Source: an uncultured Candidatus Saccharibacteria bacterium (GTDB taxonomy: Bacteria > Patescibacteriota > Dojkabacteria > J137). Taken from it: 64,000 bases of DNA. The position numbers and the translations under genes were made by a program. Below, piece after piece: positions 1 to 64,000 of this stretch. The notes under the pieces are model-generated. The model did not search any database. It had not been told where the DNA came from and saw nothing but the letters and a program-made list of their open reading frames with translations. Position 1 is the stretch's first letter. The number at the start of each line of letters is the position of its first letter. The stretch spans positions 5,614 through 69,613 of the forward strand of contig CAYTGI010000001.1 in the NCBI GenBank assembly GCA_964437465.1, in the 5' to 3' direction.

Positions 1-4
1 AAAT

Positions 5-802
5 ATGTTTGTAACTTCCTTATTTCCTACCGATGGGAATGTAGAGATTTTAGGAATAAATACTAAAGAACATCCTGATAAAATAAGGCAAATAATTGGA
101 GTTGTATATCAAAAACCAAGTTTAGACGAAAAACTTACTGCTGAGGAAAATCTTCGATCACACGCTGTTTTATATGAAATAACGACATGGGCTCCTACTT
201 ATAAGATGACAAGTACAGAGTATAAGAATAGAGTAAATCATCTTTTAGAAATCGTAGGTTTAAAGGATAGAATGCATGATGTAGTAAAAACATTTAGTGG
301 AGGAATGAAAAGAAGGTTAGATATTGCTAAAGCATTACTTCATACTCCTAAAATATTATTTCTTGATGAGCCAACAACAGGAATTGATCCACAGAATAGA
401 AGAGAAATTTGGGGTTATCTTACTGATCTTCAAAAAGAGGAAAGATTTACCATTTTTTTAACAACTCAGTATCTTGAAGAAGCTGAAATATGTTCTCGAA
501 TAAGCATTATAGATAAAGGAAAGATTTTGGTTACTGATACACCATCTAAGCTTAAAGACAGAGTTGGAGATGAACTGTTATATATTAGTCCTGTAAACGG
601 TAATGAAAAAAAACTCGAAACAGAACTAAAAAATCTAAACATCCAGTTTCAAACTGATAATATCGGAAACTATATAATTGATTTAGAAAAAGGCTCAGCT
701 CAAAAGGTAATCAGTAACATTAAAACAGAGCTTGATGAGATAAATATAAAAAGAGCATCTTTAGATGATGTATTTATTAAGTTGACAGGTAGAAAGATAT
801 GA
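5..802 (+). CDS. ABC transporter ATP-binding protein (partial; N-terminus lies upstream of the window)
   Basis: ABC signature and Walker B region (FSGGMKRRLDIAKALL...ILFLDEPTTGID); the frame is already open at base 5; stop overlaps the next gene start (ATGA). Confidence 0.85.
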   Translation: MFVTSLFPTDGNVEILGINTKEHPDKIRQIIGVVYQKPSLDEKLTAEENLRSHAVLYEITTWAPTYKMTSTEYKNRVNHLLEIVGLKDRMHDVVKTFSGGMKRRLDIAKALLHTPKILFLDEPTTGIDPQNRREIWGYLTDLQKEERFTIFLTTQYLEEAEICSRISIIDKGKILVTDTPSKLKDRVGDELLYISPVNGNEKKLETELKNLNIQFQTDNIGNYIIDLEKGSAQKVISNIKTELDEINIKRASLDDVFIKLTGRKI

Positions 803-1617
803 GTTTGAAAACTGAAATCAATAAAACATTGATGCTTGCTTGGCGAGATGTAATGAAATTATTAAGAGATCGTCCAAGATTATTAATTAGTCTTTTCTTT
901 CCGGTTATGTTTATGATTGTGTTTGGAGTAACTTTAGATTCAGGATTAGAAAGTTTGGCTGGAGGTGGATTTGGTTTATTGCCAGATGGATTTTTTTTGG
1001 ATTATGTTTTTGCAGGAATTCTTGCCCAATCAATCTTTCAAACAAGTTTTTCTGGAATAGTGTCTTTAGTTTCAGATAGAGAGGAAGATTTTTCTATGAG
1101 CATTTTTGTCGCTCCTATTTCTAGATTTTCTATTGTTATTGGAAAGATTCTTGGTGAAAGCATGGTAGCTTTTATTCAAGTTTTTGGAATTATAATATTT
1201 GGATATGTATTGGGAATAACTATCGATCCAATAAAAGTTTTGACTGTACTTCCATTTGGCATTTTGTTTGCTATAACAGGAGGATGTTTAGGATTACTTG
1301 TAGCTAGTAGAATAGAAGGAAAAGAAAATGCACAAAGAACTTTTCCATTATTAATTTTACCTTTGACTTTTCTTAGCGGTGCTTTTACCCCTGTTAATGA
1401 TCTTCCTTGGTGGTTAGCTTTAATAAAAGATTTAAATCCAATGTATTATGCAGTGGATTTAAGCAGAAGCATTATATTTTCAGACGCAAATCAGATAGTT
1501 CAAGACTTTACGATAAATAATTCTTTTTTAACAAATTTTATTATTCTTAATGTTTTAGGATTAGCTTTTCTTATAATTGGGACTTATCTTTTTACTAGGA
1601 AGGAGGGTAACAGGTAA
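799..1617 (+). CDS. ABC-2 type transporter permease
   Basis: 272 aa with about 6 hydrophobic helices; start overlaps the stop of the ABC ATPase gene. Confidence 0.7.
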   Translation: MSLKTEINKTLMLAWRDVMKLLRDRPRLLISLFFPVMFMIVFGVTLDSGLESLAGGGFGLLPDGFFLDYVFAGILAQSIFQTSFSGIVSLVSDREEDFSMSIFVAPISRFSIVIGKILGESMVAFIQVFGIIIFGYVLGITIDPIKVLTVLPFGILFAITGGCLGLLVASRIEGKENAQRTFPLLILPLTFLSGAFTPVNDLPWWLALIKDLNPMYYAVDLSRSIIFSDANQIVQDFTINNSFLTNFIILNVLGLAFLIIGTYLFTRKEGNR

Positions 1618-1667
1618 AGATGGATAGTTGGTGCTAAAATGAAACTGAAATTATTATTTAAAAATTA

Positions 1668-2870
1668 ATGAACGTTTTAGTCAGTACTTTTCATCTAGGT
1701 TTTACTTATATTAATGGCGCCGCATTTTCTCCAAGATTTTTATCTAAAGAACTTTTAAAGAAAGGTCATAAAGTACAAGTCTATTGTACAGGGTATCCTC
1801 AGGTTTATCTTGATCATGAAAAGGATATCCCTGGATATTTCTATAAGGTGACAATGGTTGATTTCTTTTTTAGGAAAAGAAAGCTATATAGCGATATTGC
1901 TAAATTTCAGCCAGACATAATCTACTCAAATGGGATTTCCTTAGCTGATCAAATATGCTCAAATTATGCTAGAAAATATAACATTCCATTTGTATGTACA
2001 GTTAGAACTAGATATAGGGATTTTATAAGAGAAGCTTTACCTTTTGGAAAATATTATCCAAAGTGGTTAGTTACATCAATTGTTAGCATGCTTGTAACCT
2101 GGTTGAATAGGGCTGACATGGTTTTTGCTTTGACTGATAGTTTAAGAGAGTCTCTTGAGGAAGCAGGTGTTAAAAATGTCAAAACTTTAAGTAATGGGGT
2201 TAATCTTGATGAATTTAGAATAAATGATAAAAAAAAGATCTCAGATAGACCAGTTGAATTACTTTATGTTGCTAATATTGAAGAAAGAAAGAATCAAACA
2301 TTTTTACTGGAAGTATCAAAACACTTACCTGAGAATATTAAAATGAATCTTGTTGGTGGAAGAAGTTTTAGTAGCAAATATTACGACGAATTTTCTGAAA
2401 AACTTGAATCATTAAAAAATAAAAATGTTATTTATCATGGTAAGCAAGATAGAAAATCCACTCAAGACTTTTATTACAATTCACATATCTTTGTATCCTC
2501 CACAAAATCTGAAGCGCAAGGAGTAATATTTCTAGAAGCTATAGCAAGTGGAATCCCAATAGTTAAACTACACTCTGAAGCTGTTGAGGGAGTTACAACA
2601 CATAACCGAAACTCAATTCATGTTCCTATGGATGCTGATCCAAAAACTTTTGCCGACGAGGTAATTAAACTAGTAAATAATCCCAAAAAATATAACAAAA
2701 TGGTTGAGAACTGCAAGGTTGATCGAAATAAATTTTCTTGGGAGAGTAGTGCGAATAAGTTTATTGACTATGTTGAGGATGTGTTACTAAACAAAAAAGT
2801 AAGGAAAAGTAGATTAAGAAGAGCAATTGATTTTGTTACAAATAGAATTCCATTTCGTAATAGTAATTAA
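1668..2870 (+). CDS. Glycosyltransferase family 4 (GT-B fold)
   Basis: C-terminal GT1/GT4 motif (EAQGVIFLEAIASGIPIV) and an N-terminal GT4-like domain. Confidence 0.7.
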   Translation: MNVLVSTFHLGFTYINGAAFSPRFLSKELLKKGHKVQVYCTGYPQVYLDHEKDIPGYFYKVTMVDFFFRKRKLYSDIAKFQPDIIYSNGISLADQICSNYARKYNIPFVCTVRTRYRDFIREALPFGKYYPKWLVTSIVSMLVTWLNRADMVFALTDSLRESLEEAGVKNVKTLSNGVNLDEFRINDKKKISDRPVELLYVANIEERKNQTFLLEVSKHLPENIKMNLVGGRSFSSKYYDEFSEKLESLKNKNVIYHGKQDRKSTQDFYYNSHIFVSSTKSEAQGVIFLEAIASGIPIVKLHSEAVEGVTTHNRNSIHVPMDADPKTFADEVIKLVNNPKKYNKMVENCKVDRNKFSWESSANKFIDYVEDVLLNKKVRKSRLRRAIDFVTNRIPFRNSN

Positions 2871-2922
2871 CGCTTGCATCTATAAACTCTTTTTTGTAGA
2901 ATTCCTCAATTATCTTCTTGGA

Positions 2923-3213
2923 ATGAATGATGAGTTGGAATCTGCTCATATAGATAAAATGATTTCTCCTGATGAATATTACGAAGCTTTGTGGAGAGAT
3001 TTTGAAGCTGGAAGGCTTACTAGACAAACTGATGAAATAGAAAAAAGAACTCCGCAAAGACCTTATTACGATAGAACTGATTATAACCTTAGAAATTTAG
3101 TTAGAAAAGAAAGAAGAAACGAATCTTACATTCCTGACCATAGTTCTTCTAGAATGCGGCTAAGAGGTGCACTGCACCAGATGAGAACTAGAGGGTATTC
3201 TTTAGAACAATAA
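2923..3213 (+). CDS. Hypothetical charged protein (about 97 aa; first ATG downstream of the glycosyltransferase stop)
   Basis: Open frame with no recognisable motifs; the ORF track extends it to 2827, overlapping the upstream gene. Confidence 0.3.
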   Translation: MNDELESAHIDKMISPDEYYEALWRDFEAGRLTRQTDEIEKRTPQRPYYDRTDYNLRNLVRKERRNESYIPDHSSSRMRLRGALHQMRTRGYSLEQ

Positions 3214-3240
3214 AAAAGCCCCGTTAGTTAAAACGGGGAC
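3212..3240 (-). terminator. Rho-independent terminator downstream of dnaK (can fold on both strands)
   Basis: Hairpin gccccgtt / aacggggc with a 6-nt loop, followed on the minus strand by a T6 tract; sits between convergent genes. Confidence 0.6.
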
Positions 3241-3261
3241 TTTAGGTGTTACTACTAAATC

Positions 3262-5190
3262 TTACTCTTTTTTATCCTTCTCTTCAATAACTTCCCCTTC
3301 TTCTACCGCTTCATTTTCTTCTTTTTTGGCTTCACTTTTTTCTTCAGTTTCTGGATTGTTTTCACCACCTTCAGCTTCATAAACTTTAGCTCCAACTTCT
3401 TGCATTATCTCCATTAGCTCATTAGAAAGAGTTTTTAACTTTTCCAAATCAGCATCGTCTTTTTCCAATTCATCTTTAATCTCTTTATTCTTATCTTCGA
3501 TTTTCTTCTTATTGTCGTCATCTATCTTTTCTGCATGATCTTTTAGAAGTTTTTCAGCTTGGAAAACATAACTATCAGCATCATTTCTTATTTTTAGTTT
3601 CTCCATCTCTTCCTTATCTTTACTTGCATTCTCTTCAGCTTCTTTTACTAATTTATCGATTTCCTCCTGTTCTAGTTGAGTAGAAGCAGTAATTGTAATC
3701 TCTTGTTCTTTTCCTGTTCCCTTGTCTTTTGCTTTAACATTTAAAATTCCATTCGCATCAATTTTAAAGATTACTTCGAATTGAGGTACACCTCTTGGAG
3801 CTGGTGGGATTCCATCTAATCTAAAAGTTCCTAATACTTTATTGTCCTTAGCTAAAGGTCTTTCTCCTTGAAGAACTTTTACATCAATTGCTGGTTGGTT
3901 ATCAACAGCTGTTGTAAATCTATCCTCAGACTTTTCTGCAGGAATTGTTGTATTTCTAGGGATTAGAACATGCATCTGACCAGCATTAACTTCTAATCCA
4001 AGAGACAACGGAGTAACGTCCAAAAGAGTAATATCATCTACATCAGTATCTCCAGCTAAAACAGCTCCTTGAAGGGCTGCTCCAACCGCAACAACTTCAT
4101 CAGGGTTAACTGAAATATTAGGCTCTTTTCCAAAAAATTCTTTTACCTTACTTTTAACTAAAGGCATTCTTGTCATACCTCCAACCATTACGATCTCATT
4201 TATCTCACCCTTCTCAATATCAGCATCCTTTAAAGCTTGTCTAACTGAATCGAATGTTTTATCTACAAGGTCAGAAACTAGTTTTTCAAAATCTGACTTC
4301 TTTAAAGTCATTCTGAAATGTTTAGGACCTTTTGCGTCAGCTGTAATGTACGGAAGATTAATCTCAGTTTGCTCAGAGTTAGAAAGCGCGATCTTAGCTT
4401 TCTCAGCTGCTTCTTTTAATCTTTGAAGTGCGGCAGGATCTTCTTTTAGATCAATTCCTTGCTCTTTTTTAAATTCTTCTACAAGATGATTGATTAGGGC
4501 CTGATCAAAGTCGTCTCCTCCAAGGTGAGTATCTCCTGAAGTAGATCTAACTTCATAAACTCCATCTCCAATTTCCAAAACAGAAACGTCAAAAGTTCCT
4601 CCTCCTAAATCGTAAACTATAATTGTTTGATCACCTGATTTTTCTAACCCGTAAGCAATAGCCGCTGCAGTAGGCTCGTTAATAATTCTTTTAACGTCTA
4701 ACCCAGCGATTTTTCCTGCATTTTTTGTAGCTTGTCTTTGAGCATCATCAAAGTAAGCAGGAACTGTAATTACTGCCCCTTCTACAGATTCTCCTAGAAA
4801 AGCTTCTGCATCAGCTTTAATTCTAGCTAGCACTTTAGCTGAAATTACTTCAGGAGCTACCCAATCTGAACCGAATTTGATCTCAACTCCTCCTTTCTTA
4901 CTTTCTCTAATTTCAAATGGTAGAAGATCAAGATCTTTTTTTACATCTTCATCAGTAAACTTTCGCCCGATAAGTCTTTTAATAGAGTAGAAAGTTTGTT
5001 CTGGATTAGTAACCATTTGGTTTTTAGCGGTTACTCCTACGATTTCTGATTTATTGTCTACGTCAATAGCAACAACAGAAGGCGTAGTTCTATTTCCTTC
5101 TTTGTTTGTAATAACCTCAGGTTTACCAGCTTGAACGAAAGCAAAGGCTGAATTTGTTGTACCTAGGTCAATTCCGATAATTTTCCCCAT
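3262..5190 (-). CDS. dnaK: Molecular chaperone DnaK (Hsp70)
   Basis: 642 aa; canonical Hsp70 motifs ([26 protein letters not shown]); acidic C-terminal tail. Confidence 0.97.
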
Positions 5191-5253
5191 GATATAAAAG
5201 TAATATTTATTTTAGTGCGTTTAAACGCAGTTTAATTACAAATTAACACCTAA

Positions 5254-5291
5254 ATATTACAACGCTAGCAGAAGTGAGTCAAGAGTGCTAA
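5254..5291 (-). promoter_or_regulatory. Candidate sigma70-type dnaK promoter overlapped by a half-conserved CIRCE (HrcA operator)-like inverted repeat
   Basis: Minus strand reads TTGACT, a 17-nt spacer, then TAATAT, about 60 nt upstream of the dnaK ATG. TTAGCACTC-N9-TTCTGCTAG overlaps the -35: left arm matches CIRCE perfectly, right arm 5/9, spacer exactly 9 nt. Confidence 0.45.
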
Positions 5292-5324
5292 TTCAATTGT
5301 TAATTATTAATTACTAATTGCTAA

Positions 5325-6245
5325 TTACTTACCAACAATAACTTTCGCGGCTTTTAAAATCCCATCTTTATCTTTATATTTGTAAGCTGAACTTATTACA
5401 GCTACAACTTTATTTTTCATCTCAGGATTAGGTATCGCCTGAATTGCTTCCATTTTTTCTTTATCGAATTCATCTCCAGGTTTTACTTCAATTGTTTCTA
5501 CCCCAGCATTTTTAGCCGTAGATTTCAGTTTTTCTCTCGCATTAGAAATAGATTCTTTAGCTCTGTCTAAATCTAATTCAGAATCGTCTAAAGCTAATCC
5601 TAAATCATCATTAATCTCTAAAAGTTCCTGAATAATCCCCATGTTAGCAATAGCTCCGAAAGTAGCCTTCTCCTGTTCAATTCGTTTCTTATAATTCTCA
5701 AAATCTGCCATTAGTTTTAATCTCTTATTTCTTTCTTCTTCAAACTGAACTTCTATGTACTTTTCTTTGGGCTCAGCATTTTCATCAATACTATTAACTA
5801 TCTCTGAGCTTAAAGGATTTTCTGGAATATAAATAATCACATCATCTCCCATTATTTCTAAAATCTCTTCTCCGTCACTAGATTTTTTAACTTCAGCAAT
5901 TCCTTCATTAACTAAATCCTCTTTAATCTTTAGATACCCAGTAACAGAATAGTCTGGAGCACCTACTTGTTCTTTTCCATCTTCTGGCTTTCTAATTTTA
6001 ATTAGGTTAACCGGTCCATCTACAGTTGCTAATTCATCATCTAAAATATATGTTATGCCTGATGAATCTTCCTTATAAACTTTTCCTAAATTGTCAGCCT
6101 CTTCATTGTACTGATCGTATTCTTTATTTGATTGACAGAATACAGCTACATAATCAAGGCTTGTCTCTAAACTAGATAATTTTTCTTCTCGTAAGATTTG
6201 AGCTTTTTCTACTATTTCTTTTATTCTAGGTACTAATGGTTTCAT
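5325..6245 (-). CDS. grpE: Nucleotide exchange factor GrpE with a long N-terminal extension
   Basis: C-terminal GrpE motifs (ADFENYKKRIEQE ... KAAKVIVGK); directly upstream of dnaK on the same strand. Confidence 0.85.
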   Translation of the reverse strand: MKPLVPRIKEIVEKAQILREEKLSSLETSLDYVAVFCQSNKEYDQYNEEADNLGKVYKEDSSGITYILDDELATVDGPVNLIKIRKPEDGKEQVGAPDYSVTGYLKIKEDLVNEGIAEVKKSSDGEEILEIMGDDVIIYIPENPLSSEIVNSIDENAEPKEKYIEVQFEEERNKRLKLMADFENYKKRIEQEKATFGAIANMGIIQELLEINDDLGLALDDSELDLDRAKESISNAREKLKSTAKNAGVETIEVKPGDEFDKEKMEAIQAIPNPEMKNKVVAVISSAYKYKDKDGILKAAKVIVGK

Positions 6246-6312
6246 GAATTTTTAATTAACTATGGAAATTGTATCATAGAATTAGTTGCTAGTGGCTAGT
6301 TGCAGTGTATTG

Positions 6313-6669
6313 TCATAATTTTAGAGATGTTAATAGCGAGTTAATTTCTCCGTATGTATGTATCTCTTTTGTTAATAGGTGGATTGCTCCAGAGAATTTA
6401 TGATCATTTTTGTGGATAGCAATAATCGGGATCTCTAGAAGTCTTGCCCAACCAAGTTCTATACCTTGGCCAGTTGATGGGTAACTTACTTCTGCAATAA
6501 CTAATTCACACTCCCCAGATTTAAAAAGTTCTAGGGTATTGTATTGTTTGTCACTTTCTTCGTGAGGAAGTATTATTTCATGCTTATTATTTAACTCTGA
6601 ATTCCTAATTGGTGTGTAAAGCTCTTGATTAAAATCAAAAGAAGTAGAGTGGGATACATATATTTTCAT
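6313..6669 (-). CDS. Nucleoside 2-deoxyribosyltransferase-like protein (118 aa)
   Basis: NDT-family core motif (STGQGIELGWARLLEIPIIAI, compare D.GTAFEIGYA.A.GKPV). Confidence 0.55.
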   Translation of the reverse strand: MKIYVSHSTSFDFNQELYTPIRNSELNNKHEIILPHEESDKQYNTLELFKSGECELVIAEVSYPSTGQGIELGWARLLEIPIIAIHKNDHKFSGAIHLLTKEIHTYGEINSLLTSLKL

Positions 6670-6791
6670 ACTTAATTTTACCGGATATCTTAGAGGGTAA
6701 GCAGGTACCTAAGTACTTGTTCAACTATTTCTAAAAAAGAGTTGAATTTAATCTTGTGATCTTTTATCTTACAATAATTAATTTTGTGTAA

Positions 6792-7859
6792 ATGGTAGAA
6801 GTAGTAAAACACATAGAAACAACTATAGATAGTAATCTTAAAAAACTTGAACAAGATATTTATGATTTAGGTATAGATGCAAGTCCGCTTTCTAATTTCA
6901 TTGATTCTAAAATATTTTGTGATTTTAACGATCTCTCAAAACAAGGAATAATATCAATGTTGAGAACAGGTTTAGAAAAAGGGAGTATTAAAGAAGTCAT
7001 GGATGTTATTTTTAATCCTCAAGAACCAAGTCAAGAGAGGTTAGAAATCTATAAGAGAAGGCATAGGGAAATTTATGAGCAGAGAGCTATTGAGCTGGCT
7101 GACATGATAATTGATGGACATGAAACTGTCATTTTAAGAAGTGGAATGTACGGTGGAAAATCTACCTTGGCTACAGCTACTGAGAAAGAATTGAAAAAAA
7201 GGGGATTTACTTCCTCCGTTCTTATAGCAGGTATTTTGGGAGATGATTTTACTACTGCTAGAGCTTACGAAGCTGATGAAGGAGTTTTGCCAGCAGAAAT
7301 GGTTTTACCAGATACGATTGAAAACATTAAGTTTAAGATTCTAGAAGATAGAGGAGATAACGAAAATCATGTTGTGTATTTTGATGAATTTTCGTTTGTA
7401 GATGAAGGGACTGTTAGAGAAATAGTGAATTTTTGTAGTGAGGAAGGTATTAAATTAATTATGGCAGGTTTAGATGCTGATTATCTAGGTCGTGAACTTC
7501 CTACGATGTCTAGGTTTCGTAAGGAATGCACTCATGTTGAAGAGTGTTTTTCTTTTACGATGAATATGGATTATGACTCAGTTGAAAATGGTGAACCTAT
7601 AGGAACACATACAGCTAGATATGTGCGTCTTCCAGAAGGTGGCTATGTGTTAGATGTAGCGAGTCTTCCTCTAGAAGTTTCGAAAGAAAAACCATACATA
7701 CTTTATATTCCTGTAGCAAAGCAACATCATATATCGGGTATTCTTGAAGGGCATCCAGTTCTTGAATGGATAAATTCATATCCAGAGTTTATACCACAGG
7801 AAAGAATGCAACGAGTTTTTCAATTTAATTTGGAGTTACCCTATCAAGAAGTGGCTTAA
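6792..7859 (+). CDS. Thymidine kinase-like protein with an N-terminal extension of about 110 aa
   Basis: TK motifs from about residue 110: P-loop SGMYGGKSTLA, YFDEFSFV (compare IDEAQFF), MAGLDADYLGRELP (compare AGLD.DFRGEPF); C-terminal Cys ribbon is degenerate. Confidence 0.55.
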   Translation: MVEVVKHIETTIDSNLKKLEQDIYDLGIDASPLSNFIDSKIFCDFNDLSKQGIISMLRTGLEKGSIKEVMDVIFNPQEPSQERLEIYKRRHREIYEQRAIELADMIIDGHETVILRSGMYGGKSTLATATEKELKKRGFTSSVLIAGILGDDFTTARAYEADEGVLPAEMVLPDTIENIKFKILEDRGDNENHVVYFDEFSFVDEGTVREIVNFCSEEGIKLIMAGLDADYLGRELPTMSRFRKECTHVEECFSFTMNMDYDSVENGEPIGTHTARYVRLPEGGYVLDVASLPLEVSKEKPYILYIPVAKQHHISGILEGHPVLEWINSYPEFIPQERMQRVFQFNLELPYQEVA

Positions 7860-8197
7860 GCCTCGATTGGATCTTCTGGGGGTAAAACTCTAGTAATAAT
7901 ATTCCAATAACGGTTGTTCTCCTCATTTATCGTTATAGTATAAACTGTTTGGATTCGGCTAGAAGTCAAGTTGAAAAAATCCATTAAATGACTATTTATT
8001 TGAGCAGACAGCTCGTCTCTTGAGCTTATGTTTGGAATTTTTTTAAGAATGATTTCAATCTTGGGGTTACTATCATGAGGATCATAACGGTCTGATATCT
8101 CACTTTTAATTTCATCAACAATTCTATCTATCCAAGTTACTTCTAAATATTGCTCGTTGAAATCATCATAATTATCATCGTTGAAATCGTCACTCAT
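7856..8197 (-). CDS. Hypothetical small highly acidic protein (113 aa)
   Basis: N-terminus MSDDFNDDNYDDFNEQ; net charge about -14; no known motif. Confidence 0.45.
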   Translation of the reverse strand: MSDDFNDDNYDDFNEQYLEVTWIDRIVDEIKSEISDRYDPHDSNPKIEIILKKIPNISSRDELSAQINSHLMDFFNLTSSRIQTVYTITINEENNRYWNIITRVLPPEDPIEA

Positions 8198-8754
8198 TTT
8201 TTCTTTTTATTCTCAGAATCTTTAAATACTTTACTACCAACGGCATCCATCTGTCCTTGGTACTTACTTTTTCTCTCAGGTGCTCCGTATGGACTTTCAG
8301 CAGGGAATCCCATTCTTCCAAAAACTAACTGACAGATTCTTCTTCCAGCTTCAAGTTTAATCGGAACAGAGTTTGCGTTATACAGCTCTAAAGTTATTCT
8401 ACCCTTAAATCCAGGGTCAACCCATCCAGCGTTTTGAATAAATAGTCCCATTCTCCCAATTGAACTTCGTCCCTCAACAAAAGCAATTAAGTTATCTGGT
8501 AATTCAATATATTCCATAGTTGTTCCGAGAAGGAATGTATGGGGCTCAATTATAATTTCTGTTTTTGTAATTTTTTTATATTTAACTGGATTATTTAAAT
8601 CTATAACTTTCGATCTTCTATTATCTACAATTAAGAAATTATCTCCTAATCTACAGTCAATTGAGGCAGGTTGAATAGATTCATCTGTAATTGGTCTACA
8701 GACTAATTCGCCTGAAAGCAGCATTTTTTTAATTGTTCCGTCAGATAAAATCAT
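8194..8754 (-). CDS. dcd: dCTP deaminase
   Basis: 186 aa; N-terminus MILSDGTIKKM..., and a glycine-rich NAGWVDPGFKG motif of the dCTP deaminase/dUTPase fold. Confidence 0.9.
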   Translation of the reverse strand: MILSDGTIKKMLLSGELVCRPITDESIQPASIDCRLGDNFLIVDNRRSKVIDLNNPVKYKKITKTEIIIEPHTFLLGTTMEYIELPDNLIAFVEGRSSIGRMGLFIQNAGWVDPGFKGRITLELYNANSVPIKLEAGRRICQLVFGRMGFPAESPYGAPERKSKYQGQMDAVGSKVFKDSENKKKK

Positions 8755-8755
8755 A

Positions 8756-9373
8756 TCAATCTATTGATTCTAAATAATCTGTAATTGGTTTAGAAAGGTT
8801 CCTCGTCAATTCTAAGAATTTACCAATATTTCCCTCAGCATTTTCGTCATCTATTATGGTTGGAACCTCATCAACGAAAATGAGTATTCGCCTATCTTCA
8901 GTTTCTCCCTCTTCTAGTTCAACACCACTATCTCCAACTTGTTTACTCCCTAAATATATTTTATGTGTGTATTGTTTTTCATCTTCGAATGTGATCGCTA
9001 CTAAAACATGACCTTCTTCTGCGTTTTCAAAGGACCGAGTAACGTCAAACCCTACTTTTGCAAGCTCACCTTTTAATTGAGTTCTAAAAGTTTCATCTAA
9101 AAAGTATTCGTAGACATTTGTGTCAACCTCAATAAAAGGTTCGAAAATGTATGCACCATCAGTCAAGTTAGGAACAAAAACAACACTAACTCCATCATCA
9201 ATGCTAAATTCAAACTTTGGTGGTAAAACTAGCCTTCCATCAATATCAATAGGTACCATTGTGAGTGGTTGATCTTCTAAAAATCTTCTCATTTCTTCTA
9301 GAATATCTTGTGCAGTTATTTGTTCATTTGAAGGATCGAAATCATCATCGTAATTGTGTTTTTGATCAGACAT
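8756..9373 (-). CDS. Hypothetical acidic protein (205 aa)
   Basis: N-terminus MSDQKHNYDDDFDPSNEQ resembles that of the 113-aa acidic protein; no known domain. Confidence 0.45.
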   Translation of the reverse strand: MSDQKHNYDDDFDPSNEQITAQDILEEMRRFLEDQPLTMVPIDIDGRLVLPPKFEFSIDDGVSVVFVPNLTDGAYIFEPFIEVDTNVYEYFLDETFRTQLKGELAKVGFDVTRSFENAEEGHVLVAITFEDEKQYTHKIYLGSKQVGDSGVELEEGETEDRRILIFVDEVPTIIDDENAEGNIGKFLELTRNLSKPITDYLESID

Positions 9374-9458
9374 TCTAGTATTTCTAAATTAGCTGAATTT
9401 TATCACGTATTTTTAAAATCACTTTGATTTTTTTAGATTAGAAAAGTAGTATAAAAAT

Positions 9459-10286
9459 ATGCATGACGAAACTTATCTTAAACAATTAAAATTCGTTTTA
9501 GAAAACGGATCTAGGAGAGAAAATCGAACGGGTGTAGATACTTTTGGTGTATTCGGACTTCAAGCTAGGTATGATCTTGAAAAGGGTTTTCCGGCATTAA
9601 CTACAAAAAAACTTTTTTTTAAGTCAGTAAAAGCAGAACTACTTTGGTTCTTAGAAGGAAGTAATGATTATAAAAGATTAAATGAATTAGGTTCTAAAAT
9701 ATGGGATGCAAACGCTGAAGCTGATTATTGGAAACCTAAGGCTAAATTTGAAGGAGATGTTGGTAGAGTATATGGTGTGCAGTGGAGGTCATGGAACGGT
9801 CCTGATGATAAAGTTATTGACCAGATAGCTAATGCAATTGAAAATATAAAAACAGATCCAGGAAATAGAAGAATAATTGTTAGTGCATGGAATCCAGGTG
9901 AACTAGACCAAATGGCTTTGCCTCCCTGTCACATTATTTTTCAGTTTTATGTTCAAGGTGATGAGCTTTCTCTTCAAATGTACCAAAGAAGTGCCGATAT
10001 GTTTTTAGGAGTTCCTTTTAACATTGCTTCCTATTCATTACTGTTATCCATGATTGCACATGTTACAGGTTTGAAAGCTAAAGAATTTATTCATGTTCTA
10101 GGAGATGCTCACATTTATGAAAACCACATCGACCAGGTAAAAGATCAGCTTGAGCGAGATCCGTATGATCCTCCTAAGTTATGGTTAAATCCAGATGTGA
10201 GTGATATTGATTCCTTCACAATGAAAGATATTAAGCTTCAGGATTATAAGTATCATCCACCTATTAAAGCTCCAATGGCTGTTTAA
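9459..10286 (+). CDS. thyA: Thymidylate synthase (canonical ThyA)
   Basis: RTGVDT, LPPCHIIFQFYV with the catalytic Cys, and QRSADMFLGVPFNIASYSLL. Confidence 0.95.
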   Translation: MHDETYLKQLKFVLENGSRRENRTGVDTFGVFGLQARYDLEKGFPALTTKKLFFKSVKAELLWFLEGSNDYKRLNELGSKIWDANAEADYWKPKAKFEGDVGRVYGVQWRSWNGPDDKVIDQIANAIENIKTDPGNRRIIVSAWNPGELDQMALPPCHIIFQFYVQGDELSLQMYQRSADMFLGVPFNIASYSLLLSMIAHVTGLKAKEFIHVLGDAHIYENHIDQVKDQLERDPYDPPKLWLNPDVSDIDSFTMKDIKLQDYKYHPPIKAPMAV

Positions 10287-10288
10287 AC

Positions 10289-10786
10289 ATGGTTTCAATT
10301 ATTGCAGCAATGACAGAAAAGGATAGAGTTATAGGAAAAGATCAGGATTTACCTTGGAGGTTACCAGAGGATTTAAAACGGTTTAAAAAACTCACAATAA
10401 ATCATCCGGTCATAATGGGAAGAAAGAGTTATGAAGCAATTGGTCATGCATTACCTAAAAGAGATAACATTGTTTTAACGAGACAAGAAGAATACCATCT
10501 CAATGATGCTAAGGTATTTAATACATTAGAAAAAGCTGTTAATTATGCAAAGGAAATTGATTCTGAAATATTTATTATTGGAGGAGAGGAGATTTTTAGA
10601 GAAGCATTAAATCAAGGTATTGTAGATAAGATGTATTTAACAATAATTAAACAAGACTTTGATGGAGATACTTTTTTTCCTGAGATTGACGAATCTAATT
10701 GGAAAATAAGTAGAGATGGTGAGCAAGAAAGTAAAAATAATATACTGTTTGAGTACGTAACTTATTCTAAATCTAGTCAGTTATAA
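10289..10786 (+). CDS. folA: Dihydrofolate reductase
   Basis: 165 aa; IAAMTEKDRVIGKDQDLPW and PVIMGRKSYEAIG motifs; immediately follows thyA. Confidence 0.9.
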   Translation: MVSIIAAMTEKDRVIGKDQDLPWRLPEDLKRFKKLTINHPVIMGRKSYEAIGHALPKRDNIVLTRQEEYHLNDAKVFNTLEKAVNYAKEIDSEIFIIGGEEIFREALNQGIVDKMYLTIIKQDFDGDTFFPEIDESNWKISRDGEQESKNNILFEYVTYSKSSQL

Positions 10787-10915
10787 TCAAATCCATTTTG
10801 ACATCATGATCTTCTGTAGGTAAATCATCAACAATCTGATCAGCAAAACAAATTCCTATTTTGTAATTAACATTGAATGCCTCAAAAAATCTATCATACC
10901 ATCCAGCACCTCGAC

Positions 10916-11296
10916 CTAATCTTTTCCATCCTCTGTAAAAGCAACGCCGGGTGTAATAGAAACATCAATTTCTTCAGTTGGAGTGATAGGTTCTACATCA
11001 AGGTAAGCATTTTTCATTGCATCATAATGAAGATCATCGATATTCTCAAGTTTCCAAATTTTCAGGTTTTTTTTGTGAGGGATATAAACACTGTAATTAT
11101 TTTCAAGAAGGTATTCAATTATTGGTAAAGTGTCAACTTCATAATTAATGTTCATATAAACTAAAAAGCATTTATAATCATTTTCTTTAATAAATCTAAA
11201 AACTTTTTGGTGAATTAATTCAGACTTATTATCTCTATTCAATATGTTGGATCTTTTCAACTCTAGTTTTTTTCGAAGTTCAATCTTATCTTCCAT
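10916..11296 (-). CDS. 5-formyltetrahydrofolate cyclo-ligase (MTHFS), N-terminal 126 aa; the C-terminal ~47 aa continue in another frame down to ~10773 (apparent frameshift)
   Basis: N-terminal LRKKLELKRSNI...ITPGVAFTEDGKD then a stop. The adjacent minus-strand frame reads RLGRGAGWYDRFF...KIGICFADQIVDDLPTEDHDVKMDLIITD, which matches the MTHFS C-terminus. The frame change sits in ggaaaagat. Confidence 0.65.
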   Translation of the reverse strand: MEDKIELRKKLELKRSNILNRDNKSELIHQKVFRFIKENDYKCFLVYMNINYEVDTLPIIEYLLENNYSVYIPHKKNLKIWKLENIDDLHYDAMKNAYLDVEPITPTEEIDVSITPGVAFTEDGKD

Positions 11297-11370
11297 TGTT
11301 TAATACTACATTAATAGTATATAAAAACAAACTTTTTTAATGATATTATGAAAATAATTATAGTATTTTT

Positions 11371-12519
11371 ATGAAGTTAGTATTTAATTCAGGATCTTCA
11401 AGCATTAAAGTAGCATTGTTTAAAGATAAAGAAAGAACGTTTGATCTTCATTTTAAAAACTATTCAGGGGAATCGTTTAGTTTAATAGTAAATAATCAGG
11501 AAGAAGTTGAAATTAATGAGAGTGACTACTCAGACTCATTTAACAAGACAATTGAAATATTGATAAATCATGGAGCTTTAGATTCTAAAGACAATTTAGA
11601 TTTCATAGCTCATAGAGTAGTACATGGTGGAGAAGAATACGATCAACCAGTTGAGATTACGGAAGAAACTATCCAGACGATCGAATCTTTTAACGACTTT
11701 GCTCCACTTCATAATCCGCTTGCTTTAGAAATAATAAAAAAAATTGCTAAGACTGATCCTAATTTGAAGCAATATGCAGTTTTTGATACTGCATTTCATA
11801 CAACCATACCAAAAAAAAATTTCTTATATGGATTACCATATGGATATTATGAAAACATAAAAGTAAGAAAGTTTGGCTTTCATGGAATTTCTTACGAATA
11901 TATTGTAAATAATGTTCCTGACTTCCCTTCTAAAGCGATAATTTGTCATCTAGGTTCTGGTTCAAGTGTTTGTGCTGTTAAGGATAAACAAAGCTTCGCA
12001 ACTTCTTTTGGATTTTCACCTGAAGAAAATTTAATTATGGCAACAAGATCGGGAGAGATAGATTACAGTGCAGTAATGTATCTTAAAAATAAATTAGCTT
12101 TGACAGATAAAGATATAACAACACTTATTAACAAGGAAAGTGGATTGCTAGGTCTTTCTGGATATACAAATAACATGGTTCAGTTGATTGAGGATTATGA
12201 TTCTAATGATAGAGCTAAGCTTGCTATAGACATGTATGTAGATAAAGTAGTTGAGTTTATAAGTAGTTTTTACGTAAAGCTTGGTGGATGTGATTTATTA
12301 GTTTTCACAGGAGGCATTGGAAGTGGTTCGGACTTTGTTAGAAAGAAAATTGGAGAGAAAATAAGAATTATAGGTCTAGGGATAGATGATACAAAAAACA
12401 ATGGCCAAATTAATATCGAAGGAAGTCTCGATATTTCAATAAATGATAATAGAGTACTAGCCGTTAAGACTAATGAAGAGCTTCATATTATCAATCAGGT
12501 AAGTAATACCATTGATTAA
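11371..12519 (+). CDS. ackA: Acetate kinase
   Basis: VFNSGSSSIKVALF, FIAHRVVHGG, KFGFHGISY and HLGSGSSVCAV motifs. Confidence 0.85.
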   Translation: MKLVFNSGSSSIKVALFKDKERTFDLHFKNYSGESFSLIVNNQEEVEINESDYSDSFNKTIEILINHGALDSKDNLDFIAHRVVHGGEEYDQPVEITEETIQTIESFNDFAPLHNPLALEIIKKIAKTDPNLKQYAVFDTAFHTTIPKKNFLYGLPYGYYENIKVRKFGFHGISYEYIVNNVPDFPSKAIICHLGSGSSVCAVKDKQSFATSFGFSPEENLIMATRSGEIDYSAVMYLKNKLALTDKDITTLINKESGLLGLSGYTNNMVQLIEDYDSNDRAKLAIDMYVDKVVEFISSFYVKLGGCDLLVFTGGIGSGSDFVRKKIGEKIRIIGLGIDDTKNNGQINIEGSLDISINDNRVLAVKTNEELHIINQVSNTID

Positions 12520-12570
12520 TCTATAATTTAGGCGTATAATATATAGCTTTTATATAACAATACGCTTGAA

Positions 12571-15264
12571 TTGAAAAAAGATTCAATAATAACAAAATTA
12601 AGTGTTTTCTCTGTAAGGAATTTTAGGCTAACTATTTTAGCCTTCATTTCTATAATTTTATTAGGTAGTATAGCCTATACTAGTTTACTTCCTAGACAAG
12701 GATTTCCTGAATTAGAATTTCCTACAGCTTTTATACAAACAATATATCCTGTTCAGGATGCTGAGCGTGTTGACGATGAAATAACTCTGCCAATAATATC
12801 TGAGCTAAATAGTTTTGAGAGTATTGAATCAGCGGATTCTACATCTTCTAGTAACTTCAGTTTTATTATCATCTCTTTTGAGACCGGTACTAATGTTGAA
12901 GAGGAGGTAGACAAGATTAATGAAGCAATATTATTAGCTGGACTTCCGGAGCAAGTTGAGCCTGAAGTTATTGGATTAAAAGCTAACGCTATTGATGGGG
13001 AGAATGATTTAATTTTAGGAGTTGTAAATGGAAATAATGCGGATTTATTAAAACTGCAAGAAGTCGCTTTGGAAATGACAAACGAGCTTAAAACGTTAGA
13101 TACAGTTCAAAACTCAAATCCAATAAATCAGTTTGAAGAAGTGTTTAATCCAATTACTAACCAATCAGAGCTTACAAAGCTTTCCTTCAATAGATACGGT
13201 GAGAAAAAGAACGGTGAGATTTTAACAAAAGAAACAGTATTGATTGGAGTTCAAAAAGAAGATCAATTTACAACTACGGAACTTTCAGAAGAAGTAAGAA
13301 ACAAAATGGAATCTATAAATGACTCAGAAGAATTTAATGATTTTGAAATAGTTACAATTTATGATGAAGCTGAAGGTTTAGATGAACAGATCTCTTCTTT
13401 GGAAAATAATGCACTTTCGGCACTAATAATTGTTGCAATTACTTTGTTTTTATTTGTTAGTTGGAGAGCATCAATTGTTGCTGTAATCTTTATTCCTACT
13501 GTTATGGCGGCTACATTCCTAACTCTGTTGTTAATTGGAGTTTCTTTGAATGTAATTTCACTTTTTGCACTAATTCTTGTTCTTGGGTTATTAGTTGATG
13601 ATGCAATTGTAATTGTTGAAAGTATAGATTATTACAAAAGAAACGGATTTAAAGGTATTAGCGCTATTAAAGAAGCGATTAATGATGTTGGTAAAGCTGA
13701 CATAATAGGTACAGTAACTACTTTAATGGCATTCTTCCCAATGCTTTTTATAATCGGATTTTTAGGAGAAATTATTAGAGATGTTCCAATTACAGTTATA
13801 GTAACACTTATTTGGTCACTATTTATAGCTTTAACAATTATTCCTCTATTTTCAAATTTTATAATTCCAAGTAGGGATGAGAATCAAAAAAGATCAATTA
13901 TTTACTGGATACTAAACATTTTTAATGAGGTAGTAATTTTCTATGGAAAAATAACTGCATTTATAGTGAGAATCTATACATCAAGATGGTATTTAAACAT
14001 AATAGTTGTTCTTTTTAGCCTTGGTCTTATAGGGGCTGGTGGATACTTTGCATCACAGCTACAGTTTGTTGATTTTCCTGCACAAAAAGATTCAAATTCA
14101 ATCATGGTTAACTTCAGTTTTGATAACGATTTAACTATTTATGAGAAGGAGGAAATTGCAATTTTTGTTGAGGATACTATAATTGAGAATTATGAAGATC
14201 TTGTAGAAGAAATAAAGTATCCTCAAGTTGGAAGAGATTTTACAGGTAGTGATGTTGCAATAATGATGGTTGAGTTAGAATCACTACTAACTAGGTCTGA
14301 GACTTCTGTTGAAATTTCAGAAGACATAACCAAAAAGCTAGGAGAGATTGAAGGTGCAAGTGTAGATGTAGTTTCAAGTTCTAATGGAGGTCCTCCTTCT
14401 CTAGAATATCAATCACAAATTCAGCTTTATGGAAACAATGTAGAAGATTTAGAAAATGCAGCTAATGAAATTGAAGAATTTATATCTAATATTGAATTTG
14501 AAACTGAAGTTGAAGTAGTTGATACAAGAATAAGTAACTTAGATCTAATAGTAAGAAATGACGGTAGAAGATACGTTTTGATAGAATCTAAGCTTGAGGG
14601 TGAGGTTGATGATGCTCAGGTAAGGCTTATTGCTGATGAAGTAAAGAGTGAATTTGATGGGGATAAGTTAGATAGTTTAGGATTGTCAGATGATGCTATT
14701 GGAGATGATAGAGGATTTGCTAGTGAGATATTTGAATCTGTAATTTCAGCAGGAGTAGCTTTACTAGGTTCATTTGTCCTAATTTATCTATTTTTAGTTA
14801 TAACATTTAACTCATTCTCAAGAGCTTTATTGATTATGCTTTCGATTCCGTTTAGTTTTTTTGGCTTATTTGTAGGATTAAATCTTACTAATAACCCAAT
14901 TAGCTTTTTTGTAATAATCGGAATGATTGCTCTTGTAGGAATTGTAGTAAATAATTCTGTAATGTTACTAGATTTTGCTATTCAAGCAAGAAGTGAAGGT
15001 AAGAATATCTCTGAATCAATTGTTGAAGCGGTTAAGCTTAGATTTAGGCCATTGTTAACTACCTCTGCAACAACAATACTAGGTTCAATTCCTCTAGCCT
15101 TAACAGATCCTTTCTGGGAATCATTAGCTTTTGCAATCATCTTTGGGCTACTTTCAAGTACAATTCTAGTAATTACTGCTTTCCCTGCTTACTATGTACT
15201 TTTTGAACAGATTAGAAAGTTTATAAAAGGTTATATCTTTAGAATAAAAGAGTATAGAAACTAG
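12571..15264 (+). CDS. RND-superfamily exporter permease (AcrB/MmpL-like)
   Basis: 897 aa; topology of TM1, a large loop, 5 TM helices, TM7, a second large loop, then 5 TM helices. Confidence 0.7.
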   Translation: MKKDSIITKLSVFSVRNFRLTILAFISIILLGSIAYTSLLPRQGFPELEFPTAFIQTIYPVQDAERVDDEITLPIISELNSFESIESADSTSSSNFSFIIISFETGTNVEEEVDKINEAILLAGLPEQVEPEVIGLKANAIDGENDLILGVVNGNNADLLKLQEVALEMTNELKTLDTVQNSNPINQFEEVFNPITNQSELTKLSFNRYGEKKNGEILTKETVLIGVQKEDQFTTTELSEEVRNKMESINDSEEFNDFEIVTIYDEAEGLDEQISSLENNALSALIIVAITLFLFVSWRASIVAVIFIPTVMAATFLTLLLIGVSLNVISLFALILVLGLLVDDAIVIVESIDYYKRNGFKGISAIKEAINDVGKADIIGTVTTLMAFFPMLFIIGFLGEIIRDVPITVIVTLIWSLFIALTIIPLFSNFIIPSRDENQKRSIIYWILNIFNEVVIFYGKITAFIVRIYTSRWYLNIIVVLFSLGLIGAGGYFASQLQFVDFPAQKDSNSIMVNFSFDNDLTIYEKEEIAIFVEDTIIENYEDLVEEIKYPQVGRDFTGSDVAIMMVELESLLTRSETSVEISEDITKKLGEIEGASVDVVSSSNGGPPSLEYQSQIQLYGNNVEDLENAANEIEEFISNIEFETEVEVVDTRISNLDLIVRNDGRRYVLIESKLEGEVDDAQVRLIADEVKSEFDGDKLDSLGLSDDAIGDDRGFASEIFESVISAGVALLGSFVLIYLFLVITFNSFSRALLIMLSIPFSFFGLFVGLNLTNNPISFFVIIGMIALVGIVVNNSVMLLDFAIQARSEGKNISESIVEAVKLRFRPLLTTSATTILGSIPLALTDPFWESLAFAIIFGLLSSTILVITAFPAYYVLFEQIRKFIKGYIFRIKEYRN

Positions 15265-15322
15265 TTTCTTGCTTGAGAATTATCTATTTATAAGTTAAAA
15301 ATAGTTAGTTAAAACCATTTTT

Positions 15323-15676
15323 ATGACTTTCGAAGAATTAGTTTCAGCAGATATTAAAGAATTAGAAAATAAAGTTTTAGAAGAAGAAGAACTTGAAAAG
15401 CTAATGGAGAATTTTGAGTTTTGGGGACTTGATGACGGAAAGTTAGTAACTAATTTTGAGATGAGTAATTTTGAGGAGGCTTTGAGACTAGTTAATCTAG
15501 TGGGAGATATTGCAGAGAGAGAGGGACATCATCCAGACATAACACTTTATGATTACAAAAATGTTCTAGTTACATTTTTTACTCATGATGTTGATGGTAT
15601 TACTCTTAAAGACCTTGCAATGGCTGCAAAGATAGAGAATGAATTTAATGAGAAAACTGAATCGATAGAAAAATGA
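15323..15676 (+). CDS. Pterin-4-alpha-carbinolamine dehydratase (PCD/DCoH)
   Basis: EREGHHPDITLYDYKNVLVTFFTHD motif. Confidence 0.8.
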   Translation: MTFEELVSADIKELENKVLEEEELEKLMENFEFWGLDDGKLVTNFEMSNFEEALRLVNLVGDIAEREGHHPDITLYDYKNVLVTFFTHDVDGITLKDLAMAAKIENEFNEKTESIEK

Positions 15677-16185
15677 ATCCAATCACTTTATTCTTTACAG
15701 GTTTAGTTATCTTTTTTTGTATTCTTTTTTTCTTTTACAGAAAAGTAATAATTGCAACTCAAGTATTGATTACAATTTTCTTTTTTTTGGGGATTTTTGG
15801 AATATTAAGTGCAGTATTTATACCTAGCTTGTACTCGAAAGTTGTTGAAAATACATTTCAAGAAAACTTTTTTGGCAGACAGCTTCAATATACTGATAAT
15901 ACTCTAACCACAATTGGTGAGATTCCTGATGGTGTTATTGATTCAATAGAAGGAATTTTCGGAAAAAATGATAGAGATGGTAAATTTCAGTCAAACCTAT
16001 ATTCTTCTTTTGTTTCTTTACTTTCAAGTATATTAAGAGGAATAATCTTATTGTTTTCAGTTTTCTTACTAATATTTTCTACATACTTTAGATATTCTTT
16101 TGCTGGACTTCGAGAATACAATAAACTTCAAAAAAGAGTAGAGAAGTTAGAAAAGGATCTTGGTGACTATCACGATAAGGATTGA
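15673..16185 (+). CDS. Hypothetical membrane protein with a C-terminal coiled-coil tail
   Basis: 170 aa; 3-4 TM helices; start overlaps the PCD stop. Confidence 0.45.
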   Translation: MNPITLFFTGLVIFFCILFFFYRKVIIATQVLITIFFFLGIFGILSAVFIPSLYSKVVENTFQENFFGRQLQYTDNTLTTIGEIPDGVIDSIEGIFGKNDRDGKFQSNLYSSFVSLLSSILRGIILLFSVFLLIFSTYFRYSFAGLREYNKLQKRVEKLEKDLGDYHDKD

Positions 16186-16292
16186 TACTGTCATTACCTT
16201 TTGCCAATAATAGATACAGCCCTTCACTCTAGTCAGTATTGACAATCACTGATATACTGAATTTGTTGTAAAAAATCGATGACAAATTCAAA

Positions 16293-17474
16293 GTGAAAAC
16301 AACATACTTTTACAAAGATCTTCCATATATTGAAGATTTTAAAGATATAACTAATGAGCGACTTTTTAAAGATGCTCCAGCCGACTGGTACGTTGTTGTG
16401 TCAGATGTACAAGGTTCGACTATTGCAATTGATGAAGGTAGATATCATGACGTTAATTTTGTAGCAGCTTGTGCTACAACAGCAGTTCTAAATATTGATA
16501 AAAATACTGAATTTCCATTTGTTTTTGGAGGTGATGGATCAGCAATCTTAATACCACCAGAATATACTGAAAAAGCATCTGAAGTATTGAAGGATACTCA
16601 AAAATTCGCAAAAAATCATTTTCAACTTCATTTACGTGTTGGATTAGTTCCAGTTATAGATATTCTTAGAAGTCGACACAAAATTAAAATTGTAAAATTA
16701 AAAGTTTCGGATAATTACTTCCAAGCTGTATTTCATGGTGGGGGGTTAGACCATGCTGAATATCTAGTGAAAAACAATCCTAAATATCAAGTTAAAAAAA
16801 TCAAGATAAAGTCTAAAGCTGATTTCTCAGGATTAAAATGTATATGGCAAGATATCCCTAGTAAAAAAGAGGAGATTGTGAGCCTTTTAATAAAAGCTAA
16901 TCCAGTTTATGAGAATGAAACAAAGATTTATAGCGAAGTTATGAAAGAAATTCAGGATATTTATGGTGAAAAAAATGAAAGATTTCCTGTTAAAGAAGGA
17001 TCAATAAGAATTACCTCAAATAATAAAAAAATATATTTAGAATCGTTAATTGAATCTTATCAATATAAGAAAAATTTGAGAGAAACCTTTATAAGAAACT
17101 ATATCTCGAGCGTCAAAGATGCTGTTATTTCATTTTTTAAACGAGGTTGGAATTCATTAACTTTCAGTGCATATAAGAATACTTTCATTAATGCGATAGA
17201 TTCTGAAAAATTTGACGACATGTTAAGAATGGTTATAGCTGGGACATCTGCTCAAAGGCATAGGTTAGTTGGTTATCTTGAAGAAAAGTACCAAAATGGG
17301 GAGTTAGCTTACGGAGTTCACTCAACTTCAAGCGTTCATATGACATGTTTAATAATTGAAAGAAAAGGAAAGCAAGTCCACTTCATAGACGGCTCAAACG
17401 GAGGCTATACTCAAGCTGCTAAGGAGCTAAAGAACAGAGTCAAGTGGCAAAAGATTTATATGCAGACTTATTAG
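16293..17474 (+). CDS. DUF3095-like protein with an N-terminal class III nucleotidyl cyclase-like (palm) domain
   Basis: VVVSDVQGST (compare F.DI.GFT) and FGGDGSAIL (compare IGD...). The two Asp residues are 43 residues apart, close to the 44-residue spacing of the metal-binding Asp pair in class III cyclases. The C-terminal ~240 aa are unknown. Confidence 0.5.
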   Translation: MKTTYFYKDLPYIEDFKDITNERLFKDAPADWYVVVSDVQGSTIAIDEGRYHDVNFVAACATTAVLNIDKNTEFPFVFGGDGSAILIPPEYTEKASEVLKDTQKFAKNHFQLHLRVGLVPVIDILRSRHKIKIVKLKVSDNYFQAVFHGGGLDHAEYLVKNNPKYQVKKIKIKSKADFSGLKCIWQDIPSKKEEIVSLLIKANPVYENETKIYSEVMKEIQDIYGEKNERFPVKEGSIRITSNNKKIYLESLIESYQYKKNLRETFIRNYISSVKDAVISFFKRGWNSLTFSAYKNTFINAIDSEKFDDMLRMVIAGTSAQRHRLVGYLEEKYQNGELAYGVHSTSSVHMTCLIIERKGKQVHFIDGSNGGYTQAAKELKNRVKWQKIYMQTY

Positions 17475-17563
17475 CTAATATCCTTATATAACAAGCAATT
17501 TCAAGCCTCAATAAGTAGGTTCAAACTTTCTATTTTAATATAATAATGATATAATATGTATAT

Positions 17564-18172
17564 ATGAAAAACACATTTAAGGCATATATATCTCTTATAA
17601 TTGTTCTTATAATCGGAGCTATATCATACTTGTCTGCAGTTTTATTATACACAACACCAGTAAAAGCTACATCTACTCCAATTACTATTCAAAATCCAAG
17701 TAGTGGAGCTAATCTAAACGTTCTGCCTTACAAAGATGTTATTGTGCAAACTTGTACAGGAAACTGGCTTTATATTGACTCAATTGGAAAAAGAATAGAA
17801 TTATCCTATGAAACAGTTACATCTTGGAAATACGAGAGTGATCCAGCGATTTTGAGCGAGACCTTAAACAATAAGAATACCGTGCTTTTAGGACATAACT
17901 ACTGTGAAGGAGGGAATTGTTATAAACCAACAACTGACTTTGGAATGATAATTAATGTAAAACAAGGAGATAAAGCTATGGCATGTGTTGATGGAAACCT
18001 ATACAAAGGTGAAATATTAGTATCAAGACAGATTGATGAAACTGCAACATATATCCTTAGTGATTGGTTAAACCAACCTACAATTACAGCATTTACCTGT
18101 TACGGAGAATGTAAAGATGAAAAATGTGAGACAGTTAGGAGTAGATGGGTAATTGCTTTCAATAAATTCTAA
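17564..18172 (+). CDS. Sortase-family transpeptidase
   Basis: N-terminal TM anchor; His motif LLGHN, Cys motif TAFTCY (compare TLITC), Arg motif VRSRWVIAF; His-Cys spacing 68 and Cys-Arg spacing 13, matching S. aureus SrtA (64 and 13). Confidence 0.7.
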   Translation: MKNTFKAYISLIIVLIIGAISYLSAVLLYTTPVKATSTPITIQNPSSGANLNVLPYKDVIVQTCTGNWLYIDSIGKRIELSYETVTSWKYESDPAILSETLNNKNTVLLGHNYCEGGNCYKPTTDFGMIINVKQGDKAMACVDGNLYKGEILVSRQIDETATYILSDWLNQPTITAFTCYGECKDEKCETVRSRWVIAFNKF

Positions 18173-18537
18173 GCTTCTGGATTAACAAATTTGAAGACGT
18201 GGTTCCAAAAAGCACTAGCCTTTTTAAATCCCATTGCATATGCATCACTGCCTTCATCCTTGTAAGTACTAAGAACAATTGAATTAAGACTTGATATGAT
18301 TTCATCATTTTGAAGCTGAGATGACAGCCTGCCTGTAGATAGTGATTGATCACCTTCATAGTTGGTTGCGTGGAAAATAACTCTTTCTACTACAATTTTT
18401 AAATGAGGTACATTAAACTTATCTAAGAGTTCATCAATGGTACTAGCCTCTACATCTCTAAATTCTGTAGGGATTATTGCTTCATAAATTGTAGAAGCTT
18501 CCTTTTCAAAAACCTTTTTACCATCTGCATTACTCAT
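18169..18537 (-). CDS. Hypothetical protein (122 aa)
   Basis: Open frame with no motif. Confidence 0.4.
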   Translation of the reverse strand: MSNADGKKVFEKEASTIYEAIIPTEFRDVEASTIDELLDKFNVPHLKIVVERVIFHATNYEGDQSLSTGRLSSQLQNDEIISSLNSIVLSTYKDEGSDAYAMGFKKASAFWNHVFKFVNPEA

Positions 18538-18538
18538 T

Positions 18539-19429
18539 TTAATACTTTTCGTAATCTTTAGCTTTAACGAAAGAGTTAAATATAAAGCTGACTAAAATTC
18601 CAATTGTTAAGGCTAATACAGTTAGAAATAAGTCAAACGGTCTATCTACAGTTAGGGAGAATCTAATGAAAATTGTAGAGATAATAAAAGCAGCATTTCT
18701 AAATATCTGTTCATATCTATCCATAAATAAGTAGGAAAGTAATACTAATAAGATATCTGTAAAAATCATTACAGTGAATAGGTCTTGGAAGAATAGTTGT
18801 TGTAAATCAAAAAGATCTGTTGGTATTCCATTTATTAAATCACTTAGCCATCTTATTAAGTAAGTAAAAGCAAATAATATTAAGATTGCGCTTAAACCTA
18901 ACGAAATTCCTTTTTTTATTTTCTGAAATTTTTGGAGATTCTTTTTATTTTCTATCTCATCCTCTTCGTTACGATTTTTTATCGTTCTGTAGAAAACAGT
19001 TACAAGAGCAAATAAAATAATTCCAAAGGTTATGTCTAGCATTATATTTGTGAAAACCTCAGAGTTAAAAGCAAAACTAGCGACTTCATCTAAGTTTGAG
19101 CCATCTTTAAAAACTCTCCATATGACAATTAAGGATATTATTTCATATTGAATTGCTAATGATTTAGACATTGATTTAGGAATAGAAAGTATTAGTAAAA
19201 ATACCTCAAAGAATAGAATCACAGAAAAAGGTGTAAAAATAGCTGATATATAGCTACTATTTGCGTTATCTATTATGTCAATTCCGGTAGTAAACGTATT
19301 TCCTATAAAGATTAGAAATAAATGAAGACAAAATGCAAAAATTGCAAAGTAAACAGTAAAGTGTTCAAAGTGTTTTATATTTTTTTCACAGAAAATACTA
19401 TTATATAGTCCAGGTAATTTTTTTATCAT
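18539..19429 (-). CDS. Hypothetical polytopic membrane protein
   Basis: 296 aa with about 7 predicted TM helices. Confidence 0.45.
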   Translation of the reverse strand: MIKKLPGLYNSIFCEKNIKHFEHFTVYFAIFAFCLHLFLIFIGNTFTTGIDIIDNANSSYISAIFTPFSVILFFEVFLLILSIPKSMSKSLAIQYEIISLIVIWRVFKDGSNLDEVASFAFNSEVFTNIMLDITFGIILFALVTVFYRTIKNRNEEDEIENKKNLQKFQKIKKGISLGLSAILILFAFTYLIRWLSDLINGIPTDLFDLQQLFFQDLFTVMIFTDILLVLLSYLFMDRYEQIFRNAAFIISTIFIRFSLTVDRPFDLFLTVLALTIGILVSFIFNSFVKAKDYEKY

Positions 19430-19480
19430 TTGATTAATCTATTCATTAAATGTACCATCAGAGTATACCATTAAGAATTT

Positions 19481-19687
19481 ATGATTGATTCTATATTCGT
19501 TGCCGACTTATTTGAACTGACAGGAGGTATTCTTATCGCATATACAGTTATTGCAGTTCATCATAGAATTCTTCACGACAAAAAGGTTGATAAAGAAGTC
19601 CTAAAAGTAATGAAGAATGAGCAAGTCCTTGCAGGATTTGGTATTTTGCTACTTATCATTGGTTTTATTGTTAGGTACTTTGTTTAA
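19481..19687 (+). CDS. Hypothetical small membrane protein (68 aa)
   Basis: Two hydrophobic helices. Confidence 0.3.
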   Translation: MIDSIFVADLFELTGGILIAYTVIAVHHRILHDKKVDKEVLKVMKNEQVLAGFGILLLIIGFIVRYFV

Positions 19688-19689
19688 TT

Positions 19690-19974
19690 TTATGCTTCTG
19701 CAACTTCTACCCTAATTTTGTAGAAATACCTATAATTTTCAACTTTAATATGCTCAAGTCCATCAGCTATTTCAACTCCTCTAAAACTTACATCAAACAC
19801 TAAAGGATTAGAATGAAGTTCTCTAATTTTTCTACCATGCTCTGATACAGGTCCAATCTCTTCTCGTGATACATAGCTGGTTCCACTTTCATCATGCTCA
19901 ATAGCATTAGCACCATTAACTAGGGTTTCTGACATGTCGCCATTAATAAAAAACAAACCTAAGAATCGTAACAT
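19690..19974 (-). CDS. Hypothetical protein (94 aa)
   Basis: Open frame with no motif. Confidence 0.35.
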   Translation of the reverse strand: MLRFLGLFFINGDMSETLVNGANAIEHDESGTSYVSREEIGPVSEHGRKIRELHSNPLVFDVSFRGVEIADGLEHIKVENYRYFYKIRVEVAEA

Positions 19975-20049
19975 TTTTTACAATAATTGCAAACTTAATT
20001 TGCTAATTTTTATTAGGAAATGTAATCTTATTTTAGTTACCCAATTTAA

Positions 20050-21378
20050 ATGGAAGATTCTGTTATATTAACGATTTTTGGTGCCACTGGTGATTTAGTA
20101 AGAAAGAAAATTATTCCTGCTTTATACACTTTATACGAAGAAGAAAAACTACCTTCTAAAATTAAAATTTTAGGGTTCGCAAGAAGAGATTTTACAGGAG
20201 GAAAATATAATAATTTTATTAATGAATCACTTCACAAGATTTTAAAGGTTGATGATCCAAATCCTGGATTTTATGATCTTTTTGAGTACGTTCAGGGTGA
20301 TTTAGATAATGATGAAGGATTTAAAAAACTTGAGGAAGCAATTAAGAAACATGACGAGATTTGTAGAGAAAACTGCGTAAAACTTTTTTACTACTCAATT
20401 CAACAAAGCTTTTATGAACCTGTAACTGAACAAATTGCTAAATTTGATATGCCTAAAGATAACTTTAGATTACTAATTGAGAAACCATACGGGCACGATA
20501 CCCAGTCTGCGTCTGAGCTTGATCAGAAAATGAAACATCATTTTGAAGAAGATCAGCTTTACAGAATTGATCACTACATGCACAAAAAAATTGTGAGACA
20601 GATCTTAGATTTCCGATTTGAGAATTCAATTATTAAATCAGTTTGGAAACCATCTGAGATTAATAAGGTTGTTATCTCAACAAAAGAAGATTTTGGTGCA
20701 GAAGGAAGAGGGGCGTTTTACGATGCCCTAGGCGCATTAAAAGATGTTGGTCAGAATCATCTTCTTGCTATTGCCTCACTAATTCTAATGGAAGAGTTCA
20801 AAGATGAGAGTTCTGAACATTTCATTGAAAGAAGAGCAAAAGCACTTCAAAGCTTTAAACCTTTTGAAAACGATGAACAGATAAAAGAAAATACTTTCAG
20901 AGCTCAATATCAAGGTTACAAAGAGATAGAAAATGTAGATCCAGATTCAACTAGGGAAACTTATTTCAAAGTTAAACTCTTTTCATCAAAAGAAGGTTGG
21001 GGAGAAATTCCATTTATTTTAGAAGCAGGAAAAAAACTTGATAAACATATGAAAGAGGTTAAGGTTTATTTTGAAACGAATGTAATCTTTTTTGAATTTC
21101 ATCCAAACGATCAAATTTGTATTGGGCTACATTCTAATGAAGAAAAAGAAACATGTTTATACAAAATGGAAAATGAGTCTCGAAAATATCAATATGTTTC
21201 TGAGTACGCATTAGTTATTGAGGAAGCAATCCAAGGTAAAAGAGATTTCTTTGTTAGCATTAATGAGGTACTTGCTCAGTGGAGTATTGTTGATTCTATC
21301 GAAGATGGGTGGATGCGAGATTTGGTTCCTTTAGTTGAGTATGAGCAAGGAACTACACCGAGAAGTGATATTAATTAA
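20050..21378 (+). CDS. zwf: Glucose-6-phosphate 1-dehydrogenase
   Basis: IFGATGDLVRKKIIPALY, EKPYGHD and RIDHYMHKKIV motifs. Confidence 0.9.
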   Translation: MEDSVILTIFGATGDLVRKKIIPALYTLYEEEKLPSKIKILGFARRDFTGGKYNNFINESLHKILKVDDPNPGFYDLFEYVQGDLDNDEGFKKLEEAIKKHDEICRENCVKLFYYSIQQSFYEPVTEQIAKFDMPKDNFRLLIEKPYGHDTQSASELDQKMKHHFEEDQLYRIDHYMHKKIVRQILDFRFENSIIKSVWKPSEINKVVISTKEDFGAEGRGAFYDALGALKDVGQNHLLAIASLILMEEFKDESSEHFIERRAKALQSFKPFENDEQIKENTFRAQYQGYKEIENVDPDSTRETYFKVKLFSSKEGWGEIPFILEAGKKLDKHMKEVKVYFETNVIFFEFHPNDQICIGLHSNEEKETCLYKMENESRKYQYVSEYALVIEEAIQGKRDFFVSINEVLAQWSIVDSIEDGWMRDLVPLVEYEQGTTPRSDIN

Positions 21379-21482
21379 GAGTCAAATCCTAAATTCTAAT
21401 ATCTAAATTCTAAAAACGAACTAATATTGCATCATATTTTTCTTGCAACTAGCGACTATAATAGTTATTAATTAAATATTTT

Positions 21483-22391
21483 ATGAAAAAGCAAATTGGA
21501 ATAATAGGTTTAGGTAAGATGGGAAAAGGTGTAGCTCTTAATCTTGCTGATGATGGATGGGAAGTTATAGCCTACAACAGAACTGAATCAGTTACTAAAG
21601 AAGTTGAAGAACAATCAGAAAATATAACAGGAGCTTATAGTTATGAAGAATTAGTTAATCAGCTTGATGGTCCTAGAGTGTTATGGATAATGGTTCCTGC
21701 TGGAGATCCTACAAGACAAGTTGTTAGTGATGTTTTACCTTTACTTGAAGAAGAAGATATTATTATAGATGCTGCTAATTCCTACTTTAAGGATACTTTA
21801 GAAATGTCTAAAAGGATTACTGAAAAAGGGGTTAAATTCATGGATTGTGGAGTTTCAGGAGGCCCAAGTGGTGCGAGAAATGGAGCTTGTTTAATGATTG
21901 GAGGAGATCAGGAAACATATAAATATTTAGAAGAATTATTTCAAGATGTTGCTGATGACGAAGCTTATCAATTTTTCCCTGGAATTGCTGCGGGGCATTT
22001 CGTCAAAATGGTACATAACGGAATTGAATATGGAATGATGCAAGCAATTGCTGAAGGTTTTGATGTGATGAAAAATTCAGAGTTTGACCTTGATTTAAAA
22101 GATGTTGCAAGAATCTATAGTAAACGAAGTGTAATCGAGTCTAGACTTATTGACTGGATGCTTAAAGGTTTTGAAACTTATGGTGAAGATCTTGATGAAG
22201 TGTCAGGAAGCGCCTCTCATAGTGGTGAAGGGGAATGGACTATAAAAACAGCTAAAGAAATGGGCATACCTGTAAATGTAATTGAAGATTCGCTAAATGC
22301 GAGAATTAAATCTCAGGAAAACCCTAGCTATCAAGGCAAAATTATTTCAGCATTAAGAAATATGTTTGGAGGGCATTCTATCGATAATTAA
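21483..22391 (+). CDS. 6-phosphogluconate dehydrogenase, short (YqeC/Gnd-like) form
   Basis: NAD-binding IGIIGLGKMGKGVALNL, then GHFVKMVHNGIEYGMMQAIAEG. Confidence 0.85.
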   Translation: MKKQIGIIGLGKMGKGVALNLADDGWEVIAYNRTESVTKEVEEQSENITGAYSYEELVNQLDGPRVLWIMVPAGDPTRQVVSDVLPLLEEEDIIIDAANSYFKDTLEMSKRITEKGVKFMDCGVSGGPSGARNGACLMIGGDQETYKYLEELFQDVADDEAYQFFPGIAAGHFVKMVHNGIEYGMMQAIAEGFDVMKNSEFDLDLKDVARIYSKRSVIESRLIDWMLKGFETYGEDLDEVSGSASHSGEGEWTIKTAKEMGIPVNVIEDSLNARIKSQENPSYQGKIISALRNMFGGHSIDN

Positions 22392-22523
22392 AAAATAATA
22401 ATTATTAATTAAAAATTTTTAGATAAAGTCTGATAATGTAGTTGAGCTCTATCATTATTAATTCTTAATCATTAATTAATAAACTCCTTGTTTTCAATTT
22501 TAGTTTTAACTAAACTATAGTAT

Positions 22524-23432
22524 ATGATCTTTTCAAATCGACCAGAAAACTTTAAATCAGGTATTTTTTTAGATAGTGGGGACCCAAATGAGACTAGAAT
22601 GGTTCTTGATGAGCTTGGCTTCATTGATGGTCAAACGACTAATCCATCTTTAGTAGCTAGAAATCCAGAGATTGCTGCAAAATTTGATAACGGTGAGAAG
22701 CTAACTTCTGATGAGCTTTTAGCTGAATATAGAAAGATCGTACAAGAAATATCAGGGCTAATACCGGGAAGATCTGTTTCGATTGAAGTATATGCTGACG
22801 CTGAAACTTCTGCTGAAGAAATGATCTCACAAGCAGAAGAAATGTATACATGGATTGATTCTGCTCACATAAAGTTACCTACTACACCTGGAGGATTGAA
22901 AGCAGCTAGATATTTAACTGAAAAAGATTTTCGGGTGAACATGACATTAGTGTTTAAGCAAGAGCAAGCGGCTGCAGTTCATAGTGCAACTACAGGAGTA
23001 AAAAGAGGAAATGTTTTTTTATCTCCATTTATCGGAAGACTTGATGATTTAGGGCTTAGAGGAATGGACGTAGCAGGAAATATCTTAAAGATGTATAGAG
23101 ATCAAGGCTCTCACGTAGAAGTACTAGCTGCAAGTATAAGGAGTTTAGATCATTTGTTGTTCTTACTTTTTATGCAAACAGATATTATTACTGTTCCATA
23201 TAAAGTACTGAAAAAGTGGATAAGAATAGGAGCACCATACCCAGATAGAAATGATATGGATGTTTACAAAAGAGTTGATGAAATGGAATTCTTTTTTGGA
23301 GAAGATTTACAACAAATTCCTTTTGAAAGAATCGATATGGATAATGATTTTGGTAGCTACAATATTCAACATAAATTAACTGAAGTTGGACTACAAAGAT
23401 TTGCAGAAGATTGGAATAAATTAATTACATAG
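22524..23432 (+). CDS. tal: Transaldolase
   Basis: FLDSGDPNE and GQTTNPSL motifs. Confidence 0.8.
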   Translation: MIFSNRPENFKSGIFLDSGDPNETRMVLDELGFIDGQTTNPSLVARNPEIAAKFDNGEKLTSDELLAEYRKIVQEISGLIPGRSVSIEVYADAETSAEEMISQAEEMYTWIDSAHIKLPTTPGGLKAARYLTEKDFRVNMTLVFKQEQAAAVHSATTGVKRGNVFLSPFIGRLDDLGLRGMDVAGNILKMYRDQGSHVEVLAASIRSLDHLLFLLFMQTDIITVPYKVLKKWIRIGAPYPDRNDMDVYKRVDEMEFFFGEDLQQIPFERIDMDNDFGSYNIQHKLTEVGLQRFAEDWNKLIT

Positions 23433-23434
23433 AA

Positions 23435-23464
23435 TGTAGGGACAAACCATGGTTTGTCCCTACA
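23435..23464. other. Perfect 30-bp palindrome (15+15, no loop) between tal and transketolase
   Basis: tgtagggacaaacca / tggtttgtccctaca are exact reverse complements; begins 3 nt after the tal stop; no downstream T-tract. Confidence 0.6.
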
Positions 23465-23472
23465 GCCATAAT

Positions 23473-24336
23473 ATGAAGCACACTGGGCAAGAGTTAATCC
23501 AAAAAGCATACGAAATAAGAAAAGACATAATTGATATGTTGTTGGAAGCTGGCTCTGGACATTCAGCTGGACCTTTAGGAATGGCTGATATATTCACTGC
23601 TTTGTATTTTGAAGTATTAAATCATGATCCAAATAATCCAGGAATGCCAGAACGTGACAAAGTAGTTTTATCAAATGGTCATATTTGTCCAGTTTGGTAC
23701 GCTACACTTGCACATGCAGGGTACTTTCCAAGAGAAGAGCTAATGACTTTAAGAAAGATTGATTCACGATTACAAGGTCATCCAAATAGATTAGATACTC
23801 CAGGTGTTGAAAATTCTAGTGGTCCATTAGGACAAGGTTTTTCACAAGCGATAGGTATGGCATTAGCTGATATGTTAGAAGGTAGAAAATCAACAACCTA
23901 CGTTTTACTTGGAGATGGAGAATTAAACGAGGGTCAGTGTTGGGAGGCGTTTATGTTTGCTGGTAATTATCCACTGCACCATTTAACCGCAATTATAGAT
24001 AGAAATAATATTCAAATTGATGGTCATACAGAAAATGTTATGAGATTGGAGCCACTAAAAGAAAAAATTGAATCATTTAATTGGCACGTTTTAGAAATTG
24101 ATGGACATAATATGGAAGCGATTGTTGATGCTTGCAATCATGCTAAATCAGTTTGGGAAAGGCCTACAGCAATTATCGCGAATACAATTCCTGGAAAAGG
24201 TGTTGATTTTATGGAATGGAAACCTGAGTGGCATGGAAAACCACCAAAAGAAGACGAAGCAGAAGAAGCAGATAAGGAATTACTTGATACATTAAATTAT
24301 TTAAGAACATTGAGAGGGAATATTGAGTTTGAATAA
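23473..24336 (+). CDS. Transketolase, N-terminal (ThDP-binding) subunit
   Basis: GHSAGPLGMADIF and GDGELNEGQCWEA motifs. The ORF track starts at 23449 inside the palindrome; the ATG at 23473 (MKHTGQE...) is more plausible. Confidence 0.85.
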   Translation: MKHTGQELIQKAYEIRKDIIDMLLEAGSGHSAGPLGMADIFTALYFEVLNHDPNNPGMPERDKVVLSNGHICPVWYATLAHAGYFPREELMTLRKIDSRLQGHPNRLDTPGVENSSGPLGQGFSQAIGMALADMLEGRKSTTYVLLGDGELNEGQCWEAFMFAGNYPLHHLTAIIDRNNIQIDGHTENVMRLEPLKEKIESFNWHVLEIDGHNMEAIVDACNHAKSVWERPTAIIANTIPGKGVDFMEWKPEWHGKPPKEDEAEEADKELLDTLNYLRTLRGNIEFE

Positions 24337-24343
24337 CTCAATT

Positions 24344-24377
24344 TCCTCCCCCACCCCATCCTGCTAGGAGGGGAGCT
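24344..24377. repeat. GC-rich palindromic repeat unit (core CCTGCTAGGAGGGG)
   Basis: cctcccccaccccatcctgctaggaggggagc, a GC island in an AT-rich intergenic region; same family as the units at 26755 and 27241. Confidence 0.6.
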
Positions 24378-24397
24378 TATATAACAAAAAACTAAAA

Positions 24398-25390
24398 ATG
24401 ATACCGGACATGCGATTACAAAATGAGTGGTGGAATCCAGATAATCTGGAGAATAAACCTACGAGAGATGGGTATGGAGATTGTCTAGTTGAGCTCGGAC
24501 GAGAAAATAAGGATATAGTAGCTTTAAGTGCGGACTTAACAGAATCTACAAGAACTCATTACTTTGCTGAAGAATTTCCTGATCGTTTTTTTCAAACAGG
24601 TATTGCTGAACAGAACATGATGGGGATTGCTGCAGGACTTGCTTTAAATGGAAAAATTCCCTTCGCTGCAAGTTACGCAGTTTTTTCTCCTGGAAGAAAT
24701 TGGGATCAGTTTAGAGTAAGTGTTTGCTATTCAAAAGCTAATGTAAAAATAATTGGAGGTCATGCGGGGCTTTCAGTTGGACCAGATGGAGCTACTCACC
24801 AGGCACTTGAAGATATCGCAATCACAAGAGTATTACCAAACTTAACAGTTATTGTTCCAGCTGATTATGAACAGGCAAAAAAAGCAACTAGAGAAGCAGC
24901 TTTTATGGACGGACCGGTTTATATTAGAGTAAGTAGAGATAAAACTCCAAACTTTACATCTGTCGATACTCCGTTTCAAATTGGTAAAGGACAAGTTCTG
25001 TATAGTGGGGATGATGTAACTATTTTCGCTACTGGTTTAATGGTTCATAAAGCTCTACTCGCAGCAAGAGAACTCCAAGATGAAGGTGTAAGTTGTGAGG
25101 TAATTAATCTTCATACAATAAAACCAATAGATATAGATGCTGTAATAGCTTCAGTTCTTAAAACTAAAGCAGCAGTAACAGTAGAAGAACATCAGGTTAC
25201 TGGAGGTTTAGGAAGTGCAGTTTCTGAAGTGATCTCACAACAACACCCAGTTCCAATTGAAATGGTTGGGGTTAAGGATACTTTTGGGGAATCAGGAAAG
25301 ACGAATGAGCTTTTTGTAAAATACGGACTTGATGTGGAAAATATAAAAAATGCTGCAAAGACTTCAATTGCTCGAAAAGAAAATTCTTAG
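24398..25390 (+). CDS. Transketolase, C-terminal (pyrimidine-binding) subunit
   Basis: FQTGIAEQNMMGIAAGLA and GPDGATHQALEDIA motifs. Confidence 0.9.
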   Translation: MIPDMRLQNEWWNPDNLENKPTRDGYGDCLVELGRENKDIVALSADLTESTRTHYFAEEFPDRFFQTGIAEQNMMGIAAGLALNGKIPFAASYAVFSPGRNWDQFRVSVCYSKANVKIIGGHAGLSVGPDGATHQALEDIAITRVLPNLTVIVPADYEQAKKATREAAFMDGPVYIRVSRDKTPNFTSVDTPFQIGKGQVLYSGDDVTIFATGLMVHKALLAARELQDEGVSCEVINLHTIKPIDIDAVIASVLKTKAAVTVEEHQVTGGLGSAVSEVISQQHPVPIEMVGVKDTFGESGKTNELFVKYGLDVENIKNAAKTSIARKENS

Positions 25391-25399
25391 ATAAAAACT

Positions 25400-26725
25400 A
25401 TGGATAAACCTATTTTTAATTTCAAAGGCTCAATTGAGTTTGATGAAAGGGTAGTTGTTGCTGAAGGTAATAATCTAAGGAAATATATAGAAGTTCTTCA
25501 AGATATTGTTGCTTCAAAAGAATATTTAGAAGATGAGGCTTCATTATCCTTACCTGGAGATGAGGGTATCTTACATAGTTCTCTTCACTTAGCTAATGAG
25601 TATAAAGCAGAAAACCTTAAGTATGTTTTCGTTGTTGGGATTGGGGGTTCAAACTTAGGTACACAAGCGATTTACACTGCTTTAAGGGGGCAGTTTGATT
25701 ATTTAGAGCATACATTTCCAAAAATCATTTTTATAGATGCTGTGTCCTATAAAAATTTAAATCAGATTAACCGAGTTATTGATGATGAGGGAATTAATGC
25801 TGAAGATTTTGTAATTTTTGCGATCTCAAAATCTGGAGGTACTTCAGAAACTATCGCTAACACAAATTTTCTAATTCAAGTTTTAGATCAATATTTAGAA
25901 ATTGAACCAGTAAGGGATAGGCTAATTGTTATTACTGACGAGGGATCAAAATTCTGGGAAAGAGCGGAGAAAGAAAATATTGATAAATTACCAATTCCTA
26001 AAAAAGTAGGTGGAAGGTATTCAGTTTTTTCTAATGTAGGAATTGCTCCATTGAGCTTTATTTTTGGTGAAGACCTCAAAGATTTGATCCATGGAGCTAG
26101 AGTTGCGTTAGAAGATTGTATACAATTTGAGTTTGAATCTAATCCAGCTTTACAATCTGCTTTAGTTACTAATCTTTATCTTCAAAAAGGAACAAGAATT
26201 AATAATAATTTTTTCTTTGATCCAAATTTAGAATATGTTGGAAAATGGTATAGGCAGTTAATGGGAGAGAGTATTGGTAAAGAGAGAAGTATTAAGAATA
26301 AAATTGTTCATGCTGGAATAACTCCAATTGTGAGTATTGGTTCAACTGATCTACACTCAATGGCGCAACTTTATATTGGCGGACCAAATGATAAGTTAAC
26401 TAACTTCGTTTACGTTGATGAAGAAGATGATTTGAAGGTAAGTGAGTACGCTATAACAAAAGATTTAGTTGATGATTTAGAAGGCAAGTCTGCTTATGAA
26501 ATTAATAAAGCAATATATGAAGGAGTTAAAAAGGCATATATAAAAAACGAAAGACCATTTGTAGAGGTAGTTTTCCTTAGGGTAAGTTTATTTACACTAG
26601 GTTACTATCTTCAATTTAAAATGGTTGAGATGATGTATTTAGCAAATTTAATGAATTTAAATGCATTCGATCAGCCTAATGTTGAGGATTATAAGGAGGA
26701 GACTAGAAAATTGTTGAAAGGGTGA
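25400..26725 (+). CDS. pgi: Glucose-6-phosphate isomerase
   Basis: FVVGIGGSNLGTQAIY and ISKSGGTSET motifs. Confidence 0.85.
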   Translation: MDKPIFNFKGSIEFDERVVVAEGNNLRKYIEVLQDIVASKEYLEDEASLSLPGDEGILHSSLHLANEYKAENLKYVFVVGIGGSNLGTQAIYTALRGQFDYLEHTFPKIIFIDAVSYKNLNQINRVIDDEGINAEDFVIFAISKSGGTSETIANTNFLIQVLDQYLEIEPVRDRLIVITDEGSKFWERAEKENIDKLPIPKKVGGRYSVFSNVGIAPLSFIFGEDLKDLIHGARVALEDCIQFEFESNPALQSALVTNLYLQKGTRINNNFFFDPNLEYVGKWYRQLMGESIGKERSIKNKIVHAGITPIVSIGSTDLHSMAQLYIGGPNDKLTNFVYVDEEDDLKVSEYAITKDLVDDLEGKSAYEINKAIYEGVKKAYIKNERPFVEVVFLRVSLFTLGYYLQFKMVEMMYLANLMNLNAFDQPNVEDYKEETRKLLKG

Positions 26726-26754
26726 AGTCTATAAGATTCCAACGAAGCTAATAG

Positions 26755-26830
26755 TCTACCTCCCCTAACCCCTCCTGCTAGGAGGGGGAAGTTGAGTTTC
26801 CTCCCCTAGCAGGGGAGGACTAAGGTGGGG
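26755..26830. repeat. Cluster of GC-rich palindromic repeat units; the first 36 bp form a direct repeat with 27241-27276
   Basis: tctacctcccctaacccctcctgctaggaggggga ... cctcccctagcaggggagg ... taaggtgggg. Confidence 0.65.
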
Positions 26831-26880
26831 TAGAATGTTTTACTACACTTCTTTGTTTTACTTCCCCAATTTTTATCTTT

Positions 26881-27267
26881 ATGATTCCTTATTACAATAA
26901 AAGTAAACTGAATTTCTCCAAGAAAAAGAGGAAAGATGAAACCTATGCTGAAATGAAACTTTGGTCAGAATTAAAAGGAAAAAAATTACTGGGATATAAA
27001 TTTAGAAGACAATATGTAATAGATAAATACATAGTTGATTTTTATTGTATTGAACTAAAATTAATTATTGAGGTAGATGGGGCAAGTCATGATGAAGAAA
27101 AGTATGAGTATGATAAGAAAAGAGAAAATGAACTAAGAAGGTTAGGGAACACAGTATTAAGATTTACTGAATATGAAGTTAGGAGTGATATTGATAATGT
27201 TTTGGAAACTATTGTTTATTTAATAGAAAAGTTTGAACAATCTACCTCCCCTAACCCCTCCTGCTAG
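26881..27267 (+). CDS. DUF559-type (Vsr-like endonuclease fold) small protein
   Basis: 128 aa; YKFRRQYVIDKYIVDFYC...IEVDGASHDE...RENELRRLGNTVLRF; its last 8 codons (STSPNPSC) are encoded by the GC-rich repeat. Confidence 0.65.
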   Translation: MIPYYNKSKLNFSKKKRKDETYAEMKLWSELKGKKLLGYKFRRQYVIDKYIVDFYCIELKLIIEVDGASHDEEKYEYDKKRENELRRLGNTVLRFTEYEVRSDIDNVLETIVYLIEKFEQSTSPNPSC

Positions 27268-27395
27268 GAGGGGGACATGACTTTCATTAAATTACTCCCC
27301 TGCTAGGGAGGAAATATACTCACTTTATAAGTTCATGTTCAAATTGCTAGGAGGGGAAGCAATAATCTACCGAATACTCTCCTGCTAGAAGGGGG
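27241..27395. repeat. Cluster of four GC-rich palindromic repeat units; first 36 bp identical to 26755-26790
   Basis: cccctcctgctaggaggggg; ctcccctgctagggagg; ttgctaggagggg; ctcctgctagaaggggg. Confidence 0.65.
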
Positions 27396-27484
27396 ACGTA
27401 ATGTAGTCTAGTACTTTCTTAATAAATCCTTGTAAACTATCTCTATCCTCTTTAGAATGAAAATATATTATTAAAAATCTTCTT

Positions 27485-29911
27485 ATGGAACAGCACGTCT
27501 TAGATTGGTTTAAAAAGTACCACAGGTTAACAAATTACCTAGGAGCATCAATGCTTTATCTAAAAGATAACTTCTTTTTAGAAGAGGAATTAAAACCTGA
27601 GCACATAAAAAATAGAATTCTAGGACACTGGGGAACTGTTCCTGGGTTGAACTTTATGTACGCTGGTCTTAACTATTTAATTAAACAAACTGGACAGGAG
27701 ATGATGTTTATAGGAGGTCCTGGTCACGGAGCTCCGGCTGTTTTAGCTAATGTTTATGTAGAAGGGACACTCGAAGAATATTATCCTAACGTAGCAAGAA
27801 ATCGAGAAGGTTTTGGACAATTATTAAAACTATTTAGCTGGCCAAAAGGGTTTCCTTCTCATACTTATCCTGGAGTACCTGGATCCGTTCATGAGGGCGG
27901 AGAGTTAGGATACTCTTTAGGGACAGCCTTTGGAACAGTATTTGATAATCCACATTTAATGACAGCATGTGTAATTGGAGATGGAGAGGCTGAGACAGGT
28001 CCGTTAGCAGCTAGCTGGCATTCAAATAAATTTATAGACCCAGCAAGTACTGGTGTTGTTTTACCAATTTTACATCTAAACGGTTATAGAATTTCAGGAC
28101 CGACCATTTTTGGAACCATGGATAACGAAGAAGTTTTAAGTTACTTTAGAGGTTTAGGATATAATCCGATTTTAGTTGATCAATATAACTCAGAAGATAT
28201 TTATAACGATTACCTTCAAGCTCTTCATGATGCATACGATAGTATTCAGTATGTAAGGACTGAATGGCAAAATACTGGAAAGAAACCTAACTGGCCAATG
28301 TTAGTTGTTAGAACAATGAAAGGTTGGACTGGTCCTGAATACTTTAAAGGAAAGAAAATTGAAGATCATAATAACTCTCACGGAATTCCTTTAGAAAAAT
28401 GTAAAACAGATATGGATCAGCTAAAAGCAGTTGAAGAATGGTTAAGAAGTTATAACGTAAATGAACTGTTAAATGAAGATAAAACAATAAAAGAGGAGCT
28501 TTATGAATTTGTTCCTGAAGGAGATTTAAGAATGGGTAAGAATAAGCATGCAGTTGGCGGAAATTTGAGGAAAGAGTTAGTTCTTCCTGACTTAGATAAG
28601 TTAAGTATTAAGTTTGATAAGCCAGGATTTGTAGCTGAAAGTTCAATGGAAGTTATGGGTAAGTATTACGAAGAAGTTTTTAAAAATAATGAACAGGAAC
28701 AGAACTTTAGGATTTTTTCTCCAGATGAATCAGAATCAAACAAACTTGGAGAAATGTTTGATATTACTGGAAGAAAGTATGTTTGGCCAACAAGAGACTG
28801 CGATGAATGCATTTCACCAAATGGCCGAGTTATGGAGCTATTAAGTGAGCATGTTCTTCAAGAGTGGATGCAGGGGTATGTTCTTACTGGAAGACACGGG
28901 GTATTAATCTCTTATGAAGCATTCTTAGGAATCATTACAACAATGATTGATCAACATATAAAGTTCATAAAGATTTCAGAGGAGTTTGAATGGAGAAAGC
29001 CTGTCCCTAGTCTGAACTATGTTGCCTCAAGCACAGGCTGGAGGCAGGATCATAATGGATTCTCACACCAGAATCCAACATTGATAAATACATTACTTAC
29101 AAAACAAGCTGACTTTGTAAGTGTATATTTCCCAGCTGATGTAAATACACTTCTTGCGACCCTTGATGATTGTCTACTTAGAACTAATAATGTAAATCTA
29201 ATAATTTCAGGTAAGAGAGATTTACCTCAATGGTTGAGTATGGATGAAGCTCGTGAGCATGTTAAAAACGGAATTAGTAGATGGGACTTCGTAGGCAATG
29301 TAAAAAATGATCATGAAAATACTCCAGATGTAGTATTAGCTTCTTGCGGGGACTACCAAACTCAAGAGACAATCGCTGCAGCACAAATACTAAGAGAGGA
29401 TCTGCCTGAACTTACATTTCAATATGTAAACGTAAATGAAATTACGAGATTAGGTTTAGGAGATGAACATAATCCATTAATGACGACGCAAGATTATGAA
29501 AAATACTTCACTCATGATAGAGATGTTATTTTCAATTTTCATGGTTATCCAGATGCAATAAAGCAACTTACCTGGGGAAGAAAGATATCAGAACAGTTAG
29601 TTATTCTAGGTTATATAGAAAAGGGAACAACAACAACACCTTTTGATATGCAAGTAGTTAATAAAGCAAGTAGATATCATGTAGCAATGCAAGCAATTCT
29701 TTCTGCTGCTAGATTTAATAATGATGTTGCTGCAAGAGAGGTGGAACTAATAAAAAAGTATACCGAAATTTTAAAGAAGCATTCTGAGTATATAGTTGAG
29801 TATGGGGATGACATGCCAGAAGTTAAGGATTTTAAGTATAAGCTTGGCCAATGCAGTTTTCTAAAATTTTTGAAGGTAGATATGAGTTTGGATTTAATCC
29901 TCCAGTCCTAG
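27485..29911 (+). CDS. xfp: Xylulose-5-phosphate/fructose-6-phosphate phosphoketolase
   Basis: 808 aa; GHWGTVPGLNF and EGGELGYS signatures. Confidence 0.9.
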   Translation: MEQHVLDWFKKYHRLTNYLGASMLYLKDNFFLEEELKPEHIKNRILGHWGTVPGLNFMYAGLNYLIKQTGQEMMFIGGPGHGAPAVLANVYVEGTLEEYYPNVARNREGFGQLLKLFSWPKGFPSHTYPGVPGSVHEGGELGYSLGTAFGTVFDNPHLMTACVIGDGEAETGPLAASWHSNKFIDPASTGVVLPILHLNGYRISGPTIFGTMDNEEVLSYFRGLGYNPILVDQYNSEDIYNDYLQALHDAYDSIQYVRTEWQNTGKKPNWPMLVVRTMKGWTGPEYFKGKKIEDHNNSHGIPLEKCKTDMDQLKAVEEWLRSYNVNELLNEDKTIKEELYEFVPEGDLRMGKNKHAVGGNLRKELVLPDLDKLSIKFDKPGFVAESSMEVMGKYYEEVFKNNEQEQNFRIFSPDESESNKLGEMFDITGRKYVWPTRDCDECISPNGRVMELLSEHVLQEWMQGYVLTGRHGVLISYEAFLGIITTMIDQHIKFIKISEEFEWRKPVPSLNYVASSTGWRQDHNGFSHQNPTLINTLLTKQADFVSVYFPADVNTLLATLDDCLLRTNNVNLIISGKRDLPQWLSMDEAREHVKNGISRWDFVGNVKNDHENTPDVVLASCGDYQTQETIAAAQILREDLPELTFQYVNVNEITRLGLGDEHNPLMTTQDYEKYFTHDRDVIFNFHGYPDAIKQLTWGRKISEQLVILGYIEKGTTTTPFDMQVVNKASRYHVAMQAILSAARFNNDVAAREVELIKKYTEILKKHSEYIVEYGDDMPEVKDFKYKLGQCSFLKFLKVDMSLDLILQS

Positions 29912-30356
29912 CAAAATTTTCATAAAGCTCTAAACTCATCCACTTATAATCAGCGTGGTTATCCTCTAAGTCTCCTGATTCTCTTAAAGTCTTATTGATT
30001 TGGGGTACAACTGGAGCTGTTAAAGTGGCACAGAAAAAGGTCACATCTCTTTCATACTCTAAATTATCAAACTTGAAACAGTAAGCGTATGAATAATCAA
30101 TTTTAATTAGTTCATCAGACTGATAGATGATTTGAGTTTCTTCATAGAGCTCTCTAGAAGCAGCTTTACTAAGAATTTGATCTGTGAGACTATATGCATT
30201 AGAATCTACCTTACCACCAGGGAATTCAAATGCATTAGGATTTTTTGAGTTTTGTCCTTTCTGTAATAGCAACAATAAGTTATTGTAGACTATAATAGTT
30301 CTAACAGTTTGTACTGAATTCATAGTAATAAATACATGAACGAGTTTATCATACAA
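29832..30356 (-). CDS. NUDIX hydrolase
   Basis: Nudix box GGKVDSNAYSLTDQILSKAASRELYEETQI; true start probably the internal Met (MNSVQ); its 3' end overlaps the xfp 3' end. Confidence 0.65.
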   Translation of the reverse strand: MYDKLVHVFITMNSVQTVRTIIVYNNLLLLLQKGQNSKNPNAFEFPGGKVDSNAYSLTDQILSKAASRELYEETQIIYQSDELIKIDYSYAYCFKFDNLEYERDVTFFCATLTAPVVPQINKTLRESGDLEDNHADYKWMSLELYENFARTGGLNPNSYLPSKILENCIGQAYT

Positions 30357-31808
30357 GAAATAAGAAGTATTGACGAATTAATAGAAATTTTGAAAAAAAA
30401 TTCTATTGATTATGACTATGATCTAATTAATAGATCATATGAGTTTGCCTGCTCTAAACATTCTCAACAGAAAAGACTAACAGGGGATGATTTTGTTATT
30501 CATTTACTTACAGTTGCAGGATATATCGGTAGATTAAAACTAGATACTGTCTCAGTTTGTGCAGCTTTATTACACGATGTACTTGAAAAAGCAGAGTGCG
30601 ATATTGATGAATTAGATAAGGAATTTGGAACTGAAATAGCATTTATTGTTGAAGGTCTAAGTAAAATGAGGGATTACTCTAAGAAATTTGACAAAAATGA
30701 AAAACAGGAAGAGTTTACTAACCTGATTTTTAATTCTTCTGAGGATATTAGAATAATAATTATTAGATTAGCTGAAAAGCTTCATAACATAGTAACGATT
30801 GATCTAGTAGATGACAAAGTCAGGCAAAATGCTGCTAGAAAAGCTCTTTACATTTACGCACCTCTTGCAGAATATTTAGGCTTGGGAGTTATTCAAAGAT
30901 TATTAGAAGATTATTCTTTTAAAGTTATTCATCCAAAAGAATATGATGAGATAGAGAAATCTAAAGAAGCATTTTTTAAATCTAAGCAGAATGTTATTAA
31001 CGAATTTGAGGAAGAGATAAGAGAGTTATTAAGCGAATACAATATAAATAAGTATGAAATTTATTCAAGAGAAAAAGGCACATTTAGTGCATATAAAAAG
31101 CTAAAGAATAAATATAAATATATAGAGAAAGGAGAGAGTGTTTCAGATGCAATAAAAAATCATCTCAAAGATATTTATGCAGCTAGGATTATTGTTAACG
31201 ATATTGAAAGCTGCTATATAGTTTTAGGATTGATACAAGCCAACTTTGATACCTTACAAGAAGAGTTTACTGATTACATTGCTCATCCTAAAGATAATGG
31301 ATATAAATCAATTCATGTTTTATTTAAATTTCAAGATATTGTATTAGAGGTTCAGATACGAACTTATGAAATGCACGAACATGCAGAATTTGGCCCAGCT
31401 TCTCACATTGCTTATAAACTACAAAATAAAAATTCAAGTTCGATGACTTGGACGAAAGATCTTGTTGGCTGGAAAGAGAAGACATCACTAAAAAAAGAAG
31501 ACTTTAAGTTAAAAGCATTTCAAAACAGTATTTTTTGTTTTACACCGAAAGGTATGGTTATCTCACTGCCGAAAGATGCATCTCCTATAGACTTTGCTTA
31601 TAGAGTTCATACTGACGTTGGTGACAGGTATAATGGAGCCCTAGTAAACAATAAAATGGTAAGCATGGATCACAAGCTTCAAACTGGAGATATTGTAGAG
31701 ATTAAGACAAAAAAAGATATCAATGTAAGAAGAGATTGGTTAAACCATGCAAAAAGCACTTCAACTAGGGCTAGAATTAGAAGAAGGATAAGAACAAACA
31801 AAAAGTAG
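30336..31808 (+). CDS. Short RelA/SpoT-family (p)ppGpp synthetase/hydrolase (HD, synthetase and TGS domains; no ACT domain)
   Basis: HD motif (HLLTVAGYI...LHDVLE), synthetase motif (YKSIHVLF...EVQIRT) and a TGS-like C-terminus. Confidence 0.8.
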   Translation: MNEFIIQEIRSIDELIEILKKNSIDYDYDLINRSYEFACSKHSQQKRLTGDDFVIHLLTVAGYIGRLKLDTVSVCAALLHDVLEKAECDIDELDKEFGTEIAFIVEGLSKMRDYSKKFDKNEKQEEFTNLIFNSSEDIRIIIIRLAEKLHNIVTIDLVDDKVRQNAARKALYIYAPLAEYLGLGVIQRLLEDYSFKVIHPKEYDEIEKSKEAFFKSKQNVINEFEEEIRELLSEYNINKYEIYSREKGTFSAYKKLKNKYKYIEKGESVSDAIKNHLKDIYAARIIVNDIESCYIVLGLIQANFDTLQEEFTDYIAHPKDNGYKSIHVLFKFQDIVLEVQIRTYEMHEHAEFGPASHIAYKLQNKNSSSMTWTKDLVGWKEKTSLKKEDFKLKAFQNSIFCFTPKGMVISLPKDASPIDFAYRVHTDVGDRYNGALVNNKMVSMDHKLQTGDIVEIKTKKDINVRRDWLNHAKSTSTRARIRRRIRTNKK

Positions 31809-31844
31809 GAGCTTAATGCCCCTACCTTCTAAAAACCTTAATCT

Positions 31845-33008
31845 TTATTTTTTCTTATCTGGATTTTTAGTCTTTTTTTCAGATTTCTCCTTAGGCTTAT
31901 TATAAAGAGCATTGTATTTATTCATAACTATTGCGCCTAATCCCCAGAGTGAGATTCCAAAGGTAATTATTCCAATTAAACCTCCTAGTACTGGTAAGAA
32001 TGCTAATAAACCTAATAAAAGATCAACTATAACAACACCAACAATTAATGTTAATAGTCTTCCTGGATTATCTCTACCTAATCTTTTTAATGCCATTCGA
32101 CCAATCATATACTTTCCGTATATTGATCCAAACATGAAAGCTATAACTCCAAGAAGCATTAATACGAATAATAATCTAATTCCAACTACAGAAATTAGAA
32201 GTAATATAGCTGCAATAAATCCTACTACAAATGTCAAACAACCAACTCCAACTGAGTTCCATGGTGATTTTTGCATTGTTTCAAGAGTCTTTTCACTAAA
32301 TGTTGGGAATACTCTTAGTATGAAGTATCCAGAAATTACAGTTCCGATCAACATCAATATAGCCCATACAACAGCAAATAATGTAAACCCTACAACTAAG
32401 CCTGTTATTGCTGAGTTAAATGTATTTGAAGAGAAAGGCAAGTCCATACTACTTGCTTCCTCTAAAGTAGTAGGGTTATTAGTAGCTCTTTCCTCAATAT
32501 TCCATCCATCTGCATCAATTTCACCTCTAACATCTGAGTTTTGACTAATAGAGATCTGACCTCCTGCAGCTAGAATATCTCCAGCAACCACTTCAGAGTT
32601 AATAAAAATTGCACCACCAAATGCTCTAACATCTCCTAAAACATCACCATTCAGAACAAGGGTTCCACCAGCGAATAGAATATCACCATTTACTTCACCG
32701 TTAATCTCAACAGCACCTCCAGCAACAATGATGTTATCAAGAACATCACCGTTAAGAACAAGCTCACCACCTGCATAAATTAGGTCGTTAGCTATATCTT
32801 CTTCAATTACATCATCTTCTCCAGTAACATATAAAGATCCAGATGTAGTTGATTTTGCCTCTTCGTAATCAGAGAGATCTATCGAATTAGTTTCCTCGGT
32901 TTCTTCAGGAGTAACTTGTGATCCTTCTTGGGCACTTATAGTTAGTGGTAAAAGAAAAGAGAAACTAAAAAATAAAAATAGAAAAGAAAGAAATTTCTTA
33001 CGAATCAT
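31845..33008 (-). CDS. Signal-peptide membrane protein with bactofilin-like (DUF583) beta-helical repeats
   Basis: Repeats of GDVL.AGG.I.I.G.V.GDI followed by 4-5 C-terminal TM helices. Confidence 0.45.
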   Translation of the reverse strand: MIRKKFLSFLFLFFSFSFLLPLTISAQEGSQVTPEETEETNSIDLSDYEEAKSTTSGSLYVTGEDDVIEEDIANDLIYAGGELVLNGDVLDNIIVAGGAVEINGEVNGDILFAGGTLVLNGDVLGDVRAFGGAIFINSEVVAGDILAAGGQISISQNSDVRGEIDADGWNIEERATNNPTTLEEASSMDLPFSSNTFNSAITGLVVGFTLFAVVWAILMLIGTVISGYFILRVFPTFSEKTLETMQKSPWNSVGVGCLTFVVGFIAAILLLISVVGIRLLFVLMLLGVIAFMFGSIYGKYMIGRMALKRLGRDNPGRLLTLIVGVVIVDLLLGLLAFLPVLGGLIGIITFGISLWGLGAIVMNKYNALYNKPKEKSEKKTKNPDKKK

Positions 33009-33077
33009 GTAAGTATAAATAATATCTAATTAAAGAAATGATAAACCCATAGGGAAAATCTTTCAAGAAAGTATTTA

Positions 33078-36000
33078 TTAAAGGAATTTAGAAATAATTG
33101 TTACAGAATGCTCATCATCAATATTTAAGATTCTTTCAATTGTTTTGCTATTACTGTTAGAGCCATATTTAATTCTCACTTTTATCGCAGATTTTGAATT
33201 ATTGTTTTCGTCAAAACAGCGTTTTAACTCTTTAAGCTTTTCTTCTTCTCTTATCTTTGTTATGTCAACCTCTAATGTTTTTGGTGGAACTAATAAGTTA
33301 GCTGGTTCAATTTTATCTACAATAATTGATTTCTCATCGTCCCTTTGGTTTACTGTACCTTCAATTATAAAAGGCCTAGCTTCAGCTACTAGTTCTAAAT
33401 CATTCAACTCTTTAAATGTTTTTGGAAACATTACCGCTTGGCAAGTACTCTCTAAATCTTCAATTTTTAGAATTGCCATCTGTTCGTTTTTAGCTTTAGT
33501 TCTTACGATTTTAATATTGCTAAACATACCTAGAATTTTTACTTTCTCACCAGACTTCTTATCATTAATTTCTGAAGTTTTAGTTAACGCATCTAGCAAA
33601 GAAGCCCATGTGAAATTTTGAAGAGGGTGAGTTGAAACAAACACTCCCATTAGATCTTTCTCCCACCCAACCTTTTCCTTATCAGTAGCTGGAATAAAAG
33701 AGGGAAATATTGTTTTCTCGATATTATTAGAACCATCATGTTCTGTACCAACATTAAATAACCCAGCCTGTCCTATTTCTTCAGCTTTTTCATTTTTGCT
33801 GACCTTTTCAAAAACCTCTTGAATGATTAGTAACAATCCATTTCTATCTCCAAACTCGTCTAGAGCACCAGCTTTAATTAAACATTCTACAGTACGTTTG
33901 TTTAGGTTTTTTGTTCCAACTCGATTAACGAAATCGTCAAAATGTTTAAAACTTCCGTTTTTATTTCTTTCATTAATTATTTTTTCACATACTTTTCTAC
34001 CTACGTTTTTAATAGCTCCAAGTCCAAATCGAATTCCATCGTCACCTTCAGGATTAAAGTAAACATCAGACTCATTAATGCTTGGTGGAAGGACTTTATA
34101 GCCAAGTCTTTTTGCCTCACCAATATCAACAACTATACGGTCAGTATTTTCAAGATCGGCATGCATTAAAGCAGTCATGAACTCAAGGGGATAATTACCT
34201 TTAAGATACGCACACCAATAAGCAACAGCAGCATAACTAGAAGCGTGTGCTTTGTTAAATCCATAAGAAGCAAAAGGTTCGAGTTGCTTCCAAATCTCAC
34301 TAGCTATCTCTTCTCCATACTGAGGGTAGTTTTCGACAAAATATTTTTTAAAATCTCCCTCTTTTTGCTTAAGAATATCTAGCTGTTTTTTCTTTAAAGC
34401 ATTTCGAATGACATCTCCTTCTCCAAGAGTAAATCCACCTAGTTTCATACAGATTTGAAGAAGTTGTTCCTGATAAACTGGATAACCTAAAGTGGCCTTT
34501 AGAATTGGTTCAAGTTCAGGAATTAGGTAATCAGCCTCTTTATTACCGTTCTTAATCTTAATGTAGTCAGGGATGTAAGCCATCGGTCCAGGCCTATAAG
34601 CAGCAGCCATAAAACATATATCCCCCATTGTTGTTGGTTGTAATTCCATTAGATACTTTTGCATAGGTGGAGACTCAAATTGAAATACACCTATAGTTTC
34701 TCCGTTTCTAAAAACATCCATTGCTTTTTGATCATAGACCTCGGGTGGTTCATCTGGGTTAACGTTAATTGTCGATAGATCTATTTTTTTACCATGTCTT
34801 TTCTCAACATATAAAATGCAGTCTTTTAAAATCGTAAGCGTTCTTAGACCAAGAAAATCAAATTTCATATAATCTAATTTATCTACCCACGTTCCGTCCA
34901 TCTGAGTAACAAGAAGATTTGGATCTTTTGTATCTTTTTGATAGGCCATAAAGTCATCAATTGGTCCTGGAGTAATTAAATATCCAGCAGCGTGAACTCC
35001 TGTATGTCTATTCAAGCCTTCAATTTTTTTAACAGTTTCTCCTAGTTTTTGAAGCCTAGGATCAGCATCAACCATTGCTTTAAATTCTGGATCAGTCTCC
35101 ATCATCTTCTCAAAAGTGAATGGTTTTCCAAAAAGGACTGTAACTTTTTTTGATAGTTTATCTGCAAGAGCTAAATCAATTCCCATAACCCTAGCTACAT
35201 CTCTAATCGCAGCTTTAGTTGCTAGTTTTCCAAAAGTTATTATTCCAGCAACAGCATCCTCACCATATTTTTCCCTTGCATAATCAATTAATTCTTCTCG
35301 CCTATCGTCCTGAATATCCATATCAATATCTGGTGGAGAAGCACGTTCTAAATTCAGGAATCTTTCAAAAACAAGCCCCCATTTTATTGGATCAACATTT
35401 GTAATCTCTAGGCAATATGAAGCTAAACTTCCTGCAGCACTACCTCTAACACCAACAACAATCTCTTGTTTTCTTGCATACTGCATTAGATCTCCAACTA
35501 CAAGAAAGTAATCGTTATATCCCATCTTATCTATAACCATAAGCTCGTATTCTAGTTGTTTTGTTATATCTTCAGGTAGTTCTTTCTTAATCTTTTTTAT
35601 TGATGGAATTTCACCATTTCCACAATATTTCTTGAATGCACCTTCATAAGTCTGCTTCTCAAGCTCTTCTTTAGCAGTTGAATCTTTAGGTAGATTCCAG
35701 TAATGAGGTTGAACTCGATCTGGCTTAAGACTTATCTTTTCAATTTTTTCACTAACCTTAAGTGTTTCTTCTAAAACTTCAGGAATATCAGCAAAATCCT
35801 CTTTTAATTCTTCTGGGGTTTTGATGTAAGTTTCAACATAACCATTCATTCCGCTTGGATCATCTATCATCTTTCCATCTCGAATACAGAATAAAACTTT
35901 CTGAGTCTCTTTATCATCAGCATTTAGAAAGTGTGCGTCAGTAGTAGCAATAATAGGGATATTATATTTCTTTGAATAGTCGTAAAGCTTTTTATTAACT

Positions 36001-36629
36001 TTGACCTGTTGTTTTAATGTTTCTAATTGTTCATCTTGTTCGCCAACTGGTAATGAATTTATAAGATTCGTGTCGAGTTCATCCTCGCATCTAATTCCAT
36101 TTCTCTGAATTTCAAGATAAAAGTCGTCTTTAAATAAACCATGTAGTTCTTTTAACCACCATTCAGCTTTTTCGTATTCACCTCTAGTAATGTGCCTAGA
36201 AAGCGGTCCTGCTAGACAAGCAGAAGTACAGATTAATCCTTCCGAATGTTTTTTAAGTAAACTTAAATCAATTCTAGGTTTATAGTACATCCCCTCAAGA
36301 TGCGAACGAGTTACTAACTTCACTAGATTTCTATATCCAACGCTGTTCTTAGCAATTAGAAGTAAATGGTAATATCTAATGCCATCAACATCAGATCTTA
36401 ATGTCATATCCTTAGGGGCTAAGTACATTTCACAACCGATAATTGGCTTAACATCAAAATCTTTCGACATCTTCCAAAATTCGGGAACTCCGTATAAAAC
36501 ACCATGATCAGTTATTGCAACAGCATCCATTCCATTCTCCTTAACTTTTTCAAAAAGTTTATCAGTACGATTAAGCCCATCTAGAAGGGAATACTGTGTA
36601 TGTACATGAAGGTGAACAAAATCAGCCAT
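33078..36629 (-). CDS. dnaE: DNA polymerase III alpha subunit
   Basis: 1183 aa; PHP domain HLHVHTQYSLLDG; polymerase core and an OB-fold-containing C-terminus. Confidence 0.95.
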   Translation of the reverse strand: MADFVHLHVHTQYSLLDGLNRTDKLFEKVKENGMDAVAITDHGVLYGVPEFWKMSKDFDVKPIIGCEMYLAPKDMTLRSDVDGIRYYHLLLIAKNSVGYRNLVKLVTRSHLEGMYYKPRIDLSLLKKHSEGLICTSACLAGPLSRHITRGEYEKAEWWLKELHGLFKDDFYLEIQRNGIRCEDELDTNLINSLPVGEQDEQLETLKQQVKVNKKLYDYSKKYNIPIIATTDAHFLNADDKETQKVLFCIRDGKMIDDPSGMNGYVETYIKTPEELKEDFADIPEVLEETLKVSEKIEKISLKPDRVQPHYWNLPKDSTAKEELEKQTYEGAFKKYCGNGEIPSIKKIKKELPEDITKQLEYELMVIDKMGYNDYFLVVGDLMQYARKQEIVVGVRGSAAGSLASYCLEITNVDPIKWGLVFERFLNLERASPPDIDMDIQDDRREELIDYAREKYGEDAVAGIITFGKLATKAAIRDVARVMGIDLALADKLSKKVTVLFGKPFTFEKMMETDPEFKAMVDADPRLQKLGETVKKIEGLNRHTGVHAAGYLITPGPIDDFMAYQKDTKDPNLLVTQMDGTWVDKLDYMKFDFLGLRTLTILKDCILYVEKRHGKKIDLSTINVNPDEPPEVYDQKAMDVFRNGETIGVFQFESPPMQKYLMELQPTTMGDICFMAAAYRPGPMAYIPDYIKIKNGNKEADYLIPELEPILKATLGYPVYQEQLLQICMKLGGFTLGEGDVIRNALKKKQLDILKQKEGDFKKYFVENYPQYGEEIASEIWKQLEPFASYGFNKAHASSYAAVAYWCAYLKGNYPLEFMTALMHADLENTDRIVVDIGEAKRLGYKVLPPSINESDVYFNPEGDDGIRFGLGAIKNVGRKVCEKIINERNKNGSFKHFDDFVNRVGTKNLNKRTVECLIKAGALDEFGDRNGLLLIIQEVFEKVSKNEKAEEIGQAGLFNVGTEHDGSNNIEKTIFPSFIPATDKEKVGWEKDLMGVFVSTHPLQNFTWASLLDALTKTSEINDKKSGEKVKILGMFSNIKIVRTKAKNEQMAILKIEDLESTCQAVMFPKTFKELNDLELVAEARPFIIEGTVNQRDDEKSIIVDKIEPANLLVPPKTLEVDITKIREEEKLKELKRCFDENNNSKSAIKVRIKYGSNSNSKTIERILNIDDEHSVTIISKFL

Positions 36630-36734
36630 TAGTTAGAAAATTTTTCTGTAAGTTTGGTTATTTTTACACAAAGATATTGAATTATCAATTTGGAATTAAT
36701 TAATAATTATTAATTAAAAAATTATTAATTAATA

Positions 36735-37988
36735 TCAGCCCATCACAGCTCTCATTGAAAGCCATAAATCATTTTTTGTACTAAATGCAGAAACATAAGA
36801 AGCTATATCGTAATAAGCATCTTTTCCAGTCTTTACAGGAACTCTTCTCATTTCGCCATTTTTGTTATACATAGTTATATTACTTCCAATCAACATAAAG
36901 TTTACCTTATTTTGTACTGCGAATCGTTTTACTTTGCCTTCAAAATTTACTTCTTTATTTTCTCTTCTTCCTAAAAGTATTCCTAACTCTTTAAGATCTA
37001 AAACAAAAACTATTTTCTCTACAAAATCTAATAGTACTAGATCAACCAAAGATGAAGATGATCCTGTTACTACCCATGTTTTCCCATGGTATTGTTGCAT
37101 AATGTGTTTAACAGTTGCGTATTGAACTAACTCGTTGTTTATATCTCCTAAAAAAATTGTATCTGACTCTTGGACTAATCTTTCAAGCTCATTCGCTCTT
37201 ACTCTTTTTTTTGTAGTTACATTATCTGTTAAATGTTCAAATGTAAAAATTGATAGATTAGTAGAGTAGTCTTTACAAGCTTTAATTACGTTGTCGTTTA
37301 TTTTATCGGTTTGGGCAATATACAAAAGGTTTCCATTCTTATTTAAGTGGGTCTTTTTATTTGGAACCCATAGTGCTTCTCTTTCACCAGGACCACAGTA
37401 CATCTGAATTTCTCTAGGTAGCTTTATATCAATTACTTGTGCGTTTTCTACTTTCGGAAATAAAATAGAAAAAGTAGAATCGGCAGAGTAATGAGGTGTA
37501 GGTTGATCAATTGCAACAATTGGAGCTCCAAAGTGCGCTATTCGCTTAATTATATCTTTAAACCGTTTTAATAATTTTTCTCCTTCAAACCCTGTTCCAA
37601 CTAAGGCTTCAATAATTACATCACCTTTTTTTACATCCTTTGCAAAAACATCTTGATTAACTTCTAAGTTTTCTTCTTCTTTTGCTCTTTCTAGGACATC
37701 TTCAAAGATATTTTTAGTTATATCATTTTCTATATATTGCTTTCTTGTGGCTAGGTAGACATTAACTTTTTTTACCCCCAAACAGCTTAAGTGAAAAGCT
37801 GTCGTTAATCCATCACCTGCATTTCCTGCTTTTCCACAAATTACTGAAAAAGTCTTTTCCTTGCCATATTTCGAAATAATTTTTTCAGCAATTAATCTTC
37901 CAACCTCATCGTAGAAAGCGATTAAATTCACCCCTAATGCTTCAGCATTTTTTAACATAATATCTGCCTCAGAAATGTGCTTTTCCAT
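36735..37988 (-). CDS. YjeF-N (NAD(P)H-hydrate epimerase) domain protein with a divergent C-terminal domain; possibly bifunctional Nnr
   Basis: ICGKAGNAGDG motif in the N-terminal half; the C-terminal half resembles YjeF-C only weakly. Confidence 0.5.
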   Translation of the reverse strand: MEKHISEADIMLKNAEALGVNLIAFYDEVGRLIAEKIISKYGKEKTFSVICGKAGNAGDGLTTAFHLSCLGVKKVNVYLATRKQYIENDITKNIFEDVLERAKEEENLEVNQDVFAKDVKKGDVIIEALVGTGFEGEKLLKRFKDIIKRIAHFGAPIVAIDQPTPHYSADSTFSILFPKVENAQVIDIKLPREIQMYCGPGEREALWVPNKKTHLNKNGNLLYIAQTDKINDNVIKACKDYSTNLSIFTFEHLTDNVTTKKRVRANELERLVQESDTIFLGDINNELVQYATVKHIMQQYHGKTWVVTGSSSSLVDLVLLDFVEKIVFVLDLKELGILLGRRENKEVNFEGKVKRFAVQNKVNFMLIGSNITMYNKNGEMRRVPVKTGKDAYYDIASYVSAFSTKNDLWLSMRAVMG

Positions 37989-38062
37989 AAACTAGTTTAC
38001 AAAAAACTTAACATAATGAATAGTAAGCTTTAAATATCATTTAATTATGATAGGATATAGAT

Positions 38063-39124
38063 ATGTTTGAGGAGATTTTTAATAATAATACACCACAAGA
38101 TTATATAATTTCTTTAATGATCATGGCTACTGGTGTAATTATTGGAACGTTTATTCAGTTTATCGTTGTAAGGAAATTTAGCCAGTTAACAAAAAAATCT
38201 CGAAATAGCTCTGATGATAGAATAATTAAGGCAATTGGGAATAGTCCGCTATTTTTTTCAATTTTGATTTCTCTTTTTCTAACATCGATATCACTTGGTC
38301 TAAGTGCTTCTTATAGATCTGGATTAAATAGTTTTTTGATTGCTACAGGGATATTAATCGGTACAAGTGTATTAGCTAGAATTTCTACTGTAGGTGTAGA
38401 AACATACCTACAAAATCAGAGTGGAGGTGGTGAATCTTCCTCGTTATTTAAAAATGTTGGTAGAATTATTACTTATGTTATTGGTCTATTAGTCATATCC
38501 CAAACTCTAGGGATTGATATAACAGCAGCTCTTACAGCACTAGGAGTTGGGGGAATTGCAGTAGCCCTTGCACTACAAGATACACTTTCAAACCTTTTTG
38601 CAGGTTTTTATATTATTGCTGCAAGAAAAATAGTACCAGGAGATTATATTGAACTTAGTTCTGGGGAGAGGGGATATGTTGAAGATATATCTTGGAGAAA
38701 CACTACTGTTAGAACTTTACAAAACTACATTATTATTATTCCAAACGCTATACTTTCAACTGTAATCTTAACTAATTATGATTTACCGATTACAGATGTA
38801 GCTATTTTAATGAATGTCGGTATTAGTTACGATTCTGATTTAGATTTTGCGGAGAAAATTACAATAGAAGTTGCTAGAGAAGTAATGAGGGAAGTTGAAG
38901 GAGGAATTAAAGACTACGAACCATTTATTAGATATAATGAGTATGGTGACTCAAGTATAAATTTTACAGTTATTATGAGAGGTAAGACTTATGTTGATAA
39001 ATATCTTATCAATCATGAATTTATTAAAAGACTTCATAAAAGATACAGACAAGAAGGAATTGAATTCCCTTTCCCTCAATTAGATGTAACATTGAAAAAT
39101 CCTGTTAAAATAGAGAAATCTTAA
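38063..39124 (+). CDS. Mechanosensitive ion channel, MscS family
   Basis: LALQDTLSNLFAGFYIIAARKIVPGDYIEL with three preceding TM helices. Confidence 0.85.
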   Translation: MFEEIFNNNTPQDYIISLMIMATGVIIGTFIQFIVVRKFSQLTKKSRNSSDDRIIKAIGNSPLFFSILISLFLTSISLGLSASYRSGLNSFLIATGILIGTSVLARISTVGVETYLQNQSGGGESSSLFKNVGRIITYVIGLLVISQTLGIDITAALTALGVGGIAVALALQDTLSNLFAGFYIIAARKIVPGDYIELSSGERGYVEDISWRNTTVRTLQNYIIIIPNAILSTVILTNYDLPITDVAILMNVGISYDSDLDFAEKITIEVAREVMREVEGGIKDYEPFIRYNEYGDSSINFTVIMRGKTYVDKYLINHEFIKRLHKRYRQEGIEFPFPQLDVTLKNPVKIEKS

Positions 39125-39771
39125 AGTCTATAACTATCTTTATTTTCAAGTGCTAATTTCATCTCAGAAATAAATCTATCTTTTGCATCCTCAATCGATA
39201 TCCCAGATATATTTCCTCCACCTGCACCAAAATGGCCTCCTGCTTTAAAACCAATAGATTCAAGTACTCGTTGAATTGAAACATTATCTCCAAAATTCCT
39301 AGTACGCCATCCAACCATTACATCTCCTTCAATATTGGTTTCAAACATTATCCCATAGTTATATCCAACAACTATTCTCATAAAAACTTCTACATAGTAT
39401 TTATGTATGCTTTTTAATCTCCAGTTTTTGCCAAATCTTTCTATTAAAATATCATCTTTTTCTTTATCAATGATCAATATAGTTGTTTCTATTTCAGGTT
39501 GAAACTCTGAGTTTTCTATTCCAAAAGCTAAAAATTCCATACTATCCTTATCGACGCTTAAGTTCACAACTTCGTCGTGCCTTGCTCCGTATTTAATCAT
39601 CTCCTCTGCAAAAGTATATATACCTGGATACATTTCATTTTTGAAATATCTAGAATCATCAATAAGTGCATAATACATCCATGTAGCTACATCTTCAGTT
39701 GGTTGTACATTTGAATCTTTAATTAGATGGTCAAAGATAATTTTAGTAGTACATATATCATCTTTTCGCAA
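39121..39771 (-). CDS. DHH-family phosphoesterase (NrnA-like), C-terminal DHHA1 portion
   Basis: GGHFGAGGG DHHA1 motif; first codon is a TTG adjacent to an A-run; forms one gene with 39723..40169. Confidence 0.6.
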   Translation of the reverse strand: MRKDDICTTKIIFDHLIKDSNVQPTEDVATWMYYALIDDSRYFKNEMYPGIYTFAEEMIKYGARHDEVVNLSVDKDSMEFLAFGIENSEFQPEIETTILIIDKEKDDILIERFGKNWRLKSIHKYYVEVFMRIVVGYNYGIMFETNIEGDVMVGWRTRNFGDNVSIQRVLESIGFKAGGHFGAGGGNISGISIEDAKDRFISEMKLALENKDSYRL

Positions 39772-40169
39772 AGCAATTGAAACATCATCATGAAAGCTAT
39801 TGTATGATGGTCAATAGATATAAATTTATCTAGACCTACTTTTTCCAAAACCTCATTATATTTATTTGTTAGAAGAAGAGGCCATGAGGAAGAATCTACT
39901 AAAATAATAAGGTCATATTCTTCCCAATTAACTTTTCCAACTTGAGACTGATCAATTTGATTAAGGTTAGGGAATGATTTTAATTTTTCAGGTATAGAGG
40001 AGAATATTACCAAGCTAGAAGATTTAGAAAACTCATTCTCAATCCACCATTTTATTGTTAACCCACTTCCTAAAGAATCCGGATCGACAGGTCTTGAACA
40101 TATAATCAGAATATTTTTAGAATCTTGAATCCTTTTATATATTTGTTTAGAGATATCTTTTAGATCCAT
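39723..40169 (-). CDS. DHH-family phosphoesterase (NrnA-like), N-terminal DHH portion
   Basis: DPDSLGSG, ILVDSSS and SIDHH motifs; the frame ends 20 codons after DHH while the next frame carries the DHHA1 half. Confidence 0.6.
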   Translation of the reverse strand: MDLKDISKQIYKRIQDSKNILIICSRPVDPDSLGSGLTIKWWIENEFSKSSSLVIFSSIPEKLKSFPNLNQIDQSQVGKVNWEEYDLIILVDSSSWPLLLTNKYNEVLEKVGLDKFISIDHHTIAFMMMFQLLCEKMIYVLLKLSLTI

Positions 40170-40720
40170 TAGTTAACTAGTATTTCAATAGTTTCAGTTT
40201 TAGTGATTGCACCTATCGATACCCTAGCTGTTATTGTATTTAACCCAACTTCTAGATATTCATCAATACCCCCTGGATTTTCTTCACTTATAGCCATTTC
40301 CTGCCTCATTATTGTTCTACCTGCCTTATTTATTTCCCAAGAAACATTAAACTCAAAGTTTTCTTGTCCCCAGGCATTATTATTTATATAAGGAGTAACC
40401 ATAATGTTGTAAAGGTTTAGCGGATCATCAATTACTTCATATTCAATTTCTAATCTTATATCTTCTTGGTCAGTTACAGAAATTCCGTCAGGAGTTTCTG
40501 CTGGTTTAAGATAGATAGCCCCAAAGGTTCCAAATCCTACAAGCATAATTGCTGCAACTGCTAGAGGTTTACCCATGAATCCATATCGAGGAGTTGTTAA
40601 ATATTTAATTTTTTTTCTCTGTTTATAAAGAATAAAGCCCATCACAGCTATTGAGATTATTGTAATTGCTAGGGCTCCTAGTAAAAGTGTGTATTGTTCA
40701 GAAGAAATAGTATTATCCAT
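40169..40720 (-). CDS. Hypothetical membrane-anchored protein
   Basis: 183 aa with two TM helices. Confidence 0.4.
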   Translation of the reverse strand: MDNTISSEQYTLLLGALAITIISIAVMGFILYKQRKKIKYLTTPRYGFMGKPLAVAAIMLVGFGTFGAIYLKPAETPDGISVTDQEDIRLEIEYEVIDDPLNLYNIMVTPYINNNAWGQENFEFNVSWEINKAGRTIMRQEMAISEENPGGIDEYLEVGLNTITARVSIGAITKTETIEILVN

Positions 40721-41339
40721 TATTGATTTGTAATGTATTTAAAAATTGTATGAATTCATTTAGTTCAGATTTATTTATATCAACATCATCCACATATAAT
40801 AACCCAGAATGAATGCAAATATTTTCAGCTATACATCCATAAAGTTGTCTAATCATTTCTTCACCTTCAAATGGCCAGTAGAATTCTGTATTTAAATTAT
40901 AACCTCCAATAGATCTTTGGTCATATGATCCTATTTGATTTGCTGTATGGTTTATCTCGGATCCTATTGATATATAATAATTTTCTTCTGACGAAGAATA
41001 AATCTCAAATATCTCACATTTCTCCCCAAGACATTCAAATGGAGTACCTACTGTGCTTCCAAATCTAGACATTACCTCGTAAGATTGGCCTATAGATATT
41101 ATTATACCTTCGGAAGTTGAAATTGTTTTTGGGTCTTCTACTGGAAGAAGTTCAACTTCAAGTGTTTTCTGAATTTCATCTGACGCATCAGCAGTTTGTA
41201 TCGAACTAACAGAAATATCCTCGTTTTTTTCTTTATTATTAATTAGAAAGGTTAAAGTCACAGTCATAAGTAACAAACCCAAAAAGGTTGTTATGAAAAT
41301 TCCGTAAAGCGCTCCAGTTGCAGATTTTCTTGGATCCAT
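40713..41339 (-). CDS. Hypothetical membrane-anchored protein
   Basis: 208 aa with one N-terminal TM helix and several Cys residues. Confidence 0.4.
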   Translation of the reverse strand: MDPRKSATGALYGIFITTFLGLLLMTVTLTFLINNKEKNEDISVSSIQTADASDEIQKTLEVELLPVEDPKTISTSEGIIISIGQSYEVMSRFGSTVGTPFECLGEKCEIFEIYSSSEENYYISIGSEINHTANQIGSYDQRSIGGYNLNTEFYWPFEGEEMIRQLYGCIAENICIHSGLLYVDDVDINKSELNEFIQFLNTLQINNG

Positions 41340-41391
41340 TGATTTATGATAATATAAGTTAGTATAAATAATTTCTTACTCCCTGTAAACG

Positions 41392-41667
41392 ATGAGGAAA
41401 GAGCTTGAAAGAAAATTGAGAGATAAAAAACTTAAAGTTGCTCCTGTTGATCAGGAAACATCGGAACTTATCAAAGAGCTAGCGAAGCTAACCGATGAAT
41501 ATCCATCAGATATAATTAAAGCAGCGATATTAATGCTATCAAAATCTCTAGGACATCAGGTAGTTTTAAGAGACCCTGATTCTGACTGGGAGTTAATTAT
41601 TAATGGTTTTAGGAGTTATAAAAGTAAATACAAGTTAAATCCAGGAAGTAATGAGCGATCAAGATAA
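41392..41667 (+). CDS. Hypothetical protein (91 aa)
   Basis: Open frame only. Confidence 0.35.
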   Translation: MRKELERKLRDKKLKVAPVDQETSELIKELAKLTDEYPSDIIKAAILMLSKSLGHQVVLRDPDSDWELIINGFRSYKSKYKLNPGSNERSR

Positions 41668-42079
41668 CTCCAAAGTCTCAGAAGTTGATGATCTAATTGA
41701 TGATTATGATCTTATTGATGAAGAATTATTAGAAGAGGAATTTTCAGATGGATATGAAGAAGGATATGAGGCAGCAAAAAAAGAAGTTACAGGTGAGTTA
41801 GAACCTAGAGCTGAAACTATAGCTGAAAGTAACTCAGATTCTATTTACTCAAAAAGAGAAGACACAAGAAGCCGATTAGCTATAATCTATACTGTTCTTA
41901 CTTTTATAATTTTCTTTTCAGGAATGCTTATTGCTGTTGTAGATGGATTAGCTAGAAATGTAAGTATAATTGAAAACCTTGAAGTAATTATTCCGTTGAT
42001 CTCCGGAGTTTTCTTAGGAACTTTAGGTTTTGTCCTTGGATATTACTTCCGAAAGGCAGAAAAGGATGATGTTGTATAA
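41651..42079 (+). CDS. Hypothetical acidic protein with a C-terminal membrane anchor
   Basis: Acidic N-terminus (DDLIDDYDLIDEE) and two C-terminal TM helices. Confidence 0.35.
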   Translation: MSDQDNSKVSEVDDLIDDYDLIDEELLEEEFSDGYEEGYEAAKKEVTGELEPRAETIAESNSDSIYSKREDTRSRLAIIYTVLTFIIFFSGMLIAVVDGLARNVSIIENLEVIIPLISGVFLGTLGFVLGYYFRKAEKDDVV

Positions 42080-42085
42080 TCCATC

Positions 42086-42514
42086 ATGTCGCTACAAATA
42101 TTAATCCCTAAAACATCAAAAAAGGTAAAACTACCATTTTTTGGGACATCAGTTAACGCTGGCTTCCCAAGTCCTGCTGATGACTTCGTAGAACGTAAGC
42201 TTGACTTGAATGAATATTTAATAAAGCATCCAGCCGCAACTTTTTTTGTTAGAGCAACAGGGGATTCAATGAAAAACATAGGGATTCATTCAGGAGATTT
42301 ACTTATTGTTGATAGATCCCTTGATGTTGTAGATGGAAAAATTGTTATAGCTGCAATTGACGGTGAATTTACTGTAAAAAGAGTAAAAAAGATTAATGGG
42401 GAGTTATTTCTTGTTCCTGAAAACGAGAACTATAAACCGATAAAGATAGATAGTGAGGATGAGTTTCAGATCTTCGGTGTTGTTAAGAATGTTATAAAGA
42501 ATTTGTTAAATTAA
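42086..42514 (+). CDS. umuD: UmuD-like S24 peptidase (LexA C-terminal domain fold, no HTH)
   Basis: ATGDSM Ser motif, a Lys in FTVKRVKK, a candidate Ala-Gly cleavage site (VNAGFP); 142 aa. Confidence 0.75.
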   Translation: MSLQILIPKTSKKVKLPFFGTSVNAGFPSPADDFVERKLDLNEYLIKHPAATFFVRATGDSMKNIGIHSGDLLIVDRSLDVVDGKIVIAAIDGEFTVKRVKKINGELFLVPENENYKPIKIDSEDEFQIFGVVKNVIKNLLN

Positions 42515-42650
42515 ATAAATATATATATTAGTGTATTTTTATAGCTGATTCTAAGATGATGGATGTAATGGCAGATGACAATTATGATTATGATAATTCA
42601 CCTGAAGAGAATGATCATGAAAGGCTAAGAGATCTTCTTGAAGGTGAAGA

Positions 42651-43457
42651 TTAATATAAAATAGTTAAAAACTTTAATTTTACTGCATCCTTTCCCACAA
42701 GCAACTCTTTAGTTATTTCTATTTTTTCTTTTTTCCGTAGGTATAAATACCTATTTAATACACATACCTGAGCAGCGTTTCTCATAATTACTGAAGCAGG
42801 ACAATGTACATATCTGGTAGGGTTTGCAGAAGCTTTGGCTCTGAAGTAGTTTGGAGCATAATAAGTTGTTAATCTTGTTTGTAACTCATTAAAAAAATCT
42901 AATGGACTGAGTTGAAAAGGCATATTCTCTAAAAGTTTATTAACTTTACCTCCTTGCGAAGAGATAATTCCATGCTCTCTTAAAATCTCAAGATAATAAT
43001 CATCTGACAACATACTAAATCTGAAGCCTGAATTTCTAAGCGGGTCAACAATAAGCGCTGCTTGATGTCCATAGTTTCCCGCAAACAAATGAATATGTCG
43101 TAAGAATGTACTTACTTCACCTGCGTAACTATCTGACACCTGGTTCAAAACTCCTTCTGTTCTAAATTCTTCAATAAAGGCAGGACCTAAAACAAGCGCG
43201 GCAGACATTGCATTCTGCCATCCAATATTATATTTAGATATCCAGTTATCTGCTACTGCAATCATACCTACAATTTCTCCTGTTAATCGTCTTACTATTT
43301 CATTACGATCTCCTGGGTAGTAAGTGTAATGAGCACCATTTTCTGTAAGAGTTCTAATATCCATACTCGGAACAACACCTTTTGACAAAGCATCATCTAA
43401 ATACTTTCTTTTTGAACCTTCATAGTTATCTGGCTTTTCCTCAAAAATGTCAGGCAT
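42651..43457 (-). CDS. Hypothetical protein (268 aa) inserted on the opposite strand between umuD-like and the Y-family polymerase gene
   Basis: Open frame with no recognisable motif. Confidence 0.4.
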   Translation of the reverse strand: MPDIFEEKPDNYEGSKRKYLDDALSKGVVPSMDIRTLTENGAHYTYYPGDRNEIVRRLTGEIVGMIAVADNWISKYNIGWQNAMSAALVLGPAFIEEFRTEGVLNQVSDSYAGEVSTFLRHIHLFAGNYGHQAALIVDPLRNSGFRFSMLSDDYYLEILREHGIISSQGGKVNKLLENMPFQLSPLDFFNELQTRLTTYYAPNYFRAKASANPTRYVHCPASVIMRNAAQVCVLNRYLYLRKKEKIEITKELLVGKDAVKLKFLTILY

Positions 43458-43488
43458 ATTGATATAATTAAGCTAGAAATTTTAACAG

Positions 43489-44766
43489 ATGAAACAAAGG
43501 GTATTTGGTTTAATAGACTGCAACAACTTCTTTGCTTCCTGCGAGCGTGTATTTGACCCTAAACTGATTAGAAAGCCTATTGCGATTCTTTCTAACAATG
43601 ATGGTTGTATTATCGCAAGATCATCGGAAGTAAAAAAAATGGGGGTGCCTATGGGTGCCCCTCTTCATGAGTGGAAAGATTTGATTGAGCGAAATCATGT
43701 AAATATTTACTCGGCTAACTTTCACCTTTATGGAGATATGTCAAATAGAGTTATGCAAATCTTAGAGAAGTTTTCTCCTGATGTTCAAGTTTATTCAATA
43801 GATGAGGCGTTTATTGACTTAACTCACGTTAAAACAGGAGATCTTTATGAATATGGCAAAAAGATTAGGGATACAATTATGAAATGGACAGGACTTCCGG
43901 TTTCTGTTGGAATAGCTTCTACTAAAACACTGTCTAAAATTGCTGTTGAACATGCTAAGAAAAATGAAGAAGATCAAGGTTGTTATGTTTTAGATTCTGA
44001 AGAAAAGATTAATAACTATTTAGACACACTTCCAGTTCAAGAAATTTGGGGAATAGGGTACAGGCTTTGTATGAGACTAAACGGACAGGGAGTATACACT
44101 GCTCTTGATTTTAAAAAGCTAGATGAGCGAAAAGTTAGACAAGACATGAGTGTGACTGTTCAAAGAACTTTAAATGAATTAAATGGAATTCATTGTATCG
44201 AAGGAGTTGAAAATAAGGAAACTAAGAAACAGATAATTAGTTCTAGATCTTTTGGAAGAAGGGTCACTTCTTTGAGTGAACTAAAAGAGTCGGTTGCAAG
44301 TTACGTAGCGAGAGCTTCTGAAAAGCTAAGAAGACAGGGTTCTGTCGCAAGTTTTATAGGAGTTAGTGTAAGAACAAATAAATTTGCGAAAGATGAAAAA
44401 CACTACCATAATTCATACTATATGAGCCTAGAAACACCAACAGATTATTTAGCAGATCTAACTAAAGCTGCACACTTTTGTTTAGAACAGATTTATAGAA
44501 AAGGAGTTGTCTATAAAAAATCAATGGTACAATTAGGAGGATTAGTCCCAAGAGATAGTCAAAAAATTAATATGTTTGATCCTGAGTATGATACTGAGAA
44601 AAATAAGATAGTTATGGGGGCTTTTGATCAAATTAATAAAGAGTGGGGAAGTGGAACTATTAAAACTGCCGCGATGGGGAATAAGCAAACATGGAAAGCT
44701 AAAAGCAATCTAAGAAGTCCAAGGTATACGACTAGTTGGGAGGAGATAGTGAAAATTAAGAATTAA
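43489..44766 (+). CDS. Y-family DNA polymerase (UmuC/DinB)
   Basis: IDCNNFFASCERVFDP and SIDEAFIDLT motifs. Confidence 0.9.
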   Translation: MKQRVFGLIDCNNFFASCERVFDPKLIRKPIAILSNNDGCIIARSSEVKKMGVPMGAPLHEWKDLIERNHVNIYSANFHLYGDMSNRVMQILEKFSPDVQVYSIDEAFIDLTHVKTGDLYEYGKKIRDTIMKWTGLPVSVGIASTKTLSKIAVEHAKKNEEDQGCYVLDSEEKINNYLDTLPVQEIWGIGYRLCMRLNGQGVYTALDFKKLDERKVRQDMSVTVQRTLNELNGIHCIEGVENKETKKQIISSRSFGRRVTSLSELKESVASYVARASEKLRRQGSVASFIGVSVRTNKFAKDEKHYHNSYYMSLETPTDYLADLTKAAHFCLEQIYRKGVVYKKSMVQLGGLVPRDSQKINMFDPEYDTEKNKIVMGAFDQINKEWGSGTIKTAAMGNKQTWKAKSNLRSPRYTTSWEEIVKIKN

Positions 44767-46306
44767 TAATTACCTATAAACTTCCTTGCCTCTAAAATTT
44801 CATCCTCAACTAACTCATGACCACCTTCATGAATAAATGTTGACACCTCTGCAGCTCTTTCAGAAAGTAGTCGCTCTAGACGGTCAATTTCGTCAGGCGT
44901 TCTAAGATAAATATCTTTTTTACCGCTGGTAATAAAAATATTAGTTCCAAAGAGATCTATTTCTTCAGGTTCAAAAGGGATCATTGGATGAAATAAAATT
45001 GCATTTTTTACTATTCCTGGATTTTTAAGAATAAAACTAAGCGCAAAATTAGCTCCATTTGAATAACCTACAAAAATTGCTTTATCTAAATTAACTTTAT
45101 CTTTCATTTTTTCTAAAAAGCTTTTTAACTTATCTACTTCAGAAAAAATACTTTCCTCTCTAAAAGTACCATCAATATTTCTTTCAAAAAATCTTAATAA
45201 GCCTTCTTCATTAATATTTCCTCGAAGTGACAGAATATTTGCCTTGTCGTCTAAACACATAGCAAGAGGAATTAAATCTCTTTCATTTGCTCCAGTTCCA
45301 TGAAAAAGAATTAAGGTTTTGTCTGAATCGTTATTAATGAATCTATAGGTAAATTCAATTTCTTCTTCCTCTTCATGATTCTCTTCATTAGTAATTATTG
45401 GGTTAAGCATCGCCTCGTAATATTTTCTATTGGGTTCGTACTGTGAGGGTAGTTTTAAATCTTCACCTAAAGTCTCTATTGATTCATCTATTAGCATTCC
45501 TGGTGGATCTGTAGCTATCTCAAAAAGAATTCCTCCTGGTTCTTTAAAATAGACTGAATGAAAATAATTTCTATCTATTACAGGTGTTGGACTCAAATTA
45601 TCCTTTTCAATTTTTTTTCTTAATTCAATTTCTTTAGTATCATCTTTAGCTCTAAAGGCAATGTGGTGAACTGTACCTGCACCTTGGATTCCTTCTGGCC
45701 ACCCCTTCATTTCGAATATATCAATTACGTTACCAATTTTGTGATTCTTATCTTTAAATCTTGTATGAAAGCCTTCAGAATCGACTTCTTCAAAATCAAA
45801 GAATTTTTCTAAAACTTTTTGAGTTGGTCCTTTAAGACCTACTGAAAGTTCTGCTCCAAAGAATCCTCTAATTGCATATTTCTTGTCTACTATTTTGTTC
45901 CAAATATCAATATTTTTATCTTGATCATTCATAACAAGCTCAAGTTGGAGTCCATCAAAATCGTAAAAGGTCAAAATTTTATTACCAAACATCTCTGAAG
46001 GTTGTTCGTGTTTTACACCATGCTTTTGTAATCTTTCTATCCAAAAACCCATAGATTCTTTAGGAATAGAAAACATTATTTTAGTAACTTGTCCTATGCC
46101 TCTCATTCCCGTTCCAGCATCTTCGAAGGGAAAAAGCGTCATTAAAGTACCGGGGTTTCCTTTTTTATCTCCAAAGTAAAGATGGTAAACATCAGGAGCA
46201 TCAAAGTTAACAGTTTTTTCACAAACCTTAACCCTAAGACATTAGTATAAAAATCATAAGTCTTTTGAGCATTGGAACTGATTGTTGTTATGTGGTGAAT
46301 TGACAT
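44763..46306 (-). CDS. Fusion of a two-domain VOC (glyoxalase/ring-cleaving dioxygenase, MhqA/MhqE-like) protein with a phospholipase/carboxylesterase (MhqD-like alpha/beta hydrolase). The N-terminal ~55 codons are in a different frame (frameshift in a T6/A6 run at 46214-46219)
   Basis: Track ORF 44763..46142 begins in mid-VOC domain. Upstream, in a frame offset by one nucleotide, the minus strand reads MSIHHITTISSNAQKTYDFYTNVLGLRFVKK, and after the A6 run continues TVNFDAPDVYHLYFGDKKGNPGTL straight into MTLFPFEDAG. VHHIAF and LILFHGTGANERDL...GYSNGA motifs. Confidence 0.65.
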
Positions 46307-46363
46307 ATAAGATATTAACCTACATTTTTGAACATTTTATGAATTTATTTTCCTTTCATGTTT

Positions 46364-46686
46364 ATTTTGATACAAGATACTTAACATTTTCAAACTCGAA
46401 AATATGAAAATCTGTATTTAAACTGATTATTTCTTTATTTGGTCTAATCATATTAATTTCACGTTCACCCTTTTTATGTACAATTCAATTTAAAAGAATT
46501 TTTCTTTTTTGAGCAAAACTACCTGGAATAAAATCAACAACTCTTTTACCTATAATCTCATCCTCATTGTAGCCGGTGAGTGTTAATGCCTTTGGGCTGA
46601 CCCAATCAAAAGTTTGAGAGAAGGTATCCACTAATATCCGGATCTTCAATATACTCACTAGCTTTATTTAATAACTCTTTATTCAT
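46364..46686 (-). pseudogene. Decayed third tandem PAS-domain paralogue (two or more frame disruptions)
   Basis: Three frames together read MNKELLNKASEYIEDPDISGYLLSNF / DWVSPKALTLTGYNEDEIIGKRVVDFIPGSFAQKRKILLN / VHKKGEREINMIRPNKEIISLNTDFHIFEFENVKYLVSKI, which is co-linear with the two intact paralogues. Confidence 0.55.
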
Positions 46687-47020
46687 CAACAATTTTTGCG
46701 ACAATATATAAAACTCTATCTAAAGTAAAGATTCTAAATTCAGCTTCGATAGGAAATTCTTCTCCTTTTGAATTTTTAAAAGTTATTTTCCTTTGCCCTT
46801 TTTTAGATGAGATCAAATCAAGAAGGATTTTTCTAGATTCGTTTGGAGTTGTTGTTAGGTAATCATAAACTTTCTTAACTTCTAATTCTTCTTTAGAACA
46901 GCAAAACATATCTAGAGCTTTATCACTAACATACTCGAATGTGGCTGAGTACATATCAATTATAAAATCTGGTTCTGTAAAAAATTCATTTCCTTTTTCA
47001 AATACTTCTTTTTTAAGCAT
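46679..47020 (-). CDS. Single-domain PAS protein
   Basis: 113 aa; paralogue of 47026..47376 (PDFI(I/V)DM...WVS...IV(A/S)KI). Confidence 0.6.
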   Translation of the reverse strand: MLKKEVFEKGNEFFTEPDFIIDMYSATFEYVSDKALDMFCCSKEELEVKKVYDYLTTTPNESRKILLDLISSKKGQRKITFKNSKGEEFPIEAEFRIFTLDRVLYIVAKIVDE

Positions 47021-47025
47021 AGGTA

Positions 47026-47376
47026 TTATTCTATAGTTACTTTTTCAATTATTTTCGAAACTATATACATAGTATTTTCATGAGTAAATGTTTGAAATTC
47101 AGTTTTAAGAATACTTTCACCACCATCTTTTCGATTAATCTTTAATTCTCTTTCTCCAGAATCGTTTACAATTCTATCTACTACTTCCTTTCTCTTTTCA
47201 AAAAAAGTTCCTTTTAGAAATTTTGTTGCTTGTTGACCTACTAACTCACTCTCTTCGTATCCACATAATTCCAAAAGTTTTGGACTTACCCATTGAAGTG
47301 TTACGTCAAACATGTCGACTATAAAGTCTGGGGAATCTGAAAGTTCTTTTGCTTTTGAGAGTAGGTCTTCTTTCAT
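47026..47376 (-). CDS. Single-domain PAS protein
   Basis: 116 aa; paralogue of 46679..47020. Confidence 0.6.
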   Translation of the reverse strand: MKEDLLSKAKELSDSPDFIVDMFDVTLQWVSPKLLELCGYEESELVGQQATKFLKGTFFEKRKEVVDRIVNDSGERELKINRKDGGESILKTEFQTFTHENTMYIVSKIIEKVTIE

Positions 47377-47406
47377 ATGCGGCTTTTCAAGGAGTTAAAT
47401 TAATTA

Positions 47407-47480
47407 TGGAGCCGGAGGGAATCGAACCCACAACCTCATGAATGCCATCCATGCGCTCTAGCCAATTGAGCTACGGCCCC
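47407..47480 (-). tRNA. tRNA-Ala (anticodon GGC)
   Basis: Manual fold gives a 7-bp acceptor stem with G3:U70, D-arm GCTC/GAGC, anticodon loop AT-GGC-AT and T-loop GGTTCGATTCC; no encoded CCA. Confidence 0.85.
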
Positions 47481-47529
47481 TATTTGTAATTATACTCTAA
47501 CTTAATAAAAGGGTATAATTCAATGCTTT

Positions 47530-49299
47530 ATGAAAAATATAATTAGATTACTAAAAATTTCCAAACCATTAAATGGAATAATGTACTTCATTCTATTTCT
47601 TTCTATTTTTACTGGAATTTTAAGTCAGATAATACCTATTGTATCAAAAGTTGTTGTTGATGAGATTCAAAAGAATATCCAAACTGGTGAAGGGAATATA
47701 AACTACATGTTTATGTTTATTAGTATTGGCTTTGGATTAAGTATACTAAATGTGGCTTTAGGTTCAGTTTCTCAAAGAGTTGGAGATCATTTTGGTGGGG
47801 AGTTAAGAAGATTTTTAATCTCAAAATTTTATAATCATATCTTTAGATTGCCACAAAGTTATTTTGATACAGAAATCTCTGGGAAAATTGTTAATCAACT
47901 AAACAGGGGAATTGTTTCAGTTCAGGGGTTTATGAATGCTGCTTCGAATTTTATCTTTCCAAATATTCTGCTAAGTATTTTCACAATCATAACAATGTTT
48001 ATCTACAGTCATCCTGTAGCTATTTTTACAATAATACTTTTTCCAATTTATACATATCTAAGTTACTACTCATCTAAAAAATGGGGTGAAGAAGAAGTTA
48101 AGAAAAATAAACATGAAGATATAACAAGAGGAAGAATTCAGGAGGTTATTACGAATATGAAGCTGGTTAAAGGATATTCCAATCAATTAAATGAATATAA
48201 ATTTGTTGATAAGGAGCAGGCTACAGTAAATAAAATTTATGCAAAGCAAAGTAGGACATTCCATATCTTTGATTTTCTAAGAAACTTTAGTTTGGAGCTG
48301 ATTCTTTTAGGCATGAACGTAGTTATTTTCTACAACGCATTTCAAGGAAACTACACTTTTGGAGATGTTGTTTTATTAATGCAGCTAATTATGCAAATTA
48401 GGAGACCTCTTTTTGCAATGTCATTTATTCTTACACAGTTACAGCAAACTGAAGCTGGTACTAAAGAATTTTTTGAAATTTTAGATTTACCAGAGATTGA
48501 AAACTATGAAGACTTCAAAACTGATATAGAAGTTAAAGGAGCGTCTTTAGAGTTTAAAGATGTTTCTTTCCACTATGATCGATCTGATGAAACTGTATTA
48601 AAGAATCTAGATTTAAAAATTCAAAAAAATGAGAAAGTTGCATTAGTTGGGCATTCTGGAGCTGGTAAATCTACTCTGATTAACTTAATAATGAAGTTTT
48701 ACGATCCATCAGAAGGTGAGATTTTAATTGATAAGCATGAATACTCTAAATTATCTCATAACGAAGTTAGATCATTAATCTCCCTTGTTTTTCAAGAAAA
48801 TGAATTATTTTCTACAACAATTAGAGAGAATGTTGCGTATGGAATGGAAGTAAAGGATGAGGAAATAATTAAAGCTTTGAAGGCAGCTAATGCATGGGAC
48901 TTTGTAAAGAAGTTTAAGAAAAAATTGAAAACTGAGGTGGGTGAAAGAGGAGTTAGACTTTCTGGAGGACAGAAACAAAGAATTCAAATTGCTAGAGCTC
49001 TTTTACACGATAGTCCTATTGTTATTTTAGATGAGGCAACAAGCAACTTGGATTCTAAATCTGAGAACGAAGTTCAAAATGCTATGGAAGTATTAATGAA
49101 GGATAGGATTGTAATCATTATTGCTCATAGATTTTCAACTATTCAGAATGTAGATAAAATCATTGTACTTAGCGGAGGTGAAATTGTAGACTCAGGTACT
49201 CCAAAAGACTTGTCGAAGAAAGATGGTATATATCGAGATTTATTAAAATATCAGATAGAAGGAGATAAAAAACTGTTAGAGAATTTTGAATTATTTTAA
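47530..49299 (+). CDS. ABC exporter, fused permease-ATPase (MsbA-like)
   Basis: N-terminal 6-TM domain; Walker A GHSGAGKST, signature LSGGQKQR, Walker B ILDEATS. Confidence 0.9.
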   Translation: MKNIIRLLKISKPLNGIMYFILFLSIFTGILSQIIPIVSKVVVDEIQKNIQTGEGNINYMFMFISIGFGLSILNVALGSVSQRVGDHFGGELRRFLISKFYNHIFRLPQSYFDTEISGKIVNQLNRGIVSVQGFMNAASNFIFPNILLSIFTIITMFIYSHPVAIFTIILFPIYTYLSYYSSKKWGEEEVKKNKHEDITRGRIQEVITNMKLVKGYSNQLNEYKFVDKEQATVNKIYAKQSRTFHIFDFLRNFSLELILLGMNVVIFYNAFQGNYTFGDVVLLMQLIMQIRRPLFAMSFILTQLQQTEAGTKEFFEILDLPEIENYEDFKTDIEVKGASLEFKDVSFHYDRSDETVLKNLDLKIQKNEKVALVGHSGAGKSTLINLIMKFYDPSEGEILIDKHEYSKLSHNEVRSLISLVFQENELFSTTIRENVAYGMEVKDEEIIKALKAANAWDFVKKFKKKLKTEVGERGVRLSGGQKQRIQIARALLHDSPIVILDEATSNLDSKSENEVQNAMEVLMKDRIVIIIAHRFSTIQNVDKIIVLSGGEIVDSGTPKDLSKKDGIYRDLLKYQIEGDKKLLENFELF

Positions 49300-49607
49300 T
49301 GTCTAAAAAATACGAAAAAGACTCGAAAACTAGCTTCATAACTAACCAATTCATCCCTCAAAATGAATTAGACTTTCATATATATCCTAAGCTAGATCAT
49401 GTTGAAGTAGAAAAATTACTTAATGAATTTTTGGAAGATAACCAACTGATTGGAAATAAATTTCTTTTGGTAATTACAGGTAAGGGAAAATTAGTTCGCC
49501 CAACAGTCAGGAAAATACTTGGAAAACATCCTTTAGTAGAAAGTTTTAAAGTAGCTGGATACTTTAACGGTCAAGATGGTGCTTTTGAAATAATTGTTAA
49601 GGATTAA
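49299..49607 (+). CDS. Smr-domain protein
   Basis: LDFH...LLVITGKGK... pattern of Smr domains; translationally coupled to the ABC exporter gene. Confidence 0.6.
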   Translation: MSKKYEKDSKTSFITNQFIPQNELDFHIYPKLDHVEVEKLLNEFLEDNQLIGNKFLLVITGKGKLVRPTVRKILGKHPLVESFKVAGYFNGQDGAFEIIVKD

Positions 49608-49610
49608 GTT

Positions 49611-50504
49611 ATGAGTGATATGGAAAAGGGTGATGATGACCCCAGGCTAACAACCAATGAAATGGTTGCTGTATATGTAGATCCTATTTACAGTTTGGCG
49701 ACTAATATTAACGATTCTAGAGAAAGAATTATTAGTGCAAGAACCGAAACTCCTGACAATATTCCAGATATTGTAATTGAACAATCTTCTAGTGCAGCAC
49801 TACATTCTGAATCAAACTCTTGTTTAATTACAATGAACCCATCACTTCAACAGTTAATATTAGATAAGTCATTGCAATCTAAAGCTGAAATTCAAAATGC
49901 AGCTAAGATTATTCCATATATTGTTGACTCAACAATGATTGTAATGAAAATTCTTGATGATATACACATAACTTTAAGATCTCATTCTGGTAAATCTGAT
50001 ATTCCTGAAATAATTCTTGATTATGTTATGAGTACTGATCAGTTAACAGAGAGAATAAAAATGGCAAGTATATCTAGCGAACAAGAAATTGAATTTTTTA
50101 CTTTAGCACAGCTTAACCAAACAATGCGAGATGAGTTTTTATACAACATAGCAAGTGCTATTTATAGTGCTTCTCATCAAAACCCCAATGAAACACCAAA
50201 GGTTAAGCTTCTTAGAAGAGCATCAGCAGGGTTATTTGGGTTAGGAGTTGCTAGGCTGGCTTACACGAGAGGCAGAAGAGAAGTGGATGATGAAAACTGG
50301 AAAAGAGTACAGAAACGAATTCTTAGATCTAGAGTTAGAATGCTACAAGACCTAGATATTTTAGATACAATGATAACCTTAAAGATCAATAATGGAAATC
50401 CAAATATGATAGCCAGCAATGATGAAATAAAAGATCTATTAATGAAGATGGCGTCATGTAATCCTATAATTGCCATGGATAAAATTCTTTTTGGAGAATT
50501 CTAA
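49611..50504 (+). CDS. Hypothetical protein (297 aa); tandem paralogue of 50600..51472
   Basis: N-terminal LTTNEMVAVYVDPIYSL compares with LHTLELAAVHKDPIEAL in the neighbouring gene. Confidence 0.4.
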   Translation: MSDMEKGDDDPRLTTNEMVAVYVDPIYSLATNINDSRERIISARTETPDNIPDIVIEQSSSAALHSESNSCLITMNPSLQQLILDKSLQSKAEIQNAAKIIPYIVDSTMIVMKILDDIHITLRSHSGKSDIPEIILDYVMSTDQLTERIKMASISSEQEIEFFTLAQLNQTMRDEFLYNIASAIYSASHQNPNETPKVKLLRRASAGLFGLGVARLAYTRGRREVDDENWKRVQKRILRSRVRMLQDLDILDTMITLKINNGNPNMIASNDEIKDLLMKMASCNPIIAMDKILFGEF

Positions 50505-50599
50505 CAGTATAAAAAATGTTTTTTTAACCTAAGAAAATTTGACATTTTTATCTCTGGTAAAATATATTGTTGAGATAGAAAATTTGTTACTATTTTATA

Positions 50600-51472
50600 A
50601 TGTCAGATGAACCCCAGATCGATGAGGATCAGCCTCACTTACATACTCTAGAACTAGCTGCAGTTCATAAAGATCCAATAGAAGCATTAAAAGAAGGTGG
50701 GAAAGTGATATTAGATTCAAGAAAATACAATCTAAGTGTTCGTTTACAAATAGATAGTACTGTTATTGTTAAGTTTGAGGAACTTGCTGATCTCTATGGT
50801 TCAACTACTGATGTTGAACTTGAGAAATTTTATGCCTATTTAATATCCTGCACATATGATCTAATGGATATTTTTGGAGAAACAGGATTTACTGTAGAAA
50901 GAGATCATCCACTGAGAATACATTTATTTTTTGGTGGATCAACTACGGGCGAATTAGATAAGAAATTACTTCATAGAAGGAAAATAACTGATATCGTTCT
51001 TATGAGAGCAGAAGTTGAAAATCTTAAACCATTCCCTCTAATGTTTAAGCTTGCAAGAAGTCTTTACATGTCTAATCAGATAAAGCTTGCAGAAGATAAA
51101 GCTGAAGAAAAGGATGAAAGGCCTCCTGCAATTCACTTTTCTAATTATGTTCTTGATATTATTGCTCTGTTAGCTTGTAAAGCAAAATTCTTTGAGTTTG
51201 AGTTAAGAGATATTCCAAGATATAAACTAACACCGAGAACTTGGGATAGATTGAAAAGTGAACTTCTTGGTAATCCTACAAGGACTGAGTCTGGAGAGGA
51301 TTATACAAACCCTTTATTAAATTATGTCTTTAGTCATCTTGATAAATTACCTTATAATGAGTTTATGGGATTCTTTAGAAATATTGTAAATAAAGATCCT
51401 GAATATCTCTTTAAACTATTTATCAGCAAAAAATCTAGTGATAACCGAAGACCTAAGACCGAAGAATCTTGA
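50600..51472 (+). CDS. Hypothetical protein (290 aa); tandem paralogue of 49611..50504
   Basis: See the previous feature. Confidence 0.4.
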   Translation: MSDEPQIDEDQPHLHTLELAAVHKDPIEALKEGGKVILDSRKYNLSVRLQIDSTVIVKFEELADLYGSTTDVELEKFYAYLISCTYDLMDIFGETGFTVERDHPLRIHLFFGGSTTGELDKKLLHRRKITDIVLMRAEVENLKPFPLMFKLARSLYMSNQIKLAEDKAEEKDERPPAIHFSNYVLDIIALLACKAKFFEFELRDIPRYKLTPRTWDRLKSELLGNPTRTESGEDYTNPLLNYVFSHLDKLPYNEFMGFFRNIVNKDPEYLFKLFISKKSSDNRRPKTEES

Positions 51473-52631
51473 TGAATTCGTAGGTCAAAAACACATTCTA
51501 GGAAAAAATAAACCACTTCGAAAGTTAATTGAAAGTGGAAATATCTCTTCAATGATTTTCTGGGGGCCTCCAGGTTGCGGTAAAACTACTCTTGCAAGAT
51601 TAATTCCTATCTATACAAAAGCTCATTTTGAACCTTTCTCGGCTGTAACTGGAAATTTGGCTGAAGTAAGAAAAATTATAAAAGCGGCTGAAGATAGAAA
51701 GTTAGAGGAGGGTAGAGAGACAATTTTATTTGTTGATGAAATTCATAGATTTAATAAAGCTAGGCAAGATGCTTTTCTTCCATATGTAGAAAATGGAACA
51801 ATAATTCTTATTGGAGCTACAACGGAAAATCCTGGTTTTGAAGTAAATGCTCCTTTAATCTCTAGAAGTAGAGTATTTAGATTTGAGAAACTAAGCGATA
51901 CAGAATGCTTAGAAATTTTCAACAACACTGTTAAAGAGTTTAAAAAGCTTTCATTTGAGAAAGATGCTATTGATTTTTTAGTAGCTTTTTCAGACGGCGA
52001 TGCTAGAAAGATTATAAATTCAATTGAGTTTGCATCAAAAGTTAAAAAAAAGATCAAGCTTAAGGATATAAAAGAAATATTACAAGCAAAGTTCGGAGTT
52101 TATGACAAGGGAGGTGATGCCCACTACGATACAATTTCAGCCTTCATAAAATCAATGCGTGGAAGTAAACCTGATGCAACACTTCATTATTTAGCTAGGA
52201 TGATTGAGGCTGGTGAAGATCCAATGTTTATTGCAAGAAGAATGGTTATATTTGCTAGTGAAGATATTGGCAATGCTAAACCTACAGCCCTTGTTGTTGC
52301 AACATCAACAATGCAAGCAGTAAGTATGATTGGGATGCCTGAAGCAAAGTTAACCTTAGCCCAGTGCGCTACCTATTTAGCTTCTTGCCCAAAGTCTATA
52401 GCGGTAACAGTTGGGATAGGAAAAGCTATTTCTGATTTAAAAAGTATGTCTTTAGATCCGATTCCGTTACACTTGAGAAATCCTGCTAACAAAGTTATGA
52501 AAGAACATAATTACGGGAAAGGTCATATAAGATATCCATGGTTAGAGGGAGATACTGAACAAGAATATATGCCAAAAAATTTAGTAGGTAAAAAATACTA
52601 TGAATTTAATAACTTTTCTGAAAAGATATAA
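51438..52631 (+). CDS. rarA: Recombination factor RarA/MgsA (AAA+ ATPase)
   Basis: [18 protein letters not shown] and [35 protein letters not shown] motifs; probable GTG start. Confidence 0.9.
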
Positions 52632-52633
52632 TT

Positions 52634-52909
52634 ATGGAGATAATAGATATTTTTGGTAGCATAGGAGCAATAATTGCATTAATAGCATTTATTCTTATTC
52701 AAACTGATAGATTAAAAAATTCTGATTTTACGTATGATTTTTTAAATTTTTTATCAGGTTTTATATTGGCAATTTATGCTTATATAATCGCTTCCCTACC
52801 ATTCCTTATAATTAATTTGGTTTGGGCATCGTTTTCTCTCTTTGATCTTATTTTCAAAGATAGAAAGTCTTCATTTAAGAACGAGTTGAAGTCTTTCTTG
52901 AAAAAATAA
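52634..52909 (+). CDS. Hypothetical small membrane protein (91 aa)
   Basis: Two TM helices. Confidence 0.35.
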   Translation: MEIIDIFGSIGAIIALIAFILIQTDRLKNSDFTYDFLNFLSGFILAIYAYIIASLPFLIINLVWASFSLFDLIFKDRKSSFKNELKSFLKK

Positions 52910-52910
52910 C

Positions 52911-53876
52911 TTATTCTTTTTCAATCCGATCTCCTAGATTTCTAAATATTGTTGTTTCGGATTCAAGTACATATGCACTATCATTAATTTGGACAAGTAG
53001 CTTACTGAAATCTGGAGTAGTAATTTCTAAAGTGTTACTTGCAGTAATATCTATCGGTTCACCTGGAATAAATCCACCTTCAAATCTAACTATTCCGTCT
53101 GACTTAACAACTAAATTACTAACTGAAAGGTCTGTTGAGATAAATGCATTGAAAAAATCAATTTTTTCTTCAGGTTTATAAAGTGTAAAGTTCATCTCAG
53201 TTTTAGATCCTAGAGAGTTTTCTGAAACTATATTAAAACTTGTTTCAAGTTCTGTTGTTGGAAATGATTCGGTTGTAAATGTGTAATCAGAATTAAGAGT
53301 GATAGGAATTGAGTTTACTAATATAGAGCTTCCTTGTTCAACTGATCCTTTAAAAATAATTTCATCTGACTCGTAAGCAATTCTTCCTTCGTATTCACCC
53401 TCTATCTCAAACGGTTCAAAAATATTTAACTCAGGCTTACTGAAAGTTCTTCGAAGAATATTAGTAACAAGTATTCCAACAAATACTAAAACTAAAATTG
53501 AAGACAGAATAACTACATGTTTCTTTGTAACAACAACTTTAGGAAGTTTAATTTTATTTTTTTCAATTTTTTCTTCTATCTGTTCCTCATCATCAAACTC
53601 TATCTTTCTCTTCATATCAATATTTTCATAATCTCTTCTATAAAGTGCTACAATCATCTCATGATTTAACCCAAGAAATTTTGAATAGTTTTTTAAAAAT
53701 CCTTTTGCTTGTACTGCTGAGCTAAATGCTTGGAATCGATTTGATTCAATTATTGAAAGATATTTTTTCTTTATTTTTAACTCTTTTTCAACTGTTTCAA
53801 GGCTTAATCCTAGAGAGGATCTCTTATCTTTTAGAATGTCTCCAACTGTTTGGTTATTTATTTTTCTAGAATGCAT
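52911..53876 (-). CDS. RodZ-like cytoskeleton protein (N-terminal HTH, a TM helix, C-terminal DUF4115-like domain)
   Basis: HTH region QTVGDILKDKRSSLGLSLETVEKELKIKKKYLSIIE, followed by a TM helix. Confidence 0.65.
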   Translation of the reverse strand: MHSRKINNQTVGDILKDKRSSLGLSLETVEKELKIKKKYLSIIESNRFQAFSSAVQAKGFLKNYSKFLGLNHEMIVALYRRDYENIDMKRKIEFDDEEQIEEKIEKNKIKLPKVVVTKKHVVILSSILVLVFVGILVTNILRRTFSKPELNIFEPFEIEGEYEGRIAYESDEIIFKGSVEQGSSILVNSIPITLNSDYTFTTESFPTTELETSFNIVSENSLGSKTEMNFTLYKPEEKIDFFNAFISTDLSVSNLVVKSDGIVRFEGGFIPGEPIDITASNTLEITTPDFSKLLVQINDSAYVLESETTIFRNLGDRIEKE

Positions 53877-53882
53877 GCTTAA

Positions 53883-54176
53883 TTATATCTCATTAGAAAC
53901 TTCTTCTCCTTCACACCTCCTATTCCAGTAATATTCTGGATTTGTTAAAAGATCATTTTCGATACACTCAACATATTCTCTTGAAATTTCATTATTTAAA
54001 ATTCTAGTTTCGATGATGTTTCTAGCTACATGTCCTATAAACTTACTAATCTGATCTGGCTTTGAATACGTATAGTTAAAGTTAGCATGCCATAGTAATG
54101 TTTCAATAGAAGATTTTTCTAGTGTTTTATGAATTTTGTAGAAATCTATTCCATCTCTAGAGCTGAACCATTCCAT
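53883..54176 (-). CDS. Hypothetical protein (97 aa)
   Basis: N-terminal MEWFSSRDG echoes DWFSSRFG near the C-terminus of the upstream glycosylase. Confidence 0.35.
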   Translation of the reverse strand: MEWFSSRDGIDFYKIHKTLEKSSIETLLWHANFNYTYSKPDQISKFIGHVARNIIETRILNNEISREYVECIENDLLTNPEYYWNRRCEGEEVSNEI

Positions 54177-54184
54177 ACAATTTT

Positions 54185-55009
54185 TTAAACATAGGGATTA
54201 TATCCTCTTATGTACTCAAAAAGAAGTTGTCCGGCATATGAAGTATGTTCGCCAAATCTACTTGAAAACCAGTCACGCTTCTCTTCATATTTTTTTAGAT
54301 TCTTTATGTCGTATAGATCTTCTATTATTCTTTCAGACCAACGATCTATAGGAGTTAAATTTTTAAATCCTAGTGAGAAAGTCATTACACAATCTGCTAT
54401 TTTATTTCCAATTCCATGAACACTTTTTAAAGAGTCCAATGTTCTAGGGTAATCATCTGTAATTATTAAAGATTCAAATTTTTTAGCTAAATCTTTTAAA
54501 TATTTTGTTCGATATCCTGTACCGGATTTAGAAATTTCATTGATACTTGCTTTATTAAAATATTCAATGTTTGGAAATAAATAATAGTTTTTACCATCAA
54601 TCTTTATTCTTCTATTCTGTTGAAATTTAAGAATATCTAAAGACTTTCTTATCGCTTTTATATTTTTATTCGAGGCAAGAATAAAGGAAATAATTGTTTC
54701 CTCAAATGGTTGATTTAAAACTCTTATTCCGTTGTACTTTTTATAAGCATTAACTACATGGTTGTCAGTGTTAAATTTATTAACAAAAGCACCTTCATTA
54801 ACTTCTACTCCAAAGTATTTCTTAATGAATTCATAATTATCCTTTTCAGGGTAAGTTTGCCAATACCAATCGCTATTAACCTGTTCAAGAATAACAATCT
54901 TATCAATGAAGCTCCCTATAATTTTTTTCTCGGTTTTTTTCCAAAGAAATGTTTGACCACTAAGAAGTGTTATTATTGGGTCTATTTGTTTTATATCTAA
55001 TTTATTCAC
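54185..55009 (-). CDS. HhH-GPD DNA glycosylase (Ogg-type 8-oxoguanine glycosylase/AP lyase)
   Basis: LKSVHGIGNKIADCVMTFSLGF HhH-GPD motif with an Asp in PIDRW. Confidence 0.7.
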   Translation of the reverse strand: MNKLDIKQIDPIITLLSGQTFLWKKTEKKIIGSFIDKIVILEQVNSDWYWQTYPEKDNYEFIKKYFGVEVNEGAFVNKFNTDNHVVNAYKKYNGIRVLNQPFEETIISFILASNKNIKAIRKSLDILKFQQNRRIKIDGKNYYLFPNIEYFNKASINEISKSGTGYRTKYLKDLAKKFESLIITDDYPRTLDSLKSVHGIGNKIADCVMTFSLGFKNLTPIDRWSERIIEDLYDIKNLKKYEEKRDWFSSRFGEHTSYAGQLLFEYIRGYNPYV

Positions 55010-55019
55010 AAATAATTAT

Positions 55020-55445
55020 ATGACAGATTCACTAGATGAAGAAACTTTAGATATTTCTAAGGATTCAGCTATCTTATATTCTGAAATATTTGGAGAAGGA
55101 GAATATGAAGATGGGAAAACATTAGCTTTACATGCAGTAAACTTACTAAAAAGTAGAAGTGGAAGATATGAAAACATAAATTCAGAATTAAGGACTGAAT
55201 TGATTATTAAAATAGGATTACTTTCTGAAATGATGGATTTTGGAGATAATAGAGCTGAAACAGTCAGACAAGGATTCATTTCTTATCTACTTAGTCTTGA
55301 GAAAGATTCACTATCAGACTACGCTCCTCACGCTGCAATTGAGTATATAACTATTTTTATTGATAGTAAATTTTTAAAGAAACTGCCTAAATTCTTGAGA
55401 GATTCTCGAACAGGTGTATTGAATTTAATCGAATTTGAAAGTTAG
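55020..55445 (+). CDS. Hypothetical protein (141 aa)
   Basis: Open frame only. Confidence 0.35.
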   Translation: MTDSLDEETLDISKDSAILYSEIFGEGEYEDGKTLALHAVNLLKSRSGRYENINSELRTELIIKIGLLSEMMDFGDNRAETVRQGFISYLLSLEKDSLSDYAPHAAIEYITIFIDSKFLKKLPKFLRDSRTGVLNLIEFES

Positions 55446-55504
55446 TTGGTTATTTTAAAAAGAAAGATATTTAACTATAAATGATTTGGTTTAAAGTTTA
55501 TGAA

Positions 55505-55691
55505 GGAGAGATGGCCGCTAAAGAGATTACATCAGAGCGAAGCGATGATAGTAAGATCTTTGTCCTGCGAAGCTAGTAAAGTAGGAAGTGGTTTAAGGTG
55601 CATCGCCTCTAACATGCTCCCGATTATATCGGGGCGCAGGTTCGCCACAGACATGTGTCGTGTCGCCATGATGAATATCATGGTGAATCCT
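55505..55691 (+). other. tRNA-Ser-like element with a 70-nt insertion in the D-loop, a 41-nt insertion in the T-loop and no 3' acceptor strand (pseudo-tRNA or intron-bearing tRNA remnant)
   Basis: Carries the same blocks as tRNA-Ser at 55956, namely GGAGAGATGGCCG, GTGGTTTAAGGTGCATCG, GCAGGTTCG and AATCCT. The anticodon/variable region is 30 nt long, the same as in the intact gene, but its sequence differs. Confidence 0.45.
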
Positions 55692-55700
55692 ATAACAACA

Positions 55701-55954
55701 ATGTACTATATTTAGCTACTAAGACAAAGAATAAGCAAATCTACACTGGTTATACTTCTAATTTAAGAAGGAGAGTAAAAGAACATAAATCTGTCTAAGT
55801 AAAGTTTACAAGTAAAAGATTACCAGTTGAACTTATTCATTACTAAGCCTATCTACTAGAGACAGATGCAAGAAGAAGAGAAAAATATCTCAAATCAACA
55901 GAAGGAAAGAAGATGCTAAAATTACAAATAAGAGACTTACTCCAAGAAATTTGA
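55701..55954 (+). pseudogene. Decayed small GIY-YIG nuclease gene (about 84 codons spread over three frames)
   Basis: Frames read MYYI / VLYLATKTKNKQIYTGYTSNLRRRVKEHKSV* / VKFTSKRLPVELIHY* / DARRREKYLKSTEGKKMLKLQIRDLLQEI*. Together these match the GIY-YIG core (YxYIL...IYxGxTxNLxxRLxEH, RxPxxLVY) and C-terminus; ends 2 nt before tRNA-Ser. Confidence 0.55.
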
Positions 55955-55955
55955 A

Positions 55956-56042
55956 GGAGAGGTGGCCGAGTGGTTTAAGGCGCATCGTTGGAAACGATGT
56001 TTATGTTTATTCATAACGCAGGTTCGAATCCTGTCCTCTCCG
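55956..56042 (+). tRNA. tRNA-Ser (anticodon GGA), class II with a long variable arm
   Basis: Acceptor GGAGAGG/CCTCTCC, anticodon stem CATCG/CGATG with loop TT-GGA-AA, variable-arm hairpin and T-loop TTCGAAT. Confidence 0.85.
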
Positions 56043-56274
56043 TATCTTTTAAATTTGAATCTTTAGATTCAAATTTGGAAGATGGAGATAGAAATGGTTT
56101 GATCTCACGAAGTGAGTTCGGTGCGAAGCACTGCGCAAATGAACGAAGTGAATGCGCTTACATCCTGTCCTCTTCGCCAGACTTCGCTAAAGCTTCGTCT
56201 GGCTGGAATTGAAACTAACACCAAAATCAATTTGAATGTTAAAGTACTTTTATATTGAATTATAAAATTGTCGG

Positions 56275-57603
56275 ATGTTTGGATTAATAGGATTTTGGTT
56301 GTTTCTTAACTTTCATAGAGATAGTATTTTTCCGCTCAGCCAATCTTCTAGCCAAATTTTGATTGCTATTTATTCTGCTTTTGGATTCTTATTGTTACTA
56401 TTTTTTTTCGTAATCTCTAGGAACTCAACATTAAATTTTGATATATCTAAAAAGTATCAAACGATTTTATTACAAAGTTTTCTTTGGTTAAATTTTTTAA
56501 TTCTTGAATTTTCTATTTACAGATTATGGCAAGCGGAGAGTGAACTGATTCATACTGACAAGTTTTATATTGTCTCTGTAATTCTATTTATTTTAACAAT
56601 ATTATCCTCTATAGTAGTTTCTAATACATCAAGGCTTGGAAGGGTCCGAACAATATATTCTTTTCTATTTTTGGCTTCATTAATGAGCATTTCTATAATG
56701 TATCTAGTACCCGCGTCCGCTAAGCTCGGAGATTTAATTCCTATCATTAATGAAATGATCAGCTCTTTATTTAACGGTGAAAATATTTATCAATATTACT
56801 TGCTAGATAATGGAGTAGCTACTCAAGCTGTTCGGCAGCCTGGCAATATCTTATTCTATATACCATTTCAACTATTAGGTATTGATATAAGGTTTGCAAA
56901 TATATTTTATTTCTCACTAACAATATTTTTATTAGTTAATATTTACCAAAAAGAGATTCAACATAATTTTGTTGGTTACTTTAGTATACTTTTATTAATT
57001 TTCTTCCCATATAGAATTTTTAGAACAGATCTATACGATGTACCATATTGGTTTATATTTGTTCTATTTATATATTTTTTTAAAAGAAAAAAAGATTTAA
57101 TAGCTCCTATAGTCTGGGGTTTCAGTATTTTTACTCAGGTTTGGAGCTGGATTTTCACACCAATACTTTTTATTTACTTATATAAAAAAAGAGGAATTAA
57201 AAATACAGCAAGATTCATAGCTATTTCAGGGATTACAGCTTTAGTATTATTCCTACCGTTTGTATTTAATAATATAGATAATTACTACGAGCATGTTTTT
57301 GGTTTTTACAATAGCTCAAGAGAAGCAGGAATAGAATTTGGTTCTAGCATCCACTTAAGTCAAGTCATACAGTTTTTATTAGATTCAAGCATTTTCCCTT
57401 TTCTACAGTTGTTTCAAATGCTAACAATTTTCATTATATTTTTGTTCTTAAAAAAAAATTTACCGAACCTTTTATTTAGTCTAGGGTTAGCTTTTTTTGC
57501 ATTTATGAGTCTAAATACTCATACTTGGCCATATATGTACTTGCTCATTTTCTTGGCTATGATTTTTATTATATTTGAAGAAGGAAGGAGATCTAACACT
57601 TAA
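56275..57603 (+). CDS. Polytopic membrane protein (about 12 TM helices), GT-C-like glycosyltransferase or DUF2029-like candidate
   Basis: 442 aa dominated by hydrophobic helices; identification is by topology only. Confidence 0.4.
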   Translation: MFGLIGFWLFLNFHRDSIFPLSQSSSQILIAIYSAFGFLLLLFFFVISRNSTLNFDISKKYQTILLQSFLWLNFLILEFSIYRLWQAESELIHTDKFYIVSVILFILTILSSIVVSNTSRLGRVRTIYSFLFLASLMSISIMYLVPASAKLGDLIPIINEMISSLFNGENIYQYYLLDNGVATQAVRQPGNILFYIPFQLLGIDIRFANIFYFSLTIFLLVNIYQKEIQHNFVGYFSILLLIFFPYRIFRTDLYDVPYWFIFVLFIYFFKRKKDLIAPIVWGFSIFTQVWSWIFTPILFIYLYKKRGIKNTARFIAISGITALVLFLPFVFNNIDNYYEHVFGFYNSSREAGIEFGSSIHLSQVIQFLLDSSIFPFLQLFQMLTIFIIFLFLKKNLPNLLFSLGLAFFAFMSLNTHTWPYMYLLIFLAMIFIIFEEGRRSNT

Positions 57604-57726
57604 AACTTGCTAATAATTATCTTTTTTAAATTGTAAAGGGTTAAGTATGTATTAAAAAGTTAATATGTTTTTATTACAGTATGATTGCATAATCTAAGAA
57701 ATTTACAGAAAAATGTCTTAAAGATG

Positions 57727-57755
57727 TTGACTTCGTAATTTCACATTCATATACT
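57727..57755 (+). promoter_or_regulatory. Sigma70-type promoter for the pilin gene
   Basis: TTGACT, a 17-nt spacer, then TATACT, about 40 nt upstream of the pilin ATG. Confidence 0.5.
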
Positions 57756-57796
57756 AGTAGTATAAATAGAAATAATTTAATTTTTATGTTTCATTC

Positions 57797-58288
57797 ATGA
57801 ATAACCATGAGGAAAATAACAACAAGGAAGGATTCACATTGATTGAGATCCTAGTTGTAGTTGCTTTGATTGCGATCTTAGCAACAATTACATTCATCGC
57901 TATTAATCCAGCGAGAAACTTTAGAGATACAAGAAATGCACAGAGAAGTTCAGATGTGTTGCAGATTTTAAATGCTGTTACTCAGTACACTTCAGAGCAA
58001 GGAAACGATCTTGACTCTCTTGCTGTAGCTTCAACTACTGTTTGGGGAACAGGATTAACTGCACTTCCACTATGTTCAGCAACTCCTGCGCCAATCGGAA
58101 CCACAGCTGATGTTTCTGTAGATATCTCTGCTGTATTAGTTCCTGATTACATTGTAGGTATTCCATCTGATCCTTCTGTAACAACTGCACCAGGAAATAC
58201 TGGATATACAATCTGTGAAGAAGCTAGTGGTAGAGTAACTGTTGCAGCACCAAATGCTGAATCAACAACTATTTCTGTTTCTAGATAA
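57797..58288 (+). CDS. Type IV pilin (prepilin with class III signal peptide)
   Basis: Leader MNNHEENNNKEG, then FTLIEILVVVALIAILA (G|F cleavage site, Glu at +5). Confidence 0.85.
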   Translation: MNNHEENNNKEGFTLIEILVVVALIAILATITFIAINPARNFRDTRNAQRSSDVLQILNAVTQYTSEQGNDLDSLAVASTTVWGTGLTALPLCSATPAPIGTTADVSVDISAVLVPDYIVGIPSDPSVTTAPGNTGYTICEEASGRVTVAAPNAESTTISVSR

Positions 58289-58362
58289 TGTTGCAAATTA
58301 GCTCCTATTTTTTTAAACTGAAAAGTAGGAGTTTATTTTAATTAATATATAAAATTACTGTT

Positions 58363-58827
58363 ATGGAAAATAACAAACAAACGAAAAAAGGATTCACATT
58401 GATTGAGATCCTAGTTGTAGTTGCTTTGATTGCGATCTTAGCAACAATTACATTCATCGCTATTAATCCAGCGAGAAACTTTAGAGATACAAGAAATGCA
58501 CAGAGAAGTTCAGATGTGTTGCAGATTTTAAATGCTGTTACTCAGTATACTTCTCAACAGGGAAATAGTTTAGATGGATTAGCAACTGCTATCGGGGTTG
58601 TTGGCGGAAGCTTTACAGACTGTGGTTCTGGAACTGATGACATTGGAACTGGTGATGCAGATCTAGCTGCAGCGTTAGTACCTGACTTTATAGTTGGGAT
58701 ACCTCAGGATCCAGACGGAGCAAGTACAGCAGTAGATACATTATATGATATCTGCGAAGAAGCAAGCGGTAGAGTTACAATTTCTGCACCTTCTGCTGAA
58801 TCTACAACAATTACTGTTTCTAGATAA
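58363..58827 (+). CDS. Type IV pilin, tandem paralogue
   Basis: Leader MENNKQTKKG, then FTLIEIL...; about 160 bp (58389-58547) are nucleotide-identical to 57829-57987. Confidence 0.85.
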   Translation: MENNKQTKKGFTLIEILVVVALIAILATITFIAINPARNFRDTRNAQRSSDVLQILNAVTQYTSQQGNSLDGLATAIGVVGGSFTDCGSGTDDIGTGDADLAAALVPDFIVGIPQDPDGASTAVDTLYDICEEASGRVTISAPSAESTTITVSR

Positions 58828-58848
58828 GGAATTAAAATAAAAATAAAA

Positions 58849-58875
58849 GGGCCTCAGAATTGAGGTCTTTTTTTA
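58849..58875 (+). terminator. Rho-independent terminator after the second pilin gene
   Basis: Hairpin ggcctca-gaat-tgaggtc followed by a T7 tract. Confidence 0.6.
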
Positions 58876-58893
58876 TTTTGTATAAACTAAAAT

Positions 58894-60156
58894 ATGGCAA
58901 AGAAGTCTTTAAACACATCAATAGATGGGAACAATACTAATGAATCCACACTTTCAGCAGGAAAACAATCCACAGAAGAAAAAGGTATAACAGGTATGCT
59001 TAATGATATTGTATTAACAGCTCTTAATAAAAGAGCTTCAGATATTCATATCGAACCTCACGAGAACTCTGTTGTTGTAAGATACAGAATCGATGGAATT
59101 TTAAAAGACATATACACAATTGAAAAAAAATATGAGGAAACTTTAGTCTTTAAGATTAAAGTTAACGCTAAGCTGAGAACAGACGAACACTTTGCACCTC
59201 AAGATGGAAGAATATCTTTTAATTTTGAAGATAAGTTAGATACTAGAATATCAATTCTTCCAACAGCAAAAGGAGAAAAAGTAGTAATTAGGTTGTTAAC
59301 TCAGAAAGGAAGATCTTTTACTCTTAAAGATCTTGGATTTAAAGAAAAAGAGTATGAGATTGTTCAGAAAGCATTTAAAAAACCATATGGATCTATTTTT
59401 GCTTCTGGTCCGACTGGATCTGGTAAAACTACAACACTTTATTCAATTCTGCAGACTTTAAATTCTCGAGATATAAATATTACTACTGTTGAAGATCCTG
59501 TAGAGTATGAAATTGACGGAGTAAACCATGTTCAAGTAAATAAAAAAGCTGGTTTAACATTTAGTAATGGTCTTAGGTCTATTTTAAGACAGGATCCCAA
59601 TGTAGTTATGATTGGAGAGATTCGTGATTCAGAGACTGCAAAAATTGCAACAAACGCAGCAATGACTGGACACTTAGTATTATCAACTATTCACACTAAC
59701 GATGCAGTTACTACGATTCCAAGGCTTATTGATATGGGTGTAGAACCTTATCTTGTAGCTACAACTGTTAACGTAGTTATTGCTCAAAGACTTGCAAGAA
59801 AAATTGATGAACAGTACAGGTCAGAAACTAAATTATCACAGGAAGAATATGACGAACTTAAAATCTATAGACCTGACCTTGCTTCATACTTAAAGGTTGG
59901 TGAAACATTATATGTTCCTAACGTTCCAGAAGGATCAGTAGATAGTGGTTATAAAGGGAGAATTGGTTTGTATGAAGTATTAGAAATAAATGAGCCAATA
60001 AGAAAAATAATAATGGCTGGAGCTGACACAGACCAAATCTTTACACAGGCTAGAAAGCAAGGATTAAAGTTAATTGTAGAGGACGGTGTCGAGAAGTTAA
60101 GAGCGGGTGTTATTTCATTATCAGAGCTTGTAAGAGTTACAGCGTTAAAAGAATAA
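58894..60156 (+). CDS. pilB: Type IV pilus assembly ATPase PilB/GspE
   Basis: Walker A GPTGSGKTTT, Walker B VMIGEIRD, and a GspE N-terminal domain. Confidence 0.9.
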   Translation: MAKKSLNTSIDGNNTNESTLSAGKQSTEEKGITGMLNDIVLTALNKRASDIHIEPHENSVVVRYRIDGILKDIYTIEKKYEETLVFKIKVNAKLRTDEHFAPQDGRISFNFEDKLDTRISILPTAKGEKVVIRLLTQKGRSFTLKDLGFKEKEYEIVQKAFKKPYGSIFASGPTGSGKTTTLYSILQTLNSRDINITTVEDPVEYEIDGVNHVQVNKKAGLTFSNGLRSILRQDPNVVMIGEIRDSETAKIATNAAMTGHLVLSTIHTNDAVTTIPRLIDMGVEPYLVATTVNVVIAQRLARKIDEQYRSETKLSQEEYDELKIYRPDLASYLKVGETLYVPNVPEGSVDSGYKGRIGLYEVLEINEPIRKIIMAGADTDQIFTQARKQGLKLIVEDGVEKLRAGVISLSELVRVTALKE

Positions 60157-60157
60157 T

Positions 60158-61444
60158 ATGGAACAACCAAGTTTTTCACAAACCATGAAAACTGATCTTG
60201 ATGCTTCAGTTAATAATCAACCCCAACCTCAACAGCAGATTCAAGAACCACAACAAGTACAAGCACAACCTCAACAACAACCTGAAGCTCCTGTTCAACA
60301 AGAACAATCATCAGCTATTGCTCCTTCAAATGGGGACTTGGCAGTTCCAAAAAGACGTAGAAAGAAAAAAAAGAAGAAAAAAGGAGGGCAAGTTTATTTT
60401 TCTGGAATATCTAAGCTTATAATTCTAGTTTCAATTAGAAATCTTTACTTAATGCTCAAATCTGGGTTAGCGCTTAATGAGGCAGTAAGAACATTAACTG
60501 AACAAACTCCAGATGAAAGGCTAGCAAGAATATATGATGAGATAGCGAATAAAATAGACGAGGGAATGACTTTAGCAGAATCAATGAGACTTTATCCAAA
60601 AGCATTTTCAGACATCATAGTTTCAGTTGTTTCAGTTGGTGAACAGGGAGGAACTTTGGAGAAAAATCTTTTGTTTCTCGCTGATTATTTAAAAAAGGCT
60701 CATACATTAGGTAAGAAGATCCAAGGAGCATTAATCTATCCAGCAATTGTGTTTTTAATGACATTTGTTGAAATGCTTGGAGTAATTTTCTTGATTTTAC
60801 CTAAGCTTGAAGAACTGTTCTCTTCATTTGATGATGTACCATCAATGACAAAAACTATTTTAGCTGGGTCTCAGTTTATTAGAGAAAATGCAATTTTCCT
60901 AGCTGGAGGCTTAGTAGTATTTATATTTTTATTTACAATGTTTCTGAGGACAAAAGCTGGAAAAAGATTTAAGGATATAGTCAGCATAAATATTCCGGTT
61001 ATAAAAAAATTAACCAAGTTTAATTTACTCGCCTCATTTTCCAGAACGTTAAGTATTTTATTAGAAACAGGTATTCCTTTGGTAAATGCTCTTGATATTG
61101 CAACAAGTACTGTTAGTAATACTATTTATAGAAATATCCTTGAAAAAGTAGCTGCTGATGTAAAAAGTGGTAGAAGTTTAGCTGATTCACTTTCTGATTA
61201 TGAAAAATACTTTCCACCAACGTTTGTAAAACTTATTGAAGTTGGTGAAAGCACGGGTACTTTAGAAGAGAATCTAGCATATTTATATGATTATCATGCT
61301 GAAGAGGTTGAGGAGATGTCCAATAATTTATCTACTTTGCTGGAACCATTGTTACTGATTGTGATTGGTGGAATGATTGGGCTTCTTGCAATTATTATCG
61401 TTGGACCTATATACCAATTAACTGGAAGTATTAACACAGTATGA
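60158..61444 (+). CDS. pilC: Type IV pilus platform protein PilC (two T2SS-F domains) with a Q/P-rich N-terminal extension and a poly-Lys tract
   Basis: Two GspF-like repeats each followed by TM helices; N-terminal QPQPQQQIQEPQQVQAQPQQQ and KRRRKKKKKKKG. Confidence 0.85.
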   Translation: MEQPSFSQTMKTDLDASVNNQPQPQQQIQEPQQVQAQPQQQPEAPVQQEQSSAIAPSNGDLAVPKRRRKKKKKKKGGQVYFSGISKLIILVSIRNLYLMLKSGLALNEAVRTLTEQTPDERLARIYDEIANKIDEGMTLAESMRLYPKAFSDIIVSVVSVGEQGGTLEKNLLFLADYLKKAHTLGKKIQGALIYPAIVFLMTFVEMLGVIFLILPKLEELFSSFDDVPSMTKTILAGSQFIRENAIFLAGGLVVFIFLFTMFLRTKAGKRFKDIVSINIPVIKKLTKFNLLASFSRTLSILLETGIPLVNALDIATSTVSNTIYRNILEKVAADVKSGRSLADSLSDYEKYFPPTFVKLIEVGESTGTLEENLAYLYDYHAEEVEEMSNNLSTLLEPLLLIVIGGMIGLLAIIIVGPIYQLTGSINTV

Positions 61445-61884
61445 AAAAGGCATATACTTTACTGGAATTACTTCTTGTTTTAACTCTTTTTTCATCAGTA
61501 TCAGCAATTGTAGTTCCCTTTACAATTCGACAAATTTCACAAGGTAATGTAGAGAGTGAGGCAGATAAGGTTAGGTCAGCAATATTTCTAACTCAACAAA
61601 ACGCATATACAGGTAGAAATTCCTCAGATTATGGTATTAAATTTAATAGTGATAGTTACGAAATATATGAAGGAGCCAGTTATGCTGGAGCATTGAACAT
61701 TGATGTAGAAAATTTGCCGTCCTCTGTACAGTTTACAGCAGTTAATCTTGGTGATCTTGGAGATGAGGTTCATTTTAGCTTAGGATCAGTCATACCTTCT
61801 ACAGATGGAGTTTTAACAATATCAGACGGGACAAGTACGAATACAATAACTATAACTAGTCAAGGATCAATTTTAATTCAATGA
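61441..61884 (+). CDS. Minor pilin / pseudopilin-like protein
   Basis: N-terminal MKKAYTLLELLLVLTLF with a Glu at +5 relative to the presumed cleavage site. Confidence 0.55.
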   Translation: MKKAYTLLELLLVLTLFSSVSAIVVPFTIRQISQGNVESEADKVRSAIFLTQQNAYTGRNSSDYGIKFNSDSYEIYEGASYAGALNIDVENLPSSVQFTAVNLGDLGDEVHFSLGSVIPSTDGVLTISDGTSTNTITITSQGSILIQ

Positions 61885-63809
61885 TAGATACAAAGGTTAA
61901 AAAAGCATTTTCACTGGTTGAAATTCTACTAGCTTTAGGAATCTTCCTAATTGTTTTTGCTACTGTTGGTTTATTTGCCGTTGATTCAATTAGAAATGCT
62001 AGAAGTAATAGGGAGAGGTTTTATGCATCAATTGGAATAAACGAAATGAGCAAAGCCTTAGAAATTATGGCTCGTGAAAATTGGGCAGAGATTTTCAATA
62101 GTCCAACAGGAACTCAACTCTATCCTCAATTTAGTAGCGGTGAATACACTCTTGAAGTAGGGACTTATGATAATGGTGGAGTAACGATATATCTTGAATT
62201 AGATGATGTTTATAGAGATGGAGCAACTGGTAATATTGTAATCACTGGAGGAGTTTTGGATCCAAGATCTAAAGAGATTAATTTTACAGCGCAGTGGACA
62301 GACGTAGTTGGTGCAATTCAGACTGTTAACTCAACTGGATATATTAATGATTGGCATACATTTACATGGGAACAAACTTTAGAAAGTGAGTTTTTAAATG
62401 GAAATACAACTGACTCTTTTGTAGTTAATAATGATGATGGAGAAATTCAGCTTGCCTCACAGGTTTATGCAGATTGGTGTTCTCCTGAGTTAGGAGTTAA
62501 CACATTTGATTTACCTGGAAATGGAATATCGAAATCTATCTCTGCAATACCTGGAGTTGCTCATGTTGGGACTAATCAAGGTTCTGGCATTTCATATTCT
62601 AATATTTTAATTTCTGATGATGATCCCCCACTAATAACAATTCCTGATACATTCACTGGCTATAACGTTGTAAGTGTGCATGGAGACGAAAACTATGCTT
62701 ATCTAGCTACAACAAATGATAGTAAAGAGGTTGTTATTTTAGACATTTCAAGTACCCCTTTTACAGAGGTTGGTCACGTAAATCTATCTGGAAGTAGAGA
62801 TGCAGTAAGTATCTTTGTTAATAACGATATTGGATATGTAACTCAACATGAGACTTTATATACTTTTGATTTATCTTCTAAGACTGGAAGTAGACCTATT
62901 ATTGATTCTCATAGTCTTTTTAGAAGAGGATCTTTTATGCATGTTAGGGATGATTATGCGTATATTTTAATTGCTGGAGCTGTTGAAGAACTTGAAATTA
63001 TAGACCTTTCAAATCCAAATAATCTTCAAACTGTTGGTTTTGCTAACGTTAATGCCGGAGTAGCAGTTAAAGCTATAACAGTAAACGAGGCACAGACAAG
63101 AGCATATATCGGGGCTAATGCCTCAAGTCAATACAACGAAATTTTTGTTTTAGATATTGAGGAAAAAACAGGAGAAAGGCCTATAATTGGAAGTTTTGAC
63201 ACTAATGGGATGAATGTTACAGATTTAATTGTAGTACAAGATGATACAATTGTAATTTCTGTAGGTACAAATTCTCAAGAATATCAGGTTGTTGATATTT
63301 CTGATGAGGCAAATCCTACATATTGTGGAGGATTAGAATTTAATACAGGGTTAAATGGGATTGCTGGTGCAGTATTTTCAGATACAGGTAATAGATATGT
63401 GTATGTTGTTTCAAATGATCCAAGTGAGGAACTGAAAGTTATTAGAGGTGGCTTAGCAGGATCAGGAGGATTTATCGGTGAGGGTTATGTACCTGAAGGA
63501 ACTTTTGATTCTGAGATTTTTGATACAGGGGTTTCAAATCCTTATTATTATGTTTTAAGCTGGGATGAGACTGTTCCTGGGACTACAAATGTCAGATTTC
63601 AACTTAGGTCTAGTGATGATCCTGGAATGAGCGGGGCAACATGGGTAGGTCCTGATGGAACTAGTGGAACATATTTTGAGATGCCTGAAGGAGATCCTAT
63701 TCCTGGAGTGTTACAAAACAATAGATATTTACAGTACAGAGCATACCTACAATCTGATGCTGCGAATACACCCTTTTTAAATTCTGTAATAATAAACTAT
63801 CAAAGATGA
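61881..63809 (+). CDS. Pilin-like protein with a C-terminal LVIVD-repeat beta-propeller (candidate pilus-associated adhesin)
   Basis: N-terminal KKAFSLVEILLALGIF (Glu at +5); four or more repeats of the form ..YAY(L/I)A.....(L/V).(I/V)(L/I)D(I/L)S(D/N)P. Confidence 0.6.
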   Translation: MIDTKVKKAFSLVEILLALGIFLIVFATVGLFAVDSIRNARSNRERFYASIGINEMSKALEIMARENWAEIFNSPTGTQLYPQFSSGEYTLEVGTYDNGGVTIYLELDDVYRDGATGNIVITGGVLDPRSKEINFTAQWTDVVGAIQTVNSTGYINDWHTFTWEQTLESEFLNGNTTDSFVVNNDDGEIQLASQVYADWCSPELGVNTFDLPGNGISKSISAIPGVAHVGTNQGSGISYSNILISDDDPPLITIPDTFTGYNVVSVHGDENYAYLATTNDSKEVVILDISSTPFTEVGHVNLSGSRDAVSIFVNNDIGYVTQHETLYTFDLSSKTGSRPIIDSHSLFRRGSFMHVRDDYAYILIAGAVEELEIIDLSNPNNLQTVGFANVNAGVAVKAITVNEAQTRAYIGANASSQYNEIFVLDIEEKTGERPIIGSFDTNGMNVTDLIVVQDDTIVISVGTNSQEYQVVDISDEANPTYCGGLEFNTGLNGIAGAVFSDTGNRYVYVVSNDPSEELKVIRGGLAGSGGFIGEGYVPEGTFDSEIFDTGVSNPYYYVLSWDETVPGTTNVRFQLRSSDDPGMSGATWVGPDGTSGTYFEMPEGDPIPGVLQNNRYLQYRAYLQSDAANTPFLNSVIINYQR

Positions 63810-64000
63810 TGAAAGGATATAGAAAAGCAATTACATTAATTGAGACTGTGATTTACTTGGCGTTAATTGGGTCTGCATTTTTTTTAATAGTTAATTTTGG
63901 ATTTACAATAGCGGACTTTAATAGAGATGCTGGCGTGAATAATGAGATTCAACAAAGTTTAGTTTTTTTGAATCAGCATTTTGAAGAACATATTGAACTT
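63806..64000 (+). CDS. Minor pilin-like protein (partial; continues past the window end)
   Basis: MMKGYRKAITLIETVIYLALIGSAFF with a Glu at +5; start overlaps the previous stop (ATGA). Confidence 0.5.
   Translation, partial: MMKGYRKAITLIETVIYLALIGSAFFLIVNFGFTIADFNRDAGVNNEIQQSLVFLNQHFEEHIEL

Follow-up and report, generated by a model that had tools for sequence, protein, structure and literature searches.

Two small, very acidic orphan proteins are encoded on either side of a dCTP deaminase gene in the 64-kb stretch of DNA analysed here (hereafter the window), and a third, much shorter acidic open reading frame (ORF) lies downstream of umuD. The original prediction ascribed to all three a common N-terminal motif, [DN]-Y-D-[DY]-[DF], likened this to the DDDIPF tail of the single-stranded DNA-binding protein SSB, and compared the overall acidity with that of DNA-mimic proteins. 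This locus raises the question of whether these N-termini are alike in the order of their residues or in their composition, and of what such segments could do in a Dojkabacteria-like (CPR) bacterium.

Two acidic orphan genes in an operon with dcd

The dcd gene (8194-8754, minus strand; Pfam DCD, E 1.4e-49) encodes a conserved enzyme and lies between two orphan genes. The first gene of the operon, w205 (8756-9373, minus strand), encodes a 205-aa protein with a net charge of -31 that starts MSDQKHNYDDDFDPSNEQ; a single nucleotide separates its stop codon from the start of dcd. The last gene, w113 (7856-8197, minus strand), encodes a 113-aa protein with a net charge of -14, starts MSDDFNDDNYDDFNEQ, and is translationally coupled to dcd, whose stop codon overlaps the w113 ATG in the sequence ATGA. 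The coordinates, strands and translations of both orphans are exactly those originally given, and w113 and w205 are real genes that form one minus-strand operon with dcd. Of all ORFs in the window that reach 100 aa, 65 in number, w205 ranks second and w113 fourth in acidity, with charges per residue of -0.15 and -0.12, respectively, against a window median of -0.03. Promoter and terminator scans returned background levels only. Shine-Dalgarno sequences are absent from this genome, so that start sites and ribosome-binding sites cannot be judged in that way.

Positional orthologues occur only in three Dojkabacteria-type contigs, each time abutting dcd. The reported adjacency is thus a constant feature: the w205 stop is at most 4 nt away from the start of dcd in all four genomes with a w205 homologue, in a tiny sample of four plus two orthologues and one window. 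A w113 homologue overlaps the dcd stop in two of these four and is missing from the other two, and w113 is therefore dispensable. Both orphans evolve fast, with 32-33% identity across relatives compared with 89-94% for Dcd, ThyA and DnaK (89% between Dcd and its copy in the related locus L101). Elsewhere, the genes beside dcd encode EF-G, ThyA or small Cys-rich proteins, and no dcd-coupled acidic genes analogous to w113 or w205 were found in other taxa.

Neither orphan protein matched an entry in Pfam, PHROG, NCBIfam or PDB. The wider set of searches (Pfam, PHROGs, NCBIfam, PADLOC, PDB sequence search and tblastn against phages) was likewise empty or sub-threshold, and fold searches with the orphans gave generic matches only. 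Polyubiquitin matches of a two-sequence w113 profile contained no significant individual stretch and were discarded. The IMG name 'RAD52 pathway protein', carried by the L101 homologue of w113, was not reproduced; no profile or fold match of the Rad52/Rad22 type was obtained. Paralogy of w113 and w205 was also rejected, as BLASTP aligned the tails only (E=0.39) and hhalign of the family profiles gave a probability below 1%. Two other orphan acidic genes of the relatives (L102, 6896-7420 and 7417-7992), flanked by ackA and the gene for 5-formyl-THF cyclo-ligase, showed no kinship in hhalign. A literature search on acidic partners of dCTP deaminase, or on acidic tails in CPR bacteria, retrieved nothing relevant.

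Composition and residue order of the N-terminal tails

The N-terminal tails form a distinct class of segments, as had been proposed. That of w205 comprises residues 1-20 (MSDQKHNYDDDFDPSNEQIT; 9314-9373, minus strand), as supported by low pLDDT, composition and a phmmer alignment with P0003 that begins only at w205 residue 21. That of w113 comprises residues 1-17 (MSDDFNDDNYDDFNEQY; 8147-8197, minus strand), as supported by composition and low pLDDT. With pLDDT below 50 for w205 residues 1-16 and at or below about 50 in w113 residues 1-18, both are predicted to be disordered and would offer the accessible location expected of a short linear motif. In the w205 tail, acidic residues make up 32%, basic ones 5% and aromatic ones 11%; the corresponding values for w113 are 44%, 0% and 25%. 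Overall, such tails span about 12-26 residues, are rich in Asp, Tyr, Pro and Asn, and nearly lack Lys, Arg, Gly and Leu; relative to background, Asp is enriched 4-fold, Tyr 3-fold, and Pro is enriched as well. The same bias is seen in the tails of four relatives, which had not been selected by the original prediction: Asp makes up 23% of residues vs 6.2% (P=4e-6), Tyr 11.6% vs 3.8% (P=0.005) and Pro 13% (P=5e-4), while Lys and Arg are depleted (P=0.014). N-termini that are both acidic and aromatic occur in 2 of the 65 ORFs of the window vs 4 of 986 ORFs from other taxa.

A six-frame scan of the 64 kb finds the sequence NYD[DY] at just three places, always among the 12 N-terminal residues of an ORF, namely w113, w205 and the 32-codon ORF w32. 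Shuffling of whole proteins predicts 0.007-0.02 N-terminal matches, and no shuffle reached the three observed. The three Asp/Asn/Tyr/Phe-rich acidic N-termini are therefore genuine and far from chance. A second shuffle, restricted to the first 20 residues, preserved the local composition of the tails; none of its P values is corrected for the post-hoc choice of the motif. Under this regime some 3-mer was common to all three tails in 5.4% of shuffles, and the summed pairwise score had P=0.015. Taken in pairs, P was 0.02 for w113-w205, 0.11-0.31 for w113-w32 and 0.21-0.26 for w205-w32. Residue order is thus marginally non-random once local composition is kept (P about 0.02-0.05, uncorrected), and the original motif claim stands as an enrichment over whole-protein shuffles but not as an order that departs clearly from random. 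A common ordered motif across the tails of w113, w205 and w32 is at best weakly supported.

Could a discrete motif near residues 8-12 nevertheless be recognized by one common partner, such as SSB, DnaK or the polymerase? Besides its restriction to these three N-termini and the order similarity of w113 and w205, such a reading can draw on a near-identical register (Tyr at residue 8, 10 and 10) and on the QYDDP kept in the L101 homologue of w113. Moreover, the two non-homologous tails within one genome score higher (z=2.4 and 1.2) than orthologous tails across genomes (0.8 and -0.9), a hint of co-evolution toward one receptor. However, the definition of the motif is post hoc, and once composition is fixed only one pair out of three reaches significance. 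It is also absent from all three w205 homologues, which start MANEPDFYEYPIYP, MIDDFDSDSLPD and MSDSDPEPKYSS. The orthologous tails as a whole (MANEPDFYEYPIYP, MIDDFDSDSLPDNVDPDDLY, MSDSDPEPKYSS, MKNDFEQYDDPEY) do not retain it, the L101 homologue of w113 keeping only QYDDP, and the order of residues is not significantly similar between orthologues (P=0.25 and 0.86), as expected if the tails are fuzzy and driven by composition. In 945 kb of other loci it was found nowhere except in the w205 family and in one unrelated ORF. In w113, furthermore, DDNYDDF spans the junction of a 24-bp tandem duplication (8154-8192, minus strand; units DDFNDDNY and DDFNEQY), visible as a direct repeat of 8154-8168 and 8178-8192 with 14 of 15 bases identical at a spacing of 24 nt, and as a 9-residue insertion relative to the L101 homologue in a MAFFT alignment. 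We thus consider a discrete recognition motif improbable. The likeness of the three tails is one of composition and not of a conserved motif, which makes it a modest curiosity and no new interaction signal.

Short reading frames with acidic N-termini around umuD

The third tail belongs to w32 (42556-42654, plus strand), a 32-codon acidic ORF located 41 nt downstream of umuD, with the sequence MMDVMADDNYDYDNSPEENDHERLRDLLEGED. It does carry the motif and does lie between umuD and the polymerase gene, as predicted, but it is separated from the latter by a further gene, of 268 aa and on the other strand (42651-43457), and the 3' ends of the two convergent reading frames overlap by 4 nt. A TAG at 42529 marks the upstream limit of the w32 frame. 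Asp and Glu make up 41% of w32, against a mean of 5.8% (sd 5.2%) in 296 six-frame ORFs of 25-45 aa; this is about 7 sd above the mean, and the next-highest ORF reaches 24%. Gene callers predict w32 on both the NCBI and the Logan contigs, which derive from the same sample. As such an extreme outlier among small ORFs, w32 is probably coding.

Conservation, which the original prediction proposed as a check, is not seen for w32. No relative carries it, and its sole other copy comes from the same sample; Pfam gave no match at E up to 10. When metagenomes were scanned with the 268-aa neighbour, no match emerged, and a scan with dinB yielded only relatives of 38-56% identity, all without w32. Because dinB lies next to umuD in 11 of 12 relatives, the segment bearing w32 and the 268-aa gene is a recent, lineage-specific insertion; no convincing flanking repeats and no break in composition were detected there as insertion scars. 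On these grounds w32 might not be a functional gene but either the decaying 5' fragment of a former acidic-tail gene or a chance ORF in the intergenic region left behind when the 268-aa ORFan inserted between umuD and dinB. We regard this as a real, if doubtful, possibility: it would suit an ORF of merely 32 codons in a genome where ribosome-binding-site evidence is unusable, but a chance ORF would not show so high a content of Asp and Glu. A remnant of a real gene would share that composition, so the objection bears on the chance-ORF version only.

A fourth member of this group is possible. The 142-aa protein w142 (41651-42079, plus strand), whose gene ends 6 nt before umuD, begins with some 60 residues that are acidic and aromatic in character (MSDQDNSKVSEVDDLIDDYDLIDEELLEEEFSDGYEEGYE); its first 20 residues, with a net charge of -7, are the third most acidic in the window. 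Its hydrophobic C-terminus resembles two transmembrane helices, as read off the sequence rather than computed, and its Pfam matches, all sub-threshold, are to families with two transmembrane segments.

Known acidic tails and the possible role of the segments

If the tails are alike in composition, they may simply be neutral by-products: unconstrained, low-complexity N-terminal extensions produced by AT-biased mutation and replication slippage, tolerated because they are soluble, and without a partner. The essentially random order of their residues, the recent 24-bp slippage duplication in w113 and the very fast evolution of the proteins that bear them all fit this explanation. The codons for Asp, Asn and Tyr are AT-rich and the genome has a GC content of 32%, so that the composition could be partly mutational. 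Mutation would not, however, readily exclude Lys and Arg, as Lys is AT-rich and accounts for 7.2% of the proteome, nor enrich Tyr 3-fold while leaving Phe, Ile and Lys, which are just as AT-rich, without enrichment. Purely neutral disordered segments are usually depleted in aromatic residues. Tail composition is also kept in orthologues whose sequences are otherwise scrambled, the folded parts being merely 16-34% identical. Neutrality is accordingly on the unlikely side. Quite improbable, too, is that w205 and/or w113 act as a whole as DNA or nucleotide mimics that inhibit a DNA- or dNTP-handling enzyme, with the tail as just part of an anionic surface. Small size and very high negative charge density are common to these proteins and to Ocr, ArdA and Ugi, and their charge density lies within the range of known mimics; the tight linkage to dcd would agree with such a function, and fast evolution with an arms race between inhibitor and target. 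Known mimics, though, fold into arrays of carboxylates and are usually encoded by phages or plasmids, whereas w113 and w205 belong to a chromosomal housekeeping operon with no phage or defence context. Neither has sequence or fold similarity to a known mimic or inhibitor, and of the predicted resemblance only the compatible charge remains.

We tentatively favour the view that the tails are fuzzy, polyanionic and aromatic disordered docking arms, in which composition and not a sequence motif is under selection. By analogy, the acidic tails of SSB and of T7 gp2.5/gp4 could best illustrate how they work: like the SSB DDDIPF tip, the tails described here are short, disordered and Asp-rich, with an aromatic residue. 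The proposed equivalence to the SSB tip itself fails. The SSB-Ct tip (consensus D-D-D-[IL]-P-F) is the extreme C-terminus and is tethered to an OB-fold ssDNA-binding domain, whereas the segments in w113, w205 and w32 occupy residues 3-17 from the N-terminus, continue into a folded domain or further sequence and, as tails, sit on alpha/beta orphan proteins rather than on an OB fold. The SSB and T7 tails are C-terminal and conserved in sequence, those described here N-terminal, internal and not conserved. In SSB and T7 gp2.5/gp4, the free carboxylate of the last Phe is required. The acidic runs of the tails all lack a following [ILMV]-P-[FYW], and a six-frame scan for endings of this type found none in a real gene. 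The acidic tails of SSB and T7 gp2.5/gp4 bind to basic surfaces that contact DNA, in competition with ssDNA (PMC3936761; PMC10359462); in SSB, the C-peptide binds where the protein's own OB domain takes up ssDNA (PMC3936761).

Other small acidic proteins offer partial parallels. DinI and the plasmid protein ImpC belong to the SOS response, are small, and act by binding RecA filaments and modulating the cleavage of UmuD; DinI is acidic and functionally tied to umuD, and w32, encoded just downstream of umuD, would likewise be a small acidic peptide with Tyr. DinI, however, is folded and has 81 residues, whereas w32 has 32 and neither relatives nor sequence similarity to DinI; ImpC precedes impA and impB in the impCAB operon. 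No DinI match was found at E up to 10 for w32 or for the two ORFs upstream of w32, a 91-aa frame and w142. In DinI, W71, W77 and F78, together with an acidic patch, contact the basic groove of RecA filaments (PMC9926225). Small acidic secretion-chaperone-like proteins of alpha-beta3-alpha-beta3-alpha type (CesT/SicP/YscB, SciW) are also among the closest known systems, membership of the CesT/SycE class being defined by an alpha-beta3-alpha-beta2/3-alpha fold with a significant structural match.

In the docking-arm model, the tails are carried by small, lineage-restricted, fast-evolving proteins; two of these, w205 and w113, have unrelated folded parts and share with dCTP deaminase both a transcript and translational coupling. 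The tails would change by rapid substitution and slippage, as in the w113 duplication, while selection preserved their composition. Each would act as a flexible polyanionic arm bearing aromatic residues and would make fuzzy contact with a basic surface on which a partner binds nucleotides or nucleic acids, in the manner of the SSB and T7 gp2.5 tails or of the acidic/aromatic patch of DinI, and the folded domain would supply the specific function. Both the binding and the choice of partner are what we infer: Dcd or adjacent thymidylate-pathway enzymes would be prime candidates for w205 and w113, and the RecA/UmuD/DinB machinery for w32 and perhaps w142. Docking on a Lys-rich Dcd C-terminus was considered and rejected, as this end is not conserved in relatives with w205 homologues (NKKKK, NKKEE, NDSKE). 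A bolder version, which we think very unlikely, would make the Asp/Tyr tails pseudo-ligands that mimic nucleotides or ssDNA and plug lineage-specific adaptors into one basic receptor site, coupling control of dCTP deaminase, and hence of dNTP supply, to control of RecA/UmuD/DinB mutagenesis in a CPR bacterium with a reduced genome. Co-evolution of the two tails of one genome with that receptor would then explain why likeness within a genome exceeds likeness between orthologues.

At present the main value of these findings is negative: the DDNYDDF likeness is a compositional effect, aided by a tandem duplication, and does not warrant annotation as a signal of the SSB or DNA-mimic kind. Binding of the tails to Dcd or to the SOS machinery, should it occur, would provide a first function for two orphan gene families fixed beside an essential dNTP enzyme. 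It would also represent a case of regulation by fuzzy acidic and aromatic arms in the almost unstudied CPR bacteria.

Acidic orphan genes beside dcd

The window (GC 32%) is a chromosome segment of a CPR/Patescibacteria bacterium, as judged from its housekeeping genes (dnaK, grpE, dnaE and pentose-phosphate enzymes, accompanied by type IV pilin-like genes), from its closest dcd relatives in MAGs labelled Candidatus Dojkabacteria (80% and 77% identity) and from synteny with L101, a JGI metagenome contig that is its best syntenic relative (Dcd 89%, ThyA 92% and DnaK 94% identical). The same evidence rules out a phage origin. According to Rfam and ARAGORN, tRNA-Ala(GGC) (47407-47480, minus strand) and tRNA-Ser(GGA) (55956-56042, plus strand) are the only RNA genes in the window, and gaps free of long ORFs lie at 50720-51438 and 55445-55956. 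Almost no gene is preceded by a Shine-Dalgarno-like sequence (AGGA at best in six; 58 gene starts, whole window), and this organism apparently initiates translation without it.

The two acidic orphan proteins that flank dcd, w205 (205 aa, 8756-9373) and w113 (113 aa, 7856-8197), are encoded exactly as in the original prediction, head to tail with dcd (8194-8754) on the minus strand. With a 1-nt gap between w205 and dcd and an ATGA overlap of the dcd stop with the w113 start, the genes are packed as is usual for co-transcribed, translationally coupled ones. Placement beside dcd recurs in relatives: in two Dojkabacteria MAGs (L002 and L003) and in L101, thyA and dcd are separated by a gene for an acidic protein of 194-204 aa, which ends either 1 nt ahead of the dcd start or in a 4-nt overlap with it. 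In L101, a 102-aa gene overlapping the dcd stop is a w113 homologue (BLASTP E 9e-6; common C-terminal Y-W-N-I), and a w113 counterpart is absent from L002 and L003. Identity between window and L101 is 32% for w205, 33% for w113 and 39% for the neighbouring thymidine-kinase-like protein, compared with 82-94% for the surrounding enzymes. Both w205 and w113 are real genes, evolving very fast.

The thymidine-kinase-like gene (6792-7859, plus strand), which overlaps w113 by 4 nt, 3' end to 3' end, encodes a P-loop protein that has about 110 extra N-terminal residues and resembles Pfam TK only weakly (E 4e-6, residues 116-240); it too is very fast-evolving, given the 89% identity of Dcd with the same contig. 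Dcd itself contains a 5-residue insertion, PYGAPERKSKYQGQ, in this clade and in one Saccharibacteria MAG (window 8194-8754, L002, L003, L101 and L039), most other relatives having PYxGKYQGQ.

Neither w113 nor w205 matched anything in Pfam, PHROG, NCBIfam, PADLOC, PDB sequences or phage records, and a word-indexed search across 5.8 billion proteins gave, for both, no hit but the query itself. With w205 as query, exhaustive HMMER searching of 1.84 billion representatives recovered a single relative, P0003 (204 aa, 34% identity, E 1e-19); the other relatives of w205 and w113 were found through synteny. The folded parts of the four w205-family proteins can be aligned and share the motif LGxxQ[VI]G as well as YLESID at the C-terminus. 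Outside their N-terminal Asp/Tyr-rich segments, hereafter tails, w113 and w205 show no kinship. In both Dojkabacteria MAG relatives (L002/L003), ackA and the 5-formyl-THF cyclo-ligase gene enclose two more orphan acidic genes, of 174/175 and 191/193 aa (the latter begins MIDEQNTNHYDDMFSVED; L102 6896-7992; L103 6668-7773). The window equivalent is a 75-nt gap (11297-11370), and hhalign found these genes unrelated to w113 or w205.

The w32 micro-ORF between umuD and dinB

The third tail belongs to w32, a 32-codon ORF that starts 41 nt past the stop of umuD (42086-42514) and was likewise reported correctly. Its end overlaps by 4 nt that of a convergent 268-aa ORFan (42651-43457, minus strand), followed by dinB (43489-44766). 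Since umuD directly adjoins dinB in 11 of 12 dinB-bearing metagenome loci, with an unrelated dehydrogenase between them in the twelfth, the spacer of ~975 nt (42515-43488) that holds w32 and the ORFan is a lineage-specific insertion into a umuD-dinB operon; no insertion scars were seen around it. Asp and Glu make up 41% of w32. Across the 296 ORFs of 25-45 aa read in six frames, their share averages 5.8% (sd 5.2%) and the runner-up has 24%, so that w32 stands well apart as the most acidic; because of this content it is probably coding, or a remnant of coding sequence, and not an ORF that arose by chance. It was predicted by gene callers in two assemblies, both of the same sample, and ribosome-binding sites can provide no evidence on its start because the genome is almost devoid of Shine-Dalgarno sequences. 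No relative of w32 was found in metagenome loci carrying dinB or in a metagenome scan with its 268-aa neighbour, for which family and metagenome homologues were also nil.

Just upstream of umuD, the 142-aa gene w142 likewise encodes an extended acidic, aromatic stretch at its start; the C-terminal segment after it is hydrophobic and, read by eye, looks like two transmembrane helices. At 44763-46306 (minus strand), the last base of a 54-aa ORF starting MSIHHITTISSNAQKTYDFYTNVLGLRFVKK is also the first of a 459-aa ORF (46142). The longer ORF has faint Glyoxalase and DLH matches, the start of the shorter one looks by eye like a glyoxalase/VOC-type N-terminus, and the two could be one frameshifted or split gene. 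At 46485-47376 (minus strand), three small ORFs of 57, 113 and 116 aa lie in tandem; they are paralogous, share the segment ...F[IV]VDM[FY]..T[FL].[WY]VS.KAL... and look like a small array of mini-PAS proteins, with weak PAS_9 matches in two of the three (Logan annotation, L105).

Composition and residue order of the tails

The three tails had been proposed to share a motif (DDNYDDF / NYDDDFD / DDNYDYD). NYD[DY] occurs three times across all six reading frames of the 64 kb, always within the first 12 residues of an ORF, whereas 0.007-0.02 N-terminal occurrences are expected from whole-protein shuffles. Because the motif was read off these same sequences, a fair null model keeps local composition. 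When only the first 20 residues were shuffled, some 3-mer was common to all three tails in 5.4% of trials, and the summed pairwise ungapped score was reached in 1.5%. In gapped local alignments with shuffled tails, only w113-w205 was nominally significant (P=0.02; w113-w32, P=0.31; w205-w32, P=0.26), and among the 45 tail pairs that were looked at, chance alone would yield one or two such values. The N-terminal enrichment thus stands against whole-protein shuffles, but residue order is weak once tail composition is kept. The robust signal lies in composition: Asp, Asn, Tyr and Phe abound in all three N-termini, and basic residues are absent.

Nor is the motif conserved in relatives. Tails differ among orthologues, both in the w205 family (MSDQKHNYDDDFDPSNEQ; MANEPDFYEYPIYPVDVV; MIDDFDSDSLPDNVDPDDLY; MSDSDPEPKYSS) and in the w113 family (MSDDFNDDNYDDFNEQY and MKNDFEQYDDPEY), and their order similarity lacks significance (P=0.25 and 0.86). 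Individual tails are 27-44% acidic, 0-9% basic and 9-25% aromatic; the remainder of each protein is 12-23% acidic. Four tails from relatives, which had played no part in selecting the motif, were pooled (69 residues) and compared with the window proteome: Asp (23% vs 6.2%, P=4e-6), Tyr (11.6% vs 3.8%, P=0.005) and Pro (13% vs 3.4%, P=5e-4) are enriched, Lys+Arg are depleted (2.9% vs 11%, P=0.014), and Glu and Phe show no enrichment. The tails are conserved in composition, not in sequence. Of the 65 window ORFs, 2 have an N-terminal 20-mer that combines two or more aromatics with a charge no higher than -5, compared with 4 of 986 ORFs in other taxa.

In the w113 tail, 24 bp are duplicated in tandem (8154-8168 and 8178-8192, with 14 of 15 bases in common), and the heptad DDNYDDF contains the junction of the two units. 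The duplication yields MS[DDFNDDNY][DDFNEQY] and matches a 9-residue insertion relative to the L101 homologue (MAFFT); slippage, in addition to substitution, therefore alters the tails. Four of ~74 window ORFs begin Met-Ser-Asp (gene starts 7856, 8756, 41651 and 49611), as do several orphan genes of L003 and L101, which by a rough estimate exceeds what positional amino-acid frequencies predict.

On the best-supported reading, the tails would be disordered, Asp/Tyr/Pro-rich N-terminal arms, selected for composition, on lineage-specific small proteins. Its main rival sees them as neutral low-complexity extensions of fast-evolving orphan proteins; mutational bias alone, however, does not account for their composition, because codons for Lys, Ile and Phe are as AT-rich as those for Tyr and Asn, yet these residues are not enriched. 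A discrete motif has one weak hint in its favour, namely that non-homologous tails within a genome are more alike than orthologous tails (z=2.4 and 1.2 vs 0.8 and -0.9; two genomes, post hoc). Both the proteins and the compositional feature are genuine, whereas the motif is not supported.

Known acidic tails and putative partners

The suggested likeness to the SSB tail is not supported either, as all three defining features fail (C-terminal position, I-P-F ending and OB-fold host). The DNA-mimic idea found no homology among known DNA-mimic families, and no match was obtained to the DinI family or to Rad52, the IMG label of the L101 w113 homologue. The tails belong to no described family. Known acidic/aromatic tails dock on basic surfaces that bind nucleic acids: in SSB, the C-peptide binds to the site for ssDNA on the protein's own OB domain (PMC3936761), and Trp/Phe residues and an acidic patch of DinI bind the basic groove of RecA filaments (PMC9926225). 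By analogy, the tails studied here may work like acidic docking tails. From this analogy and the conserved translational coupling, we infer that Dcd or the adjacent thymidylate enzymes would be the most plausible partners of w205 and w113; for w32, these would be RecA/UmuD/DinB. The sole concrete docking idea that could be checked, the Lys-rich C-terminus of Dcd, failed. Docking of the tails is proposed as a testable hypothesis for w205, w113 and w32.

Follow-up and report, generated by a model that had tools for sequence, protein, structure and literature searches.

A probable young frameshift pseudogene for 5-formyltetrahydrofolate cyclo-ligase (MTHFS) beside folA in an AT-rich bacterial genome

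MTHFS (5-formyltetrahydrofolate cyclo-ligase) carries out the ATP-dependent conversion of 5-formyl-THF to 5,10-methenyl-THF. In the stretch of DNA analysed here, 64,000 nucleotides long and called the window below, the gene for this enzyme is broken: its conserved C-terminal part lies in a different frame from its N-terminal part. The question raised by the locus is whether the break is a mutation that the organism really carries, an indel introduced by sequencing or assembly, or a site where the frame is changed during gene expression. The window has 32% GC and a coding density of ~90%, and TGA is a normal stop. Named homologues of neighbouring genes are from 'Candidatus Dojkabacteria bacterium', and the genome is probably that of a member of the Dojkabacteria (CPR/Patescibacteria). 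The gene content fits a CPR bacterium, with a pentose-phosphate pathway, phosphoketolase, acetate kinase and type IV pilus genes.

The layout of the locus is as follows.

10289..10786, plus strand: folA (DHFR, 165 aa), the last 14 nt of which (10773-10786) overlap the 3′ end of MTHFS
10916..11296, minus strand: MTHFS N-terminal ORF, 126 codons and a premature TAG at 10918-10916
10922-10925, minus strand: the A4 run at the break, one A short of the intact frame
10773..10921, minus strand: MTHFS C-terminal coding remnant in the -1 frame, 49 codons and a TAG at 10775-10773

The N-terminal ORF and the conserved C-terminus, continuing in the adjacent frame down to 10773, were described in an initial annotation made from the sequence; both were found again, as was the convergent overlap with folA, which is 14 nt long. 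The 126-residue product ends in ITPGVAFTEDGKD (TEDGKD) immediately before the TAG. The remnant begins RLGRGAGWYDRFF and ends HDVKMDLIITD, and the full -1 frame reading after the break is RLGRGAGWYDRFFEAFNVNYKIGICFADQIVDDLPTEDHDVKMDLIITD. The frame change is located at GGAAAAGAT, where adding one A to the A4 run gives GGA AAA AGA TTA, that is, G K R L, and restores a protein of 174 aa. Upstream of the break, the -1 frame stays open for just 13 codons, back to 10964. It has no ATG, GTG or TTG before its last seven codons, and no ORF is listed for it.

The assignment of the gene to MTHFS in the initial annotation stands, as the repaired protein passes the TIGR02727 equivalog model of NCBIfam with 135.8 bits (cutoff 84.9), covering profile positions 1-181 of 182. 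On Pfam PF01812 its score is 113.4 bits, spanning positions 1-185 of 186, compared with 40.1 bits and positions 1-132 for the truncated ORF. Solved examples of the family include 2jcb (Bacillus anthracis), 1sou (Aquifex) and 1ydm (YqgN), and the repaired protein aligns end to end with the first two. As in these bacterial enzymes, the PGVAF...RLGxGxGxYDR and HDxxMD motifs are present and collinear. Unlike them, the gene is interrupted: translation ends at the TAG at 10918-10916 after 126 codons, and the translatable ORF lacks the conserved C-terminal motifs. Of the 17 columns that are invariant in an 11-sequence alignment, every one is preserved; ten fall in the out-of-frame part. R126, L127, G128, G130, G132, D135, C150, P160, D165 and D169 are all retained, encoded in the -1 frame.

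Comparison with relatives places the break precisely. In the protein database, the orthologues of the two closest relatives are intact: one is 174 aa long and 57% identical (P0002, from loci L001 and L002), and the other is 176 aa long and 53% identical (P0003, from locus L003). A search for an allele from the same species yielded, in that database, just these two and the window's own fragments (the 126-aa one being P0001). The genome and metagenome contig collections gave no such allele either, the relatives there being at most 45% identical. The other aligned homologues are likewise single ORFs, which answers the earlier call for a check that orthologues are intact in relatives. When the DNA is aligned with the three intact genes at L001, L002 and L003, the window needs one gap only, a single nucleotide in length, at GGAAA-AGATTAGG. 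The gap lies in the A4 run to which the initial annotation had mapped the break, and its direction is settled by the orthologues as one A missing. Thus, with a single 1-nt gap and the invariant columns retained, the break is a single-base loss specific to this genome.

L001 and L002 are syntenic with the window, in that MTHFS is convergent with folA-thyA there, with an overlap of 18 nt. The 14-nt overlap in the window is ordinary gene packing, common to the relatives. At L003 the order is ackA-MTHFS, and thyX replaces thyA-folA beside MTHFS. In the window a cluster of nucleotide and one-carbon genes surrounds MTHFS (6792-10786 and 11371-12519); its members are a 355-aa protein with a weak thymidine-kinase domain, dCTP deaminase, thyA, folA and ackA.

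We consider the gene to be most likely a young and real frameshift pseudogene. A real 1-bp deletion would have shortened an A5 run, reading Lys-Arg (AAA-AGA), to A4, and translation would then reach the TAG two codons on, giving the 126-aa fragment. Because the conserved C-terminal segments, RLGxGxG(Y/W)YDR and HDxxMD, are missing from it, the fragment is presumably inactive. The downstream 49 codons, having no start codon of their own, would not be expressed separately. The age of the lesion is judged from three properties: it is the only lesion in the gene, all family-invariant residues are still encoded, and divergence is not above that of folA, MTHFS and folA each being 57% identical to their L001 orthologues. 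A pseudogene of this kind is an ordinary feature, and it involves no new mechanism. MTHFS would be among the disrupted accessory genes of the window, which number at least four, in a lineage in which gene loss may be ongoing. The other three are as follows.

39121..40169, minus strand: a DHH-family (NrnA-like) gene, split into ORFs of 148 aa and 216 aa
44763..46306, minus strand: a fusion gene of VOC (MhqA-like dioxygenase) and MhqD-like esterase, with an A missing in the A6 run at 46214-46219
46362..46686, minus strand: a third PAS-domain paralogue, in which the frame is broken at 46628-46638 (GATATTAGTGG) and a TGA stands in frame at 46485-46487

In total, the 64-kb window holds five lesions in four genes, and two of the five are homopolymer indels (A4 and A6).

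The NrnA-like break is at 39796-39803, directly after SIDHH, where there is no homopolymer. The relatives of the gene are intact (7 of 7, 308-354 aa) and have four residues between DHH and F/H, against 8 nt in the window; from this comparison the lesion is probably a 4-nt deletion. The initial annotation had placed the break at GAAAAGAT and proposed this string as a context shared with the MTHFS break. That proposal fails. The copy in the NrnA-like gene (39760-39767, encoding LRKDD) sits in the correct C-terminal frame, since FHDDVSIALRKDDICT aligns there with the relatives' FHSEVPLALRIDDICT, and the true break is ~35 nt upstream of it. The window contains 11 copies of the string where 10.1 are expected, and nine of these copies are in unbroken sequence. 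It is therefore rejected as a special motif, on its chance frequency and on the position of the NrnA-like break. The gene is 72% identical to that of a relative, its neighbours spanning 50-82%. For MTHFS and the NrnA-like gene alike, the single lesion per gene, together with orthologue divergence no greater than that of folA or the neighbours, points to recent inactivation.

The break of the VOC-esterase gene at its A6 run was correctly identified earlier: across the site the repaired protein reads GLRFVKKTVNFDAPDVYHLYFGD, in agreement with positions at which relatives do not vary. Unbroken homologues of the fusion, 513-555 aa long, are widespread; the window's fragment is 459 aa. The PAS pseudogene is an addition to the initial annotation. 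Intact tandem copies lie at 46679-47020 and 47026-47376, and the repaired third paralogue aligns over its full length with these two neighbours. Its frame break is a 2-nt deletion (or a 1-nt insertion) at an AT repeat. An alternative genetic code for the in-frame TGA is rejected, as TGA is the normal stop of 12 window genes. With five random lesions on coding sequence, the probability that two fall in one gene of at most 400 nt, as in this 325-nt gene, is 0.004. Such clustering argues for a true pseudogene under relaxed selection.

Three further ORF pairs (1668/2827, 41392/41651 and 50600/51438) were considered as frameshifts and set aside. They look like normal separate genes and are not linked by Pfam, and the arrangement of the 41392/41651 pair is identical in a relative. 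Transketolase is also encoded by two genes, the N part at 23449-24336 and the C part at 24398-25390; this looks like the normal split rather than a frameshift. The two genes lie in a carbon-metabolism block (20050-29911) that comprises G6PD, 6PGD, transaldolase, transketolase, PGI and phosphoketolase, and a gene for a DUF559/Vsr-like endonuclease (26881-27267) is located inside the block. A type IV pilus-like cluster at 57797-61444 encodes two proteins with the prepilin-type N-methylation motif, a PilB-like ATPase (T2SSE) and a PilC-like platform protein (T2SSF). Type IV pilus clusters are common in CPR bacteria.

An ORF-poor gap of 829 nt (55445-56275) surrounds tRNA-Ser(GGA) (55956-56042). 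It contains GC-rich islands of ~50% GC at 55500-55700 and 56100-56200, in a genome of 32% GC. On the plus strand, the segment 55490-55720 has a fold z of -2.83, a value that none of 200 shuffles reaches; an Rfam search of the gap gave no match at E ≤ 1. The gap may hold an undescribed structured RNA. Adjoining a GC-rich island is a 47-aa ORF on the plus strand (55655-55798) with the sequence ...VLYLATKTKNKQIYTGYTSNLRRRVKEHKSV and an early stop. It presumably resembles the N-terminus of small GIY-YIG nuclease proteins, and it may be a further gene remnant.

The alternative that survives best is an indel error of sequencing or assembly. That is, the organism would have the A5 run and a normal MTHFS of 174 aa, and the consensus would have lost one A. 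The break is indeed a single-base loss in an A run, followed by a perfectly conserved frame, and the collections searched hold no second genome of the same species. The evidence bearing on this comes from Logan, an independent k-mer assembly of public runs. Three of its contigs, all from SRR7048222, match the window: L044 corresponds to 41637-47835, L045 to 8542-10618 and L046 to 37731-39792. Over their 10,338 bp they are 100% identical to the window, and their alignment needs no gap. The A6 frameshift of the VOC-esterase gene, the lesion analogous to that of MTHFS, is present in L044, as are the two lesions of the PAS gene, which means that three of the five lesions are reproduced exactly. 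Thus, these lesions come from the reads and are not the product of one assembler. Since the 31-mer contigs are 100% identical to the window, we infer that the reads are accurate (short-read, Illumina). The MTHFS site itself, at 10922-10925, is outside the Logan contigs, L045 stopping at 10618, a point in favour of an error. Logan gave no record for the 126-aa MTHFS ORF, folA, ackA, the N-terminal NrnA ORF, the 183-aa neighbour or the AcrB-like gene.

L046 ends at 39792, 4 nt from the inferred NrnA-like deletion junction (39796-39803). The chance that one of the six known Logan contig ends lies at most 11 nt from any of the five lesions is ~0.01 (5 × 23 nt / 64,000 nt × 6). The read set may be polymorphic at this position, with intact and deleted alleles forming a bubble.

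The distribution of runs and lesions also speaks against an error. An A4 run is short, whereas all 67 A/T runs of at least 7 nt inside ORFs stay in frame, the longest run in the window being 9 nt; moreover, long A/T runs are not depleted in comparison with relatives assembled from Illumina data. Apart from the two homopolymer indels, the lesions comprise a nonsense TGA, an indel at an AT repeat and what is probably a 4-nt deletion outside any repeat, and the clustering of lesions in the small PAS gene is a further argument against error. The closest relative, the MAG GCA_964635995.1, derives from Illumina NextSeq data of thermal swamp sediment (PMC8027834). Its contig CAZWRA010000001.1 (L042) has three broken genes in 21 kb, as follows.

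2672-2985: a PAS gene with a stop and a frameshift
3028-4013: an Ldh_2 gene split into ORFs of 88 aa and 246 aa
16090-16693: a DUF3095 remnant spread over three frames, the window orthologue of which (16293-17474) is intact

Part of these broken genes lie in a syntenic tRNA-PAS-...-DinB region. Taken together, the evidence makes an indel error at the MTHFS site unlikely. The initial annotation had left the choice between recurrent homopolymer errors and genes that are decaying or prone to slippage. The lesion spectrum, the Logan contigs and the in-frame runs favour decay; slippage is without support from sequence or conservation, as the next considerations indicate.

Under the slippage alternative, the deletion is real and is rescued: a -1 slip of tRNA-Lys on A_AAA, or slippage of RNA polymerase, yields some full-length MTHFS. 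In its favour, GG A_AAA GAU is a minimal Z_ZZN motif in the right register, and the slip recreates DGKRLGRG exactly. The shiftiness of Z_ZZN and A_AAG, and corrective frameshifting in reduced genomes, have been reviewed (PMC5009743), and in E. coli 1-bp deletions are suppressed, without any programmed signal, at 1-10% in aggregate (PMC10861913). As in the frameshifting of dnaX (A_AAA_AAG) and of IS transposases, the shift needed is -1, on a lysine AAA preceded by A. Unlike those systems, the MTHFS site lacks a heptamer, a stimulatory structure and conservation in orthologues. Its zero frame, GAU GGA AAA GAU, offers the A_AAA tetranucleotide but not a heptamer of the form X_XXY_YYZ, and re-pairing of GGA on UGG is not possible. 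The Shine-Dalgarno-like GAGGA is only ~4 nt upstream of the site. No stimulatory stem-loop or pseudoknot is apparent downstream, the fold z against shuffles being +0.73 for 10840-10915 and -0.28 for 10860-10935; at the VOC site z is +0.50. Since the orthologues are single ORFs, the break is not shared with them, and no shift motif at all accompanies the other breaks in the window. For RNA polymerase, the A4 run is far below the A/T runs of ~9 or more at which transcriptional slippage occurs (PMC5009743). The host genome is small and AT-rich, like those of Buchnera and Blochmannia, where slippage on poly(A) rescues genes, but the runs there are of 9-10 or more A, against four here (PMC5009743).

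We therefore regard rescue by slippage as most improbable. If it were true, the trans-frame peptide would be DVSITPGVAFTEDGKR / LGRGAGWYDR (...TEDGKRLGR...). A related proposal, that the allele is leaky, with tRNA-Lys slipping at A_AAA, possibly also at the VOC A6 run, and a few percent of native full-length enzyme being made, is equally hard to credit. Given the unprogrammed suppression reported for E. coli (PMC10861913), a trace of full-length MTHFS is possible; there is no sign of selection for it. Were the leaky reading true, short A-run indels in CPR genomes would be tolerated low-expression alleles and not null ones. The last alternative, a split gene whose N- and C-terminal polypeptides assemble into active enzyme, can draw on the conserved residues present in both parts, but a two-piece MTHFS is hardly conceivable, since the C-terminal part lacks a start codon of its own until seven codons before its stop and the homologues aligned or examined in detail are all single chains.

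The preferred reading, a young frameshift pseudogene, agrees with what is seen in reduced and host-dependent bacteria. The loss of one base from an A run, in a compact genome rich in A and T (32% GC), is like the frameshift pseudogenes of such bacteria, as is the involvement of several accessory genes, with relatives carrying other broken genes. Unlike the massive pseudogenisation of recent endosymbionts (PMC9166423), the decay here is early and at a low level, with a coding density of ~90% and four of ~66 genes affected. Conversely, for a streamlined genome of this coding density, four broken genes of ~66 are rather many, and to that extent the number counts against the pseudogene reading.

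The consequences for annotation and metabolism are as follows. A single pseudogene spanning both MTHFS pieces is the appropriate annotation, in place of a short 'MTHFS family protein'. In metabolic reconstruction, the genome would, on its sequence, be scored as having no functional MTHFS for the recycling of 5-formyl-THF, even though the adjacent thyA and folA are intact. With four broken genes of ~66 in the window and three in 21 kb of the closest relative, this Dojkabacteria lineage seems to carry several young pseudogenes, as would fit a reduction of CPR genomes that is still under way.

What the first reader, a model, noticed from the sequence alone, without database searches (positions are those of the whole stretch)
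24344..27400. GC-rich palindromic repeat family (core CCTGCTAGGAGGGG) in PPP-operon intergenic regions; a DUF559 mini-gene flanked by 36-bp direct repeats
Seven or more copies of a short GC-rich hairpin-forming unit occur in three intergenic gaps: tkt-N/tkt-C, pgi/DUF559 and DUF559/xfp. The unit and its variants are CCCCTCCTGCTAGGAGGGGG, CTCCCCTGCTAGGGAGG, CCTCCCCTAGCAGGGGAGG and CTCCTGCTAGAAGGGGG. The genome is otherwise about 33% GC. An identical 36-bp direct repeat (tctacctcccctaacccctcctgctaggaggggga at 26755-26790 and 27241-27276) brackets the 128-aa DUF559 (Vsr-like endonuclease fold) ORF, whose last 8 codons are encoded by the repeat itself. The pattern resembles REP/MITE-like elements and suggests the DUF559 gene is, or was, a small mobile cassette targeting these repeats. 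The spacing is not CRISPR-like.
Basis: seen in the sequence. Interest (0 to 1): 0.65.

Follow-up and report, generated by a model that had tools for sequence, protein, structure and literature searches.

The report
DUF559 nuclease gene bracketed by triplex-type hairpins
The GC-rich hairpins are real and belong to a known but unexplained class of bacterial repeats (BoxC/PIT "intrastrand triplex motifs"), and across many phyla, E. coli included, these repeats bracket small DUF559 (Vsr-like) nuclease genes, which suggests that the nuclease is the repeats' long-missing partner enzyme.

Summary
Seven GC-rich hairpin units lie in three gaps between 24.3 and 27.4 kb and nowhere else in the 64 kb. A 35-nt (not 36) exact direct repeat flanks a 128-aa DUF559 ORF.

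Each intact unit is more than a hairpin. It is a pyrimidine arm, a loop, a purine arm, a ~3-nt linker and a mirror copy of the purine arm, with A or T opposite A. That is the published BoxC/PIT/TM intrastrand-triplex motif (Holder 2015), whose function is unknown and for which no mobility gene was found.

In 80 DUF559 loci fetched by protein alone, 56 carry such motifs within 300 nt (16-fold enriched). Typically one lies about 30 nt upstream on the coding strand and one lies on the opposite strand over the stop codon. E. coli ycjD shows the same pattern.

A syntenic Saccharibacteria relative has the cassette inverted. A more distant relative has pgi and xfp adjacent with no cassette. Gene-less doublets in the relative's genome match both cassette ends.

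Best reading: a mostly sedentary selfish module, nuclease gene plus two triplex-motif ends, with gene-less derivatives. It resembles REP/RAYT or homing elements. The mechanism is inferred, not shown. The link was not found in the searchable literature.

The parts
24345..24375 (-). Solo, decayed triplex-type motif in the tktN/tktC gap (CCTCCCCCACCCCATCCTGCTAGGAGGGG on the + strand).
   Evidence: 73% identical to the 40-nt reference repeat. It folds weakly (-6.2 kcal/mol, z -0.8). The corresponding gap is 18 nt in L110/L095 and 6 nt in L111, with no motif in either.
26755..26789 (-). TM-a, an intact motif whose G-rich strand is the minus strand: CCCCTCCT-AGC-AGGAGGGG-TTA-GGGGAGGT (26758-26787). 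It is copy 1 of the 35-nt direct repeat and a spare copy of the cassette's 3' end.
26799..26836 (+). TM-b, an intact motif on the coding strand: TCCTCCCCT-AGC-AGGGGAGGA-CTA-AGGTGGGGT, followed by AGAAT. It is the 5' end of the cassette and ends about 50 nt before the ATG.
   Evidence: Together with TM-a it folds as two 8-bp hairpins plus an outer stem (-21.6 kcal/mol, z -3.1). It is 35/37 to 37/42 identical to the left ends of the gene-less doublets L107 and L088.
26881..27267 (+). DUF559 (Vsr-like PD-(D/E)XK) mini-nuclease gene, 128 aa. Its tail STSPNPSC* is encoded by the C-rich strand of TM-c.
   Evidence: PF04480, E 3.6e-35. PDB 3HRL, E 2e-34, and I-Bth0305I. AlphaFold pLDDT 91; best fold matches are 3HRL, 3R3P, PvuRts1I and Vsr. 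All family-invariant residues are present.
27241..27275 (-). TM-c, an intact motif (27244-27273) identical to TM-a. It is the 3' end of the cassette, overlaps the stop codon, and is copy 2 of the direct repeat.
   Evidence: It is 31/33 to 46/56 identical to the right ends of the doublets L107 and L088.
27295..27312 (+). Decayed hairpin CTCCCCTGCTAGGGAGG. It resembles TM-b but has the loop inverted and no third segment.
27343..27357 (+). Half unit (ATTGCTAGGAGGGGA): only the loop and the purine arm remain.
27366..27396 (-). Decayed copy of the cassette's 3' end (TCTACCGAATACTCTCCTGCTAGAAGGGGGA).
   Evidence: 65% identical to the reference repeat. It does not fold significantly.
26726..27420 (.). 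The whole block that is extra relative to the relative L111, where the pgi stop is followed after a few bases by the xfp promoter-like site.
   Evidence: The xfp promoter-like site TTGTAA-17-TAGAAT (27430-27458) is conserved in L110 and L111.

Best explanation
The region holds one copy of a widespread two-part module. The module is a small DUF559 (Vsr-like PD-(D/E)XK) nuclease gene bracketed by two triplex-type hairpin motifs of the BoxC/PIT/TM class, in inverted orientation. TM-b lies on the coding strand upstream. TM-c lies on the opposite strand over the stop codon. Spare and decayed ends sit nearby (TM-a, three units downstream, and one in the tkt gap).

Each motif is a pyrimidine arm, a loop, a purine arm, a 3-nt linker and a mirror purine arm. 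As single-stranded DNA it can fold into a hairpin plus a reverse-Hoogsteen third strand.

I read the module as a selfish genetic element that is now mostly sedentary. The motifs are its ends. Gene-less doublets and solo motifs are its non-autonomous derivatives.

Inferred mechanism: the nuclease recognises or cuts at or between the motifs, for example at the quasi-palindromic centre GGTAGA...TCTACC of a doublet. Recombinational repair from a gene-bearing copy then copies the gene, or the motifs, into other motif sites (homing-like).

Shown: the anatomy, the mirror rule, the cross-phylum gene-motif association, presence/absence and inversion among relatives, and deletion-derived doublets.

Inferred: that the protein acts on the motifs, and how the elements spread.
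For: - Motif anatomy and mirror rule. 142 hairpins are followed by a perfect mirror arm against 43 followed by a direct copy. Opposite an A of the purine arm the third segment has A 39, T 40, C 3, G 1 (A/T against C/G, p 2e-19). The linker is 3 nt in 99 of 149 motifs.
- Same class as the published TM/BoxC/PIT, which forms a triplex in vitro.
- Association. In 80 loci fetched by protein only there are 115 perfect motifs within 300 nt of the gene (1.61/kb), 18 elsewhere (0.10/kb) and 0 in shuffles. 56/80 loci are positive, against 2/29 control intergenic gaps (p 1.8e-9) and 0/20 viral-contig relatives.
- Geometry. The upstream motif ends a median 32 nt before the match. The 3' motif starts a median -6 nt from the match end. 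Both are present in 21/67 loci.
- Reverse test. Of 21 loci fetched by the 19-nt hairpin alone, 4 have DUF559 within about 200 nt (p 5e-5 against a generous 1% null), and 10-14 of the 22 hairpins carry the mirror arm.
- E. coli K-12 ycjD ends inside a motif remnant and has a canonical BoxC about 170 nt downstream.
- Relatives. L111 lacks both cassette and motifs. L110 has the cassette inverted.
- Doublets L088 and L107 match both cassette ends, including about the last 12 nt of the ORF.
- The fold is close to a homing endonuclease.
Against: - No biochemical link between any DUF559 protein and the motifs exists.
- 24/80 DUF559 loci have no perfect motif, and only 21/67 show the full two-motif geometry.
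- Identical proteins always sit in one context, and ycjD is single copy. There is therefore no sign of recent transposition.
- No target-site duplication was seen.
- Within this 64 kb the motifs occur only next to the gene, so dispersal in this genome is not shown.
- Triplex formation was not detected in vivo in E. coli, according to the cited paper.
- E. coli lineages without ycjD still carry 1-15 motifs.
- A 120-aa nuclease cannot by itself carry out transposition.
Confidence: 0.55

Rival explanations
1. Host-side maintenance. DUF559 is a domesticated structure-specific nuclease that processes hairpin or triplex DNA formed by the motifs, for example at stalled forks. It is kept next to motifs because it co-evolves with them. 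It protects the genome rather than spreading the repeats.
For: The gene is single copy, has a stable context and diverges like a vertically inherited gene. The family fold is that of the repair nuclease Vsr. The motifs are reported to be linked with genomic instability.
Against: It does not explain why the ORF is physically fused to a motif at its 3' end, why a second motif sits at a fixed distance upstream, or why gene-less doublets keep both cassette ends. Motifs persist in lineages without the gene.
Confidence: 0.15
2. Cis-acting expression signals. The hairpins are terminators, insulators or mRNA-stabilising structures around a potentially toxic nuclease gene and within the pentose-phosphate operon.
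For: The positions are intergenic, in a co-oriented operon. The hairpins are stable.
Against: No T-run follows any unit, and none is called terminator-like. The mirror third arm with A/T equivalence has no role in a terminator. The cited work reports no promoter or terminator activity for PIT elements in E. coli. Relatives run the same operon without them.
Confidence: 0.08
3. Passive co-localisation. The motifs are recombination hot spots that trap foreign DNA, and small orphan Vsr-like genes are merely frequent passengers.
For: Motif loci are reported as more rearranged among E. coli strains. In E. coli, ycjD plus BoxC replaces the eef operon at one locus.
Against: The geometry is specific and repeated, the two motif types are assigned to the two ends, and the stop codon lies inside the motif. 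In the syntenic loci L110 and L111 (32 kb) the only motifs found are the two flanking the DUF559 gene, and no other gene is bracketed by them. Viral DUF559 relatives lack motifs.
Confidence: 0.1
4. Recombination cassette. The unit is the gene plus one ~80-nt composite (3'-end motif abutting 5'-end motif). It enters and leaves by recombination between copies of the composite (Campbell-type, integron-like), which leaves direct repeats on both sides.
For: Direct repeats of 16 nt or more flank the gene in 34/83 loci (L020 162 nt, L001 78 nt, the window 35 nt). Full composites lie on both sides in L001.
Against: No integrase or recombinase gene is among the immediate neighbours. Gene-less doublets have the opposite order, 5' end then 3' end. 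Tandem clusters of doublets also produce direct repeats.
Confidence: 0.1

Closest known systems
BoxC / PIT / TM 'TMECO' intrastrand triplex motifs (Holder et al. 2015, PMC4666352; earlier Hoyne and Maher 2000, as cited there)
   Same: Same architecture: C-rich arm, loop of 3-6 nt, G-rich arm, 3-nt second loop (often TTA) and a second, mirror G-rich arm. The motifs are intergenic, often occur as inverted pairs of two types, and are widespread.
   Different: The arm sequences differ: CCCCTCCT and TCCTCCCCT here, CCCTCNCCC in TMECO. The host is an AT-rich Saccharibacteria-like genome. Here one motif overlaps a gene end. The paper reports no associated mobility gene and never mentions DUF559 or ycjD.
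REP/REPIN elements and their RAYT transposases
   Same: Short GC-rich palindromic repeats. A single-copy, vertically inherited gene is flanked by the repeats. Doublets act as the non-autonomous form. The properties of RAYTs are from my own knowledge.
   Different: The associated protein is a PD-(D/E)XK Vsr-like nuclease, not an HUH tyrosine transposase. The repeats carry a mirror third arm.
Vsr-like (EDxHD) homing endonucleases such as I-Bth0305I (PDB 3R3P)
   Same: Related nuclease fold. Presence/absence polymorphism at a fixed site. Gene-less sites flanked by the same sequences.
   Different: The gene is not in an intron or intein, nor in a conserved host gene. The putative target is a dispersed repeat. 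Cleavage is untested.
MITEs derived from insertion sequences
   Same: Two inverted ends. Internally deleted gene-less copies keep both ends and a stub of the ORF.
   Different: There is no recognisable transposase, no target-site duplication and no multi-copy identical elements.

Membership tests
DUF559 / Vsr-like PD-(D/E)XK nuclease | Match to Pfam PF04480 above the curated cut-off. | tested here: met
   120.6 bits against a cut-off of 20.6.
DUF559 / Vsr-like PD-(D/E)XK nuclease | Fold like solved family members. | tested here: met
   Model pLDDT 91. Matches: 3HRL E 8e-9, 3R3P E 7e-5, 1VSR prob 0.99. By sequence, 3HRL E 2e-34.
DUF559 / Vsr-like PD-(D/E)XK nuclease | Family-invariant acidic, His and Arg residues present. 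| tested here: met
   E24, W28, F41, R43, Q44, D53, E64, D66, G67, D78 and R81 are invariant, and H70 is at least 90% conserved, in 48 homologues numbered on the window protein. Their catalytic role is inferred from the family.
DUF559 / Vsr-like PD-(D/E)XK nuclease | Nuclease activity. | not testable with these tools
   Needs biochemistry.
BoxC/PIT/TM intrastrand triplex motif | C-rich arm, short loop, complementary G-rich arm. | tested here: met
   8-9 bp perfect stems with 3-nt loops in TM-a, TM-b and TM-c.
BoxC/PIT/TM intrastrand triplex motif | A second loop of about 3 nt, then a mirror G-rich arm obeying G*G, A*A and T*A triads. | tested here: met
   TTA + GGGGAGGT, and CTA + AGGTGGGGT. 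The family-wide A/T rule is shown.
BoxC/PIT/TM intrastrand triplex motif | Strict TMECO consensus CCCTCNCCC-N3-6-GGGNGAGGG-N3-GGGNGAGGG. | tested here: not met
   The arm sequences differ. This is a member of the broader G/C-rich class II motifs, not of TMECO proper.
BoxC/PIT/TM intrastrand triplex motif | Inverted pairs made of two motif types. | tested here: met
   TM-b and TM-c here, L108, and the doublets L088 and L107.
BoxC/PIT/TM intrastrand triplex motif | Actual triplex formation. | not testable with these tools
   Shown in vitro only for E. coli motifs, and not detected in vivo.
REP/RAYT | The associated gene is an HUH Y1 transposase. | tested here: not met
   Only DUF559 and MTES_1575 hits.
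REP/RAYT | A single-copy gene flanked by the repeats, with repeats dispersed elsewhere. | tested here: inconclusive
   The gene is single-context. Dispersal is seen in the relative's genome and in L108, but not in this 64 kb.
MITE / insertion sequence | Gene-less copies sharing both ends with the full element. | tested here: met
MITE / insertion sequence | Target-site duplication and a known transposase. | tested here: not met
   No duplication at the doublet flanks. No transposase domain.
Homing endonuclease gene | Filled and empty alleles of the same site. | tested here: met
   The pgi-xfp gap is empty in L111 and filled in the window and L110. Doublets compare with full units.
Homing endonuclease gene | Cleavage of the empty site by the encoded protein. 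| not testable with these tools
   Needs an assay.
CRISPR array | Regularly spaced identical repeats with unique spacers. | tested here: not met
   Spacings of 2414, 486 and 121 nt, with genes in between. No Rfam CRISPR match at the units.
Intrinsic terminator | GC hairpin followed by a T-run. | tested here: not met
   None of the units is called.
Known structured RNA (Rfam) | Match at the gathering score. | tested here: not met
   Only tRNAs matched in the window and in 21 loci.

The most novel reading that the evidence does not exclude
Small DUF559 nucleases, E. coli YcjD included, are the cognate enzymes of the BoxC/PIT/TM intrastrand-triplex repeats. They recognise or cut the folded motif or the doublet centre, and so create, spread or maintain these repeats. 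This would be a repeat-nuclease partnership parallel to REP/RAYT, but built on a PD-(D/E)XK nuclease and a triplex-capable DNA motif, and spanning many bacterial phyla.
Probability: 0.35. Interest if true: 0.85.

Novelty: new variant of a known kind. Interest (0 to 1): 0.7.

Why it matters
BoxC/PIT/TM repeats have been known since the 1990s. They number thousands of copies across bacteria and form triplexes in vitro. Yet they have no known function, origin or mobilising enzyme. DUF559 is a very large family, including E. coli ycjD, with no known role.

A consistent physical link between the two turns both unknowns into one testable question in a model organism: does YcjD bind or cut BoxC DNA, and does its presence drive motif gain?

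The link would also explain many odd proline/glycine-rich tails on annotated DUF559 proteins as translated repeat sequence. It would further flag these cassettes as markers of insertion, inversion and replacement events inside otherwise conserved operons.

Tried and rejected
- Rfam at gathering and permissive thresholds returned only tRNAs. A sub-threshold miRNA-like hit is chance.
- CRISPR and terminator readings were rejected.
- I looked for the window's own genome. The exact-protein look-up found no record. The 19-mer scan of genome contigs did not return its contig. The 'whole genome' test was therefore done only on a relative.
- The first protein alignment was too diverse for locus scanning.
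- A phage origin is unlikely: only 20 relatives in 2.9 million viral contigs, and none carries motifs.
- Recent multi-copy spread is unsupported: identical proteins P0067 and P0019 are always in one context.
- Recent cross-phylum transfer does not explain the identical 19-nt hairpins. The neighbouring proteins are only 38-53% identical. Structural constraint and a small sequence space are likelier.
- Watson-Crick pairing of the third arm fails for longer asymmetric arms. The mirror rule fits.
- Defence and phage family libraries gave only weak, generic nuclease hits.
- Literature searches by sequence string, DUF559, ycjD, COG2852/PF04480 and 'intrastrand triplex' found no paper that links the gene and the motif.
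Full report
**Observation.** The window is 32.4% GC. The core CCTGCTAGGAGGGG, with up to 2 mismatches, occurs 6 times against 0.12 expected. The reverse-loop variant occurs 6 times against 0.21 expected. All copies lie in three gaps: tktN/tktC (24336-24375), pgi/DUF559 (26750-26836) and DUF559/xfp (27236-27396). No other GC-rich island of this kind exists in the 64 kb. Pfam confirms the gene calls. These include a 128-aa DUF559 ORF at 26881-27267 (E 3.6e-35) within a g6pd-6pgd-tal-tktN-tktC-pgi-DUF559-xfp row. The direct repeat is 35 nt, not 36: 26755-26789 equals 27241-27275. It encodes the last eight codons, STSPNPSC, and the stop.

**Anatomy.** The three intact units are not plain hairpins. 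On the strand that carries the G-rich arm they read:
- CCCCTCCT-AGC-AGGAGGGG-TTA-GGGGAGGT, which is TM-a at 26758-26787 and TM-c at 27244-27273, both on the minus strand.
- TCCTCCCCT-AGC-AGGGGAGGA-CTA-AGGTGGGGT, which is TM-b at 26799-26831 on the plus strand.

Each is a pyrimidine arm, a 3-nt loop, the complementary purine arm, a 3-nt linker and then the mirror image of the purine arm. TM-a plus TM-b fold as DNA into two 8-bp hairpins with an outer stem (-21.6 kcal/mol, z -3.1). The units at 24345-24375, 27295-27312, 27343-27357 and 27366-27396 are decayed. None is followed by a T-run. No Rfam family matches.

- 142 pyrimidine/purine hairpins are followed within 0-7 nt by a perfect mirror copy of the purine arm. 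Only 43 are followed by a direct copy.
- The linker is 3 nt in 99 of 149 motifs.
- Where the purine arm has an A, the third segment has A 39 times, T 40, C 3 and G 1 among distinct motifs (p 2e-19 for A/T against C/G).

G opposite G, and A or T opposite A, is the rule of the antiparallel purine-motif DNA triplex. Watson-Crick pairing of the third arm does not fit the longer asymmetric examples.

**Known class.** This architecture is published as BoxC, PIT elements or 'TM/TMECO' (Holder et al. 2015, PMC4666352).
- The consensus is CCCTCNCCC-N3-6-GGGNGAGGG-N3-GGGNGAGGG, with a second loop of TTA or CCG.
- There are 23 copies in E. coli K-12 and 3610 in 262 proteobacteria.
- Inverted pairs always combine the two types.
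- A triplex forms in vitro but was not detected in vivo.
- No promoter or terminator activity was found.
- The authors 'never found' mobility genes nearby.

That paper does not mention endonuclease, ycjD or DUF559. The window motifs fit the class but not the strict TMECO consensus.

**Link to DUF559.** Many DUF559 homologues carry termini such as PLxxGEG or TPSPxP. One 49%-identical homologue ends STSPNPS..., like the window protein. Its locus, L001, has the same ~80-nt two-hairpin composite on both sides of the gene.

I fetched 80 DUF559 loci from metagenomes by protein pattern only.
- They hold 115 perfect motifs within 300 nt of the gene (1.61/kb) and 18 elsewhere (0.10/kb). Shuffled loci hold none. 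56 of the 80 loci are positive.
- Control intergenic gaps in the same loci are positive in 2 of 29 cases (p 1.8e-9).
- None of 20 viral-contig relatives is positive.
- The usual geometry is a motif on the coding strand ending a median 32 nt before the match, and a motif on the opposite strand starting a median 6 nt before the match end. The ORF therefore runs into the C-rich strand. Both motifs are present in 21 of 67 loci with both flanks.
- Direct repeats of 16 nt or more flank the gene in 34 of 83 loci.

*Reverse test.* The 19-nt hairpin alone retrieved 21 loci from many phyla. Four of them have DUF559 within about 200 nt (p 5e-5 against a generous null). Of the 22 hairpins, 10-14 carry the mirror arm, which was not part of the query.

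*E. coli.* In K-12, ycjD ends ...SPSP* in a motif remnant. It is followed by a duplicated 3' fragment of itself and then a canonical BoxC before fabI.

**Relatives.** L095/L110 comes from a Candidatus Saccharibacteria MAG and is syntenic with the window. Housekeeping proteins are 67-91% identical and DUF559 is 69% identical. There the cassette lies between pgi and xfp on the opposite strand, with the same two motifs. The tktN/tktC gap is 18 nt and carries no motif. L111 (pgi 56% identical) has pgi and xfp 53 nt apart, no DUF559, no motif in 17 kb and a 6-nt tkt gap. The xfp promoter-like site is conserved in all three. The block 26726-27420 is therefore an insertion relative to L111.

Two other contigs of the L110 MAG carry gene-less doublets: a 5' motif, 8-25 nt, then a 3' motif. 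These align to both cassette ends (35/37 to 46/56 identical), including about the last 12 nt of the ORF. That marks them as internally deleted derivatives. A gammaproteobacterial locus, L108, has 8 motifs in 8 kb, and its DUF559 shows the canonical pair.

**Limits on mobility.**
- Identical proteins P0067 and P0019 occur on about 24 contigs each, always in one context.
- ycjD is single copy in 3378 of 5426 E. coli genomes.
- DUF559 proteins next to identical hairpins in different phyla are only 38-53% identical.
- No target-site duplication was seen.

The element behaves like a sedentary, vertically inherited gene with occasional gain, loss and inversion. It resembles a RAYT more than an insertion sequence.

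**Protein.** The AlphaFold model (pLDDT 91) best matches 3HRL (a DUF559 protein), the homing endonuclease I-Bth0305I, PvuRts1I/AbaSI and Vsr. All family-invariant residues are present. Defence, phage and NCBI libraries add nothing specific.

**E. coli hints.** According to PMC12817139, ycjD occupies the sapF-fabI site in phylogroups A, B1 and C, in place of the eefRABCD operon found in B2, D, E, F and G. CFT073 (eef+, ycjD-) has no motif in the 50 kb around fabI. Holder's tables give 19-30 motifs in A/B1/C strains, 1-2 in B2 and 6-15 in D/E/F. This is a suggestive correlation, but it is confounded by phylogeny.

**Interpretation.** The best-supported reading is a module made of a Vsr-like nuclease gene and two inverted triplex-type ends, with gene-less derivatives. 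I favour a homing-like mechanism. The nuclease would cut at a doublet or motif, and recombinational repair from a gene-bearing copy would follow. This reading rests on four points:
- the fold relation to a homing endonuclease;
- the filled and empty sites;
- the quasi-palindromic doublet centre;
- the two orientations seen at one site.

All of that is inference. Four rivals remain open at lower weight: a host repair role, expression signals, passive capture at recombination hot spots, and a Campbell-type cassette.

I found no paper linking DUF559 to these motifs in the searchable library. Subscription literature could not be searched.

Noticed in passing
window 57797-58827: Two tandem paralogous type IV pilin-like genes (N_methyl motif) share a 178-nt, 97% identical direct repeat. 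They lie next to a PilB/T2SSE ATPase gene at 58894-60156.
   Followed up: partly
window 27430-27458: A promoter-like site, TTGTAA-17-TAGAAT, lies upstream of xfp. It is conserved in the syntenic loci L110 and L111, and it marks the downstream edge of the inserted block.
   Followed up: partly
L109 (E. coli K-12, NC_000913 1346000-1353000), 5040-5410: Downstream of ycjD there is a duplicated fragment of the ycjD 3' end, then a canonical BoxC motif before fabI. ycjD itself ends inside a motif remnant.
   Followed up: partly
L148 (E. coli CFT073) 34542-44154, compared with L109: The sapF-fabI site holds either ycjD plus BoxC (3378 of 5426 genomes) or the five-gene eef efflux operon. The breakpoint on the fabI side lies next to the BoxC motif.
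   Followed up: partly
L110 1426-1923 and 8044-9282: The syntenic Saccharibacteria relative has an extra hydrolase gene between g6pd and 6pgd. It also has a 412-aa ORF with no Pfam match between DUF559 and xfp. Both are absent from the window.
   Followed up: no
L112-L119, about 25 nt downstream of the DUF559 gene: In this lineage the motif-flanked DUF559 gene sits directly upstream of a 90-aa ORF and an AbiEii toxin-like gene. This suggests a small island of selfish or defence genes.
   Followed up: no
L006 9700-10830 (Parcubacteria GW2011_GWA2_49_9): Both flanks of the DUF559 gene are packed with several different GC-rich hairpin families over about 300 nt each. These include a perfect long palindrome, CAGCCGTAGTTTGCCGCAAACTACGGCTGG.
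   Followed up: no
window 26803-26815 compared with 27297-27309: The second hairpin has its 3-nt loop inverted between copies (AGC against GCT) while the stem is kept. This is as expected from recombination or template switching within a palindrome. L001 shows the same effect (TTGGCAA against TTGCCAA).
   Followed up: no

Follow-up and report, generated by a model that had tools for sequence, protein, structure and literature searches.

The window analysed here, a 64,000-nucleotide stretch of a Dojkabacteria genome, carries on its minus strand a 459-amino acid ORF (44763..46142) and, upstream of its start, a 54-amino acid ORF (46142..46306) that begins MSIHHITTISSNAQKTYDFYTNVLGLRFVKK. Residues 1–31 of the short ORF constitute the N-terminus that is absent from the long one. 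The junction of the two frames is an A6 run (T6 on the plus strand; GTG AAA AAA CTG in minus-strand codons), and insertion of one A in this run yields an open frame of 514 amino acids. Within this frame, the motifs VHHIAF (213–218), LILFHGTGANERDL, and GYSNGA occur together, with no stops between domains. Features are listed in the table below, numbered according to the repaired protein. An Rfam scan of the window detected two tRNAs only, and a search for repeats around the locus returned only AT-rich chance matches.

Table. Features of the predicted dioxygenase-hydrolase gene, ordered from its N-terminus
Feature	Position	Strand	Basis or remark
N-terminal coding segment, residues 1–31 (MSIHH...RFVKK)	46214..46306	-	84% identity to P0002 residues 1–31
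Predicted Fe(II) ligand His5, codon	46292-46294	-	Aligned to PcpA His11
A6 homopolymer, codons Lys30-Lys31	46214..46219	-	Last A is also base 1 of the downstream-frame Thr32 codon
Out-of-frame tail of 54-aa ORF, LLTLMLLMFTIFTLEIKKETPVL + TAA	46142..46213	-	Overlies true codons 32–55
TAATG overlap	46140..46144	-	Stop of 54-aa ORF shares one base with ATG (Met56) of 459-aa ORF
Rest of predicted dioxygenase, residues 32–308, two tandem VOC modules	45384..46214	-	Pfam Glyoxalase, PDB matches
Predicted metal ligands His215 and Glu263	45663-45665 and 45519-45521	-	PcpA ligand mapping; Tyr253 also
Acidic variable linker, residues ~309–325 (NEENHEEEEEIEFTYRF)	45333..45383	-	Family alignment
MhqD-like alpha/beta-hydrolase domain (predicted), residues 326–514	44766..45332	-	NF047577 and PDB matches
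Ser416 (predicted nucleophile, in GYSNGA), Asp465, His497	45060-45062, 44913-44915, 44817-44819	-	Invariant in alignment
Stop codon	44763..44765	-	4-nt overlap with the end of convergent umuC-like gene 43489..44766 (+)

Residues 1–308 of the repaired protein match Bacillus subtilis MhqO (PDB 3oaj, residues 7–311; E 7e-76), in an alignment that crosses the frame break uninterrupted. Further PDB matches are 1zsw (E 1e-56) and PcpA (4huz; E 1e-46), and Pfam PF00903 (Glyoxalase) is found in two stretches (E 6e-15). The initial annotation had considered this half MhqA/MhqE-like, and the profile check agrees, with MhqO and then PcpA as best matches rather than an unrelated VOC subfamily. The N-terminal 31 residues are 84% identical to residues 1–31 of P0002, the nearest intact homolog (BLASTP E 8e-17), and include the family-invariant positions I3, H4, H5, F19, Y20, L24, L26, R27, and K30. 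By reference to the Fe(II) ligand positions of PcpA (PMC3204407), its H11, H227, E276, and Y266 map to H5, H215, E263, and Y253, all four of which are invariant in the family alignment. The H5 ligand lies outside the annotated 459-amino acid ORF. Homology identifies the N-terminal half as a predicted Fe(II)-dependent extradiol dioxygenase with two VOC domains, of the type that detoxifies hydroquinones and quinones (MhqO/MhqE/PcpA lineage). It shares a collinear two-domain VOC fold of ~300 residues with MhqO/MhqE/MhqA (3oaj) and with PcpA, the 2,6-dichlorohydroquinone 1,2-dioxygenase of Sphingobium (4huz). Those proteins, however, stand alone at ~300–335 amino acids; here a hydrolase is attached at the C-terminus, and in this copy the dioxygenase domain is interrupted by a frameshift.

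Residues 326–510 match MhqD-like carboxylesterases, among them 2h1i from Bacillus cereus (E 2e-33), 3b5e, 2r8b, and 3og9. The E-values for the dioxygenase and esterase parts (7e-76 and 2e-33) exclude a chance match and, with no intervening stop, bear out the proposal that a VOC dioxygenase and an MhqD-like esterase occupy one frame. The top NCBIfam match of the hydrolase half is NF047577 (MhqD; 128.3 bits, residues 327–509, model positions 10–193 of 195). Despite full-length coverage of the model, the score falls below the equivalog cut-off (128 vs 325 bits), and this half is a predicted homolog of MhqD, not a demonstrated equivalog. S416, D465, and H497 align to 2h1i and are invariant in 32 fused homologs; we take them to be the Ser-Asp-His triad from what is generally known of alpha/beta-hydrolases. 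As in MhqD, 2h1i, and Lactococcus lactis YahD (3og9), there is an Abhydrolase_2-type fold with a GYSNGA elbow and conserved Asp and His residues. The C-terminal half is assigned by homology as a putative MhqD-like Ser-Asp-His alpha/beta-hydrolase.

The initial annotation had called for the same fusion to be sought in other genomes, and it was found widely. The best 119 database clusters are all single polypeptides (513–609 amino acids, 97–100% query coverage, 40–65% identity), in an end-to-end comparison that applies to this gene after restoration of the single A, as its frame is broken in the form sequenced. These clusters span Dojkabacteria, Acetothermia, Gemmatimonadota, Deinococcota, Desulfobacterota, and Planctomycetota. 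A continuous fused frame was also present in 13 genome-scan loci (12 genome loci and L002, the contig that encodes P0002, the closest relative), while about 45 related loci have a dioxygenase gene directly followed by a separate esterase gene. The adjacent-gene version, in the same order, occurs in Bacillus, Paenibacillus, Flavobacterium, and Rhizobiales. The window itself is placed in Dojkabacteria by its DnaE, whose named relatives all belong to that group, and intact fused orthologs exist in other Dojkabacteria genomes (e.g., P0014 in CP129477.1). The fused family to which P0014 belongs, with members in Gemmatimonadales, Acetothermia, and Trueperaceae, has the same domain order, length, and invariant residues as here, but the one-nucleotide deletion in the Lys-Lys-Thr A-tract is found only in this copy. 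The catalytic residues are kept in all 32 aligned sequences; the linker columns differ in length and sequence among fused homologs. The fused protein already bears database labels, namely "predicted esterase/catechol 2,3-dioxygenase-like..." at JGI and "VOC family protein" at NCBI. While both the fusion and the frameshift are present as initially described, the fusion is therefore not unusual; it is a common and already annotated domain architecture. A literature search for a characterised or assayed dioxygenase-esterase fusion enzyme found none, and one on the catalytic triad of YahD likewise gave no usable result. In Dojkabacteria relatives, no conserved arrangement of genes around the fusion was found. 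In the closest relative, an Smr-domain gene lies near the fused gene.

Seventeen intact homologs have AAA AAA ACN (A7 or A8) at exactly the Lys-Lys-Thr site, which indicates that one A was lost here from an A7 tract. The closest relative reads GTA AAG AAA ACT in frame at this site, and the closest homolog has the same bases 3' of the run (CT GTT AAC TTT GAT). The frameshift is absent from all 85 related loci, which encode V/I-K-K/R/Q-T in frame. Over 46142..46213, the downstream frame reads TVNFDAPDVYHLYFGDKKGNPGTL, which is conserved in the family alignment; for the out-of-frame tail that the 54-amino acid ORF has over this interval, no homology was found. The suspected upstream N-terminus, one nucleotide out of frame, is thus located by its 31 residues of close identity to an intact homolog, and the break falls at the A6 run where it had been placed, as the two frames meet there and one added A gives 514 amino acids. 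The frameshift is the sole lesion in the gene and all 65 family-invariant residues are retained, from which we infer that the lesion is recent. Loss of an A from the tract encoding Lys30-Lys31-Thr32 splits the gene into a 54-amino acid stub and a 459-amino acid ORF. The latter lacks residues 1–55, including the metal ligand His5, and so, as written, the gene cannot yield an active dioxygenase. Reinitiation at TAATG might still allow production of the esterase part.

Homopolymer indels are a classic sequencing and consensus artefact, and the missing A might be such an error, in which case the organism would have an intact A7 and make the full 514-amino acid enzyme. The break falls exactly within a homopolymer where homologs predict A7, the source is a metagenome-assembled contig, and the N-terminal stub is 84% conserved, above the 65% of the gene overall. 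The gene is otherwise pristine, with every invariant residue kept, as an artefact would also look. However, the Logan assembly of SRR7048222, made with an independent assembler, matches the window at 100% identity across 41763..47835 and also has A6 in the run. The two assemblies were probably built from the same reads, and their agreement excludes assembler error but not read-level error. A literature search for this sequencing run gave no hits. Pervasive homopolymer error was rejected, as 61 other A/T runs of at least 7 bases sit within intact long ORFs of the window. In addition, the neighbouring PAS paralog has a frameshift (near 46640) and an in-frame TGA (near 46500), and an NrnA-like (DHH) gene in the window is split at a non-homopolymer site, near 39795–39810. 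Homopolymer miscalls explain neither of these lesions, which suggest genuine gene decay. An alternative genetic code, raised by the TGA of the PAS paralog, was rejected based on a DnaE of 1183 amino acids and ~94% coding density under table 11. JGI metagenome contigs searched for the A7 or A6 allele of the exact sequence gave no matches. Given the same A6 in a second assembly and the two other broken genes, we favour a mutation that is real and recent; a sequencing error is possible but doubtful. Probably, the sequenced population acquired the deletion very recently, by genuine slippage, and the mutation either inactivates the gene or can revert.

The A6 run could instead be a functional site, with the full-length enzyme arising through -1 ribosomal slippage of tRNA-Lys on AAA AAA before a rare CUG, transcriptional slippage, or A6/A7 phase variation, and an esterase-only product through reinitiation at TAATG. 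A -1 slip on GTG AAA AAA C would give exactly V-K-K-T, CUG is rare here (2.8% of Leu codons), and the shifted frame closes at the TAATG stop-start overlap. Homopolymer tracts are also known as contingency loci. Against a functional site stand the absence of the shift from all 85 related loci and the predicted fold of the 89 nt downstream, which is no better than shuffles (MFE -9.1 kcal/mol vs a mean of -11.3 for shuffled sequences; z +0.87; 166 of 200 shuffles at least as stable). The zero-frame sequence is G AAA AAA C, where the A-site and P-site Lys codons can re-pair but the G in first position makes for a non-canonical X XXY YYZ. A6 is likewise short for efficient RNA polymerase slippage. 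With conservation and downstream RNA structure both negative, programmed frameshifting was rejected, and a functional role of the run in any of these forms appears very improbable. Slightly less probable still is the more specific proposal that A6/A7 lets the gene alternate between the full-length dioxygenase-esterase and an esterase-only product reinitiated at TAATG, either as a reversible contingency switch or by leaky -1 slippage. Were it true, a quinone-detoxification enzyme would be phase-variable in an ultra-small CPR bacterium; we know of no phase-variable regulation of such an enzyme in this lineage. A naturally split system, in which the 54-amino acid peptide and the 459-amino acid protein jointly reconstitute the enzyme, fits the abutting of the two ORFs with their stop-start overlap. 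Native residues 32–55 (TVNFDAPDVYHLYFGDKKGNPGTL), with 8 invariant positions, would nevertheless be in neither product, and no homolog is divided in such a manner; the comparison effectively refutes this arrangement, the least probable considered. The frameshift carries the signature of ordinary loss of an A from A7, with no sign of recoding, and we do not consider the deletion a programmed recoding signal or the mark of a pervasive assembly defect.

Overall, the locus is best explained, with reasonable though incomplete confidence, as a gene for a bifunctional dioxygenase-hydrolase in a Dojkabacteria (CPR) genome, a gene of a widespread family whose proteins have ~520 amino acids and from which one A has here been lost. 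For annotation, the deposited 459-amino acid product is to be corrected to a truncated reading of the gene for a 514-amino acid bifunctional enzyme.

It is reasonable to suppose, from the arrangement of the genes, that the two enzymes act together. The dioxygenase would open the ring of a (methyl/chloro)hydroquinone or catechol, and the tethered hydrolase may then handle the reactive ring-fission product, possibly by acting on a lactone, acyl, or ester intermediate or by C-C hydrolysis. Fusion would ensure 1:1 stoichiometry and proximity of the two activities. The same logic is seen by analogy in the XylE/XylF and BphC/BphD pairs, established in the pathways of aromatic catabolism, where a VOC-fold ring-cleaving dioxygenase is followed by an alpha/beta-hydrolase that acts on the ring-fission product. 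Those pairs, however, belong to other subfamilies of both folds and are separate polypeptides, and for C-C bond cleavage of the kind catalysed by XylF and BphD there is no direct homology evidence in the hydrolase here. Closer to the present case, mhqE and mhqD of B. subtilis reportedly form an mhqED operon, as Töwe et al. are said to have described in 2007. The mhqE and mhqD genes of Staphylococcus aureus are co-transcribed and quinone-induced in the mhqRED operon, and B. subtilis has homologous MhqE and MhqD (PMC6798810). MhqD is thereby coupled to an MhqE-type dioxygenase, with the dioxygenase first and in the same order as here, but it is a separate gene in those operons, whereas the hydrolase is covalently fused in this protein. 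The mhqED and mhqRED operons had already pointed to joint action, and the pattern of operon versus fusion across phyla reinforces it.

Fusion in some phyla and adjacent genes in others, a "Rosetta-stone" pattern, provide good comparative support for action of the hydrolase on what MhqE/MhqO-type dioxygenases produce. The fused proteins would offer convenient single-polypeptide material for working out the chemistry of the dioxygenase and hydrolase, and this functional lesson is independent of the particular broken copy described here.

The fused dioxygenase–esterase gene is broken into two minus-strand ORFs whose frames meet at a run of six A residues. The shorter ORF starts with MSIHHITTISSNAQKTYDFYTNVLGLRFVKK, beyond which its sequence is meaningless, and the frame of the longer ORF, extended back beyond its first ATG, reads ...KTVNFDAPDVYHLYFGDKKGNPGTLMTLFPF. 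Inserting one A at the A6 run, to which a -1 slip is equivalent, gives an unbroken protein of 514 amino acids, the numbering of which is used here. The 31-residue stub is 84% identical (E 8e-17) to residues 1–31 of the closest intact homolog, P0002. This frame and this homology confirm in every detail the initial annotation, which had described an ORF starting in mid-domain, a hidden N-terminus and a break at the A6 run. In the reconstructed frame, no stop and no frameshift lies between the dioxygenase and hydrolase parts; the linker connecting them is short, acidic, and variable in sequence.

Positions of the features discussed (window coordinates)
Feature	Position	Strand	Remarks
DHH phosphoesterase gene, NrnA-like, split	39121-40169	-	ORFs of 148 aa and 216 aa
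umuD-like S24 peptidase gene	42086..42514	+	near the fused gene
umuC-like Y-family polymerase gene	43489..44766	+	IMS, IMS_C and DUF4113 domains
Annotated ORF, 459 aa	44763..46142	-	starts at Met56
Upstream ORF, 54 aa	46142..46306	-	shares one base with the 459-aa ORF
A6 run (plus-strand T6)	46214-46219	-	junction of both frames, GTG AAA AAA CTG
PAS paralog array	46365-47376	-	three tandem copies, ~115 aa each, single PAS domain
Third PAS paralog, pseudogene	about 46365..46700	-	directly upstream of the fused gene
Intact PAS paralogs (two distal copies)	47026..47376 and 46679..47020	-	
Smr-domain gene ortholog	49299-49607	+	55% identical to the gene at 28-330 of contig L002; 3 kb from the fused gene

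A Pfam scan identified two Glyoxalase/VOC stretches and, in the C-terminal third, weak matches to the alpha/beta-hydrolase families DLH and Abhydrolase_2. Among solved structures, residues 1–308 are collinear with B. subtilis MhqO (3oaj, E 6.9e-76), in an alignment that crosses the frameshift position without interruption, and also match 1zsw (1e-56) and the 2,6-dichlorohydroquinone 1,2-dioxygenase PcpA (4huz, 1e-46). Residues 326–510 match B. cereus carboxylesterase 2h1i (E 2e-33) and also align with 3b5e, 2r8b, and YahD (3og9). The top NCBIfam model is MhqD (NF047577; model positions 10–193 of 195), at 128 bits, well under the equivalog cut-off of 325 bits. The MhqO, 2h1i, and MhqD matches bear out the assignment of an MhqA/MhqE-like dioxygenase joined to an MhqD-like esterase. 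The iron ligands of PcpA (His11, His227, and Glu276), along with Tyr266 (PMC3204407), align with His5, His215, Glu263, and Tyr253 of the reconstructed protein. An alignment of 32 fused homologs shows no variation at these four positions or at Ser416 (in GYSNGA), Asp465, and His497, and none of its 65 invariant columns is altered in the reconstructed protein.

The frameshift is of an ordinary kind, the loss of a single base at a homopolymer hot spot. Homologs share the motif V/I-K-K/R/Q-T-V-N-F-D, and in 17 intact homologs Lys-Lys-Thr is encoded by AAA AAA ACN, creating an in-frame A7 or A8 tract. Since the bases 3' of the A6 run (CT GTT AAC TTT GAT) also match those of the closest homolog (ACT GTT AAC TTT GAT), the lesion is the loss of one A from an ancestral A7. 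Such in-frame tracts occur at related loci L004, L007, L010, L011, L024, L038, L039, L047, L058, L063, L066, L075, L078, L080, and L085, and even in genomes of 50–63% GC. Their frequency makes this site of the dioxygenase family inherently and repeatedly prone to frameshift mutation and homopolymer sequencing error alike. Functional slippage or phase variation at the tract is very improbable. A -1 slip would give exactly V-K-K-T, and CUG, the zero-frame codon that follows, is uncommon (2.8% of Leu codons), but none of 85 related loci is shifted there, the 89 nt 3' of the site are no more stably folded than their shuffled versions (z +0.87), and G AAA AAA, the heptamer in the zero frame, is non-canonical, leaving programmed frameshifting unsupported.

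The deletion is probably genuine and, being the sole lesion in the gene, very recent. A read-level or consensus error is a less likely source of the missing A, although the break falls in a homopolymer, the contig is metagenome-assembled, and the gene is immaculate apart from the A-tract. A different assembler gave the same sequence: the Logan assembly of SRR7048222 is 100% identical over 41763..47835, A6 run included. Homopolymers are not generally miscalled, as 61 other A/T runs of 7–9 bases in the window sit within intact long ORFs. In two further genes of the window, the breaks are of kinds that homopolymer errors do not account for. In the third PAS paralog the frame changes after ~17 codons and there is a TGA in frame (KILLN*IVHKKGEREI); apart from this, the paralog shares 43% identity with its intact neighbor over 90 residues. 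The DHH gene has an apparent 1-nt frameshift near 39795–39810, at GACCATCATACAATAGC, which is not a homopolymer; once rejoined, the 349-amino acid protein can be aligned without a break to the NrnA structures 3dev and 8iu7, and the Pfam DHH match extends over model positions 1–124 of 125, compared with 1–74 before rejoining.

The 459-amino acid product begins at Met56, within the first VOC module, and lacks His5; neither ORF encodes residues 32–55, eight of which are invariant. An active dioxygenase is therefore impossible without frame correction. The TAA of the 54-aa ORF overlaps the ATG of the 459-aa ORF (TAATG, 46140–46144, minus strand), a classic termination-reinitiation arrangement. The overlap is probably coincidental here, but reinitiation could yield a protein with an intact predicted esterase domain.

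All named relatives of the DnaE encoded in the window are from Candidatus Dojkabacteria (69% identity and below). Window GC is ~32%, most predicted genes end in TAA (27 of 42), and few (3 of 42) have a Shine-Dalgarno-like 4-mer at -20 to -4, with starts taken from longest ORFs. Other Dojkabacteria genomes carry intact fused orthologs (e.g., P0014 on the 1.09-Mb chromosome CP129477.1), with no conserved neighbors among these genomes. P0002 (65% identity) is encoded directly beside an Smr-domain gene; the separation of the Smr ortholog from the fused gene in the window suggests that the two lineages differ by an insertion or rearrangement. Upstream of the fused gene in the window are the PAS array and a tRNA-Ala, and together with an ABC transporter gene these lie between it and the Smr ortholog. 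The 24 ORFs scanned at 33–53 kb yielded neither a MarR-type regulator nor a quinone reductase; this set does not include the 94-aa intergenic ORFs upstream of the fused gene or the 91-aa ORF at 52634..52909. The umuC-like gene converges with the fused gene, overlapping it by 4 nt, and together with the umuD-like gene makes up a pair of the SOS-mutagenesis type (42086–44766) in what is a small CPR genome. Y-family polymerases are known to promote -1 frameshifts in homopolymers; any link to the lesion here would be hypothetical.

The fusion is a widespread and already annotated architecture. Searching 5.8 billion proteins recovered the 459-aa ORF itself (P0001), followed by 119 best clusters, all of 513–609 amino acids with 97–100% query coverage and 40–65% identity. 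Names given to the matches include 'VOC family protein' (Dojkabacteria, Acetothermia, and Gemmatimonadales) and, from JGI, 'predicted esterase/catechol 2,3-dioxygenase-like lactoylglutathione lyase family enzyme'. With one genome scanned per species, relatives were found in 598 stretches, and the best 80 plus L002, the contig that carries P0002, were classified by domain-wise tblastn and reading of junctions. True fusions occur at 13 of these 81 loci (L002, Gemmatimonadota, Trueperaceae, Desulfobacterales, Tepidisphaerales, and others) and a separate esterase gene directly follows the dioxygenase gene at ~45 (including Flavobacterium, Bacillus fungorum, Paenibacillus sepulcri, Xanthobacter, Bradyrhizobium, and many Rhizobiales), proportions biased upward by ranking loci with a full-length fused query; ~23 have no esterase within 4 kb. 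At L003 and L008 (Gemmatimonadaceae/Gemmatimonadales), a second, paralogous VOC dioxygenase motif, VKRSVNQD, at the locus of the fused gene suggests dioxygenase paralogs in tandem.

Töwe and colleagues reportedly described B. subtilis mhqED in 2007 with the dioxygenase gene first. The adjacent-gene loci have the same order as mhqED and S. aureus mhqRED. In the latter, mhqE and mhqD share a transcript, and methylhydroquinone induces them up to hundreds-fold (PMC6798810). The fusion had been proposed to signal that the two enzymes act together; it does tie both activities to each other, but the fusion is common and adds to what the operons had already implied. Our literature search turned up no description or assay of the fused form.

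At the level of sequence, homology, catalytic residues, and genetic coupling of both predicted activities are established for the intact family. Its dioxygenase would cleave catechol or a (methyl/chloro)hydroquinone, yielding a reactive ring-fission product that the attached Ser-hydrolase would go on to process, much as in pairs of extradiol dioxygenases and meta-cleavage-product hydrolases. The analysis yields a useful correction to the annotation, and the fusion modestly reinforces the view that MhqE-type dioxygenases and MhqD-type hydrolases are functionally linked.
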